Below are positions 1 through 64,000 of a DNA stretch of 64,000 nt, piece after piece. The DNA is from Candidatus Fermentibacterota bacterium (lineage in GTDB: Bacteria > Fermentibacterota > Fermentibacteria > Fermentibacterales > JCC-6): the NCBI GenBank assembly GCA_963845085.1, contig CAWJQI010000001.1:96001-160000 (forward strand), read 5' to 3'. Each line of letters starts with the position of its first letter. The first letter of the stretch is position 1. Made by a program: the position numbers and the translations under genes. The notes under the pieces were generated by a model. The model saw nothing but the letters and a program-made list of their open reading frames with translations. It did not search any database and had not been told where the DNA came from.

Positions 1-3000
1 CTGCCAAGCGCAACCGTCCGGCCGGTCGTGGGCGGGGCCACGCGCGCATCATGGCCTGCGCTTCTGGCGACGGCCGCCGCGAGGTAACTGGCATCACTGA
101 GATAGGGTATCCAGAGAGTCCTGCCCCCGAGCGATTGTTCCAAGGGAGGGCATGGAGCGGGCTCCTCCCCACGCATAGGTCTTTCCGCCTCAAGGGAGTC
201 AAGAAAGGCCTCGCACCTGGTGATGATCCCGGCATCGGCCGCGTGCTCGTCTATCTCGATGCCGAGATGCGGCTTGTCCCCCATGATCTCCGAGAAGATG
301 TGCTCGATGAAGCTGTCGGGACCGCAGCCGAAATTGGATATGTAGACCGCGTTGAGGCGGTCGTCGTCACGGACGGCCATGGCCGCGGCAAGGATCTTCT
401 GGCCGTATGCCCAGTACATGTTCCTGTGCTTCTTCCAGACCTTCTCCATCGGAAGGTCGAGGAAATCCATCGGGATCACGAGCGCACCGAGCCTGGCAAG
501 CTTCTGGGGAAGATCGGTGTTGACCATGGGATCGTTCCCGTTGTAGGGCCTGCTCACGACGACGAAGGCGCGCCTTTCCCCGATCGAAGCCAACGCTTTC
601 TCGCCCTCTTTCAGAAGGGCTTTCCTGAACCTTTCCTGAGCGGAGACAGCCTTCCGGCCCGCCTTTGAAACTGCTTCAGCGGAGAAACCGAGCCCCTTCG
701 CCATCTCGACAAGGGGCATCATCCACTGCCTTCCGGGCAGGCTGAAGTCGAGAACGGGCCTGAGCGTTGTTGGTCTGGTCCTCTCCTTCAGCGACAGCCC
801 GGCGTCGAGCAGGTACGGGGCCGCCTCGACGAAGGGACAGTTGTAACTCTCCGTGAACTCCCCCGCAGCCGGCGCATTCCGAAGGATGCTGGGGATGAAC
901 AGGTGGTCGACCTCCATCTCGAGAAGCCTTGCCACGTGACCATGGGCTATCTTCACGGGAAAACACGTTTCGGCCGCCATGCTCTCGACCCCCCGGTGAA
1001 CCGTGGCCGAATCGGACTGCCCGCTCGTGACGACGCGGCACCCGAGTTCCCTGAAGAACGTGCCGAAGAACGGGTACAGCTCCCAGAACCACAGGGCTTC
1101 GGGTATCCCAACGACAGGTCCGTTGGGTTCAAGGCCGGATTCCTCCGCGAACTCCCTGAGAAGCTGCTCCCTGCGGGGGAAAAGGTTCTCGCCCCCTGCC
1201 GTGGTCTGGAGGCTTCCCGTCTCGTATTTCTCGCACCTTCCTCCGTAGAACAGCTTTCTGCCGTCCTGCAGAGTGACACGATGAATCTCGCAGCTGTTCG
1301 AGCAGGCCCTGCAGACGAAGCTGTCCTGCTGCCAGCTCTCGCCGGTGAGCGCGAAGCCGCGGAACAATGTTGCGGAGGGGTTCATGTCCCGCACGAGAAG
1401 CGCCGCCCCGATGGCACCCGTGACGTCGTGATGCGGTGGAACAATGACAGTCCTGTCTCCGAGAACCGCGTTGAAGGCGGCCACGACCCCCTGGTTGAAG
1501 GCTGTGCCCCCCTGGAAGAATATCTTCCTGCCGATCGGGCGCCTTCCCACGACCCGGTGCAGGTAGTTCCTGACGACAGAAACACAGAGGCCGGCCACGA
1601 TGTCGCGAAGCGGAACCCCGTCGGACTGGTGGCTGACCACATCGGTTTCCATGAAGACGGTGCAGCGTTCGCCGAGCCTTGCCGGTGCGAGGGATTCGAG
1701 TGCAAGCGGCCCGAAATCCGTGATGGGGATGCCGAGCTTTTCCGCCTGTTCCTCGAGGAAGCTGCCCGTGCCGGCGGCGCAGACCTTGTTCATCTCGAAA
1801 TCGACGACGCGGCCGTTTCGAAGGGAGATGAACTTCGAGTCCTGCCCGCCTATCTCGAACACGGTCTCAACGCCGGGATCAATGTGCAGCGCGGCGCGGG
1901 CCTGTGCCGTTATCTCGTTCCGTACCGTGTCGGCGCCCACGAAATCACCGGTCATGTACCTGCCGCTGCCTGTTGTGGCAACTCCGAGAACCTCAGGTTC
2001 GCACCCGAGGTCGGACCTGATCTCAAGAAGCCCGTCCCTCACGGCCTCGAGAGGCCGCCCTGCCGTGCGCAGGTAGACCCTGGCGACCACATTGCCATCG
2101 GGATCGACCGCGGCAAGGTTGGTGCTTATCGAACCGACATCGATGCCAAGGTATATCCCACTGCCGGCCGAGCCTGAGCAGTCGTGCCGTGCCGGCGGAA
2201 GCGCATGTGCCGCAAGGGGCTGAAGGTGCTCACCGGCATGCCCGGTCGCCTCCGAAGCGGCTTCTTCCAACGATCCCGGGGTGACATGCACGGGTTCCTT
2301 CATCGAAAGCGCGGCCCCGGCCGCCACGAGTATCTTGAAGTGATCCGGGACGAAGAGCTGCCTTCCGTCGACAGCCTCACGGAATGCCCGGATCATCGCC
2401 TGGTTGGCCGCGACTCCGCCGACAAAGGCGACGGGTCCCCGGAATTCCCTGCCTGCGGCAATGGTGCTTCTGAAGTTCCTCGCGACGGCGAAGCAGAGCC
2501 CGGCTGCTATCTCCTCGACGGTTGCGCCGATCTGCTGGAGGTGGATCATGTCGCTTTTTGCAAAGACGCTGCAGCGGCCGGCGATCCTGGGAGGCTTCCT
2601 GCACCCCTGGGCGAGTTCCCCCATCTCCTCCGGGGACAGACCGAGCCTCGCAGCCTGCTGGTCAAGAAAGCTTCCTGTGCCCGCAGCGCAGATCGTGTTG
2701 GTAGCAAAATCGTCGAAGACGGGACCTTCGCCGCCGTCATGACGGAACTGGAGCAGCTTCGAGTCCTGCCCCCCCATCTCCACAACACTGCCCGCACCGG
2801 GAACGAAGGCCTTCACCGCAGCGGCAAGTGCAACCACCTCGTTGACCGGGTCAACACCCAGGGCACGGGCGAGCCTCATGGCTCCGCTTCCTGTAAGGGC
2901 TGCCGGCATGGAACTCCACCCCGGGACCTGCCCGAGAAGGATGGAGAGGGCTCCAAGGGGATCACCCCTGTGCCTGGCGTATCCCTCCTGAATTATCGAT

Positions 3001-3068
3001 CCGCGTTCAAGCACGGCGAACTTCGCGCTCACCGAGCCGAGGTCGATGCCGATGACCCGGCTGTTCAT
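1..3068 (-). CDS. Acyl-CoA dehydratase activase (two BadF/BadG/BcrA/BcrD ASKHA ATPase domains plus DUF2229-like region); 3' end lies outside the window
   Basis: Read by hand on the minus strand. ATG at 3068 follows a GGAGG RBS: MNSRVIGIDLGSVSAKFA. A second ATPase start YLGIDVGSISTN lies near 2150, followed by YNCPFVEAAPY, VGRPYN, MYWAYGQKIL, NFGCGPDSF and DEH. The + ORFs 51-668, 903-2177 and 2184-3089 are all its antisense shadow in one frame. It is probably absent from the track because no stop falls inside the window. Confidence 0.9.
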   Translation of the reverse strand, partial: MNSRVIGIDLGSVSAKFAVLERGSIIQEGYARHRGDPLGALSILLGQVPGWSSMPAALTGSGAMRLARALGVDPVNEVVALAAAVKAFVPGAGSVVEMGGQDSKLLQFRHDGGEGPVFDDFATNTICAAGTGSFLDQQAARLGLSPEEMGELAQGCRKPPRIAGRCSVFAKSDMIHLQQIGATVEEIAAGLCFAVARNFRSTIAAGREFRGPVAFVGGVAANQAMIRAFREAVDGRQLFVPDHFKILVAAGAALSMKEPVHVTPGSLEEAASEATGHAGEHLQPLAAHALPPARHDCSGSAGSGIYLGIDVGSISTNLAAVDPDGNVVARVYLRTAGRPLEAVRDGLLEIRSDLGCEPEVLGVATTGSGRYMTGDFVGADTVRNEITAQARAALHIDPGVETVFEIGGQDSKFISLRNGRVVDFEMNKVCAAGTGSFLEEQAEKLGIPITDFGPLALESLAPARLGERCTVFMETDVVSHQSDGVPLRDIVAGLCVSVVRNYLHRVVGRRPIGRKIFFQGGTAFNQGVVAAFNAVLGDRTVIVPPHHDVTGAIGAALLVRDMNPSATLFRGFALTGESWQQDSFVCRACSNSCEIHRVTLQDGRKLFYGGRCEKYETGSLQTTAGGENLFPRREQLLREFAEESGLEPNGPVVGIPEALWFWELYPFFGTFFRELGCRVVTSGQSDSATVHRGVESMAAETCFPVKIAHGHVARLLEMEVDHLFIPSILRNAPAAGEFTESYNCPFVEAAPYLLDAGLSLKERTRPTTLRPVLDFSLPGRQWMMPLVEMAKGLGFSAEAVSKAGRKAVSAQERFRKALLKEGEKALASIGERRAFVVVSRPYNGNDPMVNTDLPQKLARLGALVIPMDFLDLPMEKVWKKHRNMYWAYGQKILAAAMAVRDDDRLNAVYISNFGCGPDSFIEHIFSEIMGDKPHLGIEIDEHAADAGIITRCEAFLDSLEAERPMRGEEPAPCPPLEQSLGGRTLWIPYLSDASYLAAAVARSAGHDARVAPPTTGRTVALG

Positions 3069-3225
3069 TGTGCCTCCAAGGGAAGATGAGAGGTGCAAAT
3101 ATACCTTTGGGAGCCTTTCCGACGCTACCGGCCCGTGAACCGCTGCGCAGCGTTGTCGGGGCAATGGCCGGCTGCGCTTTTTACCTTATAGTTGGAGGTG
3201 GCTCAAACCTGGGAGGGCGGGCGCA

Positions 3226-4923
3226 ATGGGCGGAGAATCAGACAGGCCGGTCATTTATGGATCGGGCGGCATCGGGGGAAAAGCCTCGGGCCTTTTTTTT
3301 GCCATGAAAACCCTTGCCGAATCGAATCCGGAGATCGGCTCCCCCCTGGTCCCTACGTTCGTGCCTTCCTTCCGGGTGATCACAACCGAGTACTTCGATG
3401 ATTTCCTCAAGAGGAACGACCTTCCCGGCGACAGCGTGGGCGACGAGCCTGACGACAGGATCGCGGCGGCATTCATGAAGGGCGAGATCTCCCCGATCCT
3501 GGTGGGCGACCTGATGAACTACATGAGGGAAACGCGAAGCCCCGTCGCCGTGCGTTCCTCCAGCCTTCTCGAGGACGCGAGGAATGAGCCGTTCGCAGGC
3601 ATCTACCAGACAAAGATGATCCCGAACAACCAGCCCTCCGACACGGAGCGGTTCAGGAAGCTCACCGAGGCGATCAAGTTCGTCTGGGCTTCCACGTTCT
3701 TCCAGGCCGCGAGGGATTACCTCGGCGCCACGGGCCACACCCCGGCCGACGAGAAGATGGCCGTCATCCTGCAGGATGTTGTGGGCTGCCGTTTCGATGA
3801 AAGGTTCTACCCCGTCATCTCGGGGGTGTGCCGCTCGTTCAATTACTACGCCTTCGGAAGGGCGAAGCCCGCAGACGGCGTGGTCAACCTTGCGCTCGGG
3901 CTTGGAAAATCCATCGTCGAGGGCGACCCCGTCTGGAGCTACAGCCCGGCTCATCCCCGCGTTCATCCCCCATACGGCAACCTGAAGGATCTGATGAAGA
4001 TGACCCAGACCTCCTTCTGGGCCGTGAACATGGGAAGGCCCCCGGCCTACGACCCCCTCCTCGAGACCGAGTACATGCTGAAGTGCCCGCTCTCCGACGC
4101 CGATTACGACAACACGCTTCGTCTTGTCGCTTCCACATACGATCCGTCATCGGACCGGCTGGTTCACGGTGTACAGGAGCAGGGAGCAAGGGTAGTAACC
4201 TTCGACCCGCTTCTGCGGGACTCGATGGTGCCGCTGAACGATGTTCTGAGAAACCTCATGAAACTCTGCGAGGAAAAGTCGGGCTCTCCCGTCGAGATCG
4301 AGTTCGCCGTGGAGGGGTACACTCCGGGCTCGCCATCGAGGCTCGGCTTCCTTCAGGTGCGGCCGATCGTTGCAACCGACAGTGTGGTGAACATTTCCGC
4401 CGATGAGGAAAAGGGGGGGGCGCTTCTCGTAAAAAGCGCAAAGGCAATGGGCAACGGGGAAAGGCGCGACATCAGGTGCATCGTCTACATGAAGCCGGGA
4501 TCATTCGACGCCTCGAAGACGCCCCTCATCGCAAGGCAGATATCCGAGATCAACCGCTCGCTCGTCCGGGATGAGATGCCCTACCTGCTGATGGGCTTCG
4601 GCAGATGGGGAAGCTCTGACCCCTGGCTGGGCGTCGGCGTGACATGGGGGCAGATCTCGGGCGCCAGGGTGATGGTAGAGATCAGCGGTGGAAAGATGAA
4701 GGTAGACCTTAGCCAGGGCTCCCATTTCTTCCACAATCTCACAAGCTTCGGCGTCACCTACTTTTCCGTGAGTGAGGCCGTTGACGGCAGGATCGACTGG
4801 GACTGGCTCGAAACAGCGGGCGAAACAGTCTCGGAAACCGAGTTCCTCAGATGCATTACCTTGAAGGAACCCCTATTGGTCAAGATAGACGGACGATTGG
4901 GAAAGGGCGTGATTCTCAAATGA
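3226..4923 (+). CDS. PEP/pyruvate-binding (PPDK_N ATP-grasp) domain protein
   Basis: Motifs IGGKASGL, AVRSSSLLED, FAGIY, GLGK, VEIEFA and LQVRP. C-terminal GFGRWGSSDPWLG...SQGSHFFHNL. Confidence 0.88.
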   Translation: MGGESDRPVIYGSGGIGGKASGLFFAMKTLAESNPEIGSPLVPTFVPSFRVITTEYFDDFLKRNDLPGDSVGDEPDDRIAAAFMKGEISPILVGDLMNYMRETRSPVAVRSSSLLEDARNEPFAGIYQTKMIPNNQPSDTERFRKLTEAIKFVWASTFFQAARDYLGATGHTPADEKMAVILQDVVGCRFDERFYPVISGVCRSFNYYAFGRAKPADGVVNLALGLGKSIVEGDPVWSYSPAHPRVHPPYGNLKDLMKMTQTSFWAVNMGRPPAYDPLLETEYMLKCPLSDADYDNTLRLVASTYDPSSDRLVHGVQEQGARVVTFDPLLRDSMVPLNDVLRNLMKLCEEKSGSPVEIEFAVEGYTPGSPSRLGFLQVRPIVATDSVVNISADEEKGGALLVKSAKAMGNGERRDIRCIVYMKPGSFDASKTPLIARQISEINRSLVRDEMPYLLMGFGRWGSSDPWLGVGVTWGQISGARVMVEISGGKMKVDLSQGSHFFHNLTSFGVTYFSVSEAVDGRIDWDWLETAGETVSETEFLRCITLKEPLLVKIDGRLGKGVILK

Positions 4924-7900
4924 CTGACGAAGCCTCCCGCTCTCAGAGCCTGATCACCTCCCTCAGGGAGAGGGCCAAGGAATTGAGCTGCCTCTACAGG
5001 GTGGATGAGATCCTCCTTTCGCCGGAAACCCTCGACAACAAGCTCCACCAGGCTGCCGAAGCGATCCCGAGCGGATGGTTCAGCCCTGAACTGTGCGAGG
5101 CGAGGATCCGCTACATGGGAATGACATACCAGTCCAAGGGTTTCAGGGAGGGCGGCGTGTACCTCACCGAAGACCTCAATGTTCAGGGCAACACCGTTGG
5201 CACGCTGACCGTCTCATACCCTCTGGAAGCGCCCGGAATGGACGGCGGTCCCTTCCTGCCCGAGGAGAAAAAGCTTATCCGCACTCTCAGCCAGCGCCTG
5301 TCGCACACCATTCTCCATGAAAACCTCGCCCAGGTGTTCCAGGGGGAGGAGAACGCAAGCAGGACCTGGAGGGCGGGCACCGAATCATGGCGCTCCATAC
5401 TGGAGATGCTTTTCATAACGGACAGAAAGCTCTACAAGACGCTGTGCAGAAGGCTTCTCAACTACCTCAACTTCATCGGCGTCCCCCAGGCGCAGGACCT
5501 GCTGAACAAATGGGTGGGGCAGACATCCGACGGCACCGAGCCTGATCACGAGGGCATCAACCAGCCCATCCCGAAACACATGATCGACATCAACCCGAAG
5601 ATCGTCGAGGAGATACTCGAGATCACAAGCTCGGTTCTCTCCGACGACCAGCTCATGAAGCTTCTTCAGCGCTGGGTCGGAGAAAACCGGATCGAGCACT
5701 TCATCAACGTGCTTGACGACCACGCCAGCGCAATCAGCGAGATCATCCAGGCAATGGATTCCCACAAGACGATAGTGACGGAGGAACTCGCCCTCTCGCC
5801 CCCGGTCCTCAACGCGGTGAAGGTTTCCCTGATCAGGCGGTTCATCAGCAGAAGGCTTGACTACATCAGCACGCTGAAGGACTACGTAACCCTGAACGAC
5901 TTCTACGAACTGAGCAGGTACCTTGTATTCCCGGCCCGCAGCCACGGCCAGCTCGGGGGGAAGGGTGCGGGCATCTTCCTCGCGGGCCAGATCCTGAAGC
6001 ACGTGACCCAGGACGATCCGGTCCTGAGCAGCATAAAGACTCCGAAAACATGGTACATCTGCTCCGACGGCATACTCGACTTTGTTCACTGCAACAGGCT
6101 TGAAGAGCTTCTTGAATACCGCTACAGGTACATCGAGGAGATCAGGATGGAGTACCCAAACCTGATCCAGCTCTTCAAGAACTGCGCGTTCAGCCCGGAG
6201 ATGATGCAGGGGCTTTCCATGGCCCTCGACGACCTGGGCGAGAAACCCCTGATCGTAAGAAGCTCGAGCCTGCTCGAGGACAGCAGCGAGGCCGCCTTCA
6301 GCGGAAAGTACAAGAGCCTCTTCCTTGCCAATCAGGGCACGAAGAAGGAGAGGCTGGAAGCTCTCACAGACGCCATCAGCGAGGTCTACGCCTCGATGTT
6401 CGGCCCCGACCCGATCGAGTACCGCGGGGAAAGGAAGCTCCTCGATTTCCAGGAGGAGATGGGCATCCTGATCCAGGAGGTCGTCGGCGCCCACATGGGT
6501 GATTACTTCGCACCCGCCTTCGGCGGGGTGGCATTCAGCCGCAACGAGTTCCGGTGGTCGAGCCGCATCAAGACCAACGACGGCCTGGTCAGAATGGTGC
6601 CGGGTCTTGGAACCAGGGCTGTCGACCGTCTCGGCGACGACTACCCGATACTGCTCGCCCCCGGTCAGCCCGGTCTGAGGGTCAACACGTCCATCGACGA
6701 AACCATTCGCTACGCCCCGAAATACATGGACGTCATCAACCTGAAGAAGCGCCGCATCGAAACGGTGAGTGTCGAGGACATGATCAAGGCGTACGGGAGC
6801 AGCTATCCCCAGTACGAGAAGGTCTTCTCCGTATTCCGCGACGGAATGCTCCACCAGGTGAACCCGATGACCGACTACGAAAAGGATTTCGTTCTCCCGA
6901 CCTTCGAGGGGCTGATGGGCGGCAGCGACTTCGTTCCGATGATGAGGCGGCTTCTGACGCTCCTCGAGCAGCGGTGCGGCTTCCCCGTAGACATCGAGTT
7001 CGCGGTTGACGACACAAGCGTCTACCTTCTTCAGTGCAGGGCCCAGAGTTCGTGGCAGAAGGAGGAGAACATCCAGCTCCCCGAGCGGCCGTCATCGGAA
7101 AACCTTCTGTTCACCGCCGAGAAGTTCGTCTCGGACGGTCTTGTTCCGGCTGTCACTCATGTCGTCTACGTAGTTCCCGAGGCGTACGACAACCTGAAGG
7201 ACATGAACTCGCTCATCAACGTGGGCAGGATGGTCGGCCGGCTGAACGGCATTCTCCCCCGCGGAAGGTTCGTGCTGATGGGACCGGGGCGCTGGGGCAG
7301 CAGGGGCGACGTCAAACTGGGCGTCAGGGTGACCTACTCCGACATAAACAACACGGCGGCGCTGATCGAAATGGCCTTCCGAAAGGGCAACTACGTCCCG
7401 GACCTCTCCTTCGGCACCCACTTCTTCCAGGACCTTGTCGAGGCTTCGATCCGCTACCTTCCCCTCTACCCCGACGATGACGGTATCGTGTTCAACAGGG
7501 CCTTCTTCGAGAACAGCGAGAACTCCCTCGAGAAAATCCTTCCGGAAGCATCAGGGCTGTCGGACGTGATCAGGGTCATCGACATCCCTGCCGTAACCAA
7601 CGGAAGGTTTTTGCGCATAGCGATGAGCGGCGACGAGGGAAGGGCGATGGCCTATCTCGTGACCGAGGAAACCGCATCGGCGCCCGAAGCCCTCAGAAAG
7701 ATTGCGGGAAGGGAGGCCGACCGAATCAGCGAGGACGAGCACTGGATCTGGCGGCAGACAATGGCCGAGAAACTTGCGTCCTCCATCGATCCCGAGCAGT
7801 ACGGGGTCAAGGGGGCATACCTCTTCGGCAGCACCAAGAACGCCACGGCCGGCCCGTGCAGCGACATAGACCTTCTGATCCACATCACCGGAACTGACAC

Positions 7901-8144
7901 GCAGAAGAAGCTTCTGATGGCATATCTGAACGGCTGGGACCTCTGCCTTAGCGAGATGAACTACATCCGCACCGGCATAAAGACCAAGGGCATCCTCGAT
8001 GTTCACATAATCACCGACGAGGACATCGAGCGAAAGAACTCCTACGCTTCCAGGATAGGCGCCGTGACCGACCCCGCGAGACCTCTGGACATGATGAAGA
8101 GCAGGAGGACGCCGACCAAAGCCCCGGTCATACCAGCTCCCTGA
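4920..8144 (+). CDS. GAF-like / PPDK_N / nucleotidyltransferase multidomain protein
   Basis: ATGA overlap with the upstream stop. N-terminal LRERAKELSCLY...GPFLPEE (GAF-like). Core LGGKGAG, IVRSSSLLED, FSGKY, GLGTRAV, DIEFA, LQCR, GPGRWGS, SFGTHFFQDL. C-terminal YLFGSTK...SDIDLL matches the Pol-beta-like NTase GS..DxD motif. Confidence 0.88.
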   Translation: MTDEASRSQSLITSLRERAKELSCLYRVDEILLSPETLDNKLHQAAEAIPSGWFSPELCEARIRYMGMTYQSKGFREGGVYLTEDLNVQGNTVGTLTVSYPLEAPGMDGGPFLPEEKKLIRTLSQRLSHTILHENLAQVFQGEENASRTWRAGTESWRSILEMLFITDRKLYKTLCRRLLNYLNFIGVPQAQDLLNKWVGQTSDGTEPDHEGINQPIPKHMIDINPKIVEEILEITSSVLSDDQLMKLLQRWVGENRIEHFINVLDDHASAISEIIQAMDSHKTIVTEELALSPPVLNAVKVSLIRRFISRRLDYISTLKDYVTLNDFYELSRYLVFPARSHGQLGGKGAGIFLAGQILKHVTQDDPVLSSIKTPKTWYICSDGILDFVHCNRLEELLEYRYRYIEEIRMEYPNLIQLFKNCAFSPEMMQGLSMALDDLGEKPLIVRSSSLLEDSSEAAFSGKYKSLFLANQGTKKERLEALTDAISEVYASMFGPDPIEYRGERKLLDFQEEMGILIQEVVGAHMGDYFAPAFGGVAFSRNEFRWSSRIKTNDGLVRMVPGLGTRAVDRLGDDYPILLAPGQPGLRVNTSIDETIRYAPKYMDVINLKKRRIETVSVEDMIKAYGSSYPQYEKVFSVFRDGMLHQVNPMTDYEKDFVLPTFEGLMGGSDFVPMMRRLLTLLEQRCGFPVDIEFAVDDTSVYLLQCRAQSSWQKEENIQLPERPSSENLLFTAEKFVSDGLVPAVTHVVYVVPEAYDNLKDMNSLINVGRMVGRLNGILPRGRFVLMGPGRWGSRGDVKLGVRVTYSDINNTAALIEMAFRKGNYVPDLSFGTHFFQDLVEASIRYLPLYPDDDGIVFNRAFFENSENSLEKILPEASGLSDVIRVIDIPAVTNGRFLRIAMSGDEGRAMAYLVTEETASAPEALRKIAGREADRISEDEHWIWRQTMAEKLASSIDPEQYGVKGAYLFGSTKNATAGPCSDIDLLIHITGTDTQKKLLMAYLNGWDLCLSEMNYIRTGIKTKGILDVHIITDEDIERKNSYASRIGAVTDPARPLDMMKSRRTPTKAPVIPAP

Positions 8145-8991
8145 CGGCCCGGGCCGAATCGTGCGGATCGAACCTCACAAGGGCCAGTTCCGGCCCGTCG
8201 TGAGCAGCGTTGATCATCACGGTCGGCCCGCATGTCTCCATCCACATTCCGGTCAGCGAAGCAGATTCATGGATGTGGCCGTGAAGGGTCAGCATGGGGG
8301 CCCTTTTCATGATGAAGCGTTTTATTGCAATGCTTCCGACATGCACGTCGAGCGGCACGAAATCAACGAATTTCCCGTCCAGGGCAGCCCTGTCGAGCGC
8401 GGTTCGGTAGGGAGGCGAATGGAAGAGGAAGACCGCCTTTGAAAGGTCATCGCTCCCTGCGAGTTCCGCAAGGTCTTCCTGTATCGTTGCATAGCATGAT
8501 TCATACTCGGAGACCGGCACGGTGAACATTCCTTCACCGGGGTGGGTGCACCCCGGATCAACGAAGCGCGAGACATCGTAGCGTTCCCAGTCCTTCAGGA
8601 GGAACGGGCTTGGAGGGATGAACGAATAGCCGTAGACCATGAATTCCCCGAAGGGGATCTTCCTGCCGTGGGCGTACTCCCAGATGCCCCTCGAGGCGGC
8701 GTCGAGCACCGCCGCTTCCTGAAAGCGGCCGTCATCGTTCCCGAGTATGACGAACACCCTGGGATACCGCTCCCCCATGCGCTCTTTCATGGCTTCAAGC
8801 CTGCGGCACAGGAACTCGTTAACGAAATCGCGATGATCGGCGCGCGCTTCGAGCAGCCTGACCGCGCCCGGAAGAAGATCCCCGCCGATGAACAGCGCCG
8901 CAGGACGCTCGGTCTCGACAAGCCCGAAGAGCTTTTCGTATCGGGCCGTATCACCGTGGAGGTCGGTTGCGAAGAAACAATTCCCGTTCAT
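8128..8991 (-). CDS. Metallophosphoesterase (calcineurin-like/Icc-related)
   Basis: Motifs TDLHG, GGDL, GNDD, HSPP and HGHIHE. Confidence 0.9.
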   Translation of the reverse strand: MNGNCFFATDLHGDTARYEKLFGLVETERPAALFIGGDLLPGAVRLLEARADHRDFVNEFLCRRLEAMKERMGERYPRVFVILGNDDGRFQEAAVLDAASRGIWEYAHGRKIPFGEFMVYGYSFIPPSPFLLKDWERYDVSRFVDPGCTHPGEGMFTVPVSEYESCYATIQEDLAELAGSDDLSKAVFLFHSPPYRTALDRAALDGKFVDFVPLDVHVGSIAIKRFIMKRAPMLTLHGHIHESASLTGMWMETCGPTVMINAAHDGPELALVRFDPHDSARAVRELV

Positions 8992-9006
8992 GGGGGGGAA
9001 GATATG

Positions 9007-9030
9007 AAAAGGGGGGTCCGAAGACCCCCC
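9007..9030 (-). terminator. Intrinsic terminator downstream of gdh
   Basis: Minus strand reads GGGGGGTC-TTCG-GACCCCCC-TTTT (8 bp stem, UUCG loop, U-tract). Confidence 0.8.
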
Positions 9031-9046
9031 TCGAAGGCAACAGGGC

Positions 9047-10333
9047 TCAGATCCAGCCCCGCACCCTGCAGGCCTCGACCACGCGGCTGACGCTGATCAT
9101 GTAGGCGGCGTCGCGCATGTAGAGTTTCTGCTTCCGGGCGAGTTCGCTCACTGCGAGGAACGCGTCCGTCATCTTGACGTCCAGTTTGCCGAGGACTTCG
9201 TCCTTGGGCCAGAAGTAGTTCATGTTGCACTGGACCTGCTCGAAGTAGCTGCAGGTGACTCCGCCTGCGTTGGCAAGGAAGTCGGGGATGAGGAAGATGC
9301 CCTTTTCCTGGATGACCTTGTCGGCTTCGGGGGTCGTGGGGCCGTTGGCGCCTTCGGCGATGAGCCTGACGCGGGGCGAGATCCTTCCGACGTTGTCTTT
9401 GTGGATCTGGTTCTCGAGGGCGCAGGGGAACAGGATGTCAACGTCCTGATCGATCCAGTTCTCACCCGGAAGAACTTCGTAGCCGATCTCCCTGGCCTTG
9501 TCCTTGTTTATGCCGCCGAACTTGTCGGTGATCGCGAGAAGAGCATCGATGTCGACGCCGTCCATCTTCCTGAAGGAGTAGGATGTCTGGTCGGTCTGGT
9601 CCCAGGAGCTGACGCAGATGACCTTGCCGCCGAGCTGCGTGTAGAGCCTGATGGCGTACTGGGCCACGTTGCCGAAGCCCTGAACGCTTGCCTTTGTGTC
9701 GGAGGGGCGGATGCCGAGTTCCTTGAGGGCTTCACGAACGGTGAATACGACACCGTAACCGGTGGCCTCGGTGCGGCCCAGGGAACCGCCCATGCCGACC
9801 GGCTTGCCCGTGATCATGCCGGGGTACTTCGCGCCGGTGATGACTTCGTACTCGTCCATCATCCAGAGCATGTGCTGGGCGTTGGTCATGACGTCGGGTG
9901 CGGGCACGTCCTGAAGCGGGCCGACGTTTCTGGCGATCTGACGGATGTAACCCCTGCAGATCCTTTCCTGTTCCCGCTGGCTGAGATCGTGGGGGTCGCA
10001 GATGACGCCGCCCTTGCCGCCGCCGAGGGGAATGTCGACCACCGAGCACTTCCATGTCATCCACATGGAGAGGGCTCTGACGGTGTCAACGGTTTCCATG
10101 GGGTGGAAGCGTATGCCGCCCTTGGCGGGGCCGCGGGAGTCGTTGTGCTGGCATCTGAAGGCCTTGAAGACCTTGACGGTTCCGTCATCCATGCGCACCG
10201 GGATGCTGAAATGGAATTCCCTCATGGGGAAGCGAAGGAAGTCCCGGGCGCCCTGATCCAGTTTGAGGTAATCAGCAACCTTGTCAAACTGCTCCTGTGC
10301 CATTTGGAACGCGTTGAAGGTTCCGGTTGACAT
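9047..10333 (-). CDS. gdhA: Glutamate dehydrogenase (Glu/Leu/Phe/Val dehydrogenase family)
   Basis: Motifs GPAKGGIRFHP, MTWKC, GGGKGG, DVPAPD, TGKP...GGSLGRTEATG, QGFGNV, EGANGP and NAGGV. Confidence 0.96.
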   Translation of the reverse strand: MSTGTFNAFQMAQEQFDKVADYLKLDQGARDFLRFPMREFHFSIPVRMDDGTVKVFKAFRCQHNDSRGPAKGGIRFHPMETVDTVRALSMWMTWKCSVVDIPLGGGKGGVICDPHDLSQREQERICRGYIRQIARNVGPLQDVPAPDVMTNAQHMLWMMDEYEVITGAKYPGMITGKPVGMGGSLGRTEATGYGVVFTVREALKELGIRPSDTKASVQGFGNVAQYAIRLYTQLGGKVICVSSWDQTDQTSYSFRKMDGVDIDALLAITDKFGGINKDKAREIGYEVLPGENWIDQDVDILFPCALENQIHKDNVGRISPRVRLIAEGANGPTTPEADKVIQEKGIFLIPDFLANAGGVTCSYFEQVQCNMNYFWPKDEVLGKLDVKMTDAFLAVSELARKQKLYMRDAAYMISVSRVVEACRVRGWI

Positions 10334-10405
10334 CAGAAACTCCTCTCTTTGTGAATGCCCTTCAACGGACCGTCCGTTGAACGGCTTGGTTTCCTACCCT
10401 GTAAA

Positions 10406-10434
10406 ACTTTACCCATCATGGAATTAAGGGTCAA
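10406..10434 (-). promoter_or_regulatory. Sigma70-type promoter of gdhA
   Basis: Minus strand TTGACC-17 nt-TAAAGT, about 70 nt upstream of the ATG. Confidence 0.6.
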
Positions 10435-10570
10435 GAGAGCATGTGGACGATGAAATATTACAGAGCACTGCAAATCTACGAAAAAAGGAACGCGGGGGGA
10501 AGTGTCTGTCAATTCACAGCAAGTTGCCTGTGATCGAATCTGCTCGTTTCACACTGATACAGCCACCTCG

Positions 10571-10918
10571 TCAGAACTCGTAACCCACGCTCAATTCATC
10601 TCTTGAAAAGAATACGGAAACCTTCTTGGATTCCTGGGCGCGCGCGATCGTAAGGAAATCGAAGCTCTCCGTTCTTCCGCTCTCAGCCCAGGTGAGGGTG
10701 CACTGGGTCTCGCCGGCAGGCAACTCGAGATGGGAGTTGAATGTTTCGTCGGTCTCGATGTCGGTCCAGGTCTGCGATTCCCCGCCGATGGTCAGTGTGA
10801 CGGATTCAAGGTTCCGTCCCGTGCCGTTGTTGAGCGAGATCTTCCCCTCCTTGCCGCATGAGGCGAACACAAGAAGAAAAAGCAGGCTGCTGTAGGTGAA
10901 CCCCTTCTTCACGAGCAT
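10571..10918 (-). CDS. Hypothetical lipoprotein
   Basis: Basic N-terminus, hydrophobic stretch and lipobox FASC. Confidence 0.7.
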   Translation of the reverse strand: MLVKKGFTYSSLLFLLVFASCGKEGKISLNNGTGRNLESVTLTIGGESQTWTDIETDETFNSHLELPAGETQCTLTWAESGRTESFDFLTIARAQESKKVSVFFSRDELSVGYEF

Positions 10919-10996
10919 CTCCCTTCTGGAACGATATTCCCACGGAATGATAGTTGGAAGTATAATTCAATGTGTCGGTTCTCGGAAAGGAACGCA

Positions 10997-12970
10997 TTGA
11001 AGGCTGTCCTCATTCTCCTGCTGCTTGCAACAGCCCTGCCTGCAATCGGTTACGTGGGTCCGGGCGCCGGCTTCGGCATTGTGACAAGCCTGATGGTTTT
11101 CGTGAACGCCCTCGCGGTCTCCCTGATGTCGTTCCTTTTCTGGCCTGTGCTTGCGCTGGTTCGCAGGGCAAGGCAGCTGAGGCGACCCCTGAAGCCGAAG
11201 GCGAAAAGGCTTGTCATTCTGGGTCTCGACGGCCTTTCCCCCCTGCTTGTCGAGAAGATGTGGGAAAAGGGTGAACTCCCCAACCTGAAACGTCTCGCGG
11301 AAACCGGTGCATTCAGCCACCTCACCACCACCACTCCGGGTGTCTCCCCGGTGGCCTGGTCGAGCTTCCAGACCGGCGTCAACCCCGGCAAGCACGGCAT
11401 TTTCGATTTCCTTTCGCCCGACAGGAAACGCTACCTTGCAGTTCTCTCCTCGGTGCGGACCGTCACTGCAATGAAAAGGGGCTTCCTCGGCAGGAAGCGC
11501 CCGCACACCGTCCAGACCCTTTTAAGGAAAAGCAGGCCTTTCTGGAGCTACCTTGGAAAGTACGGCGTGAGATCCGCGGTGTTGAGGGTGCCCATCACAT
11601 TCCCCCCCGAACCGCTCGACGGACACCTGCTTTCCGGGATGTGCGTTCCGGATCTGAGGGGAAGCCAGGGTTCCTATACGGTGCTCACCGCCTCTGAACC
11701 GCTCGAAATGACGGGGGGTGTTCAAACCCGGCTCACGCCTGACGGCGAGAACCGCTGGAAGGGCGCCATACCGGGTCCCGAGGGTTCGCTTCCCTGCGAA
11801 GTCCGGCTCGACCTCGGCGGCAGGCACCCCAGGCTCCGCCTTCCCGGTGAGACGGTCAGGCTTTCCATGAACAGGCTGACCCCCTGGACCCAGCTCACAT
11901 TCAGACTGGGCGGCAGAAAGGTCCGGGGCATATCAAGGTTCATGCTCTCCGACGGACCGGTTCTCTACTGCAGCGCAATTCATGTCGATCCCTCGTCGCC
12001 GGCCGTTCCCCTGGGTCATCCCGTCCATTACTCCAGGTACCTGGCGGGAGTCGTGGGTCCCTATGCAACCCTCGGCCTTGCCGAGGATACATGGGCCCTG
12101 TCCAACGGCCATCTCGATGACGATTCCTTCATGACGCAGTGCACCGACATCTTCGGGGAAAGGGAGAGGATGTTCTTCGACGCCCTCTCCAAAAACCCCG
12201 CCGGTCTTGTTGTGTGCGTGTTCGACACACCCGACAGGGTGCAGCACATGTTCTGGGGAGACGGCTTCAGGGAAGGCTCCCCCATCAGGCGCATCTACGC
12301 CGAGATGGACGCCCTCGCCGGCAGGGTGATGAAAAAGCTGGGAAAGAACGACCGGCTGATCATCCTGAGCGACCATGGCTTCACCTCGTTCCACACATGT
12401 GTCGATTTCAACAGATGGCTCGTGCAGAACGGGTACATGACCCTCAAGGAAGGCGTTGAAACCGTCGGAACCTCCTTCAACGGGGTCGACTGGGAAAAGA
12501 CAAGGGCATACTCGATGGGTCTTTCCGGCATCAATATCAATCAGAGGGGCAGGGAAGCCCTGGGAACCGTCAGCCCGGAAGATTCCCCGGCCCTTGTCGC
12601 GGAGATAGCGGCCAGGCTCGAAAAGCTCGTGACAGACAAGGGCGAACGGGTCATACGAAGGGTCAGAACCGCAGCCACCGAGTACTCCGGACCCTACGCA
12701 GCCGACGGCCCCGACATAATCCCGGGCACTGCGAGGGGTTTCAGGGCGGGATGGAACTGCGTGACAGGCGGTGTGGGCAGGACCGTGATATCCCCGAACG
12801 AACACCACTGGAACGGCGACCACAGCTGCGACCCCGACCTCGTGAAGGGGGTTCTTTTCACAAGCTGGAAGCACCAGTGTGAATCCCCCTCCATTACGGA
12901 CATAGCACCCACGGCGCTTTCCATTCTCGGCGTTGCGCCCCCTCCTCACATGGACGGGAGCCCCCTGTGA
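10997..12970 (+). CDS. Alkaline phosphatase superfamily / type I phosphodiesterase-nucleotide pyrophosphatase, N-terminally membrane-anchored
   Basis: Motifs GLDG, PGVSPVAWSSFQTG, GKHGIFDF, DRVQH, SDHGF and WNGDH. TTG start follows AAAGGA; an alternative ATG is at 10970. Confidence 0.9.
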   Translation: MKAVLILLLLATALPAIGYVGPGAGFGIVTSLMVFVNALAVSLMSFLFWPVLALVRRARQLRRPLKPKAKRLVILGLDGLSPLLVEKMWEKGELPNLKRLAETGAFSHLTTTTPGVSPVAWSSFQTGVNPGKHGIFDFLSPDRKRYLAVLSSVRTVTAMKRGFLGRKRPHTVQTLLRKSRPFWSYLGKYGVRSAVLRVPITFPPEPLDGHLLSGMCVPDLRGSQGSYTVLTASEPLEMTGGVQTRLTPDGENRWKGAIPGPEGSLPCEVRLDLGGRHPRLRLPGETVRLSMNRLTPWTQLTFRLGGRKVRGISRFMLSDGPVLYCSAIHVDPSSPAVPLGHPVHYSRYLAGVVGPYATLGLAEDTWALSNGHLDDDSFMTQCTDIFGERERMFFDALSKNPAGLVVCVFDTPDRVQHMFWGDGFREGSPIRRIYAEMDALAGRVMKKLGKNDRLIILSDHGFTSFHTCVDFNRWLVQNGYMTLKEGVETVGTSFNGVDWEKTRAYSMGLSGININQRGREALGTVSPEDSPALVAEIAARLEKLVTDKGERVIRRVRTAATEYSGPYAADGPDIIPGTARGFRAGWNCVTGGVGRTVISPNEHHWNGDHSCDPDLVKGVLFTSWKHQCESPSITDIAPTALSILGVAPPPHMDGSPL

Positions 12971-14898
12971 ACCGGAGGGAGTTCCTCAAGACCGCCGCAG
13001 CGGGCTCGGCCCTCCTAGCACTGAGGGCCGGTTGCGGCGGCGGCGTCCTGCCGGGTGGAAAAAGGGTTCTCGTGGTTGCATTTGACGGCCTCGATCCCGG
13101 TCTGGTGGGAAGGTACGTTGCCGCTGGTCTCATGCCGAACACAAAAAGGCTGATCGAAATGGGCTCCCTGAGAAACCTCGCCACATCGAACCCGCCCCAG
13201 AGCCCGGTTGCCTGGTCCGGTTTCATCACCGGAAAGGGCCCCGACGTCCACGGCATATTCGACTTCGTGCAGAGAAACCCGGCGGACATGAAACCGTTCC
13301 TCTCCACCTCGAGGGTCAACCCCCCCGACAGGACGCTGAACGCAGGCAGCCTGAGGCTGCCGCTCTCCGGGGGCGGCGTGGAACTCCTGCGGCAGGGCGA
13401 TCCGTTCTGGAGGGGCATTCTGAACCAGGGCATACCGGTTACGATGATCAACCTTCCGGTTGACTTCCCCGCTCCGCAGGACCGCGGAGGTCGCTTCCTC
13501 TCGGGCATGGGCACGCCGGACATACAGGGAAGCCAGGGCAGCTTCACCTTCTACACCGACGACCCCAGGTCGCTCAGCGATGACACGGCAGGCGGAACCA
13601 TTGTCCCGGTCAGGGATTACGGCGACAATTGCTACAGGTGCAGGGTGGCGGGTCCGGCCAACTCCCTCATGGAGGGCGCCCCGATCATGGACACCACCGC
13701 CGAGGTCTGGGCCGACAGGGAGGCCGGAGCAGTGCGCATCGATGTGCAGGGCCGTTCCTTCGTGGTCGGTGAAAGGCAGTGGTCGCCGTGGGTTCGCTTC
13801 GCTTTCCCCGCAATACCGGGCATTTCTACGGTTCACGCCATCGGCAGGTTCTACCTCAAAGAGCTCTCCCCGAAACTCAAGCTCTACCTCTCCCCCCTCA
13901 ACATCGATCCGGAGAATCCCGCCCTTCCAATTTCGGGTCCCGACTGGTTTGCCAGAAGCATTGCCGAGAAAGTCGGGCTCTTCTACACGCAGGGTTTCCC
14001 GGAAGACACGAAGGCTCTCTCACGGGGCGTCTTCAACGACGACGACTACCACTCCCAGGCCGCCAACGTTTTCGACGAACGGCTCAGGATGTTCACAAGC
14101 GCGCTGAACGACTGGAACGACGGCCTGCTTTTCTTCTACTTCTCGTGCACCGACCTGAACCAGCACATGTTCTACCGCACCATCGAAACCGAGAGCCCCC
14201 TCTATTCATCAGTGGCCCCGCGGTTCAGGAACATCATGGGCGAGCTCTACGCAAAAGCCGACAGGGCGATCGGGCAGGCCATGGAGTTCATCGATTCCAC
14301 CACCGAGCTCATGATCATCTCCGACCACGGCTTCGCCCCGTTCAACAGGGGCTTCGGCCTCAACAGCTGGCTCGCCGCCGAGGGTTACGCCCACATCTCC
14401 ATTCCCGAGGACCGCAACAAGGACATGTTCGCCTGCCTTGACTGGAGCCGTACCGCCGCTTACGGCCTGGGTCTCAACGGCCTGTACATCAACCAGGCGG
14501 GCAGGGAGCCCGACGGCATTGTTACCGCCGATGAAAAGCCCTCCCTTCTTCAAAGGCTTGCAGCCGACCTCGAAAGGGCCGTCGACCCCATGAACGGACG
14601 GCGTCCGGTGGAAAAGGCCTATATCGTGAGCGAGCTCTTCCCCGGAGCCGTGATTCCCCCCTTCGCCCCCGACATTATCGTGGGCTACTCGAGGGGGTAC
14701 AGGTGCAGCTGGAAGACCGCACTCGGGGCATTTCCCGAAGAGGTCATAACCGACAACACCGATCCCTGGAGCGGCGATCATTGCATCGCCCCTAACCTCT
14801 GCCCCGGAAGCCTCCTGACAAGCACACCCATGCCCGGTGGTCTATCCCTGCTGGACATGGGCGGGGTGATCACCAGAACCCTCACGGGTGAAACATGA
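12967..14898 (+). CDS. Type I phosphodiesterase/nucleotide pyrophosphatase with twin-arginine signal
   Basis: MNRREFLK Tat motif. Core AFDG, PPQSPVAWSGFITG, HGIFDF, DLNQH, SDHGF and WSGDH. GTGA overlap with the upstream gene. Confidence 0.9.
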   Translation: MNRREFLKTAAAGSALLALRAGCGGGVLPGGKRVLVVAFDGLDPGLVGRYVAAGLMPNTKRLIEMGSLRNLATSNPPQSPVAWSGFITGKGPDVHGIFDFVQRNPADMKPFLSTSRVNPPDRTLNAGSLRLPLSGGGVELLRQGDPFWRGILNQGIPVTMINLPVDFPAPQDRGGRFLSGMGTPDIQGSQGSFTFYTDDPRSLSDDTAGGTIVPVRDYGDNCYRCRVAGPANSLMEGAPIMDTTAEVWADREAGAVRIDVQGRSFVVGERQWSPWVRFAFPAIPGISTVHAIGRFYLKELSPKLKLYLSPLNIDPENPALPISGPDWFARSIAEKVGLFYTQGFPEDTKALSRGVFNDDDYHSQAANVFDERLRMFTSALNDWNDGLLFFYFSCTDLNQHMFYRTIETESPLYSSVAPRFRNIMGELYAKADRAIGQAMEFIDSTTELMIISDHGFAPFNRGFGLNSWLAAEGYAHISIPEDRNKDMFACLDWSRTAAYGLGLNGLYINQAGREPDGIVTADEKPSLLQRLAADLERAVDPMNGRRPVEKAYIVSELFPGAVIPPFAPDIIVGYSRGYRCSWKTALGAFPEEVITDNTDPWSGDHCIAPNLCPGSLLTSTPMPGGLSLLDMGGVITRTLTGET

Positions 14899-15680
14899 CG
14901 CCCCTGTTCAACACCATCCTCTCCCCCCTGCGCGGCATGTACCCGTTCGCCGGCCTGCTCGCCGTCTCACTCGTGTTCGGGGTGTTCATGATCGTGGTTT
15001 TCAGGTTCACATCGGACCAGAAGGCCATCGGCAGGATAAGAAGACGGATGGGCGCAAGGGCCCTCGGCATGCTTCTTCACCTCCACTCCCCTCTCACCGT
15101 GCTGAAATCGGCAGCCGCCCTGATGGCCGACAATTTCGCATACCTCTGGCTGATCCTCAGACCCATGCTCGTGATGGCGATCCCGTTCCTCATCACCGCC
15201 GCACAGCTCGATGCAAGGTACGGCACCATGCCCATGCCGCGGGGAACCTCCACCACCGTCACGGTCACCTGGAACGAAATGCCCGCCAGGAACAGCCTGA
15301 CAATCGGTGGAACCGGCCTTTCCGTGATCGAGCCTGTCGTGTTCATCGACACACTCGGCGAGACGAGTTTCAGGGTTTCTTCGGGATTACCTGGTGCCGT
15401 CATAACCATCGGGGACGACTCATTCCCCGCGGGCGCCTCCGCGGAAGGTTCAGGCCGCATCATCTACCGGGGGGCAGCCCGCGGCGGCTTTCCCGGACGA
15501 CTCATGACGCCGTTCCTCTCCGGGATCGACGAGGGCAGCCCGGTCAGCGCGCTTCGGATCGACCTCGCCGAAGCCCGTTACAGGATCCTCGGCGGCAGAT
15601 GGAGCTGGCTCGGTGTATTCCTGTTCTACAGCAGCCTCTCCGCCATTGCGGGCGCAGCGGCTTTCAAGGTGAAGGTGTAA
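14895..15680 (+). CDS. Three-TM membrane protein, DUF106/EMC3/TMCO1-like
   Basis: TM1, then a basic helical loop (TSDQKAIGRIRRRM), then LRPMLVMAIPF (TM2), a soluble insert, and WSWLGVFLFYS (TM3). The family call is from pattern recognition only. Confidence 0.6.
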   Translation: MTPLFNTILSPLRGMYPFAGLLAVSLVFGVFMIVVFRFTSDQKAIGRIRRRMGARALGMLLHLHSPLTVLKSAAALMADNFAYLWLILRPMLVMAIPFLITAAQLDARYGTMPMPRGTSTTVTVTWNEMPARNSLTIGGTGLSVIEPVVFIDTLGETSFRVSSGLPGAVITIGDDSFPAGASAEGSGRIIYRGAARGGFPGRLMTPFLSGIDEGSPVSALRIDLAEARYRILGGRWSWLGVFLFYSSLSAIAGAAAFKVKV

Positions 15681-15683
15681 ATC

Positions 15684-15881
15684 ATGGCAAAGCTCAAGAT
15701 GAAGTTCGAGGGTGAATTCATGGCGAGGCTTGTGAAAGTCGCCGGAATCGGCGGCTACTCCTCTGTCGATGAGTTCGTTCTGCACGTTCTTGAACGCGAG
15801 ATGGACAAGCTCGATCCCCAAAAGGGCGAATCCGAGGAATCGATAAAAAAGAAGCTTGAGGGGCTCGGCTATATCTCCTGA
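15684..15881 (+). CDS. Small ribbon-helix-helix-like protein ending in K-L-x-x-L-G-Y-I motif
   Basis: 65 aa, starting 3 nt after the upstream stop. Contains GYSSVDEFVLHVLE and ends EESIKKKLEGLGYIS. Confidence 0.8.
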   Translation: MAKLKMKFEGEFMARLVKVAGIGGYSSVDEFVLHVLEREMDKLDPQKGESEESIKKKLEGLGYIS

Positions 15882-15997
15882 GCAATGGCCCCGGGAGGAT
15901 GGACGGCAGCCTTATCCACATGTGTTCTCGGAGATACCCGCAAAGGGTATTCGTTCATTCACATCGTGTTACACAGGAGATATCGCCCGGCTTCCGC

Positions 15998-17356
15998 CTA
16001 TCTCAGAAGCAGAAGCTCTTCGCAGTCTGAGTTGGTGCAGGAAGTCAAGCGGACGAAATACAGCCCGGAAGGCAGCGGGTTCCCGGACTGGTCTGCAGCA
16101 TCCCAGAGCATTGACTGCATGCTTTCTCCGGCGTCAACAGACCATTCCCTCAGAATCCTTCCGGCAAGGTCGACAACAGCGAGCTCGGAGCCCGGCTGTC
16201 CCGTGAAAAACTCGATTCGAGCTGCCTGTGTTACGGGATTGGGCGTTATTGACCCGATGCGGAGGTTCCCGGGGCTGACCTGCACACCGGTCTCCCACGT
16301 TGAGACCGCTGGCTCCAGTCTGTTGAGAAAGGCATGTCCGCTACCATACCCTGCAATGATGTACCCGCCGTCACCGGTTTGTGCGATGTCGTGGGTGGCA
16401 CACCCGTCTGGTTCATACGTACCAACCCATTCAACAGTGCCGAGCGAATCGATTTTCATGACAATGACTACTCCATTGCCGCCGGCAACGATGAAGCCGC
16501 CGTCGATTGTCTGAATCAGTTCGCGTGCCGATTCTATTTCAGCGTAGCTGTGCTCCCATATGACATTGCCAAGGGAATCCGTCCTTACTACGTATGAACC
16601 GCCGCACATGATGAATCCGTTGTCGGAAGTTTCCTGAACAGCCTGAAAACGGCCGTATCCAAACGCCCTGCTCCAAAGCCAGTTGCCTGATGCATCAAGA
16701 CGGGCAAGAAGAAACTTGTCGCCCGTGGTGTAGGGAGTTGTTCCCATGTAGCCGACAGCTGCGTAACCATCGCCGCCTGCATGGCAGATCGAGAAGAATT
16801 CGTCGTTGTAGGCGCTGAAGATGATGGTTTTCTGGTACTGCAGCGCGCCGATGGCGTTGGTGAAAAAGATTGCGGCGTCGATATCCGGATTGGTGTTTGT
16901 GTGCCCGCGTCCTGCAACAGTGAAGCCTCCGTCACTGCGTTCAAGAAGGGAGGCTCCGGCCTCGAATAAATAGCCTCCGAATGCCCTGGTCCACAGAAGG
17001 GCTCCATCCGTCGAAACCTTCATGAGCAGAACATCCATGTTCGAGTTCACGTAGGTATAGCCAGTGGTCACGATGCACCCGTCGCCCGTGATAACGTGCT
17101 CGTAGGCAGTGTCATTACCCATCAGCCCAGATTGGCGGGTCCAGACAGTGGCGCCGTCGGCATCGATCCTCGCCACCAATGCATCGGTATTGCTGGCTTC
17201 GCCCAGGTCACCGCTTATGATATATTCCGACATGTAGCTGGTTACTGCCCTGAAACAACGATAGTTATGATAAACAATACTCCAGAGGCTTTCGGGTGGC
17301 TGTGCGCCAACCCTTGAACAGAATGCTGCGAGCAGCAACGGGATGAACGCCTTCAT
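15998..17356 (-). CDS. Secreted beta-propeller-like protein with FlgD-Ig/T9SS-type C-terminal domain
   Basis: Signal peptide MKAFIPLLL after a GGAGG RBS. Repeats D..G...W...G and DGG(F/Y)I.AG. Tail PNP...DLAGR...WD...SGLYFVRL. Confidence 0.8.
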   Translation of the reverse strand: MKAFIPLLLAAFCSRVGAQPPESLWSIVYHNYRCFRAVTSYMSEYIISGDLGEASNTDALVARIDADGATVWTRQSGLMGNDTAYEHVITGDGCIVTTGYTYVNSNMDVLLMKVSTDGALLWTRAFGGYLFEAGASLLERSDGGFTVAGRGHTNTNPDIDAAIFFTNAIGALQYQKTIIFSAYNDEFFSICHAGGDGYAAVGYMGTTPYTTGDKFLLARLDASGNWLWSRAFGYGRFQAVQETSDNGFIMCGGSYVVRTDSLGNVIWEHSYAEIESARELIQTIDGGFIVAGGNGVVIVMKIDSLGTVEWVGTYEPDGCATHDIAQTGDGGYIIAGYGSGHAFLNRLEPAVSTWETGVQVSPGNLRIGSITPNPVTQAARIEFFTGQPGSELAVVDLAGRILREWSVDAGESMQSMLWDAADQSGNPLPSGLYFVRLTSCTNSDCEELLLLR

Positions 17357-17460
17357 TGTGCCCCTCCCCTGAACAATAATGCCCAATCAGCATTCAATTC
17401 ATACAGCATTCCATTGTGATGTCAATCAGCGTAACGAATGTTAATCGCCCCCCCCACCCC

Positions 17461-18693
17461 CTACCTCACCAGCACAACCCGGGCCGATGCCTGCTGTTCA
17501 TTGCTTCGCAGTCTTATAAGGTATACGCCCGAGGCGAACCCGGAGCCTTCGGAATCAAGGCAGGCCCATTGGATTGAGTGTTCGCCCTCCGGCGAATCCC
17601 CGATGTCCACGGTTCCGACAAGGCGTCCGCTTGTGTCGTACACCTCAAGTGCTGCCCCGGTGAGCCCCGGCGAATTGAACAGGACGGTAAGCGTGCTGCT
17701 GCACGGATTGGGATGCACCGATGAAATGCTGAGAATGTTCGGAGAAGCGGAACCCGCGATCCCGGTATCCGTGGACTTCACTCCGAGGCTGTGAAGCCCT
17801 CCGCCGGCAAGCGCGACGAAGCTTTCATTGGGTGCGGGAACGTTCAGCTGGCCTCTGTCATTGAGCCCCCATGCTACAATCGATCCGAAGGATTTCAGGC
17901 CGAGGCTGTGCTGCCTTCCGCCCGCCAGGGCCACGAAATCGATGTTCGGTACGGGAACATTGCACTGGCCGTCATCGTTTCTTCCCCAGGCGGTAATTGA
18001 ACCGTCATCCCTCAGCCCGAGGCTGTGCTGGGCGCCAGCCGCAACGGCAATAAAACCCATGTTTGGAGAAGGGACTTCGCACTCGCCGTACATGTTCCTT
18101 CCCCATGCCACGATGGAGCCGTCGGACTTGAGGCCGAGGCTGTGATCGTAACCGGCTGCGATCGCGACGAAACCCTGGTTCGGCTCGGGCACGTTGCACT
18201 GCTCGTAGTAGTTCTGCCCCCAGGCCACGATGGAGCCGTCGGACTTTAGGCCGAGGCTGTGACCCCACCCGCCGGCAACCGCGATGAAGCCGGTGTTGGG
18301 ATATGGAACGCTGGACTGGCCGAACGTGTTGTCACCCCAGGCGACGATTGTTCCGTCCTGTCTGAGACCGAGGCTGTGGTAATTGCCCGAGGCAACCATG
18401 ATGTATCCGGTATTCGGCATGGGAACCTCGGACTGACCCTCGTCGTTCCTGCCCCATGCGGCAATGGAACCGTCCGCCCTGAGGCCAAGACTGTGGTACA
18501 TGCCTGCGGCAACGGCCACAAAACCCTCATTGGGCTCGGGAACCACGCACTGCCCATAATGCGGAAAGCCCGACTGACCTGGACCGCCCGCACCCCAGGC
18601 CACAACCTCGCCGTTGTACAGCCCCGGCGCGGCGCCTGAAACCAGAAGCAAGACCAGGGATGCGGGAAGCATGGAAACCTTGTGATGCCCCAT
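17461..18693 (-). CDS. Secreted RCC1/BLIP-II repeat protein with FlgD-Ig/T9SS-type CTD
   Basis: ATG follows AAGGAGG. Seven 39-aa repeats F.A.A.G..HSLGL..DG.I.AWG.N..GQ..VP.PN. Tail PNP...YDTSGR...SGVYLIRL. Confidence 0.88.
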   Translation of the reverse strand: MGHHKVSMLPASLVLLLVSGAAPGLYNGEVVAWGAGGPGQSGFPHYGQCVVPEPNEGFVAVAAGMYHSLGLRADGSIAAWGRNDEGQSEVPMPNTGYIMVASGNYHSLGLRQDGTIVAWGDNTFGQSSVPYPNTGFIAVAGGWGHSLGLKSDGSIVAWGQNYYEQCNVPEPNQGFVAIAAGYDHSLGLKSDGSIVAWGRNMYGECEVPSPNMGFIAVAAGAQHSLGLRDDGSITAWGRNDDGQCNVPVPNIDFVALAGGRQHSLGLKSFGSIVAWGLNDRGQLNVPAPNESFVALAGGGLHSLGVKSTDTGIAGSASPNILSISSVHPNPCSSTLTVLFNSPGLTGAALEVYDTSGRLVGTVDIGDSPEGEHSIQWACLDSEGSGFASGVYLIRLRSNEQQASARVVLVR

Positions 18694-19143
18694 TCTCTCC
18701 TCCTTCGGTACCAGTTCACCCACTGCCTGGTATTTGCCGCACCTGGAGCCGCAAGTCAAGAGCTCGCCGGGGGTCTCGGAACAGGGGGAACGCTCGTCAT
18801 CCCGTCGATGACGGGCTCGCTCCTGAAAGCCCGGATGAAACACAAAAGCTTACCCGCAGGAAGGTTTTCCCGGAGAATTGATATTGACCGCAGTGGCTCC
18901 GGGTGATAGTTTTCGGCTGCGATGTGCCTTTCGGGGTGCATCGCAGCCAAGTGTTCGAAAGAGAAGGTTTTGTCGAGGGGAAAGCTTTGTCATCGGACCT
19001 GGTTTCGTGTCAGGGCGGCAGGTTACGGTGATAACGGCGGATTCATGGTGAAAAAGGTGAAGCCCACCCCGGTATGACATGTCATGTTCTTATTACTCAA
19101 TAATGCCTTTGTTTCAAACCGCTTCATAATGAGAGGAAGCTCC

Positions 19144-19542
19144 ATGAGCAACAAGGTAAAAGTCCTGCTGGTGGACGATGACCCCGACTTCATCGAAGCG
19201 CACACGATCGTCCTGGAAGCCAGCGGCTTCGAGGTCATCTCAGCTTCGAGCGGAGCCGAAGGGCTCGCGAGGGTCAGGGATGACAGACCCGACATCGTGA
19301 TCCTCGATGTGATGATGGAAAACACGGACGAGGGGTTTGCCGTCGCCAGGAACATCAGGCGCACCCTCAACAGCGCCGTTCCCATCATCATGCTCACCTC
19401 GGTGGGCAAGGTGACGGGCTACGACTACAAACCTGACGAGCATCCGGATTTCTTCCCCGTCGAGGTCTTCCTCGAGAAGCCTGTCCAGCCTTCCGTTCTT
19501 GTCAGCAGGATCAGGGAACTCACCGGCAAGGGAGGGAACTAG
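19144..19542 (+). CDS. Single-domain response regulator (receiver only)
   Basis: Motifs LLVDDD, ILDVMM, MLTS and LEKP. Confidence 0.92.
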   Translation: MSNKVKVLLVDDDPDFIEAHTIVLEASGFEVISASSGAEGLARVRDDRPDIVILDVMMENTDEGFAVARNIRRTLNSAVPIIMLTSVGKVTGYDYKPDEHPDFFPVEVFLEKPVQPSVLVSRIRELTGKGGN

Positions 19543-20018
19543 TGGCGCGTCCTGTCGCAGAAATAGTGCGCGATGGTGCGAACCGCTGCGGCGCTCTCCG
19601 AAGCAGCGTTCTCATGCTGCTCACGGATGTGAACCGCGAGCTGGGGTTCGTGCCGGACGAGGCGGTCCGCGAGATCGCCAGGGTCTGCGGAACCAACATC
19701 GCAGACGTTCTCGGTGTGGCCACGTTCTATTCCTTCATCTCCCTTGAGCCCCGCGGCAGACATATCATCCGTCTCTGCGAAACGATAAGCTGCGCCATGA
19801 AGGGCGGGCCCGACATCCTCACCGCCATCGAGGAGGAACTCGGGATAAAGGCCGGAGAAACGACCCCCGACGGGCTTATCACGCTTGAAACTACGAGCTG
19901 CCTCGGGCTCTGCGACCAGAGCCCGGCCATGCTGATCGACGACACCCCGCACTCAAGGCTTACCCCGGAAAAAGCCTGTGAGATAGTCCGCGGGCTCAGA
20001 CAGGGAGGAAGGGCATGA
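19542..20018 (+). CDS. NuoE-like [2Fe-2S] subunit of the formate dehydrogenase complex
   Basis: Motifs VATFYS, CETISC and CLGLCDQSP. Confidence 0.92.
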   Translation: MARPVAEIVRDGANRCGALRSSVLMLLTDVNRELGFVPDEAVREIARVCGTNIADVLGVATFYSFISLEPRGRHIIRLCETISCAMKGGPDILTAIEEELGIKAGETTPDGLITLETTSCLGLCDQSPAMLIDDTPHSRLTPEKACEIVRGLRQGGRA

Positions 20019-21223
20019 AGAGGGAGGTTCTTCTTTCCGTAAACCAGCCCGAACTGGGCGGCGCCCTGCGCAAGGCGCTGGGCATGACGCCTGCCGACGT
20101 AGCGTTCGAGGTCAGGAACGCGAAGCTTCAGGGGCGCGGTGGTGCCGGTTTCCCGGCGGGAGTGAAGTGGGTGCTCGCGGGCGGTGCATCGGGCGCGCAG
20201 AAGTACGTGGTTTGCAACGCTGATGAGGGCGAGCCCGGAACATTCAAGGACAGGATCCTGATCGAAAAGTACTCCGACCGCCTCATCGAGGGCATGACCC
20301 TGGCCGGTTACGCCATCGGCTCCGACAGGGGGCTCATCTATCTCAGGGCCGAGTACCCCTACCTTGTCCCGGTGATCGAGGAGGCCGCCGCGCGAATGCG
20401 GAAGGCCGGGCTGCTCGGAAACGCCATTCTGGGCGGCAAATTCTCTTTCGACATCGAGATCCGCATGGGCGCCGGCGCCTACGTATGCGGTGAGGAGACT
20501 GCACTTCTCGACAGCATGGAGGGCAAGCGCGGCGAACCCCGAAACAAACCGCCATTCCCGGTAAACACCGGCTACCATGGCTGCCCGACCATCATCAACA
20601 ACGTTGAGACCTTTGTAACCGTGCCGCACATAATCCTCAACGGGGCGGACTGGTTCCTCGCGCTCGGCGAGGGAGGCGACTCCGGCACAAAGCTTTTCAG
20701 CATCTCCGGAGACGTTGAGAGACCCGGCGTCTACGAGCTTGCCATGGGCTCGACCATCGGCGAGCTTCTGGACCTCGCGGGCGCGAAGGACGTACAGGCG
20801 ATCCAGGTCGGCGGCGCGAGCGGAAGGACGATAAAGGGAAGCGACACGACCCGTGTCCTCTCCTTCCGAGACCTGCCCCCCGGCGGCAGTGTAATCGTCT
20901 TCAACCACACCCGCGACATGCTGCAGGTGCTCGAGAATTTCATGGAGTTCTTCGTGCACGAATCATGCGGTCAGTGCACGCCCTGCCGCGAGGGCAACCT
21001 TCAGCTCCTCCATGCGGTCGACACCCTCATCGAGGGCGGTTTCTGCTGCAGAAAGTCCCTCGAGGATTTCATGACGCTTGCCGAGGTCATGAGGGGCACG
21101 AGCAAGTGCGGTTTCGGCCAGACCTCATCCAACTGTTTCGTCGACATCGTCCGCGATTTCGTCGACCTTCCGGAAGACTGCGCGAGCAGCGGCGGCTGCT
21201 GCTGCGATGGAGGTGACTCGTGA
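20015..21223 (+). CDS. NuoF-like FMN/NADH-binding subunit
   Basis: Motifs GRGGAGFP, NADEGEPGTFKDR, GAGAYVCGEETAL, NNVET, ESCGQCTPCREG and SKCGFG. Confidence 0.94.
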   Translation: MKREVLLSVNQPELGGALRKALGMTPADVAFEVRNAKLQGRGGAGFPAGVKWVLAGGASGAQKYVVCNADEGEPGTFKDRILIEKYSDRLIEGMTLAGYAIGSDRGLIYLRAEYPYLVPVIEEAAARMRKAGLLGNAILGGKFSFDIEIRMGAGAYVCGEETALLDSMEGKRGEPRNKPPFPVNTGYHGCPTIINNVETFVTVPHIILNGADWFLALGEGGDSGTKLFSISGDVERPGVYELAMGSTIGELLDLAGAKDVQAIQVGGASGRTIKGSDTTRVLSFRDLPPGGSVIVFNHTRDMLQVLENFMEFFVHESCGQCTPCREGNLQLLHAVDTLIEGGFCCRKSLEDFMTLAEVMRGTSKCGFGQTSSNCFVDIVRDFVDLPEDCASSGGCCCDGGDS

Positions 21224-23919
21224 TGCCCAGCATCAACATCAATATCAATGGGAGGGACTTCTCCGTCCGCGAAGGCACAACGATCCTGGGAGCATGCAGT
21301 GAGGCGGGCATCCACATCCCCGTCCTCTGCTACCACCCCAGGCTCAAGATAGCCGGCAACTGCCGTCTTTGCTGCGTCGAGGTCGAGGGCATGAGAACCC
21401 TCCAGCCGGCATGCGTAACCCCCATCACCCCCGGAATGGTGGTCAAAACCGACAGCCCCCGGGTGATGCGGGCAAGGAAGACGATCGTGAACCTTCTGCT
21501 TGCGGCCCACAACTGCGACTGCCTCGTCTGCGAGGCGGCCGGCGCCTGCGAACTTCAGAAGGCCGCCTACGAGCTGGGGCTCGATGTGCGCTCCAGGCAG
21601 TTCTTCACGTTCGATGACGATCTGCCCGAGATAGACGATTCATCGCCGGTGCTGCAGTACGATCTCTCCAAGTGCATCAAGTGCACGCGCTGCATACGTG
21701 CCTGCGGCGAGATCCAGGGCAAGGAGATCATCTCCGCGATCCACCGCAGCGCCGAGGTCAGGGTTGCCGCCGGAATCGAAAGCTGGAGCGACTCCAGGTG
21801 CGACGGCTGCGGGGAGTGCATCCAGATCTGCCCGACGGGCGCTCTCAGCCAGAAATCATCCCCCGGCGTGAGGATCTGGGATGCGAAGAAGGTTCGCACC
21901 AGCTGCGCATACTGCGGGGTCGGCTGCCAGCTCGACATGTGGGTCCACGAAGGCAGGCTGGTGAAGGTCGAGGGCGCCGACATCGTTCCGAACTTCGGTT
22001 CCACCTGCGTAAAGGGCCGTTTCGGCCACGACTTCATCAACAGCGAAGACCGCCTCAAAACCCCCATGATCAGGCGGAACGGCGTTCTCGTCGAGGCCAC
22101 ATGGGATGAGGCTCTCGCCGAGATAGCTTTGAAACTCGGCAAAATACGGGATGAGCACGGTCCCGAGGCTGTGGCCGGGCTTGCGTCGGCAAGGGTTTCC
22201 AACGAGGAGAACTACCTCTTCCAGAAGATGATCCGTGCGGGATTCGGCACCAACAATGTCGACCACTGCGCACGCCTCTGCCACGCTTCCACCGTTGCGG
22301 GGCTCGCTGCCGCATTCGGCTCGGGCGCCATGACGAACTCCATAGCCGAGCTCGAGCATGCTAAGTGCATCCTGGTGACCGGCTCGAACACGACCGAAAC
22401 GCATCCCGTCATCGCGACGGTGATCAGGCGTGCGGTGCGCGAGCACGGTGCGAAGCTGATCGTGGTCGACCCCAGAAGGATAGACCTGGTCGACAATGCA
22501 GCGCTCTGGCTCCGCCAGAGGAACGGCACCGATGTCGCCTGGATGAACGGAATGATGAACGTCATCCTGACCGAGAACCTGCAGAACCAGGACTTCATCG
22601 ACCAGCGCACGGAGGGCTTCGAGGAGTTCCGCAGGGTGATCGAGAAATTCACCCCCGAGAGGGTCGAGGAGATCTCCGGCATCCCTGCGGACAAGCTCAG
22701 GGAGGCCGCAAGACTCTACGCCACCTCCGAAGCCTCGTCGATCATCTACTCCATGGGCATAACCCAGCATATAACCGGCACCGACAACGTCCTCTCTACA
22801 GCAAACCTGGCCATGATCACCGGCCAGATCGGCAAACCCTCGAGCGGCGTCAACCCTCTCCGCGGGCAGAACAACGTTCAGGGTGCATGTGACGTCGGCG
22901 CCCTGCCAAACGTGTACCCCGGCTACCAGAAGGTCAACGATCCGGCGATGCAGGAGAAGTTCGAGAAGGCCTGGGGAAGAAAGCTCTCCCCGAACATCGG
23001 CCTTACGATCATCGAGATGATGAACGCGCTCGAGCACGGCAAGGTCAGGGGAATGATCGTCATGGGCGAAAACCCCATGGTGTCCGACCCCAACCTCACC
23101 CATGTCGAGAAGGCGCTCCGCTCTGCCGAGTTCCTTGTTGTGATGGATATCTTCATGTCCGAAACCGCAGCGATCGCTGACGTGGTCCTCCCGGCAACCT
23201 CCTTCGCCGAGAAGCAGGGCACCTTCACGAACACCGAGCGCAGGGTCATTCTCCTTCGCGAGGTGCTCCCGCCCCCGGGTGAATCACGCCCCGACTGGAA
23301 GATCATCTGCGACCTTTCGACCGCACTCGGGTACCCCATGCACTACTCAAACGCGGCCGAGATCATGGACGAAATAGCCACCGTGACACCCATTTACGGC
23401 GGCATCCATCATCACAGGCTCTCCGAGACGGGTCTCCAGTGGCCGTGCCCCGGCAACGACCACCCCGGAACCGTCTTCCTCCACCGCGACAAGTTCAGCC
23501 GCGGTCTCGGCAAATTCCATCCCGTCGACTTCATCAACCCCGACGAGATGCCCGATGACGAGTATCCCTTCATCCTCTCAACGGGCAGGATTCTCTTCCA
23601 CTACCACACGGGAACGATGTCGAGACGGGTCGACGCGCTCAACGAGTACGTCGGGGAGGGTTACGCCGAGATCCATCCGAAGGACGCCGCACGTCTCGGG
23701 CTTGTGGATGGCGGAAGAGTGCTTGTAGCCACCCGAAGGGGAAGGATCGAAACCAAGGTCATGGCGACCGAACGTGTCGCCGAGGGATCGGTCTTCATTC
23801 CGTTCCACTTCGTCGAGGCGGCTGCGAACATGCTTACGAACGACGCCCTTGATCCGGTTGCGAAGATCCCGGAATTCAAGGTCGCGGCCTGCAGTCTCTC
23901 GAAGGTTGTCAACGGTTGA
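21220..23919 (+). CDS. fdhF: Formate dehydrogenase alpha subunit (Cys-ligated Mo/W-bisPGD, N-terminal Fe-S domains)
   Basis: N-terminal 2Fe-2S, HxxxCxxC and two 4Fe-4S motifs. Also CAYCGVGC, DHCARLCHAS, PLRGQNNVQG, GTFTNTERR and PEFK. Confidence 0.95.
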   Translation: MMPSINININGRDFSVREGTTILGACSEAGIHIPVLCYHPRLKIAGNCRLCCVEVEGMRTLQPACVTPITPGMVVKTDSPRVMRARKTIVNLLLAAHNCDCLVCEAAGACELQKAAYELGLDVRSRQFFTFDDDLPEIDDSSPVLQYDLSKCIKCTRCIRACGEIQGKEIISAIHRSAEVRVAAGIESWSDSRCDGCGECIQICPTGALSQKSSPGVRIWDAKKVRTSCAYCGVGCQLDMWVHEGRLVKVEGADIVPNFGSTCVKGRFGHDFINSEDRLKTPMIRRNGVLVEATWDEALAEIALKLGKIRDEHGPEAVAGLASARVSNEENYLFQKMIRAGFGTNNVDHCARLCHASTVAGLAAAFGSGAMTNSIAELEHAKCILVTGSNTTETHPVIATVIRRAVREHGAKLIVVDPRRIDLVDNAALWLRQRNGTDVAWMNGMMNVILTENLQNQDFIDQRTEGFEEFRRVIEKFTPERVEEISGIPADKLREAARLYATSEASSIIYSMGITQHITGTDNVLSTANLAMITGQIGKPSSGVNPLRGQNNVQGACDVGALPNVYPGYQKVNDPAMQEKFEKAWGRKLSPNIGLTIIEMMNALEHGKVRGMIVMGENPMVSDPNLTHVEKALRSAEFLVVMDIFMSETAAIADVVLPATSFAEKQGTFTNTERRVILLREVLPPPGESRPDWKIICDLSTALGYPMHYSNAAEIMDEIATVTPIYGGIHHHRLSETGLQWPCPGNDHPGTVFLHRDKFSRGLGKFHPVDFINPDEMPDDEYPFILSTGRILFHYHTGTMSRRVDALNEYVGEGYAEIHPKDAARLGLVDGGRVLVATRRGRIETKVMATERVAEGSVFIPFHFVEAAANMLTNDALDPVAKIPEFKVAACSLSKVVNG

Positions 23920-23955
23920 TGGTGCCCAGAAACACTCACAAGGAGAGTAAGAACG

Positions 23956-25279
23956 GTGACTGAACAGAAAAAGACAGTGAACAGGTGGCTTGTGGCCATC
24001 ATGGGGACGGTCCTTCAGATCTGTCTGGGGACCATCTACGCCTGGAGCTTCTTCCAGAACCCCCTCATGGCCTACGCAGGCTGGACCAACCAGCAGGTCG
24101 CATGGATCCTTTCCCTCGCAATCTGCTTCCTCGGACTCTCGGCAGCGGTAGGGGGCACTCTCCTGCCCAAGTTCGGCCCGCGCAAGCTCGCCATCACCGG
24201 CATCCTTCTGTATGCCCTCGGCTGGGTCATCGGTGGAATGGCCCTGGGGATGAAGAGCCTGCCTCTCCTCTACATCGGCTTGGGCGCCATCGGCGGCATC
24301 GGCCTCGGCCTCGGCTATGTGACGCCGGTTGCCACGGCCGCCAAGTGGTTCCCCGACAAGAAGGGTTTCATCACCGGCATGGTCGTCATGGGCTTCGGCC
24401 TTGGCGCACTTCTGATGAGCAAGGTGATCGCCCCCGTGTTCGTTGACGCCTTCACCACCACTCCCGCCGGCGGCGGCGACCCCGTCACCGCATGGCCTTC
24501 GGTCTTCTACTTCATCGCACTTGCCCTTGGAGTTCCGGGGCTCATCGCGGCATCGATCATGCAGAACCCCGTGGCGGGCTTCGTGCCCGCAGGCTGGAAA
24601 CCCTCCGTGGCCGAATCCGCAGCCAATGCAACGATCCCCGTCCAGCCCCGCCCGTGCGTTCTCTCGAAGAGGTTCGCCCTCATGTGGGTCTATCTTCTTC
24701 TGCAACATCACGGCCGGGATCATGTTCATCGGCTTCCAGTCCCCCCTTCTCCAGGACCTTCTCAAGCTCGAGGATCCCGGCATGGCTCCCGCAGCCCTTG
24801 CAGCAGCTGGCGCGACCCTCATCGGTATCAGCTCGCTGTTCAACGGCATCGGCCGCTTCTTCTGGGGCGGCATCTCCGACAAGATCGGCCGCACCCAGAC
24901 CTTCAGGCTGCTTCTCGGAACCCAGATCCTCGTTTTTGTGGCGCTTGTGTTCATCAAGAGCCCCATCCTCTTCAGCGTCTTCGTCTGCTACATCCTGCTG
25001 TGCTACGGCGGCGGCTTCGGAACAGCGCCCTCTTTCGTGATGACCGTGTTCGGCAGCAAGGTAATGGCCGTTGTGTACGGCTGCCTGCTCACGGCCTGGT
25101 CGATGGCCGGCATAGTGGGACCCCAGGTCGCGGCACGCATCAAGGACTCCTTCCCCGCCGATCCCATGAAGGCGGCTTCCACCACATTCCTCGTGGGCGC
25201 CGGGTTCCTGACTCTCGGCTTCATTGTTTCCCTGTTCGTGAACAACAAGCCCTTTGCAGCAACCTGCAAAAAGGCCTGA
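23956..25279 (+). pseudogene. OFA-family MFS transporter (oxalate/formate antiporter-like), split by a +1 frameshift near 24687
   Basis: GTIYAWS and KWFPDKKG are in one frame. FNGIGRFFWGGISDKIGR, CYGGGFG and YG.LLTAW are in the next. Deleting one G from ATGTGGGTCT restores MWSIFFCN. This may be an assembly error. Confidence 0.85.
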
Positions 25280-25293
25280 TCCTGAAACCTGCT

Positions 25294-25317
25294 CCGGGGG
25301 ACCTGCGGGTCCCCCGG
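25294..25317 (+). terminator. GC-rich hairpin after the transporter gene
   Basis: CCGGGGGACC-TGCG-GGTCCCCCGG is a perfect 10 bp stem. The U-tract is weak. Confidence 0.5.
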
Positions 25318-25379
25318 CCCCCCTTCACGGTGCAAACCACTCCCCAGCCGGCTTTCAGCCGGGTGACCAAAACGATCGG

Positions 25380-26084
25380 ATGGCGATGCATCCCACCGCT
25401 TCGAGAGACATCCTGACACTGCGGGCCGGAATGGTCGAACGCCACTCCGATGTGCTGGTGCAGCAGATCAGCCGCACCTTCATCGTGAACGGTTCACCGG
25501 CTGGGGTGTCCGTGTGCAGCCCCGGCGATGCGGAAAACCACTGTCTGGGTTTTCTTCTGACCGAAGGCCTCCTTGCGCCCGGCGAGTCTCCGCTTTCAAT
25601 GCGGATAGATGGCGAGGATGCAAGCGTGGTTCTGCGCGACCGGACCGAACCCCTGCCCCCGCTTCCGGTGACCTCCGACCTGGTCATCCCGGTGGGAGCG
25701 CTTCTCAAAATGACCGCATTGGCAGCCGGACTTTCCGAAATCCACAAGACAACCGGGGGAACCCATTCAGCCTGCATCTTTTTCGAGGGTGCACCGCGGT
25801 GCCACTTCGAGGATATCAGCAGGAGCGCGGCATTCGAGAAAGCAGCAGGGGCAGCTGCGGCCGCGGGAATCCCGCTCGATCGCTCCATGCTCTGCCTTTC
25901 ATCCAGGGTGCCCGAGGGTTTCATCCACAAGGCTGCGCGGGCTCGCATCCCCATAATCTCCGCAGTATCGGCGCCCACCCTTCAGGCGGCGGAAGAAGCT
26001 GACAGGCTCGGCATATGCCTCTGCGGTTTCGTCCGGGGTTCCAGGGCCAACATCTATTCCTGCCCCTATCGGGTCGGATCATGA
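25380..26084 (+). CDS. fdhD: Formate dehydrogenase accessory protein FdhD (divergent, shortened)
   Basis: Motifs SPGD...GFLLTEG, TGGTHSA, EDISR..A.EK, SSR, SAPT and LCGFVRG. Start codon uncertain. Confidence 0.85.
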   Translation: MAMHPTASRDILTLRAGMVERHSDVLVQQISRTFIVNGSPAGVSVCSPGDAENHCLGFLLTEGLLAPGESPLSMRIDGEDASVVLRDRTEPLPPLPVTSDLVIPVGALLKMTALAAGLSEIHKTTGGTHSACIFFEGAPRCHFEDISRSAAFEKAAGAAAAAGIPLDRSMLCLSSRVPEGFIHKAARARIPIISAVSAPTLQAAEEADRLGICLCGFVRGSRANIYSCPYRVGS

Positions 26085-26671
26085 CCCCGTCTGAGATGAC
26101 GCTTCTCATCCTGGCGGGCGGCGAGTCCACCAGAATGGGTACGCCCAAACACCTGCTGCCCGTTCCGGAAGGAACAATGCTCGACCGCATAATCGCCCGG
26201 ATCGGCGGCATGTTCAGTGAGGTTGTGGTGGTCGGCCGGAGCATTCAGCCTCCGGCTGAGGGCATCCTCGTCGCAGACGACATCCGAAGCGAACGGTGCC
26301 CGCTGGTCGGCATACTCTCCGGGCTCCTGGTCTCCAAGAGCGCCTTCTCATTCGTGCTCGCATGCGACATGCCGTTCGTCGAGCCCCCGATCATCGAGCT
26401 GATCGCCTCGAAGGCGGGTGCGGGAGGGGAAGTGGTGGTCCCCGTGATCAGGGGGCTCTTTGAACCGCTCTGCGCGGTGTACGGACGTTCCGTCACAGGC
26501 AGGATTACCGAATGCCTCGACGCCGGCAGGACCAAGACAACATGCTTCTACCCCCTGGTCAGCGTCGCGAAGGTTCCCGAGGCGGAGATCCGCCTGATCG
26601 ACCCCGAACTCGCCTCGTTCGTGAATCTCAACACACCCTCTGACTATCGAAGACATTGCGCCACTTCCTGA
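26081..26671 (+). CDS. mobA: Molybdenum cofactor guanylyltransferase
   Basis: Motifs ILAGGESTRMG.PK, ACDMPF, EPLCAVY and NLNTP.D. Confidence 0.92.
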   Translation: MTPSEMTLLILAGGESTRMGTPKHLLPVPEGTMLDRIIARIGGMFSEVVVVGRSIQPPAEGILVADDIRSERCPLVGILSGLLVSKSAFSFVLACDMPFVEPPIIELIASKAGAGGEVVVPVIRGLFEPLCAVYGRSVTGRITECLDAGRTKTTCFYPLVSVAKVPEAEIRLIDPELASFVNLNTPSDYRRHCATS

Positions 26672-26800
26672 ACCTTCCTTCTCAAAGGGGATGTGACGCC
26701 GCCGTGGAATGACCGCCGGGAAGCTGACACCCGGCATTTTTCGTTCTATGTTCAGCCCTTGTCCGGCATCAGAATGGGCCACACGCGCAGGAGGAACCAC

Positions 26801-28444
26801 ATGAGCGACATCCGTTGGTCTGTAAGCCCCGGGGGTGAGAAATTCCCCCTCCCCGTCCCGGAGGACTACCCGAAAGAGCTTGAACGGCTTCGCACCATCG
26901 CCGACGCCAACAGGGCGTTGGGAAGGGAGATCGTGGCCGTTGTCGGCCTTGGATTCGTGGGGGCTGTGATGGCCGCGGTGGTGGCCGACTCGACCCGGGC
27001 CGACGGCACTCCGGGAAAATTCGTTATCGGAATGCAGAGACCCAGCACAAGAAGCTATTGGAAAACCCCCCTGATGAACCGCGGCATTTCGCCGGTCACC
27101 GCCGAAGACCCCGAGGTGGCCCCGATGATCGCTCGGTGCGTTCTTGACAAAAAAACGCTCGTCGCGACCTACACCGAGGAAGCCCTGGGGCTTGTAGACA
27201 CGGTGGTGGTCGACGTTCAGTGCGACTACCTCAAGAACCGCTTCGGGAACTGCAGGGACGGCTCCGCCGACATGGCCGCCCTCGAGGAGTCGCTCGGGGT
27301 GATAGCGCAGCACATTAGGCCGTCGGCCCTGGTTCTCATCGAGACAACGGTCCCCCCCGGAACGACCGAGCAGATCGCGTATCCGATAATGAAGAAGGTG
27401 TTCGAGAAGAGGGGCATCAACAGTGAACCCCTCCTCGCCCACAGCTACGAGAGGGTGATGCCCGGCCGCAATTACGTGGCCTCGATCAGGGATTTCTGGC
27501 GGGTTTGCAGCGGCGTGAACGCCGAGGCACGCGAACGTGTCTCGAAGTTCCTCACCGAGGTCCTCAACACGAAGGATTTCCCTCTTACGGTTCTCGACCG
27601 TCCCATCGAGTCCGAGACTGCGAAGATCATCGAGAACAGCTACCGGGCCACCATACTCGCATTCCTTGACGAATGGTCGGTTTTCGCGGAGAGAAACGGT
27701 GTCGATCTGAACAAGGTCATCAGTGCGATCAAGGTGCGGCCGACCCACTCGAACATGATCTTTCCGGGTCCCGGGATCGGCGGTTACTGCCTTCCCAAAG
27801 ACGGCGGTCTCGGCGTCTGGGCATACCGGCACATCATGGGCTTCGAGGATGACATCTTCAAGATCACGCCCATGGCGGTGGACATCAACGACACTCGCTC
27901 TCTCAGGGTTCCACAGATGGTGCGCGACGCCCTGCGGAACATGAACCGCGGCATCTCGTCCGCCGACATCCTTGTGCTCGGCGCCTCCTACCGCGAAGAC
28001 GTGGGCGACTCCCGCTACAGCGGTTCGGAGATCATCGTGCGGAAGCTCAGTGAGATGGGCGCCGACGTTAAGGTGCACGACCCCTACCTCGAACACTGGT
28101 GGGAGTTCGAGGCCCAGGATTCCTACCCGAAACCAGGCTTCAGCTGGGCGAGGTTCTTCCACAGACAGGCTCCGCTTGCAAATCTCAGGATCTCAAAGGA
28201 CCTCTGGGGGGCAATGAAGGGGGCCGATGCCATAGTGCTTGCAGTGCGCCATTCGGAGTACCTCGCCCTCGAACCTGATCAGGTCTTCGAAGCCGTGGGA
28301 AGGCCGTTCGCCGTGGTCGACTGCTTCTGTATCCTGTCCGATGCGAAGATTCGCCGTTACCTCGAGCTCGGATGCGAGGTCAAGGGCCTCGGCCGCGGCC
28401 ACATCAGACGGATGAAGGAAAGCGTGAAAACCGGGGCGCGATAG
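26801..28444 (+). CDS. Nucleotide-sugar dehydrogenase (UDP-glucose/GDP-mannose dehydrogenase family)
   Basis: AGGAGG RBS. Motifs GLGFVG, ETTVPPGTT, ERVMPG, K..ENSYR, GPGIGGYCLPKD and VHDPY. Confidence 0.92.
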   Translation: MSDIRWSVSPGGEKFPLPVPEDYPKELERLRTIADANRALGREIVAVVGLGFVGAVMAAVVADSTRADGTPGKFVIGMQRPSTRSYWKTPLMNRGISPVTAEDPEVAPMIARCVLDKKTLVATYTEEALGLVDTVVVDVQCDYLKNRFGNCRDGSADMAALEESLGVIAQHIRPSALVLIETTVPPGTTEQIAYPIMKKVFEKRGINSEPLLAHSYERVMPGRNYVASIRDFWRVCSGVNAEARERVSKFLTEVLNTKDFPLTVLDRPIESETAKIIENSYRATILAFLDEWSVFAERNGVDLNKVISAIKVRPTHSNMIFPGPGIGGYCLPKDGGLGVWAYRHIMGFEDDIFKITPMAVDINDTRSLRVPQMVRDALRNMNRGISSADILVLGASYREDVGDSRYSGSEIIVRKLSEMGADVKVHDPYLEHWWEFEAQDSYPKPGFSWARFFHRQAPLANLRISKDLWGAMKGADAIVLAVRHSEYLALEPDQVFEAVGRPFAVVDCFCILSDAKIRRYLELGCEVKGLGRGHIRRMKESVKTGAR

Positions 28445-28470
28445 CCCCGATCATCATCCCTTCTGCGGAC

Positions 28471-28503
28471 AACGGCCCTCGTCAAATGACGGGGGCCGTT
28501 TTC
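28471..28503 (+). terminator. Hairpin terminator between convergent genes
   Basis: AACGGCCCTCGTCA-AA-TGACGGGGGCCGTT followed by Ts. Confidence 0.7.
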
Positions 28504-28542
28504 ACAACGTTTTACTGCCGGAAATGATCCTGGGGCCTGCGG

Positions 28543-29133
28543 TCACTCCACGCTGTTGACCGCTCCGGGGGTACCCCAGCATTTGTCGTCGCCTGTGTCG
28601 GGATCGGGGCGGGGACAGTCGTAGTCAACAGACGGACCCCAGTTGAAGGCCTCGTTCGGCCCCCTGATGTCGATCTTTTCAAGCGAGGAACCGGTTCCGT
28701 CCGCGGCGCTTCTCGGGTCGCTCTCCCCCATGCCCCACTGGTCGGTGTATGACAGCATGTCCTGCATCATCCCGAAACGGTCGCTGAGGGTGATCATGTC
28801 GGATGAGTTGGCCAGCCCCGGCCACTCGCCCGTCCAGGAGACCACTGGAACCCTTGTGCCGTAGGCACCGACGAACGATTCCATGTCGGCGGGCACGACA
28901 ACCCTGGCGCCCGGCGAAAGCTCGAAGGCATCAAGCACAAGCCCGTTGCCCCGGTCGCTTACAATCATGCCGGCGAGCTGGATCGGAGCACTGGTGAGGT
29001 TGCAGAGCTCTATCCACTCGTACAGGCTGTCAGGGCCGAGGGTGGGGCCATCGGTGTTGTACATTATCTCGGTGATGACCACATCGTTCGTGGCGGACAG
29101 AACGGCAAGAGATATAAGCAGACCCGAAATCAT
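28543..29133 (-). CDS. Secreted lamin-tail-domain protein
   Basis: Motifs VITEIMYN, EWIEL.N, L.NSSD, G.SLE and GTPG..NS. Confidence 0.85.
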   Translation of the reverse strand: MISGLLISLAVLSATNDVVITEIMYNTDGPTLGPDSLYEWIELCNLTSAPIQLAGMIVSDRGNGLVLDAFELSPGARVVVPADMESFVGAYGTRVPVVSWTGEWPGLANSSDMITLSDRFGMMQDMLSYTDQWGMGESDPRSAADGTGSSLEKIDIRGPNEAFNWGPSVDYDCPRPDPDTGDDKCWGTPGAVNSVE

Positions 29134-29170
29134 TCGAACCTCCGATGAACCGCAGTCCCGTTCACTGCTG

Positions 29171-29854
29171 TCAGAACTTGAGATAACTCCCTATTCTAAC
29201 ATAGGGTCCCGAAAAATCGACCGAGAAGTCTCCAGTGTGCTCCCCTTCGAGCTTCACGCTGCACCCGCGGTAACCGCCCTCGGCGCCGAAAACAAGGGGG
29301 ATGCCCAGAATACCGCCGGACTCCTGGTCTATCCGCAGGCCGGCCGTGAAACCGATCCCTGAGGCGGTTTCCGAAGACGAGGTGTTGGGGGTGTCGATGC
29401 TCCTCGTGACCATGGCAAGGGACGGACCGCCGCCCACGGAAACGGACGGGTTTCCGGTTAGCTTGTAGTACGCTGACAAATCAATATTTACGGAATTGTC
29501 ATCAATCGCCACCACTTCATCCTTCGGGTCGCCGAAGAGGAAGCCCAGCCCCCCCGTCAGTATGCCTATCAGTATGTAGCTGCCGGGATCGTAATTCTCC
29601 TCGTACGAGCCGTTGAACCTGCTGACCGAGACAGCGCCCCTCAGCCTGATGTTCCGCGATACGTCCCCCAGGGCTTCAAGACCGCCGGTCCACGCCATTC
29701 CGTCGAGTTTGACGGGCAGACCGCCCTCGGCAAGCAAATCGGCGTAGTCCTTTTCGTCGGCCATTGAGGGAAAACCGCCGTCAAACGTGAAACCAATCCT
29801 GAAAGAGCTTCCCGTCAGCGCGAGAAGCGCCATGGTCGAGATGATCCCTGTCAT
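29171..29854 (-). CDS. Hypothetical outer-membrane beta-barrel protein
   Basis: Signal peptide, alternating beta-strands, and C-terminal GPYVRIGSYLKF ending in Phe. Confidence 0.65.
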   Translation of the reverse strand: MTGIISTMALLALTGSSFRIGFTFDGGFPSMADEKDYADLLAEGGLPVKLDGMAWTGGLEALGDVSRNIRLRGAVSVSRFNGSYEENYDPGSYILIGILTGGLGFLFGDPKDEVVAIDDNSVNIDLSAYYKLTGNPSVSVGGGPSLAMVTRSIDTPNTSSSETASGIGFTAGLRIDQESGGILGIPLVFGAEGGYRGCSVKLEGEHTGDFSVDFSGPYVRIGSYLKF

Positions 29855-30189
29855 TGTCTGTTGACCTCCAGGATGGTTACGGAAACCCTTTCGCCCTCGA
29901 GATACACTTCCACCGTATAAAGGCCGTCGCCAGGGTATTCTCCGGAGTCATCCATCAGGTCCCACGTTACGGAGTGGTCGCCCGCGCCCTGTTCCTCCCC
30001 GGAAACAAGGGTGCGGACCGTCATCATGCAGCTGTTCTGCACAAGAATATCGACCGTGCCGGAAGCCCCCAGCGTGTAGGGGACATCGACCTGATCCTCG
30101 ACCACGATGAACGGGTACCCCGTGTCATCGCAGGAGAGGAACAGCATCGGAAGAAGCAGGCAGAGAAAGCGCACCGGGTTTCCAATCAT
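29851..30189 (-). CDS. Lipoprotein with stand-alone FlgD Ig-like domain
   Basis: Lipobox FLSC. VRTLV...G.HSVTWD..DDSG....GLY. Confidence 0.75.
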   Translation of the reverse strand: MIGNPVRFLCLLLPMLFLSCDDTGYPFIVVEDQVDVPYTLGASGTVDILVQNSCMMTVRTLVSGEEQGAGDHSVTWDLMDDSGEYPGDGLYTVEVYLEGERVSVTILEVNRQ

Positions 30190-30294
30190 GCCTTCACCCC
30201 CATTGGCGTTCGAATCCGGATGGATTCATGTAATCGGTCATTATATACCGTTCAAGGGGCGCCAACAAGTCGTTTTCCATTGGAGGGACCCGAT

Positions 30295-31005
30295 TCAGCC
30301 GGGAATGGACGCGAGCACCGTTTCGGCGTAGAGCCTTGCGCCCCGGCTGTTGAGATGGGCGCCATCCATGGTGAGATGCAGCCCCCTCCGCTTCGAAAGG
30401 TAGTCGGCGCCGGCGTCGGGGGCTGTCACAAGGTTGTCGATGATGACCGAGGAATGCCTGTCCAGGAAATAGGGGGACGGGCTGTCAATGTTTCCGAGTT
30501 CCCGTTCAAAGGCAAACGCGACGTCGGCGAGCGCAGCGCCGTGCTTCTCCGCGAGCTTTCTTATGACATCGTTGTAGCGGTTCCTGCTCTGATTCGCCTC
30601 GCTCGAAAGATCCTCCCCGAGGCAGGCTATCGTGGCAAGAACCACCCCCACGCGTGACGGCACTCCGCCCAGCATCTCGTCGAAGGTCTTCGCAAAAGCC
30701 TCCGGCGTGGTCATGGGAACGCTTCCATGGAACTGCAGGTTCATAGCCGTCTTCTTCCATCCCCCTCCGCGGCGGTGCAGAAGGGGGATGAGAATGTCGT
30801 TCGCTCCCACCTCGACAAGAAGGATGTCCGGCAGGTGCGTGGAGAGGAGGGGGTTCATCCGCCAGCGCGCCTCGGTTACCGTGGAACCGCCCCGGCCCTC
30901 TGCGAGAAGGTCGAATCCGCAACCAAGCCGGGTCATCATCATGGGGTACCCCACACCCGGGTGCCCCGCGGTAAGACTGTCTCCGAGAAGAAGGAGCTTC
31001 TTCAT
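30295..31005 (-). CDS. SGNH/GDSL hydrolase
   Basis: Motifs LGDSLT, GAND and DGAHLN. Confidence 0.9.
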   Translation of the reverse strand: MKKLLLLGDSLTAGHPGVGYPMMMTRLGCGFDLLAEGRGGSTVTEARWRMNPLLSTHLPDILLVEVGANDILIPLLHRRGGGWKKTAMNLQFHGSVPMTTPEAFAKTFDEMLGGVPSRVGVVLATIACLGEDLSSEANQSRNRYNDVIRKLAEKHGAALADVAFAFERELGNIDSPSPYFLDRHSSVIIDNLVTAPDAGADYLSKRRGLHLTMDGAHLNSRGARLYAETVLASIPG

Positions 31006-31048
31006 CAATTCCCTTCCGGAACGCAGCGGCGGAAGGTGCCGGACCGCA

Positions 31049-32275
31049 TCAACTGAAGGACTTGATCGACTTGCTGATGATCCCGACACAGTCGAGGATC
31101 TGCTCCCCGGTTATGACGAGGGGCGGCGCAAACCTGATGATGTCGCCGTGGGTGGGTTTGGCCAGAAGCCCGTTGCGGGCCATCTCAAGGCAGACGTCCC
31201 ACGCTTCCATGCCCTTCACCGGCTTGATGACCACGGCGTTCAGCAGGCCTTTGCCGCGTACGGCAGAGATCATCGGCGAATCGATGGCCCTGAGTTCCCT
31301 GCGAAGAACCTCGCCGAGCTTTTCAGCCCTTTCGGCGAGCTTCTCCTCGCGAACAACCTCCAGCGCGGCGATGGCAACCCTCGCTCCGACAGGGTTGCCG
31401 CCAAAGGTCGAACCATGCTGTCCGGGTTTGATCACGAGCATGATCTCGTCATCTGCGAGAACCGCGGACACCGGGTACATCCCCCCGCTGATTGCTTTCC
31501 CGAGGATCAGGATGTCGGGCCTTACATTCTCATGATCGCAGGCGAGCAGCCTGCCGGTGCGGGCGATGCCGGTCTGGACCTCGTCCGCTATGAAGAGAAC
31601 GTTCTTCCGCCTGCACAGCTCGGCGGCACCCCTGAGAAAGCCCTCATCGGGAACGAAAACGCCAGCCTCGCCCTGTATGGGTTCGACGAGAAAGCCCCCG
31701 ACCTCGGGGTCGAGGAGTGCCTCCTCGAGGGCGGAAAGATCGTTGTAGGGTATCCTCACGAAGCCGGGCGTGAAGGGGCCATAGTCGCCGTAGCCGTCAG
31801 GGTCGCTGCTGAATGAGACGATTGTTGTGGTCCGGCCGTGGAAGTTGTTCTCGCACACAATGATCTTTGCACGGTTCTCGGCAATGCCCTTGACCCTGTA
31901 CGACCACTTGCGGCAGAGCTTGATGGCGGTCTCGACGGCTTCGGCGCCGGTGTTCATGGGAAGCACCCTTGAGTAGCCGAAGTACTCCGTGACGTACTTC
32001 TCGAAGGAACCGAGCACATCGTTGTAGAATGCCCGGGAAGTCAGCGCGAGCACCTGGGCCTGGTCGACGAGGGCCTTCACTATCTTTGGATGGCAGTGTC
32101 CCTGGTTGACCGCGGAGTACGAGGAGAGGAAGTCATAATAGCGCTTCCCCTCGACATCCCAGACGTGAACTCCCTGTCCCCTGCAGAGGACCACGGGAAG
32201 GGGGTGGTAGTTGTGGGCGCCGTACCTGTCCTCGAGATCCATTGCCATCTTGGATGTAAGTCGTTCTGAAGCCAT
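31049..32275 (-). CDS. rocD: Ornithine--oxo-acid aminotransferase
   Basis: Motifs [43 protein letters not shown] and HGSTFGGNP. Confidence 0.97.
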
Positions 32276-32389
32276 CTCGCACTCTCCCTAAAAAGCCGAC
32301 ACAGCCGGTCCTCTGATGGAAAACCGGTTTCTGCCGATGTTTCAGTGGTGAAAGCCGGGTGTCCCGCCTTTCGCTCGCATTGAGGGTGG

Positions 32390-32418
32390 ATGCTAACAAA
32401 GCGTCCCGGAAAAGTCAA
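32390..32418 (-). promoter_or_regulatory. Sigma70-type promoter of rocD
   Basis: Minus strand TTGACT-17 nt-TAGCAT. Confidence 0.55.
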
Positions 32419-32488
32419 ATTCCGGGGATTGTCCGGGATGGCGGAGCTCGACATATAAAGCGCTGGCTTTTCAGAGAAAGGGCGGGGG

Positions 32489-32875
32489 ATGAAGCCCTCC
32501 GGGGGTAACTACATCCAGTGGTCGGTCGCGCAGATGGTTTCAGGCGTCGTCTGCGCGTCGCTCACCCTCTTCTCGAACATGCCGTTCCCATTTGTGCTTC
32601 TTGCATCTCTTACCGTGATAGCCCTTTACAAACTCCTTTACAGATGGGAGCACAGGGCCACCGAGGGGGAGATGCAGTCTATGCTCAGGGTGTTCTCGCT
32701 GTCCAGTCTGGCAACACTCGTCTTTCTCACCGTCGCCGGCCGCTGGTTGAACGGGATCTGGATCAACGCCCTGTGGAGCACCGCGCTGATATCAAGGGGC
32801 CTGTTCGGTCTCATCCAATTCCGCCGTCAGGGGGATGATCCCGCGGCGAATACGGGAAAGGAAGCCACGGAATGA
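32489..32875 (+). CDS. Hypothetical small membrane protein (about 4 TM)
   Basis: Hydrophobic ORF with an ATGA overlap into the next gene. Confidence 0.65.
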   Translation: MKPSGGNYIQWSVAQMVSGVVCASLTLFSNMPFPFVLLASLTVIALYKLLYRWEHRATEGEMQSMLRVFSLSSLATLVFLTVAGRWLNGIWINALWSTALISRGLFGLIQFRRQGDDPAANTGKEATE

Positions 32876-34522
32876 AGAGACATGCCATGATGATGCTCTG
32901 TCTTGCCCCTGCGGCTGCGGTCGGGGCGAACTCTGCGCTGTCCGTCGAAGTGACGCCCGACGGGATCTTCTACCTCCCCAACACCGGTGTTCCCGCCGTG
33001 TCGGCGCCAATCCCTTTCATTCTTGACTCATCCGTCATCTGGCAGTACAGCCAGGCGGACGGACTGACCCAGAAGACCTGCCCCATGGGGAACGGAGGCG
33101 AATACGTCCTGACCGGCGGCTGGTACGGCGGCGGCAGGATGTTCGAGGGGGTTTTGGGCAATGGTGAGGTGTTCTGGCAGTCCGAGCCCGAACTCGGCGA
33201 AAACGAATACTGGACATCGCTCGGCACCGGGACCTCGGCAGCCGATACGGCCGACCGATACTGGCTCGCACGGGTGTTTTCGGTGTGGAACGACAACGGC
33301 ACGCCCGGCTACACCCCCGACGACTTCCTTGTTTCAGAGAACAATCTCCAGGTTTGTCTTTTCAACGGGGCGTCATCCACTCCGCTTTGGACCTGGGAGG
33401 GCACTGAGAACTTTCAGAGCGGGGCTGTCGACGGGCCAGGCACGTACGACTGCTCTTCCGACGGAGCGACCTTCGCTCTGGGCGGCCTGATGAACGGGCA
33501 TCTGGCCGTTCTGGTTTTCGGGTACGAATCACCCGATCCGATTGCTCGTCTATGAGAACGAGGACTTCACCTATTCACCCAGACAGCTCAGGCTGACCTC
33601 AGACGGGGCGAAACTCGTCTTCAGCGTCGGTGCGACTCTGCTTCGGGTGGATGCCGTCTCCGGGAGCCTCGAGGACACGTATGACCTCGGGGCCTCCACC
33701 GACTGCTTCGGTGTTTCTGCCGATGGTTCGCTCGTCGCCTACGGCTTTACGGCCGCCAAGCTCGCCGCCTGGAACGGCTCTGAGTACACGCTCTCGTGGT
33801 CCCGGAACGCGACTGGCTACTACGCCGGTTCGGCTGCAGTTTCCGACGACAACGAGGTCGTGTACTTCGGGTTCTACAAAAGCACGTACACGTCCAACAG
33901 GATATACCGGTTCGACCCGGCAGGCTCCACCCCCACATGGATATACGACTACCCGGCAGGCTCCGGCGCCCATCAGGACATCATCAGCTGGATGGACTGC
34001 TCGGCGGACGGAAGATGGCTTGCCGCATCATCATGGGGCTGCCAGACCGGTGGCGGTGACGAGGTTACCGTACTTGACGACATGAACCCGGCCGCGCCGG
34101 TCTTCTCGATCAACACACCGGGCTCGATGTTCCATGTCGACATCGCCCCGGACGGAAGCCTTGTCACGGCTGCGGGAAAGCATGTTCATGCGAACGTCTT
34201 CGGCTCCGGCACGGATGTTTGCATGGCCGAAGTCACCACGACGGGGCTTCAGAGCGGCACTCCGGAAACGCTCTCGCTTGCCGCGGGGCCCAATCCCTGC
34301 GCCGGCACTGCGGTTTTCGAGCTTCAGCTCCCATCTCCGTGCCAGGTGGAGCTTGATGTGTTCGACATCGCGGGACGAATGGTCTCAACCGTGTACTCGG
34401 GCACTCTCGGCACCGGGGTTCACAGCTTCCAGTACTCCATCGACGGGGCGAACGGCCTTTACCTGGTTCGCGCAAGGGCCGGGGAACTCGTGGCAGGCGC
34501 GAGGATCATGCTGACCCGCTGA
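32872..34522 (+). pseudogene. Secreted WD40/YVTN-like propeller with T9SS-type CTD, split by a +1 frameshift near 33542
   Basis: ORF 32872-33555 has the signal peptide. ORF 33542-34522 continues the S.DG repeats and ends PNP...FDIAGR...GLYLVR. Removing one base in CCGATTGCTC fuses the two. Confidence 0.8.
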
Positions 34523-36977
34523 GAGCCGCCCGGGACGAATGCAGGCGGTTTCTCCTGAGGCTGTTCGAGTTGGCAACCACCGTGATAGAGCTCGTTGCCA
34601 TGGCTATTTCCGCGAGAACCGGGTGCATCCAGCCCGCCATGGCGAGGGGGATCATCACGGCATTGTATGCGAAGGCCCAGAAGAGGTTCTGACGGATCTT
34701 GGCGAATGTCGCCCTGCTCAGGGTGACAGCCTTCACGATCCCCTGAAGGTCCCCGCCGACAAGTGCGACATCGGCAGCCTCGAGGGCAACATCGGTTCCG
34801 GTGCCCAGGGCAATCCCCACATCGGCGCCCGCAAGTGCTGGCGCATCGTTGATGCCGTCACCGACGAAGGCAACAGATCCGTATTTCTCCCTGAGCATTT
34901 CCACCTCGGACAGCTTTCTGTCCGGCAGAACTTCCGCGGCGACATGATCCATCCCCAAAAGGGATGCCACGGTTTCAGCGGTCCGCCTGTTGTCGCCAGT
35001 GACCATCACTGTCACCATTCCCATCGCCCTGAGCGCATCGACGGTTCTCCTGGCCGATTCCTTCAGTTCGTCCCTTGCTTCAAAGACAGCCTTCACCCCG
35101 CCCGATTCCATGAGCAGAAAGCCGGTGGAGCCGCGCTCCGAGATCTCGTCCAGTTTCGTGCGCGCCTCCGCTGGCAGGGGTATGCCGAGGCTTTCGGCGA
35201 GCCTCGGGGAGCCAACGGCAGCGGCCGCGCCGGCAACGAACGCCGAAATCCCCATGCCGCTCTCGTTCCTTATCCCGACCGGTTCGGGGAACGTCACCCC
35301 CATGCCTTCCGCAGCCGCCAGCACCGAGAGGGCAAGGGGATGGGTCGATGCCGACTCCACCGAGGCAGCTGTTGAAAGGGCGCCCTTTACCGTCGCACCG
35401 CCAAGTGGGAAGACAGAAACAACAACGGGCTTTCCAGTCGTCAGGGTACCCGTTTTGTCGAAGGCGATGGCCTTCACGCCGCTGAGCTCCTGTATGGCAG
35501 CACCGCTCCTGAAGAGTATGCCCCGCTCGGCGCCCATGCCGCTGCCGACCATGAGGGCGGTGGGGGTGGCAAGGCCGAGCGCGCACGGGCATGCGATGAC
35601 AAGCACCGCAACCATGGCAAAGAGCGCTCCCGTAACGCCCCCCGCACCGGTTACCCAGGGAAGGAAACCGCCCAGCTCTCCCAGTCGGGACGAGATGCCC
35701 GGGAAAAGCACATGCATCAAAAAAGTGGCTGAGGCGATGGCCATCACGACCGGCACGAACACACGGGTGACCCTGTCCGCGAATTCCTGAACCGGCACCC
35801 TGGTTCCCTGGGCGCGTTCCACAAGGGTTGCGACCTGCGCGAGAAAGGTCTCACTTCCTATCTTCTCCGCCCTGACCTTGAGAAGGCCGTCGATGTTCAC
35901 GGAGGCTCCTATCACCCCGTCGCCCGGGGATTTCCTAACCGGCATGCTCTCCCCCGTGGCCATGGACTCGTCGGCACTCCCCTCCCCCTCCTCGACCGTC
36001 CCGTCGGTCGGGTACTTCTCACCAGGTCTGACAACCATCACGTCCCCCACCCTGATCTCCCCTGCCGGGATCTCGACGAGGATCCCATCCCTCTCGACCC
36101 TGGCGGTCTTTGCGCCGAGGGCCAGAAGGCGCCGGATGGCCAGGGATGCACGGCCCCTGGCACGTGCCTCCACGAACCTTCCGGTGAGATGGAAGGCCAT
36201 GATCATGGCCGAGATGCCGGCATAGTTCGCCACCGGGGCGAAGAACGAGGCAGGGCCGGTCAGAAGCGATGCACCCGTGCCGAGGGTTATCAGGGAGTCC
36301 ATGTTGGCGTTGCCGTGTGCAAGCGCCCTGACGCCTCCCTTCAGCGTGGGCCATCCCGCCATGAAAAGAACAGGGAACGACAGCAGGATGGTCCCCCACC
36401 GGTAGACTGCGGCGCCGGGCCATTCCGAGTGAAGGAACATGTGCGGGAGCATCAGGAGAATGACGATGCCCGTCGGAACCCAGGCCAGGAGAAGCCTTCT
36501 CCTTGCATCGTGCAGCCGTTTCATCTCCGTTTCCGCGGCATCGGGGGAAGCGTCTCCACTGATTTCGGCAATGCCGTAACCGGCACCCTTCACCGCCCTC
36601 TCGAGGGCATCGGTACCGGCCAGGGAAGGTATGGCCTTCACAAGGGCCGTTCCCGTAACGGGGTCGACCGAGGCTTCGATCACCCCCTCCGTCTCAATCA
36701 GTGCCCTGGCCACGGCGTTCGAACAGGAGACGCATGACATCCCGAGAACGCCAAGCCTTGTTTCCGCCGTGGGCACTGAATACCCGGCCCTCTCAACGGC
36801 CTTTGCAAGTGCGGCTGCATCTACCCTTCCCTTTGCCGCGAACCCGGCGGACCCGGCGGCGAGGTTGACCGACACATCAGCCAGCCCTTCGACACCCTCG
36901 AGTGCCCTTTTCACCGCCGCAGAACATGCGCCGCATGTCATGCCCGTCACCGGAACGGTAATTCTTCTGTCTTTCAT
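34506..36977 (-). CDS. copA: Cu(I)-type P1B heavy-metal ATPase
   Basis: Two GM(T/S)CxxC metal-binding domains. Motifs TGES, CPCALG, DKTGT, HP, GDGIND, YN and MATSS. Confidence 0.93.
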
Positions 36978-37033
36978 GCCTGCTCCCTGCTCCCGGGATC
37001 AACAGATTTTTGGGGCGACTGCCTGACTTTTCC

Positions 37034-37062
37034 TTGTACACGCCCGGGCACTGTTCTATAAT
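37034..37062 (+). promoter_or_regulatory. Sigma70-type promoter of the ABC operon
   Basis: TTGTAC-17 nt-TATAAT, 30 nt upstream of the ATG. Confidence 0.6.
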
Positions 37063-37092
37063 TGCTTCCTGGCGTCAAATCCGGGAGGGGTC

Positions 37093-37962
37093 ATGGCTTC
37101 CGATTCTCCAGTGTCAGTTGAGCACCTTGTAAGGTCTTTTCAAACAAGGGCCGGCCTCGCGAAGGTCGATGCGGTGAAGGATGTGAGCTTCACCGTGGAA
37201 CCGGGCGAGATACTGGGCTTCCTGGGCCACAACGGAGCGGGGAAGACCACAACCATGAAGTGCGTTCTCGGCCTTCTCCATCCCAACTCCGGAAGAGTGC
37301 GCGTCTGGGGGCGGGTTCCGGGCAGTCAGGCCGCCAGGGCCAGGCTCGGTTACGTTCCCGAAAACCCCGACTACGACCAGAGCTTCTCCAGCCTTGAACT
37401 CCTGCGCGCCTTCGCCTCAATGCGGCGGTTGAAGGGGTCCGACACCGACTGGCGCAGGCTGCTCGACCGGGTCGGGCTGAGGGGCTGGGAGGACATGAGG
37501 CTGAGGCAGTACTCCAAGGGCATGCGCCAACGGCTGAGCCTCGCACTCGCCCTTCAGTCATCCCCGGGGCTTCTTGTGATGGACGAGCCGACGGGCGGCC
37601 TCGATCCCATCGCCAGAAAGGAGTTCCGCGACATAATCCTCGAGGAGAACCGGCGCGGCGCGTCGATATTCCTCTCCTCACACATACTCAGCGAGGTCGA
37701 GAGCGTCTGCCACAGGGTCCTGATCCTCAACAGGGGGGCGGTGGTCAGGGCGGGCACGCTCGACCAGCTCCTTGGCGGGGAGGAGAGCCATCGCATCACA
37801 TACATTGAAGACGGAGCCCAGATGGAACTGACCGTTCCCACTGCCGACCTTCAGAAAAGCATCGACATGCTCAGGGGCAGGGGCTGTCCGGTAACCGGAG
37901 TCGAGAGGAGCTGGAAAAGCCTCGAGGAAGTGTTCCTCTCCGCAACGGAGGCCGCACCGTGA
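37093..37962 (+). CDS. ABC-2 type exporter ATP-binding protein
   Basis: Motifs GHNGAGKTT, YSKGMRQR, MDEP and SSH. Confidence 0.95.
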   Translation: MASDSPVSVEHLVRSFQTRAGLAKVDAVKDVSFTVEPGEILGFLGHNGAGKTTTMKCVLGLLHPNSGRVRVWGRVPGSQAARARLGYVPENPDYDQSFSSLELLRAFASMRRLKGSDTDWRRLLDRVGLRGWEDMRLRQYSKGMRQRLSLALALQSSPGLLVMDEPTGGLDPIARKEFRDIILEENRRGASIFLSSHILSEVESVCHRVLILNRGAVVRAGTLDQLLGGEESHRITYIEDGAQMELTVPTADLQKSIDMLRGRGCPVTGVERSWKSLEEVFLSATEAAP

Positions 37963-38714
37963 CCGGGGCACTGACATTCGGCGTGATGACCCTCCGAATG
38001 CTCTTTCGCAGGAAGACGCCGTGGGGGATTCTCATCGGCATCCTCCTTGTCCTTTTCGGGATCGCCCAGGTTCCAAGCTTCTCCGTCGGAAATCAGGGAC
38101 GGTTCGTGCTCGACTTCGGCCTTTTCGGCATTGAGATCGGAGCTCTGGCGCTCGCCCTCGGGCTTGCCGCAAACCTCTTCCCGCAGGACAGGGAACAGCG
38201 GACGGTAATGCCCCTTCTGGCTGTCCCGCTCTCCCGCTGGCAGTACCTGCTCGGACGATTCCTGGGCGCCGCGATGGTGCAGGCTTCCGCCCTGATCGTG
38301 AGTTGTCTTGGGCTCGTTGCAATTCTATTGCTCCGGGGCATCCAGGTTCCGGGCGACATCTTTCCGGCAACGCTCCTGATAGTTGTCGAGGGATGGTTCC
38401 TCCTGGCGACCGTGTTCTTCTTCAGCTTCTTCACAAGCCCCCCGCTCAACTGGCCTCTCACGACCATACTTTTCATCCTGAGCCAGATGAGCGTGCGGGA
38501 CTTCGCCGATCTTCTCCCCGGAAGCTCCGGGCTGATGCGGGGCCTGCGGCTCCTTCTCCCCCACGCCGACGTGTTCCACATCAAGGACCCGCTCGCGCAC
38601 GGTTTCGATGTAGAGCCCGTGTTCTTTGCACTTGCCGTTTTCTACGGCCTCTGCTACACTGCGTTCATGCTGAGCCTGGCCCTGGCCGTCTTTCAGCGCA
38701 GGGACCTCAAGTGA
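37959..38714 (+). CDS. ABC-2 type permease
   Basis: About 6 TMs, PLSRWQYLLGRFLG and C-terminal FQRRDL. Confidence 0.9.
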   Translation: MTGALTFGVMTLRMLFRRKTPWGILIGILLVLFGIAQVPSFSVGNQGRFVLDFGLFGIEIGALALALGLAANLFPQDREQRTVMPLLAVPLSRWQYLLGRFLGAAMVQASALIVSCLGLVAILLLRGIQVPGDIFPATLLIVVEGWFLLATVFFFSFFTSPPLNWPLTTILFILSQMSVRDFADLLPGSSGLMRGLRLLLPHADVFHIKDPLAHGFDVEPVFFALAVFYGLCYTAFMLSLALAVFQRRDLK

Positions 38715-38992
38715 GAAGGCTGATACCGGTCGTATTCGTGCTTTTCTGCGGCTGCAGCCTGAACTTCGATCCCGTCGATACCGCGCCCGCTGAGGCGCTC
38801 GGTGAGGAGTGCACCATCGCAGAGGATGGAAGCGGCCACGAGGCGGGGCATGCCTGCAGTGAAACCCGCTGGTTCTTCACCCAGCCGTGGGCGGCGAAAT
38901 GGTACTGGGGCAAGATAATGAGAGATTCGCTGATCCTTCTCGCCCTTGCATCGGCGGTCACTGCAATTTCCGTGAGAAAAGCCCGACGATGA
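38711..38992 (+). CDS. Small lipoprotein-like protein with C-terminal TM
   Basis: GTGA overlap. MRRLIPVVFVLFCGC, then a His/Cys patch, WFFTQPWAAKWYW, a TM and RKARR. Confidence 0.65.
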   Translation: MRRLIPVVFVLFCGCSLNFDPVDTAPAEALGEECTIAEDGSGHEAGHACSETRWFFTQPWAAKWYWGKIMRDSLILLALASAVTAISVRKARR

Positions 38993-39681
38993 CAAGACGG
39001 AGCGTGATCCCATTTGCAGCTGCGGGGGTATTCCTTCTGCTGGCCGTTCTCAGCGGCGGCAGGGTCAGCCGCGAATACAGGGCTGATCCGTCCGGAAATC
39101 TGGGTGCGATAGGGTCAGGCATCGACAGGTTGAGGCGGGTTGCGGCTGCTGTTCTATACCTTCAAATGGATGATTATCATCACATCGGCATGTATCAGGG
39201 GCAGGCATGGTCTGCCATAACCGACTACCTTCCCCAGGCCTGGCTTGTATCGCGCCTCGACCCCCATTTTTCCGCCGTTTTCTGCGATGCGTCGAACCAT
39301 CTCGCGGTGAACCTCGGCATGGTGGACGAGGGGCTTGACCTGGCCAGGGAAGGCATGCGCCACAACCCTGACAGCCTCGACATTGCCTACGAGTACGCCT
39401 TCCTTCTTTACGATACCGGGGCCGGGAGCCCGGGGGAAACAGCGGCGGCGGTGGTCAACTACCTTTCCCTTCTGAGAAGGAAGAACGGCGATCATTCAGC
39501 GCCGCACCGGGAAGCCTCGGCATGCTGGATCGCCAGGGAGGTTCTTTCCGGGACCATGCCCGAGTTCTCCATGCTTTATGCGAGAAGGGCGGACTTCATC
39601 CAGCAGGCCCTTCGGAGCGGGCTTTACTACCCGGGTCTTTTCGATGAATCACCGGAGCATATAGACGGAGGCATTCAATGA
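38989..39681 (+). CDS. Membrane-anchored TPR-like hypothetical protein
   Basis: ATGA overlap, N-terminal TM, and LDPHF...EG.RHNP helical repeat pattern. Confidence 0.65.
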   Translation: MTRRSVIPFAAAGVFLLLAVLSGGRVSREYRADPSGNLGAIGSGIDRLRRVAAAVLYLQMDDYHHIGMYQGQAWSAITDYLPQAWLVSRLDPHFSAVFCDASNHLAVNLGMVDEGLDLAREGMRHNPDSLDIAYEYAFLLYDTGAGSPGETAAAVVNYLSLLRRKNGDHSAPHREASACWIAREVLSGTMPEFSMLYARRADFIQQALRSGLYYPGLFDESPEHIDGGIQ

Positions 39682-40184
39682 CATACACCATGCCGATGGA
39701 CCTGACCGCAAAGATCATCTGGTACTGCACGCCAGTGGATGTGGACGCCGGGGAGGTCATCCTCAAGCGGGGCGACACCTCCACCGACCTGTACATAATC
39801 ACAAGGGGCAAGTTCAGGGTTTACGACGACTCGAGAAACGAGGATTTCCTTCTCGCAATGCTTGAACGGGGAAGCGTCTTCGGGGAGATGGCATTCCTTG
39901 ACGGCCTTCCCCGATCGGCCACCATCGAGGCCTGTTCGGCCGGCAGCCTGCTCCGGCTCGGTGAACAGGAGTTCAACAGGATGACGATCAAGGCTCCGGA
40001 AACCTCGGTGAAGTTCGTGAGGGCGCTTTCGGGGATCGTCTGCAGAAGGCTCAGGGTTATGAACGACGCGCTCGCGGGTGTTGCCTTCAGCAGCGGGCCC
40101 ATGTCTCCCGAGGCAGAGCAGGAACTCCTCGAAACCATCAGGGAAATGCACCACTCCGTGAAGGTGGAACTCGCGGAGGAATGA
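39678..40184 (+). CDS. Cyclic-nucleotide-binding domain protein (no HTH)
   Basis: LYII..G and FGEMAFLDGLPRSAT. Confidence 0.9.
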   Translation: MTYTMPMDLTAKIIWYCTPVDVDAGEVILKRGDTSTDLYIITRGKFRVYDDSRNEDFLLAMLERGSVFGEMAFLDGLPRSATIEACSAGSLLRLGEQEFNRMTIKAPETSVKFVRALSGIVCRRLRVMNDALAGVAFSSGPMSPEAEQELLETIREMHHSVKVELAEE

Positions 40185-40499
40185 TCAGGGGTTGTCTCTG
40201 TGGATGGCCTCGACCACCCAGATGAAGTGGTTCGAGTCTGACAGGGGAACCCGTTCAAGGGTGTAGTTCTCCCACTCGCTGTCCTGGATGCGCAGGTCGT
40301 ACCAGCCGCGGGTGACCTGAAAAATGATCGAGCTGTCGGGCTCAAGGACTGACATGCCAAGCATGTCCACCCATTTTTCCCGCCCGGCTTCGGTGATCCA
40401 GACGAAATACAGTTCAAGGCTTGTCCCGTTCTTGATCTCAACGGTAGCCGCCGTCGCGGCAAGGGCCGCGATGAGTATGAAAAGCACAGCCTTGTTCAT
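40185..40499 (-). CDS. Small secreted beta-sandwich protein
   Basis: Signal peptide. Pattern N.T...L..V.I......W.D.LG...L.......F....G.YDL...D is shared with the domains of 57468-58085. Confidence 0.75.
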   Translation of the reverse strand: MNKAVLFILIAALAATAATVEIKNGTSLELYFVWITEAGREKWVDMLGMSVLEPDSSIIFQVTRGWYDLRIQDSEWENYTLERVPLSDSNHFIWVVEAIHRDNP

Positions 40500-42637
40500 G
40501 TTTGCCTCACTGGAGCTTTACCCCCCGCAGCGGTTTCTGTTCCCTCCATTGAAAGGCTCAGCCGCCGTCTGTCCATGTCGATCCCGATGACCCTGACGGT
40601 CACCCACTGTCCCACGGCAACCACATCGGTGGGGTGCTTCACAAAGGATGAGCTCAGTCTGCTGATGTGCACCAGTCCGTCCGTGTGAACACCCACGTCG
40701 ACGAAGGCTCCAAAGCCCGTAACATTGGTGATAACACCGGGAAGAACCATTCCCTCGCCAATGTCGGCAAGATCATGAACATCCTCGAACCGCATGGCCT
40801 CGAACCGCCGTCTTGGATCGCGGCCGGGTTTCTCGAGTTCGGCCAGGATGTCGTTGAGTGTGGGAAGCCCAACGTCTTCCGTGATGTATCGCTCGAGGAC
40901 GATCGCGGACCTCTGCACCCTGTCGGCCATGAGCCCCCTGACATCGGTGCCGAGCTCGCCTGCCATCCGCTTCACGAGGGCGTAGCGCTCGGGATGGACT
41001 GCGCTTGCATCGAGAGGCTCGATGCCGTCGCTGATCCTCAGGAAGCCGGCGCACTGCTGGAAAGCTTTCGGGCCGAGACCGGGCACCGAAAGCAGTTGCT
41101 TTCTCGATGTGAAAGGCCCCGCCGAGTTTCTGAACTCGACCACCGCGCGCGCGGTCTTGGGGCCAAGGCCCGAGACATAGGTGAGAAGCCTTGCACTTGC
41201 CGTGTTCAACTCCACCCCCACGGAATTGACGCACCTCATCACTGTGTCGTCGAGGGTCCGTTTGAGCAGCCCCGCGTCAACGTCGTGCTGGTACTGGCCG
41301 ACCCCTATGCTCTCCGGATCGATCTTAACGAGTTCGGCGAGCGGATCCTGAAGCCTCCTGCCTATCGAAACCGCACCCCTGACAGTGAGATCGAGTTCGG
41401 GGAATTCGTCACGGGCTTCCTGCGAAGCGGAATAGACCGACGCTCCGCTCTCGTTCACCATCACGACGACAGCGTTGAGTTCGAGGCTTCTGAGGAATGA
41501 TTCGGTCTCCCTGCCTCCGGTTCCGTTTCCGACGGCGATGAACTCGGGATGGTAGGTCTCTTCGATCTTCCTCAACTTCACCATGGCTTCGGGCTTCCTG
41601 TGGAGCATGAAAACGTCGTGGTGGAGAAGGGCGCCCTGGGCGTCGAGAACGGCGTACTTGCACCCCGTTCTGAGGCCGGGGTCAACCCCGACAACGCTTC
41701 TCCTGCCCAGCGGAGGTGCCATGAGAAGGTTCTCGAGGTTCCTCGAGAATATCCCCACTGCCTCCAGGTCGGCCCTCTCCTTCGAGTCAGATCTCGATTC
41801 AGTTTCCATCTGGGGTCCGAGAAGGCGTTTGAAACCGTCTGCAAGGGCTTCCTGAATCTGTACCGCCTCGGGGGTGCCCCTGGCGGTGAGAAACCTCTTC
41901 TCAAGTATCGCGAGCGCCCTTTCCTCGGGAACCGTTACGGAAAGGTTCAGAAATAGCTCCTTCTCTCCCCGCCGCATGGCGAGGATACGGTGGGAAGGAG
42001 CTTTCGCGACCGATTCCTTCCAGTCGAACCAGTCCCTGTACTTGCTTCCCTCGGCCTCTTTACCGGCGATCACCCTGCACTCGTAACGGCCGTCCCGGTG
42101 GAAGAGGAAACGCATGGCCTCACGGGTTTCAAGGTCTTCACAGGCTTTCTGCGCGATGATGTCACGGGCGCCCTCAAGGGCTTCTTCCGGGGTGTTGACC
42201 CCCTTTTCGGGATCAATGTAATCCTGCGCGTATGCCACGGGATCGCCGCCCCGCTGTGAAAGAAGCCTCTCGGCAAGGGGCAGCAGCCCCTTTTCCTCGG
42301 CGATGGTGGCCCTGTTCCTTCTTTTCGGCCTGAACGGAAGGTAGACATCCTCGAGACGCGCGAGGGTGTCGGCCTGCTCGACCGCCATCCTGAGTTCGTC
42401 GGTCAGAAGGTCCCTCTCGGTGAGTGAGCGGATGATCGCATCCCGCCTGGCGGCGAGTGCCCTCAGATTGGCGGCCTGGTCTCTGAGTGCGGCGACGGCC
42501 ACCTCGTCAAGGCCGCCCGAGAGCTCCTTCCGGTACCTTGCGATGAACGGCACGGTGGCGCCCTGGTCGAGCAGGTCGACCACCGCCCTGACAGCCTTCT
42601 CGGGTATGTGAAGCATTGCTGCGAGTTGTGAAAACAT
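40496..42637 (-). CDS. tex: Tex family RNA-binding transcriptional accessory protein
   Basis: Motifs [40 protein letters not shown] and a C-terminal S1 domain. Confidence 0.96.
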
Positions 42638-42735
42638 GCCGGCAATATACACGTCTCCGGTATGGAGGGCTTGCGGGGGGTGTATATTACGGGCCGTTTG
42701 ACATTTGCTTAATTCCCTCACGTTTTGGAGACCAA

Positions 42736-44820
42736 ATGAGCAGGCAGTTCCCCCTGGAAAGGCTTCGGAACATTGGCATAATGGCCCACATCGACGCCGG
42801 CAAGACCACGGTCTCCGAGCGCATCCTCTTCTACACCGGAAGGTCCAGCAGGATCGGCGAAGTTCACGACGGCGCCGCCACGATGGACTGGATGGAACAG
42901 GAGCAGGAACGCGGCATCACGATTACGAGCGCGGCAACCACGACGGTCTGGAAGGACCACCAGATAAACCTGATCGACACCCCCGGCCACGTTGACTTCA
43001 CTGTTGAAGTCGAACGCAGCCTGAGGGTCCTCGACGGCGCGATCGCGCTGTTCTGCGGAGTCGGCGGAGTCGAGCCGCAGAGCGAGACGGTCTGGCGTCA
43101 GGCCGACAGGTACGGTGTTCCCCGTATCGCCTTCGTCAACAAGATGGACAGGGCGGGCGCGGATTTCTACGGCGTCCTCCGCTCCCTTCACGCGCGGCTC
43201 GGGGCGAACGCCATCCCCGTCACCATCCCGATAATCGGCGACTCAGGGCTCGAGGGCGTGGTTGACCTTGTCGACAATGTGGCCGTGTTCTACGACGAGA
43301 TCACGAGCGGCATGAAATGGCGCGAAGCGCCGATTCCCGAACACATGCGCGAGTCGGCCGAGCGGCAGCGCCTCATCCTTGTTGAGAAGGTCAGCGAAGT
43401 GGATGAAAGCCTTCTTGAAAAATTCTGCGAAGGCGTTCCGATCGGGAGGGAAGAGCTCTCACTCGCGATCCGCAAGGCAACTCATGCCCAGCTGGTCTGC
43501 CCGGTTCTCTGCGGAAGCGCCTACAAGAACAAGGGCATACAGAGGCTTCTCGATGCGGTGGTCGCCTATCTGCCAAGCCCGCTGGACCTTCCCCCGGTGA
43601 TCGGTGTCACCCCCGGCGACGGCTCCGAGGCCACAAGGGTTCCAAAGGACTCGGGAAGGCTTGCGGCCCTCGCCTTCAAGGTGGCCACCGACAAGCACAC
43701 CGGCAAGCTGGTTTTCGTGAGGATCTACAGCGGCACACTCGAAGCCGGCAGCTATGTCTACAACTCGACAAGAAAGATAAAGCAGCGCGTGGGGCGCATA
43801 CTGAGAATGCATGCCAACCGCCGCGAAGCCGTCGACTGTCTCTATTCGGGTGAGATCGGCGCTGTGATTGGCCTCTCCGAGACCGTAACGGGCGACACGC
43901 TCTCCTGTATCGACTCTCCGATAGTGCTCGAAGCCATCGAGTTCCCCGCACCAGTGCTCAGCGTGGCCCTCGCCACGGAAAAGAGGCAGGACCGTGACAA
44001 GCTCACCGATGCCCTCACGAAGCTTTCCGAGGAGGATCCCACCTTCATTGTCGAAACCCACGAAGAAACAGGAGAGACTCTTGTAAGCGGGATGGGCGAG
44101 CTCCACCTCGAGATAATCATCGACAGGCTGAAGCGCGAATTCAACGTTGAAACGAAAACATCGCCCCCCCGGGTGGCCTACCGCGAAACCATCACCGGCA
44201 GCACGGACTGGAACGAAAAGTTCGTGAAGCAGACCGGCGGCAAGGGCCAGTACGCACACATCATCTTCAAGCTCGCCCCGCTTCCCGCGGGAAGCGGGTT
44301 GGAGTTCGAGAACAAGGTGGTCGGGGGCAACATCCCGAGGGAGTACATCCCTGCCGTGGAAAAGGGCGTGATCGACGCCATGAAGCGGGGCGTGTACGCG
44401 AAATGCCCGGTGGTCGATGTCAGGTTCACCCTGCTCGACGGAACTTTCCATACCGTCGACTCGTCCGAGATGGCTTTCCGAACCTGCGCATCGATGGGAT
44501 TCACAAAGGCGTTCCTCAAATGCGCCCCCCAGATACTCGAGCCCGTCATGAGCGTTTCAGTGACAACTCCCGAGGACTATGCCGGGGGCGTCAGCGGCGG
44601 GATCTATGAGAAGCGCGGCACCATAACGGGAATGGATTCGCGGGGAACATCGAAGGAGATAAGGGCGATGGTGCCCCTCAGTGAGATGTTCGGTTACGCC
44701 ACCGATCTCCGGAACGCAACGCAGGGCAGGGCATCGTTCACGATGCAGTTCGAGCACTACGAGCCCGTTCCGGTAAGTGTCGCCGAAGAGATCGTGAAGA
44801 AGGCCAGGCGGACCGACTAG
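42736..44820 (+). CDS. fusA: Elongation factor G (outside the str operon)
   Basis: Motifs [42 protein letters not shown] and DSSEMAF. Confidence 0.96.
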
Positions 44821-45800
44821 CCGCTTCTCAGAACGGACCAGATCACAGCGTCCCTGTAGGTTCCGTCCTTCAGAAGGTAACCCCTGAGAAGCCCTTCCCG
44901 CTGCATGCCGGCCTTTTCAAGCACGCGTCCGCTGCCGGGGTTTTCTGTAAAATGAAGCGCACTTATCCTGTGAAGCCCCATTCTGTCGAAGCCGTATTTC
45001 AGAACGGCCATCACCGCCTCGGTGCAGTAGCCCCGGTTCCAGCGGGAGGGTGTGATCCAGTAACCGATCTCGGCAGATCCGGTCCTGGTCCGCATTATGC
45101 CGGTGCACCCGATCAACGCATCCGAAGCCTTCTCGACAACGGCGAAGACGCCTCCGGTTTCACCCAGGAAGTCATTGTACCTTCCGGACAGGAACACCTC
45201 GGCATCATGGAGGGTGTATGGATGGGGAACGCCTGCGGTTCCCTCGGCGATCACGGGATGGTCGGCGGCCGTGCGGAGCTCCTCCGCATCGGCGGTGCTG
45301 AACGCCCTGAGAGTGAGCCTTTCGGTCTCAAGCACTGGTTTCTCCCATACGGCCGGGTTCCTCTTCATGGAAACATGCCCGATCCTCACCCTGAACACGC
45401 AGGTGCCTTCCAGCGCGGCATCGGACACATCTGTCGCGGAACCGGAGAAATGCCCGAGAAGAACGGCCATGCCTGCCCTTTTCTCTTCGACAGAATCAAG
45501 GAATTCCACGGTACCCTCTCCGATGATGCTCTCGTAGTGGATGTCGTCGTGTCCCACGACCTCGAGAATGCGGGCGGATTCGAAGGTCACGGCGGGATTT
45601 CTTTTCAGAATGCCGATCTTTTCCCCCTCGAATGAGCTGTGGAAGTACAGGCAGCCCTCGCTGTATCCGAAACACATCGGCACGAGCCTGACATGACCGT
45701 CGGCTTCGATCCCGAGCGTGCAGGTTCTGAACCTCCGGAATGCAGCGGAAATCTCCCCCGGATCGGTGACTTCCCTGTCCTTGCGTCTCACTCTTTCCAT
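44817..45800 (-). CDS. Pyridoxamine 5'-phosphate oxidase-like (NimA/NimC-type) domain fused to RimJ/RimL GNAT acetyltransferase
   Basis: N-terminal RRKDRE...LYFHS..EG.K...NP.V...YES.IG.G. C-terminal LETERL.LR...EIGYW...W.RGY.TEA...N..S.RVLEK.G. Confidence 0.85.
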
Positions 45801-45878
45801 CTCCGCTCTTTTATGGCATTGTCATCACATGGAACAATCATGCGAAGAATATGCAAACAGGACAGGAGCGATAACCCC

Positions 45879-48800
45879 ATGAACTGCATCCTTGCACTGG
45901 GCCTCATCGCCTCGGTGATCAATGTGGCCGTTCCCGTGGAGACGGTCGTTTCGCGGGAAGACATTCAAAGCTCGGACCTGGGCGTTTCGGTAAGGACGGA
46001 GAACGGTCTGCCCGGCTGTATTCCCGGTGAACCCGATCTCCCGGCTGTTCCCGTGACCTTCGCCATTCCTTCCGGTGAGACCGCCGTATCTGTGGAGATC
46101 GTTGCGGCCGGCTGGGAAACTGTTCCGGGGCTTTACAATGTGAGGGCTCTTCAACCCCCCACGCCACTGGTCGAAGAAGCGCGGGAAGCCGTACCCCCCG
46201 ATCCGGCGATCTACGAAACTGCCGCCTTCTGGCCGGACCACCCGGCAATCCTCGCCGGAACATCATTCCGCGGCGGTACACCTACGGCCGAGATTCTCGT
46301 GTTCCCGTACCGCTGGAATCCCTCAACAGGAGAACTCCAGAGGCTTTCCGGCCTTGAATTGTCGATCCGAACGGAAACTGCCGGCCGCCTTCCTGTTCCC
46401 GAGGCGGACCAGGAATCGGCCCGAATGCTCATCGTAACGGTCCCATCCTTTGAGGGAGTTTTCAGCCAGCTTGCCCAGCGAAGGCACAGCGAGGGGATAC
46501 TGACCGAAGTGGTCACCATGGACGAGGTGCTTTCAGCGGCGGGCGGACGGGACGATGCCGAAGCGCTGCGCAACTACATCAAGTGGTACAGGCAGGAATA
46601 CGGCCTTGACTACGTGCTTCTCGGCGGCGACACCGAGCATGTTCCGATGCGGTACGCCTTCGCAATGGAGTGCCAGGCAGGCATCCATCCCAGGGAAGAC
46701 AGCCTTCCCTGCGACCTGTACTTTTCCGATCTCGACGGCGACTGGGATGCGAACGCGAACGGCGTTTTCGGAGAGGTGGAGGACGATGTAGATCTCTACC
46801 CCGATGTCTGGGTCGGGCGTGTCACCGTCAATGACGCCTTCGAGGCAACGGCATGGTACAACAAGCTGACGGCGTACGAAGACTGCATCAATGACGGCCA
46901 CCTGCAGGATGTTCTATTCATGGCCCAGGTGCTCTGGACCAACCCGTTCACGGACGGGGGCGTCAGCAAGAACGAGATCCAGTCGGCATGTCTGCCCGGT
47001 TTCATGAACGTCACGAAACTCTACCAGACACTTGGCAACCTGAGCGCCGCCACCGTGCTCGCAGCCATGTCAGAGGGTACGAACCTGCTGAACCACAACG
47101 GTCATGCCTGGTACAACGGCATGAGCATCGGGGGCAGCGAGTCGATAAGCGGCGCCTTCCTTGACGGAGTGGATTCGAACGGCCGTTACTCCGCCTTCTT
47201 CTACTCCATCGGATGCTGGAGCGCCGCATTCGACTTCGATGCCGTGGCGGAGCATTTCCTTACGAGTGCCGAAGGTTGCGGAGTGTGTTTCATAGGCAAT
47301 TCCAGCTACGGATGGGGATCGCCCGGCAACCCCGCCTACGGCTATTCGGACATACTCGACCGCTACTTCTTCCTGAGGCTCTACCAGGACAGGAACACCC
47401 GCATGGGGCAGATCCTTGCAGAGGCGAAGGATTTCTACATCCCGTACGGCAGGTGGGAGAACGTCTACCGATGGCACCTCTACCAGGTGAACCTTCTGGG
47501 CGATCCCTCCTTCAGACCGTACAGGAAGATCCCGGTCACTCCCGAACTGTCCTTCCCCGAATTCGTCACCGCGAACACCACCACGTTCCCCGTGCAGGTT
47601 TCCGGCTGCATGACCGAGGGGCTTCTGCTCTGTGTGCACGACGAGGGGAACAACCATCTCACGGCGATCCTCGATGCTTCCGGTTACCGGGTCTTCGAGC
47701 TCGGCTCCCCCCCGGTGGGAGCCATGACGGTGACCCTCACCGGAAGCGGTGTGAGGCGCACCAGCCTGAACTGCCCGCAGGGCACCGGTCCTGGCCCGGT
47801 GATCTCCGGCTTCCTGATCGATGATACCGGCGATGACGGGTACCTCTCCCCCGGCGATCAGGCCCAGATCTCGCTTTCCCTCACAAACCAGGGAACCGAA
47901 CCCGTCACCGGCGTTTCCCTCGAGGCTCAACTGGTTTCCGGCCCCGCACAGCTCATCGAAAACTCCATGACCTTCCCCGACCTTGCCCCGGGAGCATCGG
48001 GCACCGGTTCCGGGCCGCTTTCACTTTCCATCGACGACGATGCGTTGAACAACGAGTCGGTCAGCCTCATGCTGACCCTTTCAGCCCAGCAGGGCACCTG
48101 GGAGATTCCGGTTTCCATGCTGGTGCATGCACCTGGCCTTTATTTCGCAACGTACTCGGTCGATGACGGGGGGGACATGGTCCCCGAGCCCGGGGAAACC
48201 TTCTCCCTGATCATGTCGATAGCAAACACCGGCCTGCTCGACGCCCCCGACGCCTCGGCGGTCATCACCTCCCACCCGTCGTGGATGTCGTTCGCCTCCG
48301 ATACGGCGTTCAGTCCCCTGGTTCCTGCAGGCTCTACCGCGGAACTGCTGTTTGAGTGCACGCTTGCCCCCGAAGCCCCCTCCCCCTCCTTCCCGTGGCT
48401 CATGATGAGCCTTTCGACACCCTCGACCGGGTACGAAAGGGCCGACTCGATGAGGCTCACGATCGGCGAAACAGGCGTGATGAACGATGTAGAGGGCGGT
48501 TCGGAGGGCTGGACTCACGGAGGAACGGGTGACCTTTGGAGGGTGACCGAACTCGACAGCCACTCCCCGACCCACAGCTGGCAGTGCGGAAACGACCAGG
48601 GCTATCAGAACGGCATGAACTGCTGGCTCCTGAGCCCCTCCATGCATCTTGCCCCGAACTCATCGCTCAGTTTCTGGACCACGTTCGACGTGGCGATGTA
48701 CGGTTCCGACGGGCTGTACCCGATCCTCCACAACATGACCGTGATGAGTTCGGACACGCTTGACTTCATCGGTTCGGGCGGTGCGCTCTACGGAAGTGGA

Positions 48801-49244
48801 AAGGGCATGGGAACGGGGTGGGTCGGCTTCTCATACGACCTGTCCTCGACCGACCCTGAAGACCTGTATCAAATCGAGTTCCGCTTTCAATCCGACATGG
48901 ACGGCTCTCTGGGCCTTGGTTTCTTCCTTGACGACATACTGGTCTCGGGGGGTTATCAGGGCAACCTCGGGGTCAGTGGTCCAGCGCCTGCCGTACCCGT
49001 TCTCGGATACCCCTCGCCCAACCCGTCCGCCAGCGGTTTCTCGCTCCCGATCAACATCGTTGAACCCTGTGTTTTCACCGTGGGAGTCTACGACCTCTCG
49101 GGCAGGCTTGTGAGGAAAATGTCGGGAGAGGGCCCCTTCAGGGGCGAATTCTTCATCGCAACTGAAGGTCTCGCTTCGGGGGTCTACATGCTTGCACTCT
49201 CCGGGCCGGCCGAACTCACACGAAGGGTGGTGGTGCTCCGCTAG
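45879..49244 (+). CDS. C25 (gingipain) family cysteine peptidase with propeptide, Ig-like domains and T9SS-type CTD
   Basis: Propeptide PGEPDLP. Motifs YVLLGGD, D.YFSDLDG, VGR, the catalytic pair NHNGH and SIGC, and NLLGDP. Tail PNP...YDLSGRLV...SGVY. Confidence 0.9.
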   Translation: MNCILALGLIASVINVAVPVETVVSREDIQSSDLGVSVRTENGLPGCIPGEPDLPAVPVTFAIPSGETAVSVEIVAAGWETVPGLYNVRALQPPTPLVEEAREAVPPDPAIYETAAFWPDHPAILAGTSFRGGTPTAEILVFPYRWNPSTGELQRLSGLELSIRTETAGRLPVPEADQESARMLIVTVPSFEGVFSQLAQRRHSEGILTEVVTMDEVLSAAGGRDDAEALRNYIKWYRQEYGLDYVLLGGDTEHVPMRYAFAMECQAGIHPREDSLPCDLYFSDLDGDWDANANGVFGEVEDDVDLYPDVWVGRVTVNDAFEATAWYNKLTAYEDCINDGHLQDVLFMAQVLWTNPFTDGGVSKNEIQSACLPGFMNVTKLYQTLGNLSAATVLAAMSEGTNLLNHNGHAWYNGMSIGGSESISGAFLDGVDSNGRYSAFFYSIGCWSAAFDFDAVAEHFLTSAEGCGVCFIGNSSYGWGSPGNPAYGYSDILDRYFFLRLYQDRNTRMGQILAEAKDFYIPYGRWENVYRWHLYQVNLLGDPSFRPYRKIPVTPELSFPEFVTANTTTFPVQVSGCMTEGLLLCVHDEGNNHLTAILDASGYRVFELGSPPVGAMTVTLTGSGVRRTSLNCPQGTGPGPVISGFLIDDTGDDGYLSPGDQAQISLSLTNQGTEPVTGVSLEAQLVSGPAQLIENSMTFPDLAPGASGTGSGPLSLSIDDDALNNESVSLMLTLSAQQGTWEIPVSMLVHAPGLYFATYSVDDGGDMVPEPGETFSLIMSIANTGLLDAPDASAVITSHPSWMSFASDTAFSPLVPAGSTAELLFECTLAPEAPSPSFPWLMMSLSTPSTGYERADSMRLTIGETGVMNDVEGGSEGWTHGGTGDLWRVTELDSHSPTHSWQCGNDQGYQNGMNCWLLSPSMHLAPNSSLSFWTTFDVAMYGSDGLYPILHNMTVMSSDTLDFIGSGGALYGSGKGMGTGWVGFSYDLSSTDPEDLYQIEFRFQSDMDGSLGLGFFLDDILVSGGYQGNLGVSGPAPAVPVLGYPSPNPSASGFSLPINIVEPCVFTVGVYDLSGRLVRKMSGEGPFRGEFFIATEGLASGVYMLALSGPAELTRRVVVLR

Positions 49245-49305
49245 CGGGAACCACGGCCCCCGTTCAGCAGTATCATCCGGGAGGGAAGAGAGGAATTCTT
49301 CTGCA

Positions 49306-50229
49306 ATGCGCATAGGAACCGGAATGCTCCTGGTGACAATGGGGGTTGTAGGGCTTCTCGCCTTCGGAGAAAACGGAGAGACCATGGAATTGAGGCAACT
49401 GACCCCCGAGGAGGAAAGGGTCATCCTTCATGGTGGCACCGAACTCCCCTTCTCGGGTGAATACGTGGACCACTTCGAGGACGGCACATACCACTGCAAG
49501 CGCTGCGGCGCTGCCCTTTTCGACTCGGCGGACAAGTTCGCCACCGGCTGCGGATGGCCATCTTTCGATGGCGAGATCCCCGGCGCCGTTGCCAGAAGGC
49601 CTGATCCTGACGGGCTTCGCACCGAGATCACATGCTCGGCCTGCGGCGCCCATCTCGGGCATGTTTTCGAGGGGGAGGGGCTTTCTCCCGCGAATCTGCG
49701 CCACTGTGTCAATTCGATCTCCATCGAGTTCCGGGAACGCTTGGAGACGGAAACGGCGGTGTTCGCGGGAGGGTGCTTCTGGGGTGTGGAACACTATTTC
49801 AGCGGTGTGGAGGGAGTGCTACGCGCAACTTCAGGCTACACCGGCGGATACATGGAAAGCCCCACCTACCGCGAGGTGTGCTCCGGGGAAACCGGGCATG
49901 CCGAGGCCGTCGAGGTTGTGTTCGATCCCTCGGTAGTGACCTTTGAAGAACTGGCGAGACGGTTCTTCGAAATACACGACCCCACCACCCCGAACCGTCA
50001 GGGAGTGGATACTGGAAACCAGTACAGATCGGCGGTTTTTTACACGTCGGATGAACAGAGGGAGATCGTTGACCGACTCATCTCGCTCCTGCGTGACAGG
50101 GGTTTCCAGGTTGTCACCGAGGTCAGGCCGCTTGATGTTTTCTGGCCGGCCGAAGACTACCATCAGGATTACTATTTGAAAAACGGGGGACGCTCCTACT
50201 GCCACACCAGGGTCAGCCGATTCGACTGA
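49306..50229 (+). CDS. msrAB: Bifunctional methionine sulfoxide reductase MsrB-MsrA with N-terminal hydrophobic leader
   Basis: MsrB motifs CxxC, GCGWPSF, HLGHVF and RHCVNS. MsrA motifs GGCFWG, TGHAE, HDPT, QYRS and AE.YHQ.Y. Confidence 0.95.
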   Translation: MRIGTGMLLVTMGVVGLLAFGENGETMELRQLTPEEERVILHGGTELPFSGEYVDHFEDGTYHCKRCGAALFDSADKFATGCGWPSFDGEIPGAVARRPDPDGLRTEITCSACGAHLGHVFEGEGLSPANLRHCVNSISIEFRERLETETAVFAGGCFWGVEHYFSGVEGVLRATSGYTGGYMESPTYREVCSGETGHAEAVEVVFDPSVVTFEELARRFFEIHDPTTPNRQGVDTGNQYRSAVFYTSDEQREIVDRLISLLRDRGFQVVTEVRPLDVFWPAEDYHQDYYLKNGGRSYCHTRVSRFD

Positions 50230-50265
50230 TGCCCCGGTTTGGAAAGGCTTGCAGAACGGGCAGGT

Positions 50266-50865
50266 TCATCGGGTCAGCGCGGACATGTGCGGATCGAGCG
50301 CCCTTAAAGCCCTCGCCCTGTGGCTGACCATGTTCTTCTCGGCAGGGGTTGCTGCTGCGAAGGTCTTCCCCAGTTCCGTGCAGTAGAAGACGGGGTCGTA
50401 CCCGAACCCCCCCGAGCCCTCCGGAGAGAGGGTTACAAGTCCCTTGACGGCCCCCTCCACCACCGTCTCCGCCCCATCTGGCGTGACAAGGGCGGCTGCA
50501 GTGCGAAACTCGGCCCTTCTTGTCTCCCCCTCCTCCCCGAGAAGCGAGTTCAGAAGCTTGCGGACGTTGTCGGAGTAGCTGCAGTCCCTTCCGGCATACC
50601 TTGCGGAATAAACGCCGGGGGCTCCGCCGAGGGCCATGACGAAGAGCCCGGTGTCTTCGGCCACGGCAGGCAGCCCTGTCTCGTGTGAGGCGGCACGCGC
50701 CTTTATCAGGGCGTTCTCGCGTATCGTGAGCCCCGTCTCCTCGACGTCCCAATCCGGCTTCCATTCGAGAATGGACACGAAGTCATACCGGGGGAGGATG
50801 AGGAGGATCTCCCTGAGTTTGTCAGGATTTCCGCTCGCGATGACGAACCTGGGGGAAGCGGTCAT
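50266..50865 (-). CDS. rdgB: Non-canonical purine NTP pyrophosphatase
   Basis: Motifs ASGNPDK, ENA..KA, EDTGL, PGVYSARY, GFGYDPVF and SHR. Confidence 0.95.
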   Translation of the reverse strand: MTASPRFVIASGNPDKLREILLILPRYDFVSILEWKPDWDVEETGLTIRENALIKARAASHETGLPAVAEDTGLFVMALGGAPGVYSARYAGRDCSYSDNVRKLLNSLLGEEGETRRAEFRTAAALVTPDGAETVVEGAVKGLVTLSPEGSGGFGYDPVFYCTELGKTFAAATPAEKNMVSHRARALRALDPHMSALTR

Positions 50866-51590
50866 TCCCCGACCGCCTCCATCTGAAGCGGAACCACCTC
50901 TTCCATGATGGCCTTCCTGGCAAGCTCGGCCATCCCGGAAAGCTCGGAGAGCTCAGCCGGCTCCTTCTCTGCGGTGGCCTGCATCTCTATGATCTTTCCA
51001 TCGGCTGTTGCGACTACATTCATGTCGAGATCGGCAACGGAATCCTCCTCGTAGCAGAGGTCAAGAAGAACGCCGGACGGTGTCATCCCAAGGCTGATCC
51101 CGCCCACCCAGCAGCGCCACGGGTCGTGCTGCAGGACCCTGTCGGAGAGCAGACGGAGTATGGCAAGGCGAAGGGCCACGGCGCCGCCGGTAACCGATGC
51201 CACCCTTGTGCCCCCGTCGGCCGAAAGGACGTCGCAATCGATTGTCACCTGACGTTCGCCGAGTTTCTCGAGGTTGACGCACTGCCTGAGACTTCGACCG
51301 ACAAGACGCTGGATCTCCTGCGTCCTGCCCTTCAGGATTGACCCCCTGTCCCTCCGGATCCGCCTGTTGCCGCTGCCGGGAAGCATGTCGTACTCGGCGG
51401 TTATCCAGCCGCAACCCTTTCCCTGCATGAAGTAGGGAACCCTGTTCTCGAAGGTTGCGGAGCAGAGAACACGGGTTTCACCCCAGCTGACGAGTACGCT
51501 TCCGTGGGGCTGCGGTTGATAGCCAATCTCGAACTCGATGTCACGGATCTGGAAGGGAAGCCTTCCGTCCGTCCTTTTCGCATCAGGCAT
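50862..51590 (-). CDS. rph: Ribonuclease PH
   Basis: Motifs GWITAEY.MLP, GRTQEIQRLVGRSLR, DGGTR and YEEDS.A..DMN. Start may be at 51590, 51596 or 51599. Confidence 0.96.
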   Translation of the reverse strand: MPDAKRTDGRLPFQIRDIEFEIGYQPQPHGSVLVSWGETRVLCSATFENRVPYFMQGKGCGWITAEYDMLPGSGNRRIRRDRGSILKGRTQEIQRLVGRSLRQCVNLEKLGERQVTIDCDVLSADGGTRVASVTGGAVALRLAILRLLSDRVLQHDPWRCWVGGISLGMTPSGVLLDLCYEEDSVADLDMNVVATADGKIIEMQATAEKEPAELSELSGMAELARKAIMEEVVPLQMEAVGE

Positions 51591-52386
51591 GTTCACCAAC
51601 CTGTATCTGGGTTACCAGAGAAACCGCCCTGCCCAGGAACCTCTGGGCGATCTCCTGAAACTTCAGTGGAATGTCGCTCACATAAAAACTGTTTACGCCC
51701 TGGCTTCCAGAGCGGGCTATCCCGTTCCCGGAAAGGATCTCCCGGACCTTCGTGGCCGTGGCCAGAGCGGAATCAACAAGGGCAACCCTCTCACCCAGCA
51801 CCTTCGTGAAGAGAGGTTTCAGGAGCGGATAATGCGTGCAGCCGAGAACCAGGGTGTCTATGCCCTCGCTCATGAGAGGGGTCGTGTACTCCCTGATAAC
51901 GGCCTCGGTGATGCGGTGGTCAAGCCAGCCCTCCTCGACGAGGGGCACCAGCAGGGGACTGGGCTGCGCGGACACGGCTCTTACCCCGAGTTCGATCAGG
52001 GCGTGCTGGTATGCGCCGCTGGCGATGGTGCCGTGGGTGCCGATCACCCCCACCCTTCCGTTTACGGTCAGGGAACGCGCCATTTCCGCGCCCGGGATGA
52101 TCACACCGACAACCGGAACATCAAGGGCTTCGCGAAGCGCGGGCAGGCTGACCGAACTGGCGGTGTTGCAGGCGACAACGATCATCTTGACCCGTTTGCC
52201 GATAAGAAAGGCTGCATCCTCGAGGGAAAACCTGATGACGGTTTCGGGTGATTTCGAGCCGTACGGCACTCTGGCGGTATCACCGAAGTAAAGCACCGAT
52301 TCCGACGGGAGCAACTCGTTGAGAGCCCTGACTACGGTCAGCCCCCCCACTCCCGAATCGAAGACCCCGATCGGAGCTGTGTTCAT
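51583..52386 (-). CDS. murI: Glutamate racemase
   Basis: Motifs FDSGVGGLTV, ACNTAS and LGCTHYP. Confidence 0.97.
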   Translation of the reverse strand: MNTAPIGVFDSGVGGLTVVRALNELLPSESVLYFGDTARVPYGSKSPETVIRFSLEDAAFLIGKRVKMIVVACNTASSVSLPALREALDVPVVGVIIPGAEMARSLTVNGRVGVIGTHGTIASGAYQHALIELGVRAVSAQPSPLLVPLVEEGWLDHRITEAVIREYTTPLMSEGIDTLVLGCTHYPLLKPLFTKVLGERVALVDSALATATKVREILSGNGIARSGSQGVNSFYVSDIPLKFQEIAQRFLGRAVSLVTQIQVGEHA

Positions 52387-53036
52387 CGCCTGCTGAACAC
52401 CCCGGGAACCCCTGCAAGGGGTGTGCCGGACGCGTCGGTGTCAACCGGCTGCCCGTTCACAATGGGGACAAGCAGGGTGTAGCAGACAAACCTGCTCTCA
52501 ATGGTTCTTTTCAATCCTTCAACGTCGAGCTGCCTGGGCATGTCAACGTAGAGGGTGTCGTAATTGTTGAACGCCCAGAGCCTTTCCATCTCGGATTCGT
52601 CGAGGCCGGAAGCTCGTCCCCAGGATTCCACGAGGAACTGGGTCTCGACAGGGATGAAGTCAGGGTTGTCGGCGGACGGGATCGTGTCAACCAGCGGAGA
52701 GGAGTTCGCCGTAACGTAAACCGAGCAGGGGGAGACCGGCCAGCGGGAATCCCAGGGGGCGGGTTCCTCAAGTGACAGGTCGTACTCGCCGGGTGTGAAC
52801 TCGACTATTCTGAGCGTATCCGAAACCTGCGGCTCAGCGGCCACGGTTTCCTCTTCAGGCTCGGGAACATCCTGAATGTTCAACTTCCGGTTGATGATGC
52901 TCATTGCGACGGATGACCAGAGCCCCATGAGGGCGGCTATCCCGGCAACGATCAGCACGGACCGTACCATGTATTTCGAAGATACCTTTTCGCTGAATCT
53001 TGCAGCGGGCCTGTTTCGGGACGGCGCCGGGCTCAA
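52383..53036 (-). CDS. Hypothetical bitopic membrane protein
   Basis: One N-terminal TM and an acidic extracytoplasmic domain. Overlaps both neighbours by 4 nt. Confidence 0.65.
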   Translation of the reverse strand: MSPAPSRNRPAARFSEKVSSKYMVRSVLIVAGIAALMGLWSSVAMSIINRKLNIQDVPEPEEETVAAEPQVSDTLRIVEFTPGEYDLSLEEPAPWDSRWPVSPCSVYVTANSSPLVDTIPSADNPDFIPVETQFLVESWGRASGLDESEMERLWAFNNYDTLYVDMPRQLDVEGLKRTIESRFVCYTLLVPIVNGQPVDTDASGTPLAGVPGVFSRR

Positions 53037-54157
53037 TGATCGACTCCTTCCGAGTAGTTCGTGATCGCGTCAACAATAGCTTGCGCGGCTCTGAAACGGA
53101 AGCCCAGAGATAGCAGGTCACGCTCTTCGGAGGGGTTGGATATGAATGCAACCTCGACAAGAACCGATGGCATGTAGGCTCCCCTGAGCACATGGAAACC
53201 GGCCTGTTTCACCCCCCTGTTCCTGGCGGCTGGAAAGGCCGTGCTAAGCCTGTCCTGGATCACGGAGGCCACCGAACTGCTGTTGCTCAGGAATATGCTC
53301 TGGGCCATGTCGGCGAGTATGAATGAAAGCGGGTCCTCGGGGGAGACGGGACCTTCCTCGAGGTCCACGACCTGGTTCTCAAGAAGCTCAACCGTCCGGG
53401 CATCGCTGGTGCGGGCCCTGGACAGGAAAAAGGTCTCGAATCCGTAAGCATCCCTGTTGGTGCTGGCATTGCAGTGAATGCTGACGAAGAGGTCGGCCCT
53501 GTTCCGGTTGGCGAGCCTGGTCCTTGCCCCCAGTGAAACATATTCGTCAGTGGTCCTGGTCATCACGACCCTGACGCCGGGCAGCCTCATCTGCAGCATG
53601 TCCCTCACCAGGAGGGCGATCTCGAGGGTGCGGTTCTTCTCGTAGGTGCCCGCCGGACCGACCGCGCCGGGGTCTCTTCCCCCATGGCCGGGATCTATCA
53701 CCACGCAGTCGAAGTCGGCCAGCCAGGGGCTTTCCAGCCCGCGCTCAAGGGCCGCAAACACCAGCGAATCATCCCATACCATTACCGTGTCAGGCATGGG
53801 AGGGGGCTCGCGCCACGCGAGCATCGGAATTTCCACCGGATCCGATGTCCGGGCGAAGAGGAGCATGACGGTGCTGTCAGCGTTGAACCCGTAATCGATC
53901 CGGACGATCGAGCTGTCCAGCGAAGCCCGGAACCCGAGTGAATCACAATCAAGAGAAGTTATCCAGAGCGGAAGATTCCTGAAACCGGCTTCCACCCCTT
54001 GTTCCGTTGCCACCGAAAGGGAGTACCCGCTCACTGAAACGGTCATCGGTCCCAATTTCAGGGCATCCGGGTCGGAAAGCTCGACAAGGACCCCGTCGAA
54101 CCTCGGGAAAAGCTCAAGCGTCGCAGCGGAGATGAGGGCGAGAAGCAGGCTTGTCAT
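53033..54157 (-). CDS. N-acetylmuramoyl-L-alanine amidase (Amidase_3)
   Basis: Motifs IDPGHGG.DPGA, EK, SIHCN and PSVLVEVAFISN. Confidence 0.93.
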   Translation of the reverse strand: MTSLLLALISAATLELFPRFDGVLVELSDPDALKLGPMTVSVSGYSLSVATEQGVEAGFRNLPLWITSLDCDSLGFRASLDSSIVRIDYGFNADSTVMLLFARTSDPVEIPMLAWREPPPMPDTVMVWDDSLVFAALERGLESPWLADFDCVVIDPGHGGRDPGAVGPAGTYEKNRTLEIALLVRDMLQMRLPGVRVVMTRTTDEYVSLGARTRLANRNRADLFVSIHCNASTNRDAYGFETFFLSRARTSDARTVELLENQVVDLEEGPVSPEDPLSFILADMAQSIFLSNSSSVASVIQDRLSTAFPAARNRGVKQAGFHVLRGAYMPSVLVEVAFISNPSEERDLLSLGFRFRAAQAIVDAITNYSEGVDH

Positions 54158-54624
54158 TGTTCCCTGAGGCTGTGTTTCATTGCAGCCTGAAGCCTTCGCT
54201 GGGAGTCCCGTTCCGCAAGGTCGGCCCTTTTGTCGAACTGCCTTTTTCCCTTGCATACCCCCAGCAGCATTTTCGCCTGTCCCCTGTCGCTGAAATGGAC
54301 ATCGAGGGGAATGAGCGTCATTCCCTTCTCATCGACCTGGCGGCTCAACCTGTGAAGCTCCCTTGCATGCGCCAGGAGCTTCCGATCCCTTTCGGGATCA
54401 TGGTTCTCCCTGGCTTCGGGATACTCGGCAACGGTCATGCCATGAACGTACAACTCCCCGGCCTCGTTGAACCCGGCATGACTGCCTGAAAGGCTGACTT
54501 TTCCTGCTCTGATGGATTTTATTTCGCTTCCCTGAAGGACCATGCCGACCTCGAGCGAGTCCATCACGTGAAAGTCGTGCCTCGCCTTCCTGTTCCGGGC
54601 GGCTATCTTCTGTTCATCGCTCAT
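54154..54624 (-). CDS. smpB: SsrA-binding protein
   Basis: Motifs NRKARHDF, L.GSEIKSIR, RKLLAH and KGK..FDKR. Confidence 0.97.
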   Translation of the reverse strand: MSDEQKIAARNRKARHDFHVMDSLEVGMVLQGSEIKSIRAGKVSLSGSHAGFNEAGELYVHGMTVAEYPEARENHDPERDRKLLAHARELHRLSRQVDEKGMTLIPLDVHFSDRGQAKMLLGVCKGKRQFDKRADLAERDSQRRLQAAMKHSLREQ

Positions 54625-54663
54625 GGACGTGCCTTTCCAAAGCTCTGAATATAGCCCGGTCCA

Positions 54664-54691
54664 TTGACTTGTCCACGAAATGCTCCATAAT
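54664..54691 (+). promoter_or_regulatory. Promoter of tRNA-Leu
   Basis: TTGACT-16 nt-CATAAT directly upstream of the tRNA. Confidence 0.65.
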
Positions 54692-54702
54692 ACCGCCTCA
54701 GC

Positions 54703-54789
54703 GCCGAGGTGGCGGAATAGGCAGACGCGCCAGGTTCAGGACCTGGTGAGGGCAACCTCGTAGGGGTTCAACTCCCCTCCTCGGTACCA
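54703..54789 (+). tRNA. tRNA-Leu(CAG)
   Basis: Acceptor stem GCCGAGG/CCTCGGT-A-CCA. Anticodon arm CCAGG-TTCAGGA-CCTGG. Long variable arm GAGG-GCAA-CCTC. T arm AGGGG-TTCAACT-CCCCT. Confidence 0.96.
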
Positions 54790-54791
54790 GC

Positions 54792-54818
54792 AATAGGGGG
54801 TGGACTCTCCACCCCCTA
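54792..54818. terminator. Hairpin between tRNA and convergent DMT gene
   Basis: GGGGGTGGA-CTC-TCCACCCCC stem. Confidence 0.65.
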
Positions 54819-55697
54819 TCCTATTGCCAGTATCCCCCCGATCACTGCAGCTGCCGTACCGGCCAGGTCCCGGAAAGAAAGCCTGTGCCCCGCGAACAGG
54901 GCGGACGGGATCATCAGGAATATCGGTGTCATCGAGATAAACATCGCCGCGACACCCGCCGGGATAAGCCTTATCGCGGTCATGGACAGGGTCACCCCGA
55001 TTACCGGCCCAGTCACGGTTCCGATGGAAAGGAACTTCATGGCAACCTTGTTCTTAAGGGCTTCGAAAACTCCCGGGGTCCGTCTGAGCAGCAGTGTGAT
55101 GGGGATGAAGGCGAGAGCTGCGGCCGCAACCCTGATCTGTGTGGCTCCGATGCTGCTGACACCGGAAAGCCCCGCCTTCCCTATCACAAGCCCCGCCGCC
55201 TGCCCGAGGGAGCCGAGCAGAGCAAGAAGAACACCGCTTCGGGTGAGCACCCATCCGCGCCCCGGCGACGAACCTTGTCCGAGGACAAGCGCTACCCCGG
55301 ACGAAGTAAGCAGAATACCGCCCCATTGCATAGGGGAGAGAGTTTCGCCGAGAAAAGCCCAGCCGAGGAGGGCGGTCATAAGGGGAACCGTGGTGTAGAT
55401 GACCATTGTGATCCTTGCGCTGATCCTCACAAATGCGCTGAAAAGGCAGAGATCGGCGAACACGAAACCCACCAGCCCCGAAATGGAGAGGAGCAGCATG
55501 TTTTCATTCGAAACACTCAGCGGAAGGAGGGTGCCGTTCAGAAACCATGAAACCGGAAGCAGGATGAGGAAGCCAAGGAACAGCCTGATCACGGTTACGC
55601 TGAAGGAACCGATGCGCTTCCCTGCGATCTCGAAGGAGAATGAGCAGACGGCCCAGCTTATCGCGGTGCCAAGTGCCGCAAGGATGCCGGTTGTCAA
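54816..55697 (-). CDS. DMT/EamA family transporter
   Basis: About 10 TMs in two EamA repeats; P...ALLGWAFLGE.LS. Confidence 0.9.
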   Translation of the reverse strand: MTTGILAALGTAISWAVCSFSFEIAGKRIGSFSVTVIRLFLGFLILLPVSWFLNGTLLPLSVSNENMLLLSISGLVGFVFADLCLFSAFVRISARITMVIYTTVPLMTALLGWAFLGETLSPMQWGGILLTSSGVALVLGQGSSPGRGWVLTRSGVLLALLGSLGQAAGLVIGKAGLSGVSSIGATQIRVAAAALAFIPITLLLRRTPGVFEALKNKVAMKFLSIGTVTGPVIGVTLSMTAIRLIPAGVAAMFISMTPIFLMIPSALFAGHRLSFRDLAGTAAAVIGGILAIG

Positions 55698-55703
55698 GAA
55701 AGA

Positions 55704-56037
55704 GCCCTCCCGTATGGATGGAAAGTTTCAACGAGCTTTCGGCTGAGGCTGTGCATGAACATAAGGAAATACGCCCCGGAGGTGCACTGGAATACGTGTT
55801 CGAGGGACGAAGATTAGGTTCTCGCGGCGGCGGTCACATGAACACTGCGCCACCGTGAGCCCGTCCTCCCCTTCCACGCGGAGCTGGTGTCGCATTCATG
55901 CCGGTCTGCGTGACCTCCGATCGAAAGCCTTCACAGGCTCCTGCCCGGACCACCACAGGCGCTGGTCCTTCGGGGCAGGATCGAAGTTTCGCCGGCCCAT
56001 CCCAACGGGTCGGACAAAATGCCTTTCCATCAAGGGC
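55704..56037 (+). ncRNA. Candidate structured non-coding RNA or small non-autonomous element (unassigned)
   Basis: Nested complementary segments span almost the whole intergenic region, and the ends pair. G-U bias favours the + strand. No family recognised. Confidence 0.4.
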
Positions 56038-56043
56038 CCGGGT

Positions 56044-56598
56044 TCACCTGCGATTTCTGAGATTGTTCCCGGGAAAGATGTCAGCCACGGAAGGGTTATT
56101 CATGTCCCTCCCGGACAGGATGGGGTTTGTCGTCCCCCAGTCGATTGAGAGGTCCGGGTCGTTCCAGGCCACTCCCTGCTCGTCGCTGCCGTCATAGAGG
56201 CGGTTCACGGCGTAAAGCAGCCGAGTGTCGGTCAGGGCCAGAAAACCGTGCGCAACATGAGGGGGGACGAACAGACAGACCGGCTCATCGGCTGACAGGT
56301 CCAGCTCGGCTTTTGCAAGAAATGAGGGTGACTCGGGTCTCAGGTCGGCAATCACAGCTCTGATCCGGCCCGCCACTGGCACCCACCAGTCAGACTGCAG
56401 GCGGTGAAAATGAAGACCCCTCAGCCCTCCGGCGCGGGTTTCACTGAGGTTCAGCTGGAAGTCGGCTGAAAACTTTCCCGGCACCCACTCGGACCTGAAA
56501 ACCTCGCGGAACCAGCCCCTCTCGTCTGGCCAGACGGCCATTCTTACAAGTTCCACACCGTGTATGCCGTTTACTGTCTCCCTGCTGACCGGTTTCAT
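56044..56598 (-). CDS. rmlC: dTDP-4-dehydrorhamnose 3,5-epimerase
   Basis: Motifs DERGWFRE, LRGLHFH, DLR..SP, VAHGF and W.DP.L.IDW...P.LS.RD. Confidence 0.9.
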   Translation of the reverse strand: MKPVSRETVNGIHGVELVRMAVWPDERGWFREVFRSEWVPGKFSADFQLNLSETRAGGLRGLHFHRLQSDWWVPVAGRIRAVIADLRPESPSFLAKAELDLSADEPVCLFVPPHVAHGFLALTDTRLLYAVNRLYDGSDEQGVAWNDPDLSIDWGTTNPILSGRDMNNPSVADIFPGNNLRNRR

Positions 56599-56654
56599 TC
56601 AAACCCCCATATTCCGTTTTGGGCAAGGGTGAAGTATTCACGAAGGGAGCGGTT

Positions 56655-57302
56655 TTGAAAAGGAGGGAAGTTTTCACCGTGCTGCTCAGGGAACTTCCGG
56701 CAATGTATCCCGACGCGAGGTGCATGCTTGATTACGGAACGCCCTGGCAGCTGCTTGCTGCAACCATTCTTGCAGCGCAGACCACCGACGCCGGAGTGAA
56801 CAGGGTCACTCCCGTCCTCTGGAGGGAGTTTCCAACACCTGGCGACCTTGCGATGGCCGAGACCCCCAGGCTTGAGGAGATAATCCATCCCCTGGGCTTC
56901 TTCAGGAACAAATCCCGGTCGATCAAGGCTGCGGCGGCACATGTTGCAGCCCTGGAAGCGTTCCCGTCAACCATTGAATCACTCATTCAGGTACCCGGTG
57001 TGGGGAGGAAGACAGCGAATGTGGTCCTCGGTGAATGCTTCGGTGTACCGTCGATCATCGTGGACACGCATGTAAAAAGGCTTTCGGAAAGGCTTGACCT
57101 CACGGAAGAAACCGATCCGGACCGTATCGAAGAAGAGCTCCGGAAACATGTTCCCGCATCCAGGCAGACCGCTTTCAGCCATCAGCTCGGCTTTCACGGC
57201 AGATCCCTCTGCAAGGCCCGCTCCCCCCTCTGCCCGCTCTGCCCCTTCACCTTCTGCCGCGCCGGGGACGCGCACCGGGGACGCGCGCCGGGGACGGACT
57301 AA
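56655..57302 (+). CDS. nth: Endonuclease III
   Basis: Motifs AQTTD..VN, LGFFRNK, PGVGRKTANVV, VDTHV and a C-terminal four-Cys Fe-S motif. Start codon uncertain. Confidence 0.95.
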   Translation: MKRREVFTVLLRELPAMYPDARCMLDYGTPWQLLAATILAAQTTDAGVNRVTPVLWREFPTPGDLAMAETPRLEEIIHPLGFFRNKSRSIKAAAAHVAALEAFPSTIESLIQVPGVGRKTANVVLGECFGVPSIIVDTHVKRLSERLDLTEETDPDRIEEELRKHVPASRQTAFSHQLGFHGRSLCKARSPLCPLCPFTFCRAGDAHRGRAPGTD

Positions 57303-57467
57303 GATAGATTAGATTGTTGTGATATAGTGATACATAGCATGTCTTTACATAGATTATACTTTATTTGTTTGTTTTCACACACATGATCATACAAAAGCAT
57401 GGGGCAACCATTTCTGATTGCCCCACTTTGCTTTAAGCCAGCAAACTAAACTAACTTAGTCCGTCCC

Positions 57468-58085
57468 CTAGTCGATGTCGCTGAGGGTGACGTCCCAGCG
57501 GAAGCCGTCGGAACCTATGTAGACTTCCCAGAGCGTGTAGGTGTCGCCATCAACATCAACGCACTTGATGTCGTAGTAGTTGTCGGCGGGGACGTTGAAG
57601 GTGAAGGAGTTGCCAACGCTGAGAATGCCGCTGCCGAGCCTGTCGTCGCCCCAGGGCATGTCGCTCGGATCGCAGTAGATGTAATAGATGTCGTAGTTGC
57701 CGAGGTCGTTGTAGATCGTGACGGGGGCGCCGCCGCCGCTGGGTGTGGTGGTGCCGGTCCAGTTCCTTTCGCCAAGGTCGCTGAGGGTCACGTTCCAGTT
57801 GACCGTGCCGTTGATGGGCATGTTCCAGACCACATACTCGTCACCGTCTTCATCGATAAGCTTCACATCGTAGTTCCCGTTGGTGACGGTGAATGTCTTG
57901 CTGCTTCCCGAGGGGATGGTTTCGCTTTCGCCCAGCCAGTCATTGCCCCAGCTGTCGGCCGACGTGGGGGATATGTACACGTAGTAGATGGAGTAGCCAC
58001 CGGTGGAATTTGAGATCTGAAGACGGCCAGCGAATGCCGGAACAAGCATTCCCAAAGCCAGGAGAACGATGAAAACGCCTTTCAA
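57468..58085 (-). CDS. Secreted protein with two tandem ~85-aa beta-sandwich domains
   Basis: TTG start after GGGAGG. Signal peptide ending AFA. Duplicated Y.IYY.Y..P....WG.D.LG...YD.K..D.DGD.Y..W...W.VTLSD, separated by a TTTPSGGG linker. Confidence 0.85.
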   Translation of the reverse strand: MKGVFIVLLALGMLVPAFAGRLQISNSTGGYSIYYVYISPTSADSWGNDWLGESETIPSGSSKTFTVTNGNYDVKLIDEDGDEYVVWNMPINGTVNWNVTLSDLGERNWTGTTTPSGGGAPVTIYNDLGNYDIYYIYCDPSDMPWGDDRLGSGILSVGNSFTFNVPADNYYDIKCVDVDGDTYTLWEVYIGSDGFRWDVTLSDID

Positions 58086-58133
58086 GACTGCCTCCCTTTT
58101 TCGAGTTTTCCTCCGCCCGGAGGGATGGTGCAC

Positions 58134-58162
58134 ATAATGAGTACTGTCGGAGCCCGTGTCAA
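58134..58162 (-). promoter_or_regulatory. Sigma70-type promoter
   Basis: Minus strand TTGACA-17 nt-CATTAT. Confidence 0.6.
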
Positions 58163-58266
58163 CACACGGGACAGGTGTTGTACAACCGGTGGGGCTGCCT
58201 CATTCCATTCCGGCAGGTCCCGGGGTATATTTCATTGCAGTTGCCGTTTTTCAGCGAGGAGATGAC

Positions 58267-59319
58267 GTGGATTTCAAATCGCAGTTCCTCATGGGAGTTG
58301 GTGCTCTCAGGGGGCGGCTGGGGGCAAGGATCCCCCTGAACGTGATGATATCGGTCACCGACAACTGCCCGAGTCGGTGCAACTACTGCAGCATCCCTTC
58401 GCGCTGCCGTCCCGACCTCTCCACTGATGACTGGAAGAAGCTGCTGAGGGAAATGCGTGCGGCTGGAACCATGAGGATCGGCGTCTGGGGAGGAGAACCC
58501 CTGACCCGCCGCGACATCGTCGAGCTCTGCGGTTTTGCCCGGGACCTGGGAATGTATGTGAGCATCGATTCAAACGGATACCTGATCCCCTCGCGTCCAG
58601 AAATCCTCGAAGCGGTGGATCATGTCGTTCTCTCCCTCGACGGCCCCCCCCATGCCCACGATGCAAACAGGGAGCTCGGAAGCTGGCTCAGAACCATGGA
58701 GGCTGTAAAACTTTGCTCAGGCAGGGTCCGCCTCTGGACCATCACCGTCCTCACATCGAACAACATAAATGAGCTGGACTGGATAATGAGCACTGCCGAG
58801 GAGTACGGCTTCATGACCACATTCCAGACGCTCCATCACAACGACTCCCTGGGCGGTGACACCACGGCGATGCGCCCATCCAACGACGAGTACAGGCTCG
58901 CCTTCAGAAAACTGCTCGCAATGAAGAAAAAGGGTGCTCCCATAGCGCTGAGCAATGGTTTCCTCGAAAAGATAGCGAATTGGCCCGATTTCACCTGCAC
59001 GAGGCTTCCCGAGAGGTTCTACGGTCCCGCGTGCAGCGCGGGAAGGATGTTCTGCAACGTGGACGTGGATGGCAGGGTCTACCCCTGTTCGCTTCTGATC
59101 GGCGAGTATCCCGGAGCCCTGAACGCGCTCGAAGTCGGCTTTGCAAAGGCCTTCAGCGCCACAGCCTTACTCCCATGCCAGGCGTGCACCGCAAGCTGCT
59201 ACCCCGAGTACAACTTTTTGTACGGCCTGTATCCGTCGGTTGCCCTGGACTGGCACAGAAGTGTCGGCAGAACCGACACGATGAGGAAAAAGGCATCTGA
59301 AAAGGCCGCCCCCGGGTAG
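58267..59319 (+). CDS. Radical SAM protein with SPASM/Twitch-like domain
   Basis: CPSRCNYC, GGEP, SNG, SLDG and C.AG.......DG.VYPC...CQACTASC. GTG start follows GAGGAG. Confidence 0.9.
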   Translation: MDFKSQFLMGVGALRGRLGARIPLNVMISVTDNCPSRCNYCSIPSRCRPDLSTDDWKKLLREMRAAGTMRIGVWGGEPLTRRDIVELCGFARDLGMYVSIDSNGYLIPSRPEILEAVDHVVLSLDGPPHAHDANRELGSWLRTMEAVKLCSGRVRLWTITVLTSNNINELDWIMSTAEEYGFMTTFQTLHHNDSLGGDTTAMRPSNDEYRLAFRKLLAMKKKGAPIALSNGFLEKIANWPDFTCTRLPERFYGPACSAGRMFCNVDVDGRVYPCSLLIGEYPGALNALEVGFAKAFSATALLPCQACTASCYPEYNFLYGLYPSVALDWHRSVGRTDTMRKKASEKAAPG

Positions 59320-59337
59320 TAGCCTGCCCGGGGGCGG
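59306..59337. terminator. Hairpin between convergent genes
   Basis: CCGCCCCCGGGTAG-TAGC-CTGCCCGGGGGCGG. Confidence 0.6.
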
Positions 59338-59343
59338 AAGAGC

Positions 59344-60000
59344 CTACTGAAGCTGGAACCTGTACTGAAGGGTGGTCCACACGGCTGTGGAGATGTTGTT
59401 GTTCCTGGCCGGGGTCCAGCGGGTGTTCCATGCCGCCGCCATGGCGGCCTCATCGAGGGAGCTCACTTCACTGGACATGTAGAGCTGCACCTGCTCAACG
59501 TTCCCGTTGGTATTGACGTACACCCAGAGGGTCACGGTTCCCTCGATTCCAGCCATCTTCGCCATTTCGGGGTATGTGGGGGAAGGCATGAATGTGCAGA
59601 TCGGGAACACCTCCGCGGGCATGAACCTCGGAGGCCCGGCGCCTTCTGACCCGTCGGGCAGCTGGTTGGGGTTGCCCTCAACGGTGTCGACGATGGAGAG
59701 GCCCAGCGTATCCGAGTTCAAGTTGATCGTCACATCGGGGGAGATGTCTCTGACGACCTCCTCAATCTGCGAATTCAAGAGATCCTGCTGTTCCTCGACC
59801 TCGTCCTGCTGTTCCTCCACCGAGGTGTCGAAGGGGAGAAATGTATCGACTGCCTCCATGACGTTGTCGGTCGTCCTCACCGCAAGCCTGCCCAGTTCCG
59901 AAGCCGGGCAGAACTGGAACATCAGATTGACGAGCAGCAGCCCTGTCATGACACCCACATCGATGCCGGGGGAGTAATCCTGTCTTCTCGCTACGCTCAT
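59344..60000 (-). CDS. TonB family energy transducer
   Basis: N-terminal TM after a GGAGG RBS. C-terminal P.YPE.A...GIEGTV...G.V...LDEAA..A....W.PA. Confidence 0.88.
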   Translation of the reverse strand: MSVARRQDYSPGIDVGVMTGLLLVNLMFQFCPASELGRLAVRTTDNVMEAVDTFLPFDTSVEEQQDEVEEQQDLLNSQIEEVVRDISPDVTINLNSDTLGLSIVDTVEGNPNQLPDGSEGAGPPRFMPAEVFPICTFMPSPTYPEMAKMAGIEGTVTLWVYVNTNGNVEQVQLYMSSEVSSLDEAAMAAAWNTRWTPARNNNISTAVWTTLQYRFQLQ

Positions 60001-60046
60001 TTCCGCACCTCCTTTCTCTGACTGAAGTACGAAAACAGGCGCACTT

Positions 60047-60370
60047 CTATTCCACGCCGGGCTTTTCCTCATTCGGCGGGTACTTCCTTGCGTTCCTGCC
60101 GATCTTGTCGATGACCGCATTCTCGGGGTCGATCCCCAGAACATCGAACAACCTGAGCGCATAGATGGTGATGTCGGCCAGCTCCTCGCCGGCGTGGACC
60201 TTCTGTTGCGCAGTCAGGTTCATGCTTTCCGAGTTGGTCATCCACTGGAAGATCTCCATGAGCTCAGCCGCTTCAACGGCAAGGGCCATTGAAAGGTTCT
60301 TGGGAGTGTGGTACTGCTCCCATCCCCTCTCCTCCGAGAAGGATCGAATGCTTTTCTTCAGCTCTTTCAT
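60047..60370 (-). CDS. MazG-like nucleotide pyrophosphohydrolase (DCTPP1-like)
   Basis: Motifs ERGWEQYHTPKNL, E..EL.EIFQW, EELAD and N..KYP. Confidence 0.92.
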   Translation of the reverse strand: MKELKKSIRSFSEERGWEQYHTPKNLSMALAVEAAELMEIFQWMTNSESMNLTAQQKVHAGEELADITIYALRLFDVLGIDPENAVIDKIGRNARKYPPNEEKPGVE

Positions 60371-60371
60371 A

Positions 60372-62246
60372 TCAGTCCAGTAAAAGCAGCCGGGCAACCT
60401 GTCTCAGGTTGCCGGGCGCCCTGACTTCGAGAAAGTAGGTGCCGGACGGCAGAACACCGAGTGAAATTGAGCGGTTTCCGGGCGTGAGGACATCATGTGC
60501 GACCATCCGCCCCGAAACATCGTAGAGGGACGCTTCAAGGGTGCAGCCTTCAGTGCCCCTCCAGTCGATCCAGGCGGTTCCCGAGCAGGGATTCGGGGAG
60601 ACCCAGAGGGGATATGTCCCGCCTGGCGGTGGTGAGGGAAGCTCATCGACGCCCAGCACCATGTTGCTGAGAATCTTGACTGAGGGATCAAAAGTCACCG
60701 ACACGGGGTCGAATGAGGTTTCAAAGATCACGGTCTGGTCCTGCGAGTCGTTCCACATCGTGACGAGGGTGTCCTGGCCACCTCCCTCGATCAGGAATTC
60801 GATCGGCATCGTGAAAAACGTGCCGAAATCCTGTGCCTGGTGAACGGTCACCTGCACCTGTCCTGGGGCGAACTGGTATGTGATGTCATAGACCGGATAT
60901 CCCCAGCCGTGGACCCATTCATCGAAGAACCACGACAGGTCGCCGTAATGGTTCTCGAGATGAGTCTGGAACTCCTCGGTTGATGTCAGCCCGAATTCGA
61001 AGGCGTCGAAGTAGTCTCCCAGTGCCGCGAAAAATGCGCTGTCGCCCATGAGCATTCTGAGCATGTGCAGGACGGATGCACCTTTCTGGTACGTCGTGTA
61101 CCCCCAGTACTGCTCCGGGGACGATGGTGAAGAAAGCGGGAACACCTCGCCGCTGTTCAAATATGGTTTCATTATCTCGGATACAACGTAATCAATATAG
61201 GATGCGTAACCGTAGGTCTCCATCCAGAGCGGCTCCCCGTACGTGGCGAACCCTTCGCTGAGCCACACGTCCGACCAGTCCTGCTCGGTGACGCAGTCAC
61301 CCCACCACTGGTGGGTCATCTCGTGTGCAAGGAGCCAGTCATAACCCGTCGTTCCATTGATGGCGCTCGCGATGTGGAAGACTGCCGACTGGTGCTCCAT
61401 GTCACCCTTGGGGGTCTCCACATAACTGAACTTGCATTCCCACGGGTACTGGCCGAAAAGACCCTCAAGCCTCTCCATGATCAATTCGACATTCTGAAAG
61501 CTACCAATGGCGTCCTCGACATCCCAGGAGTAGACGTAGTAAAAAAGCCTGGGGTCATCGGCATCATGCAAAACCTCATAATCGGCCACGCTGATTGCGG
61601 CCAGGTACGTCGACATGGGCAAAGGCTGCACCCAGTGGTACGTCAGCGTTCCATCCCCATTTTGGGTAATACCTGCCGAATCACCGTTTGCCACGGCATA
61701 AAGCGTATCGGGCACAGTGATGTCAAAGGTGAAGCCAGCCTTGTCAGTCGGGTGGTCAACGCAGGGAAACATGCATTTTCCCATGGATGGTTCATCCTGG
61801 TAAAGCCCGACCCCCATCTGGTACGTGACGTAGGGGTGGAACCAGAACCCCCCCCAGGCCTCATGAAACGGCGTTCCCGAGTATGTGATGACCAGCTCGA
61901 CAACGTCCGAGGGGCCTGCAGGCGGAACCAGCGAAATGAGAAGTGAATCACCGGTCTGCGTGTAGGTCATCGGGGCGCCGTCAAATGTGACAGCCGACAC
62001 CTCGAGGTCACGGAGATCGAGAAGAACCTGCCCGAGCGAGCCCTCGGTCGGTACAAGGGTGACTGTGGCTATTCCGGAGAGCACCTGATTGGCAATGTCC
62101 ACGCCGAGATCGAGATCGTACTCGAGTACATCGAACGGCCTTGGCGTATACTCATAATGGGTACTCGTGAAGGGTGATGCCAGCGGCCGTGTCCAGGCCG
62201 AATGATCGGGCATCGGCGAAGCAACAAGGAGCAAAAAGAGAAGCAT
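60372..62246 (-). CDS. M1 family aminopeptidase with T9SS-type CTD
   Basis: Motifs GDMEH, HEMTHQWWG...W.SEGFATY and Y.KG. Tail PNP...YDVSGR...SGTYF. Confidence 0.92.
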   Translation of the reverse strand: MLLFLLLVASPMPDHSAWTRPLASPFTSTHYEYTPRPFDVLEYDLDLGVDIANQVLSGIATVTLVPTEGSLGQVLLDLRDLEVSAVTFDGAPMTYTQTGDSLLISLVPPAGPSDVVELVITYSGTPFHEAWGGFWFHPYVTYQMGVGLYQDEPSMGKCMFPCVDHPTDKAGFTFDITVPDTLYAVANGDSAGITQNGDGTLTYHWVQPLPMSTYLAAISVADYEVLHDADDPRLFYYVYSWDVEDAIGSFQNVELIMERLEGLFGQYPWECKFSYVETPKGDMEHQSAVFHIASAINGTTGYDWLLAHEMTHQWWGDCVTEQDWSDVWLSEGFATYGEPLWMETYGYASYIDYVVSEIMKPYLNSGEVFPLSSPSSPEQYWGYTTYQKGASVLHMLRMLMGDSAFFAALGDYFDAFEFGLTSTEEFQTHLENHYGDLSWFFDEWVHGWGYPVYDITYQFAPGQVQVTVHQAQDFGTFFTMPIEFLIEGGGQDTLVTMWNDSQDQTVIFETSFDPVSVTFDPSVKILSNMVLGVDELPSPPPGGTYPLWVSPNPCSGTAWIDWRGTEGCTLEASLYDVSGRMVAHDVLTPGNRSISLGVLPSGTYFLEVRAPGNLRQVARLLLLD

Positions 62247-63821
62247 TTACTGTTCCTCCCAGTCCAGAAGAAGGCCGTCGATGAATTCACGTATTATGCT
62301 GAGCCTGGGGATCATGCTCTCGCGGATGGGTTCGACGCAGGAGAGCGTCCGGAGAAGCCTGCGTGCGGTGTGGTACTCTGGGCTGCCGGGCTTGACCTCT
62401 TCAAGAAGAGGCTCGGCGTAGGGCTTCAAGGCTGCGAGTTCATAAGGAAGGGAGGAGTTGAACATGAGATCGGCCTCCTCCTGGTACGGGAAGATGTAGC
62501 TCCTTTCTCCCCGGCGCACGCTTGTCCAGCCACTGATGGTCTGCGCCGCGCTGTACCCGCGTGAGAAGCTGTCCCTCACCATCCTTCTGAGCAGCCTGCC
62601 GTCGGATGTCGACATCCTGGTCAGCCTGTCGATGTTCAGCGTGGTGAGTGCGGAGATGTAGACAAGGAACTTCGAGTCCCTGTCCAGCCCGGGGGTCATC
62701 TTCGGGTTGAGTCCGTGGATCCCTTCGATCAGCAGTATGTCATTGGCATTCAGCCGCATCGGTTCAACACCATCCAACCTTACCCCGGAGTTGAAATCGA
62801 ACCGGGGGAGGCGCACCTCCCCCCCTTCGAGCAGCGATTTGAGGTGTTCTCCAAAAAGGTCCGTCGAGAGGGCTTCAAGGCATTCGAAGTTGTAGGAACC
62901 ATCAGCGTTCCTGGGCGTATCCTCCCTGTTCCTGAAATAGTTGTCGACGCTTATCATCCGCGCCCTCAGCCCCTGTGCGGCCAGGTACACCGCGAGCATC
63001 CTGGTAAAGGTGGTCTTGCCGCTGGACGATGGGCCTGCAACCATGACTATCCTCTTGCGGGGGAACTGGTCCGACACCTGGTTCACGATCTGCACTATCC
63101 TGCTGTTCTGGTAGAAATGGCACATCATGACAAGTTCACGGCCGCCGTCCTCCCTGATCCTTCTGTTGAGGGCATCGACCGTCTCGGCTCTCATGACCTT
63201 GAGGTGTCGTTCTTCAAGGTCGAGCTCATGACCGAGTTTCTTCCTGTCGTGCCATGCTGCAATCGATGGCCAGGAACCGGAGCCCGGGAAGCGAAGGAGA
63301 AAGCTTCCACCGAGGGGACGAAGCTCCCACATCGACAGCCACGAGGTGTCGGGGACGGTCGGACCCATGGCGAAGGCCGAGCATTCACCGAGAATGTTGA
63401 GGTGATGCTCGCCTGTTCCCTTGTGCCAGCGCGCGAGCTGACCCGGTTCGCCATCGAGGGACAATGCCTCTTCGGAAGAAAGGATGCGGTGCTCGAATGG
63501 AATCGCTTTCCTGACCACTTCAGAAAGGCAGCTGCTTATCTTTTCCACGACCTCGGCCTGGTTCGTCTGGGTTCCATCGATGAGCCGGCACCGGTATCCG
63601 AGGGAGATCGCATGCTCCACCCACAACCGCGCTTCCGGGAAAGCCATCCTGCATGCCAGCTCGAGGGCAAGAACAAGCCCCCGTCTGTAGACCTCCCGGC
63701 CCTCGTCTGAATCCGGCGGGACATCTTCGCCGCCGAAATCGGACGAGAGCGGTCTGATCAGACCGAGGGAGTCCACCCGGGCGATGGCAGGGGAGGTGAG
63801 AAGCTTTGAATCCTTTGTCAT
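62247..63821 (-). CDS. Uridine kinase / nucleoside kinase family protein with ThrRS-like N-terminal region
   Basis: Motifs AGPSSSGKTT, SVDNYF, EGIHGLN, D.RLLRRMVRD...RGY and GE..YIFPYQE.AD. Confidence 0.88.
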   Translation of the reverse strand: MTKDSKLLTSPAIARVDSLGLIRPLSSDFGGEDVPPDSDEGREVYRRGLVLALELACRMAFPEARLWVEHAISLGYRCRLIDGTQTNQAEVVEKISSCLSEVVRKAIPFEHRILSSEEALSLDGEPGQLARWHKGTGEHHLNILGECSAFAMGPTVPDTSWLSMWELRPLGGSFLLRFPGSGSWPSIAAWHDRKKLGHELDLEERHLKVMRAETVDALNRRIREDGGRELVMMCHFYQNSRIVQIVNQVSDQFPRKRIVMVAGPSSSGKTTFTRMLAVYLAAQGLRARMISVDNYFRNREDTPRNADGSYNFECLEALSTDLFGEHLKSLLEGGEVRLPRFDFNSGVRLDGVEPMRLNANDILLIEGIHGLNPKMTPGLDRDSKFLVYISALTTLNIDRLTRMSTSDGRLLRRMVRDSFSRGYSAAQTISGWTSVRRGERSYIFPYQEEADLMFNSSLPYELAALKPYAEPLLEEVKPGSPEYHTARRLLRTLSCVEPIRESMIPRLSIIREFIDGLLLDWEEQ

Positions 63822-64000
63822 GAAGCATCCTTTCCGGAGTGCCTTGATGCAATGCAATCATAGAGCCACAAGGACCCGGGGGAAAGGAGCGGTTTGAAGG
63901 CAGGCTGCCGGGGTGCGCCTCTCGCATCAAAAGCCGCGAGTGGTTGAACCGGGGCGCCAGGCGTGTACCAATGATGCCATAACAAACCATTGTATGAGGA

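Follow-up and report, generated by a model that had tools for sequence, protein, structure and literature searches.

The closest described precedent for the two dikinase-like proteins analysed here, termed A and B, is VadK (Rv1127c), as judged from domain make-up and gene context. VadK was described in PMC13400623 as a truncated PPDK acting as a regulatory histidine kinase, which autophosphorylates its histidine and binds enzymes encoded nearby. It combines an ATP-grasp with a phosphohistidine domain in the absence of a pyruvate barrel, a make-up matched by A and B, whose His domain is likely a swivel, and its gene adjoins those of metabolic enzymes whose regulation by direct contact with VadK has been proposed. 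However, VadK descends from PPDK proper and acts on the methylcitrate cycle, whereas the ATP-grasp of A and B is of the PEP-synthase/rifampin phosphotransferase (RPH) type, with both proteins scoring at most 17 bits against PRK05878. In addition, the His domain of A and B carries a GRWGS motif and gave no significant profile match to that of PPDK, and their family features GAF, receiver and nucleotidyltransferase (NTase) fusions, a paralogue pair, a phosphoesterase and a glutamate dehydrogenase (GDH) partner.

Three further systems are related in part. RPH and PigC/RedH provided the best ATP-grasp fold match (5hv3, E 1.5e-14 for B) and a top His-domain match (5hv1), and have no barrel ahead of the His domain; they differ in having a small-molecule-binding domain of their own between ATP-grasp and His domain. 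A and B have no such domain, the His domain directly following the ATP-grasp in the structure model of B, and their scores against RPH/PigC-type families were 16-42 bits compared with cut-offs of 999-1700. PEP synthase and PPDK share with A and B a PPDK_N domain with conserved nucleotide-binding residues and a swivel domain that is likely homologous, but A and B lack the pyruvate barrel and the GGxTSH motif and lie in another gene context. GlnE and GlnD run the nucleotidylation cascade of glutamine synthetase (GS) with Pol-beta-type NTases, and the present locus likewise ties such an NTase, along with a candidate removing activity, to a nitrogen enzyme. In contrast to GlnE/GlnD, B joins a minimal, MNT-like NTase to a dikinase core, erasure would fall to a stand-alone calcineurin-like esterase (M) in place of an HD or second NTase domain, and linkage is to GDH instead of GS or PII. 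No Pfam or NCBIfam match to the GlnE/GlnD architecture was obtained in the module, and the GS gene of the genome lies on another contig.

Coordinates are given for the window, i.e., the whole analysed stretch of 64,000 nucleotides. Gene A (3226-4923, plus strand) encodes 565 aa with ATP-grasp and His domain only and is a receiver-less member of a receiver-fused lineage. Gene B (4920-8144, plus strand; 1074 aa) is translationally coupled to A, with the ATGA at 4920-4923 serving as stop of A and start of B; because of this shared ATGA, the start of B was set at 4920 and not at 4851. On the minus strand, gdh (9047-10333; 428 aa), encoding a family-II GDH of a distinct subclade, is followed after 56 bp by M (8128-8991; 287 aa), a calcineurin-like metallophosphoesterase gene whose 3' end overlaps that of B convergently by 17 bp. 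All four ORFs of the sequence-only reading were thus recovered in the arrangement it had given. A and B share 28% identity across 542 columns and both matched PPDK_N in Pfam (E 2.9e-34 and 4.5e-53, respectively), which bears out their description as ATP-grasp paralogues. Fusions of A and B (1625-1655 aa) accounted for 15 of 120 homologues.

The ATP-grasp of A spans 3271-4383 (plus strand; residues 16-386) with K19, R110, Q183, E357/E359 and Q377/R379 conserved, and that of B spans 5946-7043 (plus strand; residues 343-708), its catalytic residues being present in 89-90 of 90 B-type proteins. The His domain follows at 4390-4920 in A, with GRWGS, E485 and SQGSHFF (plus strand; H500 codon at 4723-4725), and at 7062-7664 in B (plus strand; residues 715-915; H834 codon at 7419-7421). 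The histidine equivalent to H500 was found in 37 of 39 A-type proteins and that equivalent to H834 in 90 of 90 B-type proteins, where the model of B places it at a helix N-terminus. The core ending in G.GRWGS...HFF that had been noticed in both paralogues proved general, with GRWGS, E and SxGxHFF invariant or almost so across 81 His-domain sequences; no Pfam family common to these 81 members was found.

Comparison of the His-domain model with 48,161 chains returned phospho-His swivel domains as the three best matches, 2e28 (Z 5.6, rmsd 3.1, 106 aligned), 2fm4 (Z 5.5, rmsd 3.5, 115 aligned) and 5hv1 (Z 5.4, rmsd 3.7, 108 aligned), although VIA Z scores below 8, such as these of 5.4-5.6, may by the tool's own guidance mirror a merely common arrangement. 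Maize PPDK and Enzyme I ranked 6 and 9 in the same list. Foldseek gave no match to the His domain at E <= 0.001; its weak rows included RraA, PA, chaperonin-apical and LD-carboxypeptidase domains, all of which have the same swivelling fold. HHalign found no significant similarity between the family His domain and 121 canonical PPDK-type His domains (probability 0.6%). Since Z was below 8 and neither Foldseek nor the profile-profile comparison was significant, His-to-His equivalence rests on the order of secondary structures. Judged by the top structural ranks, it probably represents a diverged phospho-His swivel. The earlier claim of a missing swivel therefore holds for the canonical GG.TSH motif, which is absent from both proteins, but probably not for the domain itself.

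B carries three additional domains. Residues 1-146 (4920-5357, plus strand) are likely a GAF-like sensor, as suggested by the modelled fold, a weak match to the NifA GAF (E 0.03) and similarity to GAF-bearing His kinases; B itself gave no Pfam match to GAF, so that the GAF-like N-terminus proposed from sequence was retained as a weaker call. An all-helical domain (5382-5915, plus strand; residues 155-332) is retained in short B forms that have neither GAF nor NTase. At the C-terminus, the predicted GS..DxD nucleotidyltransferase was corroborated by an NTP_transf_2 match above the Pfam cut-off (E 4.8e-05; 7731-8087, plus strand), revealing a minimal Pol-beta-type enzyme with GS motif, DxD and third Asp all present; G970-S971, D982, D984 and D1027 occurred in 87-90 of 90 B-type proteins.

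The family comprised 751 clusters at 50% identity (E <= 1e-30 against A), with members in every phylum sampled. A survey of gene neighbourhoods, which had been suggested as a check for gdh enrichment, returned a clear signal: of 168 family members from evenly sampled genomes in four phyla, 113 had a GDH gene within 10 kb, where chance would give about 2.1, and such a neighbour was present in 71 of 100 genomes, with the reservation that these counts overstate independence, genomes of one phylum being kin. The remaining 55 members had no GDH gene within this distance, many of them lying on short contigs, and in the stand-alone clade of about 575 aa a GDH neighbour was found in none of the 15 'other/partial' rows. 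The linked GDH subclade, which 59 of 65 B loci carry, is marked by C126, W293, C361 and an insertion around W244-D245 after the second Rossmann strand; the insertion sits at the cofactor-binding loop, and the usual catalytic motifs are kept. Among 81 Acidobacteriota genomes, B occurred in 24 of 24 with the subclade compared with 3 of 57 without it. Of 121 Bacillota genomes, 4 had the subclade but no member of the family; an obligate GDH subunit was rejected on this basis, a regulator being the better fit.

In complex prediction, B residues 336-915 with GDH scored 0.50 compared with 0.00 for the best of three controls, with runs agreeing in at least 75% of contacts and partner pLDDT of at least 88. 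The threshold for a complex was passed by 116 of 157 solved pairs and by 2 of 215 mismatched ones; those passing it with a score of 0.60 or less were just 18 of the 157 solved pairs and both mismatches. This result lends weak support to docking of the B core on GDH. It weakly favours the earlier proposal that A and B may act on GDH, with the qualification that the contact is a predicted one and its score falls in the weak band.

Taken together, we assign a probability of roughly 0.55 to the reading that A, B and M form a post-translational switch that regulates GDH through PPDK-derived His-phosphotransfer, overlaid by a writer/eraser layer for nucleotide monophosphate (NMP). ATP would be cleaved in the manner of PEP synthase and the swivel histidines H834 and H500 phosphorylated, whereupon the phospho-His domain would swing to GDH and either phosphorylate it or bind it in a phosphorylation-dependent way, as proposed for VadK; this contact would shift the flux between glutamate and 2-oxoglutarate. 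In a midpoint-rooted FastTree phylogeny that retained 154 of 242 cores, A and B occupy separate lineages, the two that branch deepest, and they may act as a single unit, possibly in opposite directions. On the same placement, a local tandem duplication was rejected as their origin. The GAF domain of B would read a carbon/nitrogen signal, the role taken by receiver domains in a sister lineage, while the NTase of B would put NMP on a protein of the module and M would take it off, following the logic of GlnD/GlnE. The likeliest NMP target would be A, since M tracks A.

A more far-reaching version is possible but rather doubtful. It holds that a widespread and ancient covalent cascade of two layers acts on GDH in anaerobic bacteria and archaea, in which A and B phosphorylate GDH through the swivel phosphohistidine, each in the opposite direction, while nucleotidylation by the B NTase and its removal by M switch A and B under GAF control, forming the GDH counterpart of GlnD/GlnE, with the Bacteroides trans-acting factor for GDH belonging to the same family. 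A 1996 paper reportedly states in its title that trans-acting gene(s) downstream of B. thetaiotaomicron gdhA affect GDH activity, and this old question would become testable. GDH is the enzyme of the carbon-nitrogen junction and the A/B family is large; if the regulatory reading is true, many anaerobes govern nitrogen assimilation via a dikinase-derived kinase type so far known only from VadK. In the searched literature, a set outside of which most subscription papers lie, no description of the family was found, and it is not mentioned in passages of PMC5552732, PMC12596196 and bioRxiv 10.1101/2023.05.11.540287. The module of A, B, M and GDH is likely an undescribed switch of many bacterial and archaeal lineages.

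We consider it unlikely that A and B are instead GDH-coupled metabolic enzymes phosphorylating 2-oxoglutarate, glutamate, an imine/carbinolamine intermediate or the nicotinamide cofactor, where GDH would be the missing substrate-binding subunit, e.g., in ATP-driven ammonia assimilation. PPDK-type enzymes with swapped substrate domains do use small molecules, and RPH was the best fold match, with PigC/RedH as top NCBIfam matches of A, at scores far below the family cut-offs. The insertion at the cofactor-binding loop also suits this explanation, and the weak docking signal of 0.50 is equally compatible with it. A further point in its favour, and one that also counts for the regulatory reading, comes from BT1972 of B. 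thetaiotaomicron, annotated as PEP synthase/PPDK, numbered between two GDH genes and a putative member of the A/B family. BT1972 mutants resemble loss of the 2-oxoglutarate-forming KorAB: in Table S3 of PMC8121099, the two cofitness partners listed at the top are korB (0.82) and korA (0.82), neither being GDH. Both this and the grouping of korAB with general amino-acid auxotrophs tell against the regulatory reading. Against coupling, the linked GDH with its usual catalytic motifs occurs without the family in the four Bacillota genomes, two unrelated GDH families are partnered by A/B-type proteins, and GAF, receiver and NTase fusions are better suited to regulators.

Improbable, in our estimate, is a non-canonical histidine kinase that passes its phosphate to its own or other receiver domains, with gdh expression or other targets in place of the GDH protein. 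The sister lineage does carry receiver domains, the third paralogue of the genome keeping the ED, D and K receiver motifs, and GAF-bearing classical His kinases lie near the linked GDH subclade in several loci. However, Pfam revealed no receiver domain in A or B, no conserved response regulator was present in the neighbourhoods examined, and specificity for one GDH subclade suggests protein contact.

We see a similarly small chance that a diffusible nucleotide signal is synthesised by the NTase and degraded by M, acting allosterically on GDH or on A/B, without covalent protein modification. M gave no Pfam match; it has the five metal-binding motifs DxH/GD/GN/H/GHxH and matched clusters that are 89-97% PF00149 (cosine 0.98-0.99), and calcineurin-like esterases include nucleotide phosphodiesterases. 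In favour of such a signal are this class membership, the minimal NTase and the fact that M is not always adjacent to B. On the other hand, the nearest matches to the B NTase are MNT-type protein adenylyltransferases, and M tracks the presence of A, not the NTase alone: M adjoined 30 of 54 NTase-bearing B genes, rising to 27 of 29 where A lay directly upstream. It was found in 13 of 27 B-positive compared with 0 of 54 B-negative genomes of the Acidobacteriota (n = 81). 

The writer/eraser claim of the sequence-only reading is supported in that M accompanies NTase-bearing B plus A. As an obligate pair it was rejected, decay of the NTase having been expected where M is absent; in 22 NTase-bearing B loci that lack A as well as M the NTase triad was mostly intact, which implies that M is not an obligate eraser. 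Nor is its orientation universally convergent, M running in the same direction in loci L250 and L268.

An identity of A and B as normal or split PEP synthases or PPDKs, suggested by PPDK_N matches and by source annotation like 'pyruvate, water dikinase', is highly improbable given their gene linkage to GDH, PEP_synth NCBIfam scores of 25-46 bits compared with a cut-off of 740, and the absence of a pyruvate barrel from both proteins in Pfam and the structure model. The view that they are not PEP synthases and have no TIM barrel was thereby upheld; Pfam detected no PEP-utilizers or barrel domain in either, and PDB sequence searches with A, M and the His domain yielded nothing beyond the ATP-grasp. 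A split PPDK was rejected, as the genome, at 88% completeness, encodes a single barrel and this one belongs to a full PPDK. Since databases label the family as PEP synthase or PPDK, surplus gluconeogenic enzymes may be assigned to these genomes in error during metabolic reconstruction.

ORF analysis of the window found the four genes of the sequence-only reading present as described. A and B, two paralogous PPDK_N ATP-grasp proteins, are encoded at 3226-4923 (+) and 4920-8144 (+; 1074 aa), with an ATGA common to the stop of A and the start of B; the latter carries a C-terminal Pol-beta-type nucleotidyltransferase (NTase) domain. The gene of the metallophosphoesterase M (8128-8991, −) shares 17 bp with the end of B; its start lies 56 bp behind gdh (9047-10333, −), which encodes glutamate dehydrogenase (GDH). 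The nearest named relatives belong to Candidatus Fermentibacteraceae (91-92% identity). We conclude that the module is real and conserved, and undescribed in the literature searched, where no account of the A/B family was found. As the likeliest mechanism, at a probability of roughly 0.55, A and B would make up a regulator of GDH that is derived from dikinases and works by His phosphotransfer, supplemented by a nucleotidylation/de-nucleotidylation layer.

Divergent from A, at a distance of 61 bp, lies the gene of a 1408-aa CoA-activase-type protein with two BcrAD_BadFG domains and DUF2229 (window 3-3164, full gene G000:C1:94938-99164 of the source genome, −). It is also present in loci L003-L006, and two Acidobacteriota (L233 and L234) carry a homologue (40-41%) 2-4 kb away from M, hinting at a connection with glutamate fermentation and the activation of hydroxyacyl-CoA dehydratase. 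The stretch at 10970-15680 (+) contains a membrane protein gene and a tandem pair encoding type-I phosphodiesterases/nucleotide pyrophosphatases, one of which has a Tat signal; in the other loci, no linkage of these genes to the module was seen. At 15998-18843 (−) lie the genes of two secreted proteins, one propeller-like and one with RCC1 repeats, both with sorting tails of the FlgD-Ig/Por type at the C-terminus.

Of 65 B loci, 59 contain a GDH with 57% or more identity to that of the window; the six others are mostly short contigs. For an unbiased test, evenly drawn genomes from four other phyla were searched for the family, i.e., barrel-less dikinase relatives of the A/B type with an ATP-grasp and a His ('HFF') domain, revealing 29/101, 41/81, 16/121 and 19/81 positive genomes per phylum. 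GDH was mapped across the 105 family-positive genomes, with five seed genomes removed, and lay within 10 kb of 113 of 168 family members and in 71 of 100 genomes, compared with a chance expectation of about 2.1 of 168 members; as with all GDH-linkage counts here, certainty is overstated because related genomes are not independent. The survey of homologue neighbourhoods thereby bore out the proposed gdh enrichment, which held for B-type (41/54) and A/receiver-type members (72/99) and was zero in the 15 'other or partial' rows, which include a stand-alone clade of ~575 aa. No GDH adjoins this clade (L118-L125; Bacillota and Thermoplasmatota), and in two archaeal loci a metallo-beta-lactamase-fold hydrolase is encoded directly after it (Pfam for L124), which may be an alternative eraser or substrate partner.

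A tree of 194 GDHs placed that of the window in a family-II subclade on a long branch (99 sequences; support 0.98), which has distinctive residues of its own as well as an insertion following the second Rossmann strand. In the fetched DNA, a family member lay within 4 kb of 91 of the 99 subclade GDHs, most loci having been fetched for that linkage. Among 81 Acidobacteriota, B was present in 24/24 genomes with the subclade versus 3/57 without it, one negative genome (G193) being unpublished. Subclade GDH occurred without a detected family member in 4/121 Bacillota genomes; thus, this GDH can stand alone. Complex prediction of B336-915 with GDH9-427 gave a score of 0.50; of three controls, the best scored 0.00. 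At least 75% of contacts were shared between runs, and the partner pLDDT was at least 88. The prediction tool grades this score as weak: its mark was reached by 116/157 solved and 2/215 mismatched pairs, with 18 of the 157 solved pairs and both mismatches at 0.60 or under. Since contact was already likely from gene linkage, the docking score shifts the odds modestly, and weakly suggests that the B core may contact GDH.

Reversible GDH inactivation has been reported in B. fragilis, and Baggio and Morrison (1996) reportedly found a 3-kb downstream segment to be required for GDH activity. Table S3 of PMC8121099 annotates BT1972, whose locus number falls between those of the GDH genes BT1970 and BT1973, as PEP synthase/PPDK, gives korB and korA as its sole listed cofitness partners (0.82 each), and clusters korAB and BT1970 with amino-acid biosynthesis genes. 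BT1972, a probable relative of the family, is thereby tied to 2-oxoglutarate/glutamate supply; these tabulated data do not name GDH as a target. A GDH-coupled metabolite kinase is an unlikely alternative explanation of the module. PMC13400623 describes VadK as a PPDK without a barrel, with autophosphorylation at His422, and proposes contact-based regulation of neighbouring enzymes, a mode of working to which the A/B module may be likened. The proposed A/B/M module would borrow the logic of the GlnE/GlnD cascade; it falls outside the PEP synthase, rifampin phosphotransferase (RPH) and GlnE/GlnD families.

A and B probably operate together. A+B fusions account for 15 of the best 120 B homologues, and manual reading of the best 80 of 610 metagenome loci, ranked on similarity to A and hence not a random sample, placed B behind A in 41/45 A-type loci (three short fragments excluded), with the contig stopping right after A in the other four; a stricter scripted rule gave 30/42. 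In the same 80 loci, the GDH subclade lay less than 2 kb upstream in 23/25. The usual gene order is gdh > A > B < M, and in the bacterial family of the window gdh has been relocated to the front of M.

In the family tree, A falls inside the receiver-fused lineage, with B as the second main branch. His-Asp signalling is a rather improbable explanation of the module. The source genome encodes a third, receiver-fused paralogue of 994 aa (receiver domains, ATP-grasp, His domain; L001:9223-12207 on G000:C5) without an adjacent gdh; its relatives usually adjoin family-I GDH, and the partners of receiver-fused members are 38 family-I, 13 subclade and 32 none. At several loci (L178:9912-11591, L045:5022-6869, L215:13142-15277), GAF-bearing classical histidine kinases adjoin a GDH of the subclade to which that of the window belongs; their GAF resembles that of B, and both may sense the same ligand. 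A second GDH (family I; L002:6379-7809, G000:C5:936378-937808) lies directly upstream of three genes which, from their N-terminal sequences, we take to resemble a HydABC/NuoEFG-type oxidoreductase. In relatives, similar oxidoreductase clusters and NfnAB-like or glnA-like genes adjoin family loci.

M, by motifs and Atlas clusters a calcineurin-like phosphoesterase, was found in 13/81 Acidobacteriota, all B-positive (13/27 versus 0/54 B-negative). It adjoins 30/54 NTase-bearing B genes with sufficient flank and is adjacent in 2/50 rows without NTase, which include nine GAF His kinases drawn in through similarity; an adjacent or frameshifted NTase-bearing B explains both. M was present in 27/29 loci with A directly upstream versus 3/25 otherwise; in each of those three, A occupies another position within the locus. 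Obligate B-M pairing is disfavoured, as the 22 loci without A and M (mostly Syntrophomonadaceae) mostly retain an intact NTase triad. In three genomes M is apart from B, in one of them adjoining and convergent with a stand-alone copy of the NTase of B (46% identity; L232:6793-8530), far from the B core, which suggests that NTase and M can travel as a separate pair. A nucleotide second messenger is a further, rather improbable explanation of the module.

Pfam assigned PPDK_N to both A and B and NTP_transf_2 additionally to B. In the AlphaFold model of B (mean pLDDT of 82.9), a GAF-like domain spans residues 1-146 and a helical domain residues 155-332. The ATP-grasp (343-708) has RPH as its best match (E 1.5e-14); it is followed by the HFF domain (715-915) and then by a minimal NTase (938-1056), which MNT antitoxins match weakly. 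In the ATP-grasp, the lysine, the VRSS arginine, the glutamine, E/DxE and LQxR, which correspond to the catalytic positions of PPDK, are kept in 89-90/90 B-type and 36-39/39 A-type proteins, the HFF His in 90/90 and 37/39, and the NTase acidic triad in 87-88/90 B-type proteins. Modelled in isolation (pLDDT 93.8), the HFF domain had no Foldseek match with E ≤ 0.001 and no significant match in profile comparison. In structural comparison with 48,161 chains, its top three matches, at modest Z, were phospho-His swivel domains (pyruvate kinase extra domain 5.6, PPDK 5.5, RPH 5.4); maize PPDK ranked sixth and Enzyme I ninth. In the model, the His is located at the start of a helix between two strands, the location of the phospho-His in PPDK. 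The domain is read, from its predicted structure, as a strongly diverged swivel rather than a new fold.

That A and B are plain PEP synthases is highly improbable and was rejected, in line with the sequence-only reading: Pfam found no PEP-utilizers or barrel match in either, their NCBIfam scores lie far under the cut-offs for PEP synthase, RPH and PigC, and the sole barrel domain of the source genome (88% complete) belongs to a complete PPDK, leaving A and B without a free barrel to use. The genome encodes a further barrel-less dikinase-type protein of 1427 aa, in which PPDK_N is combined with a canonical GGxTSH swivel at the C-terminus (G000:C5:299853-304136, −).
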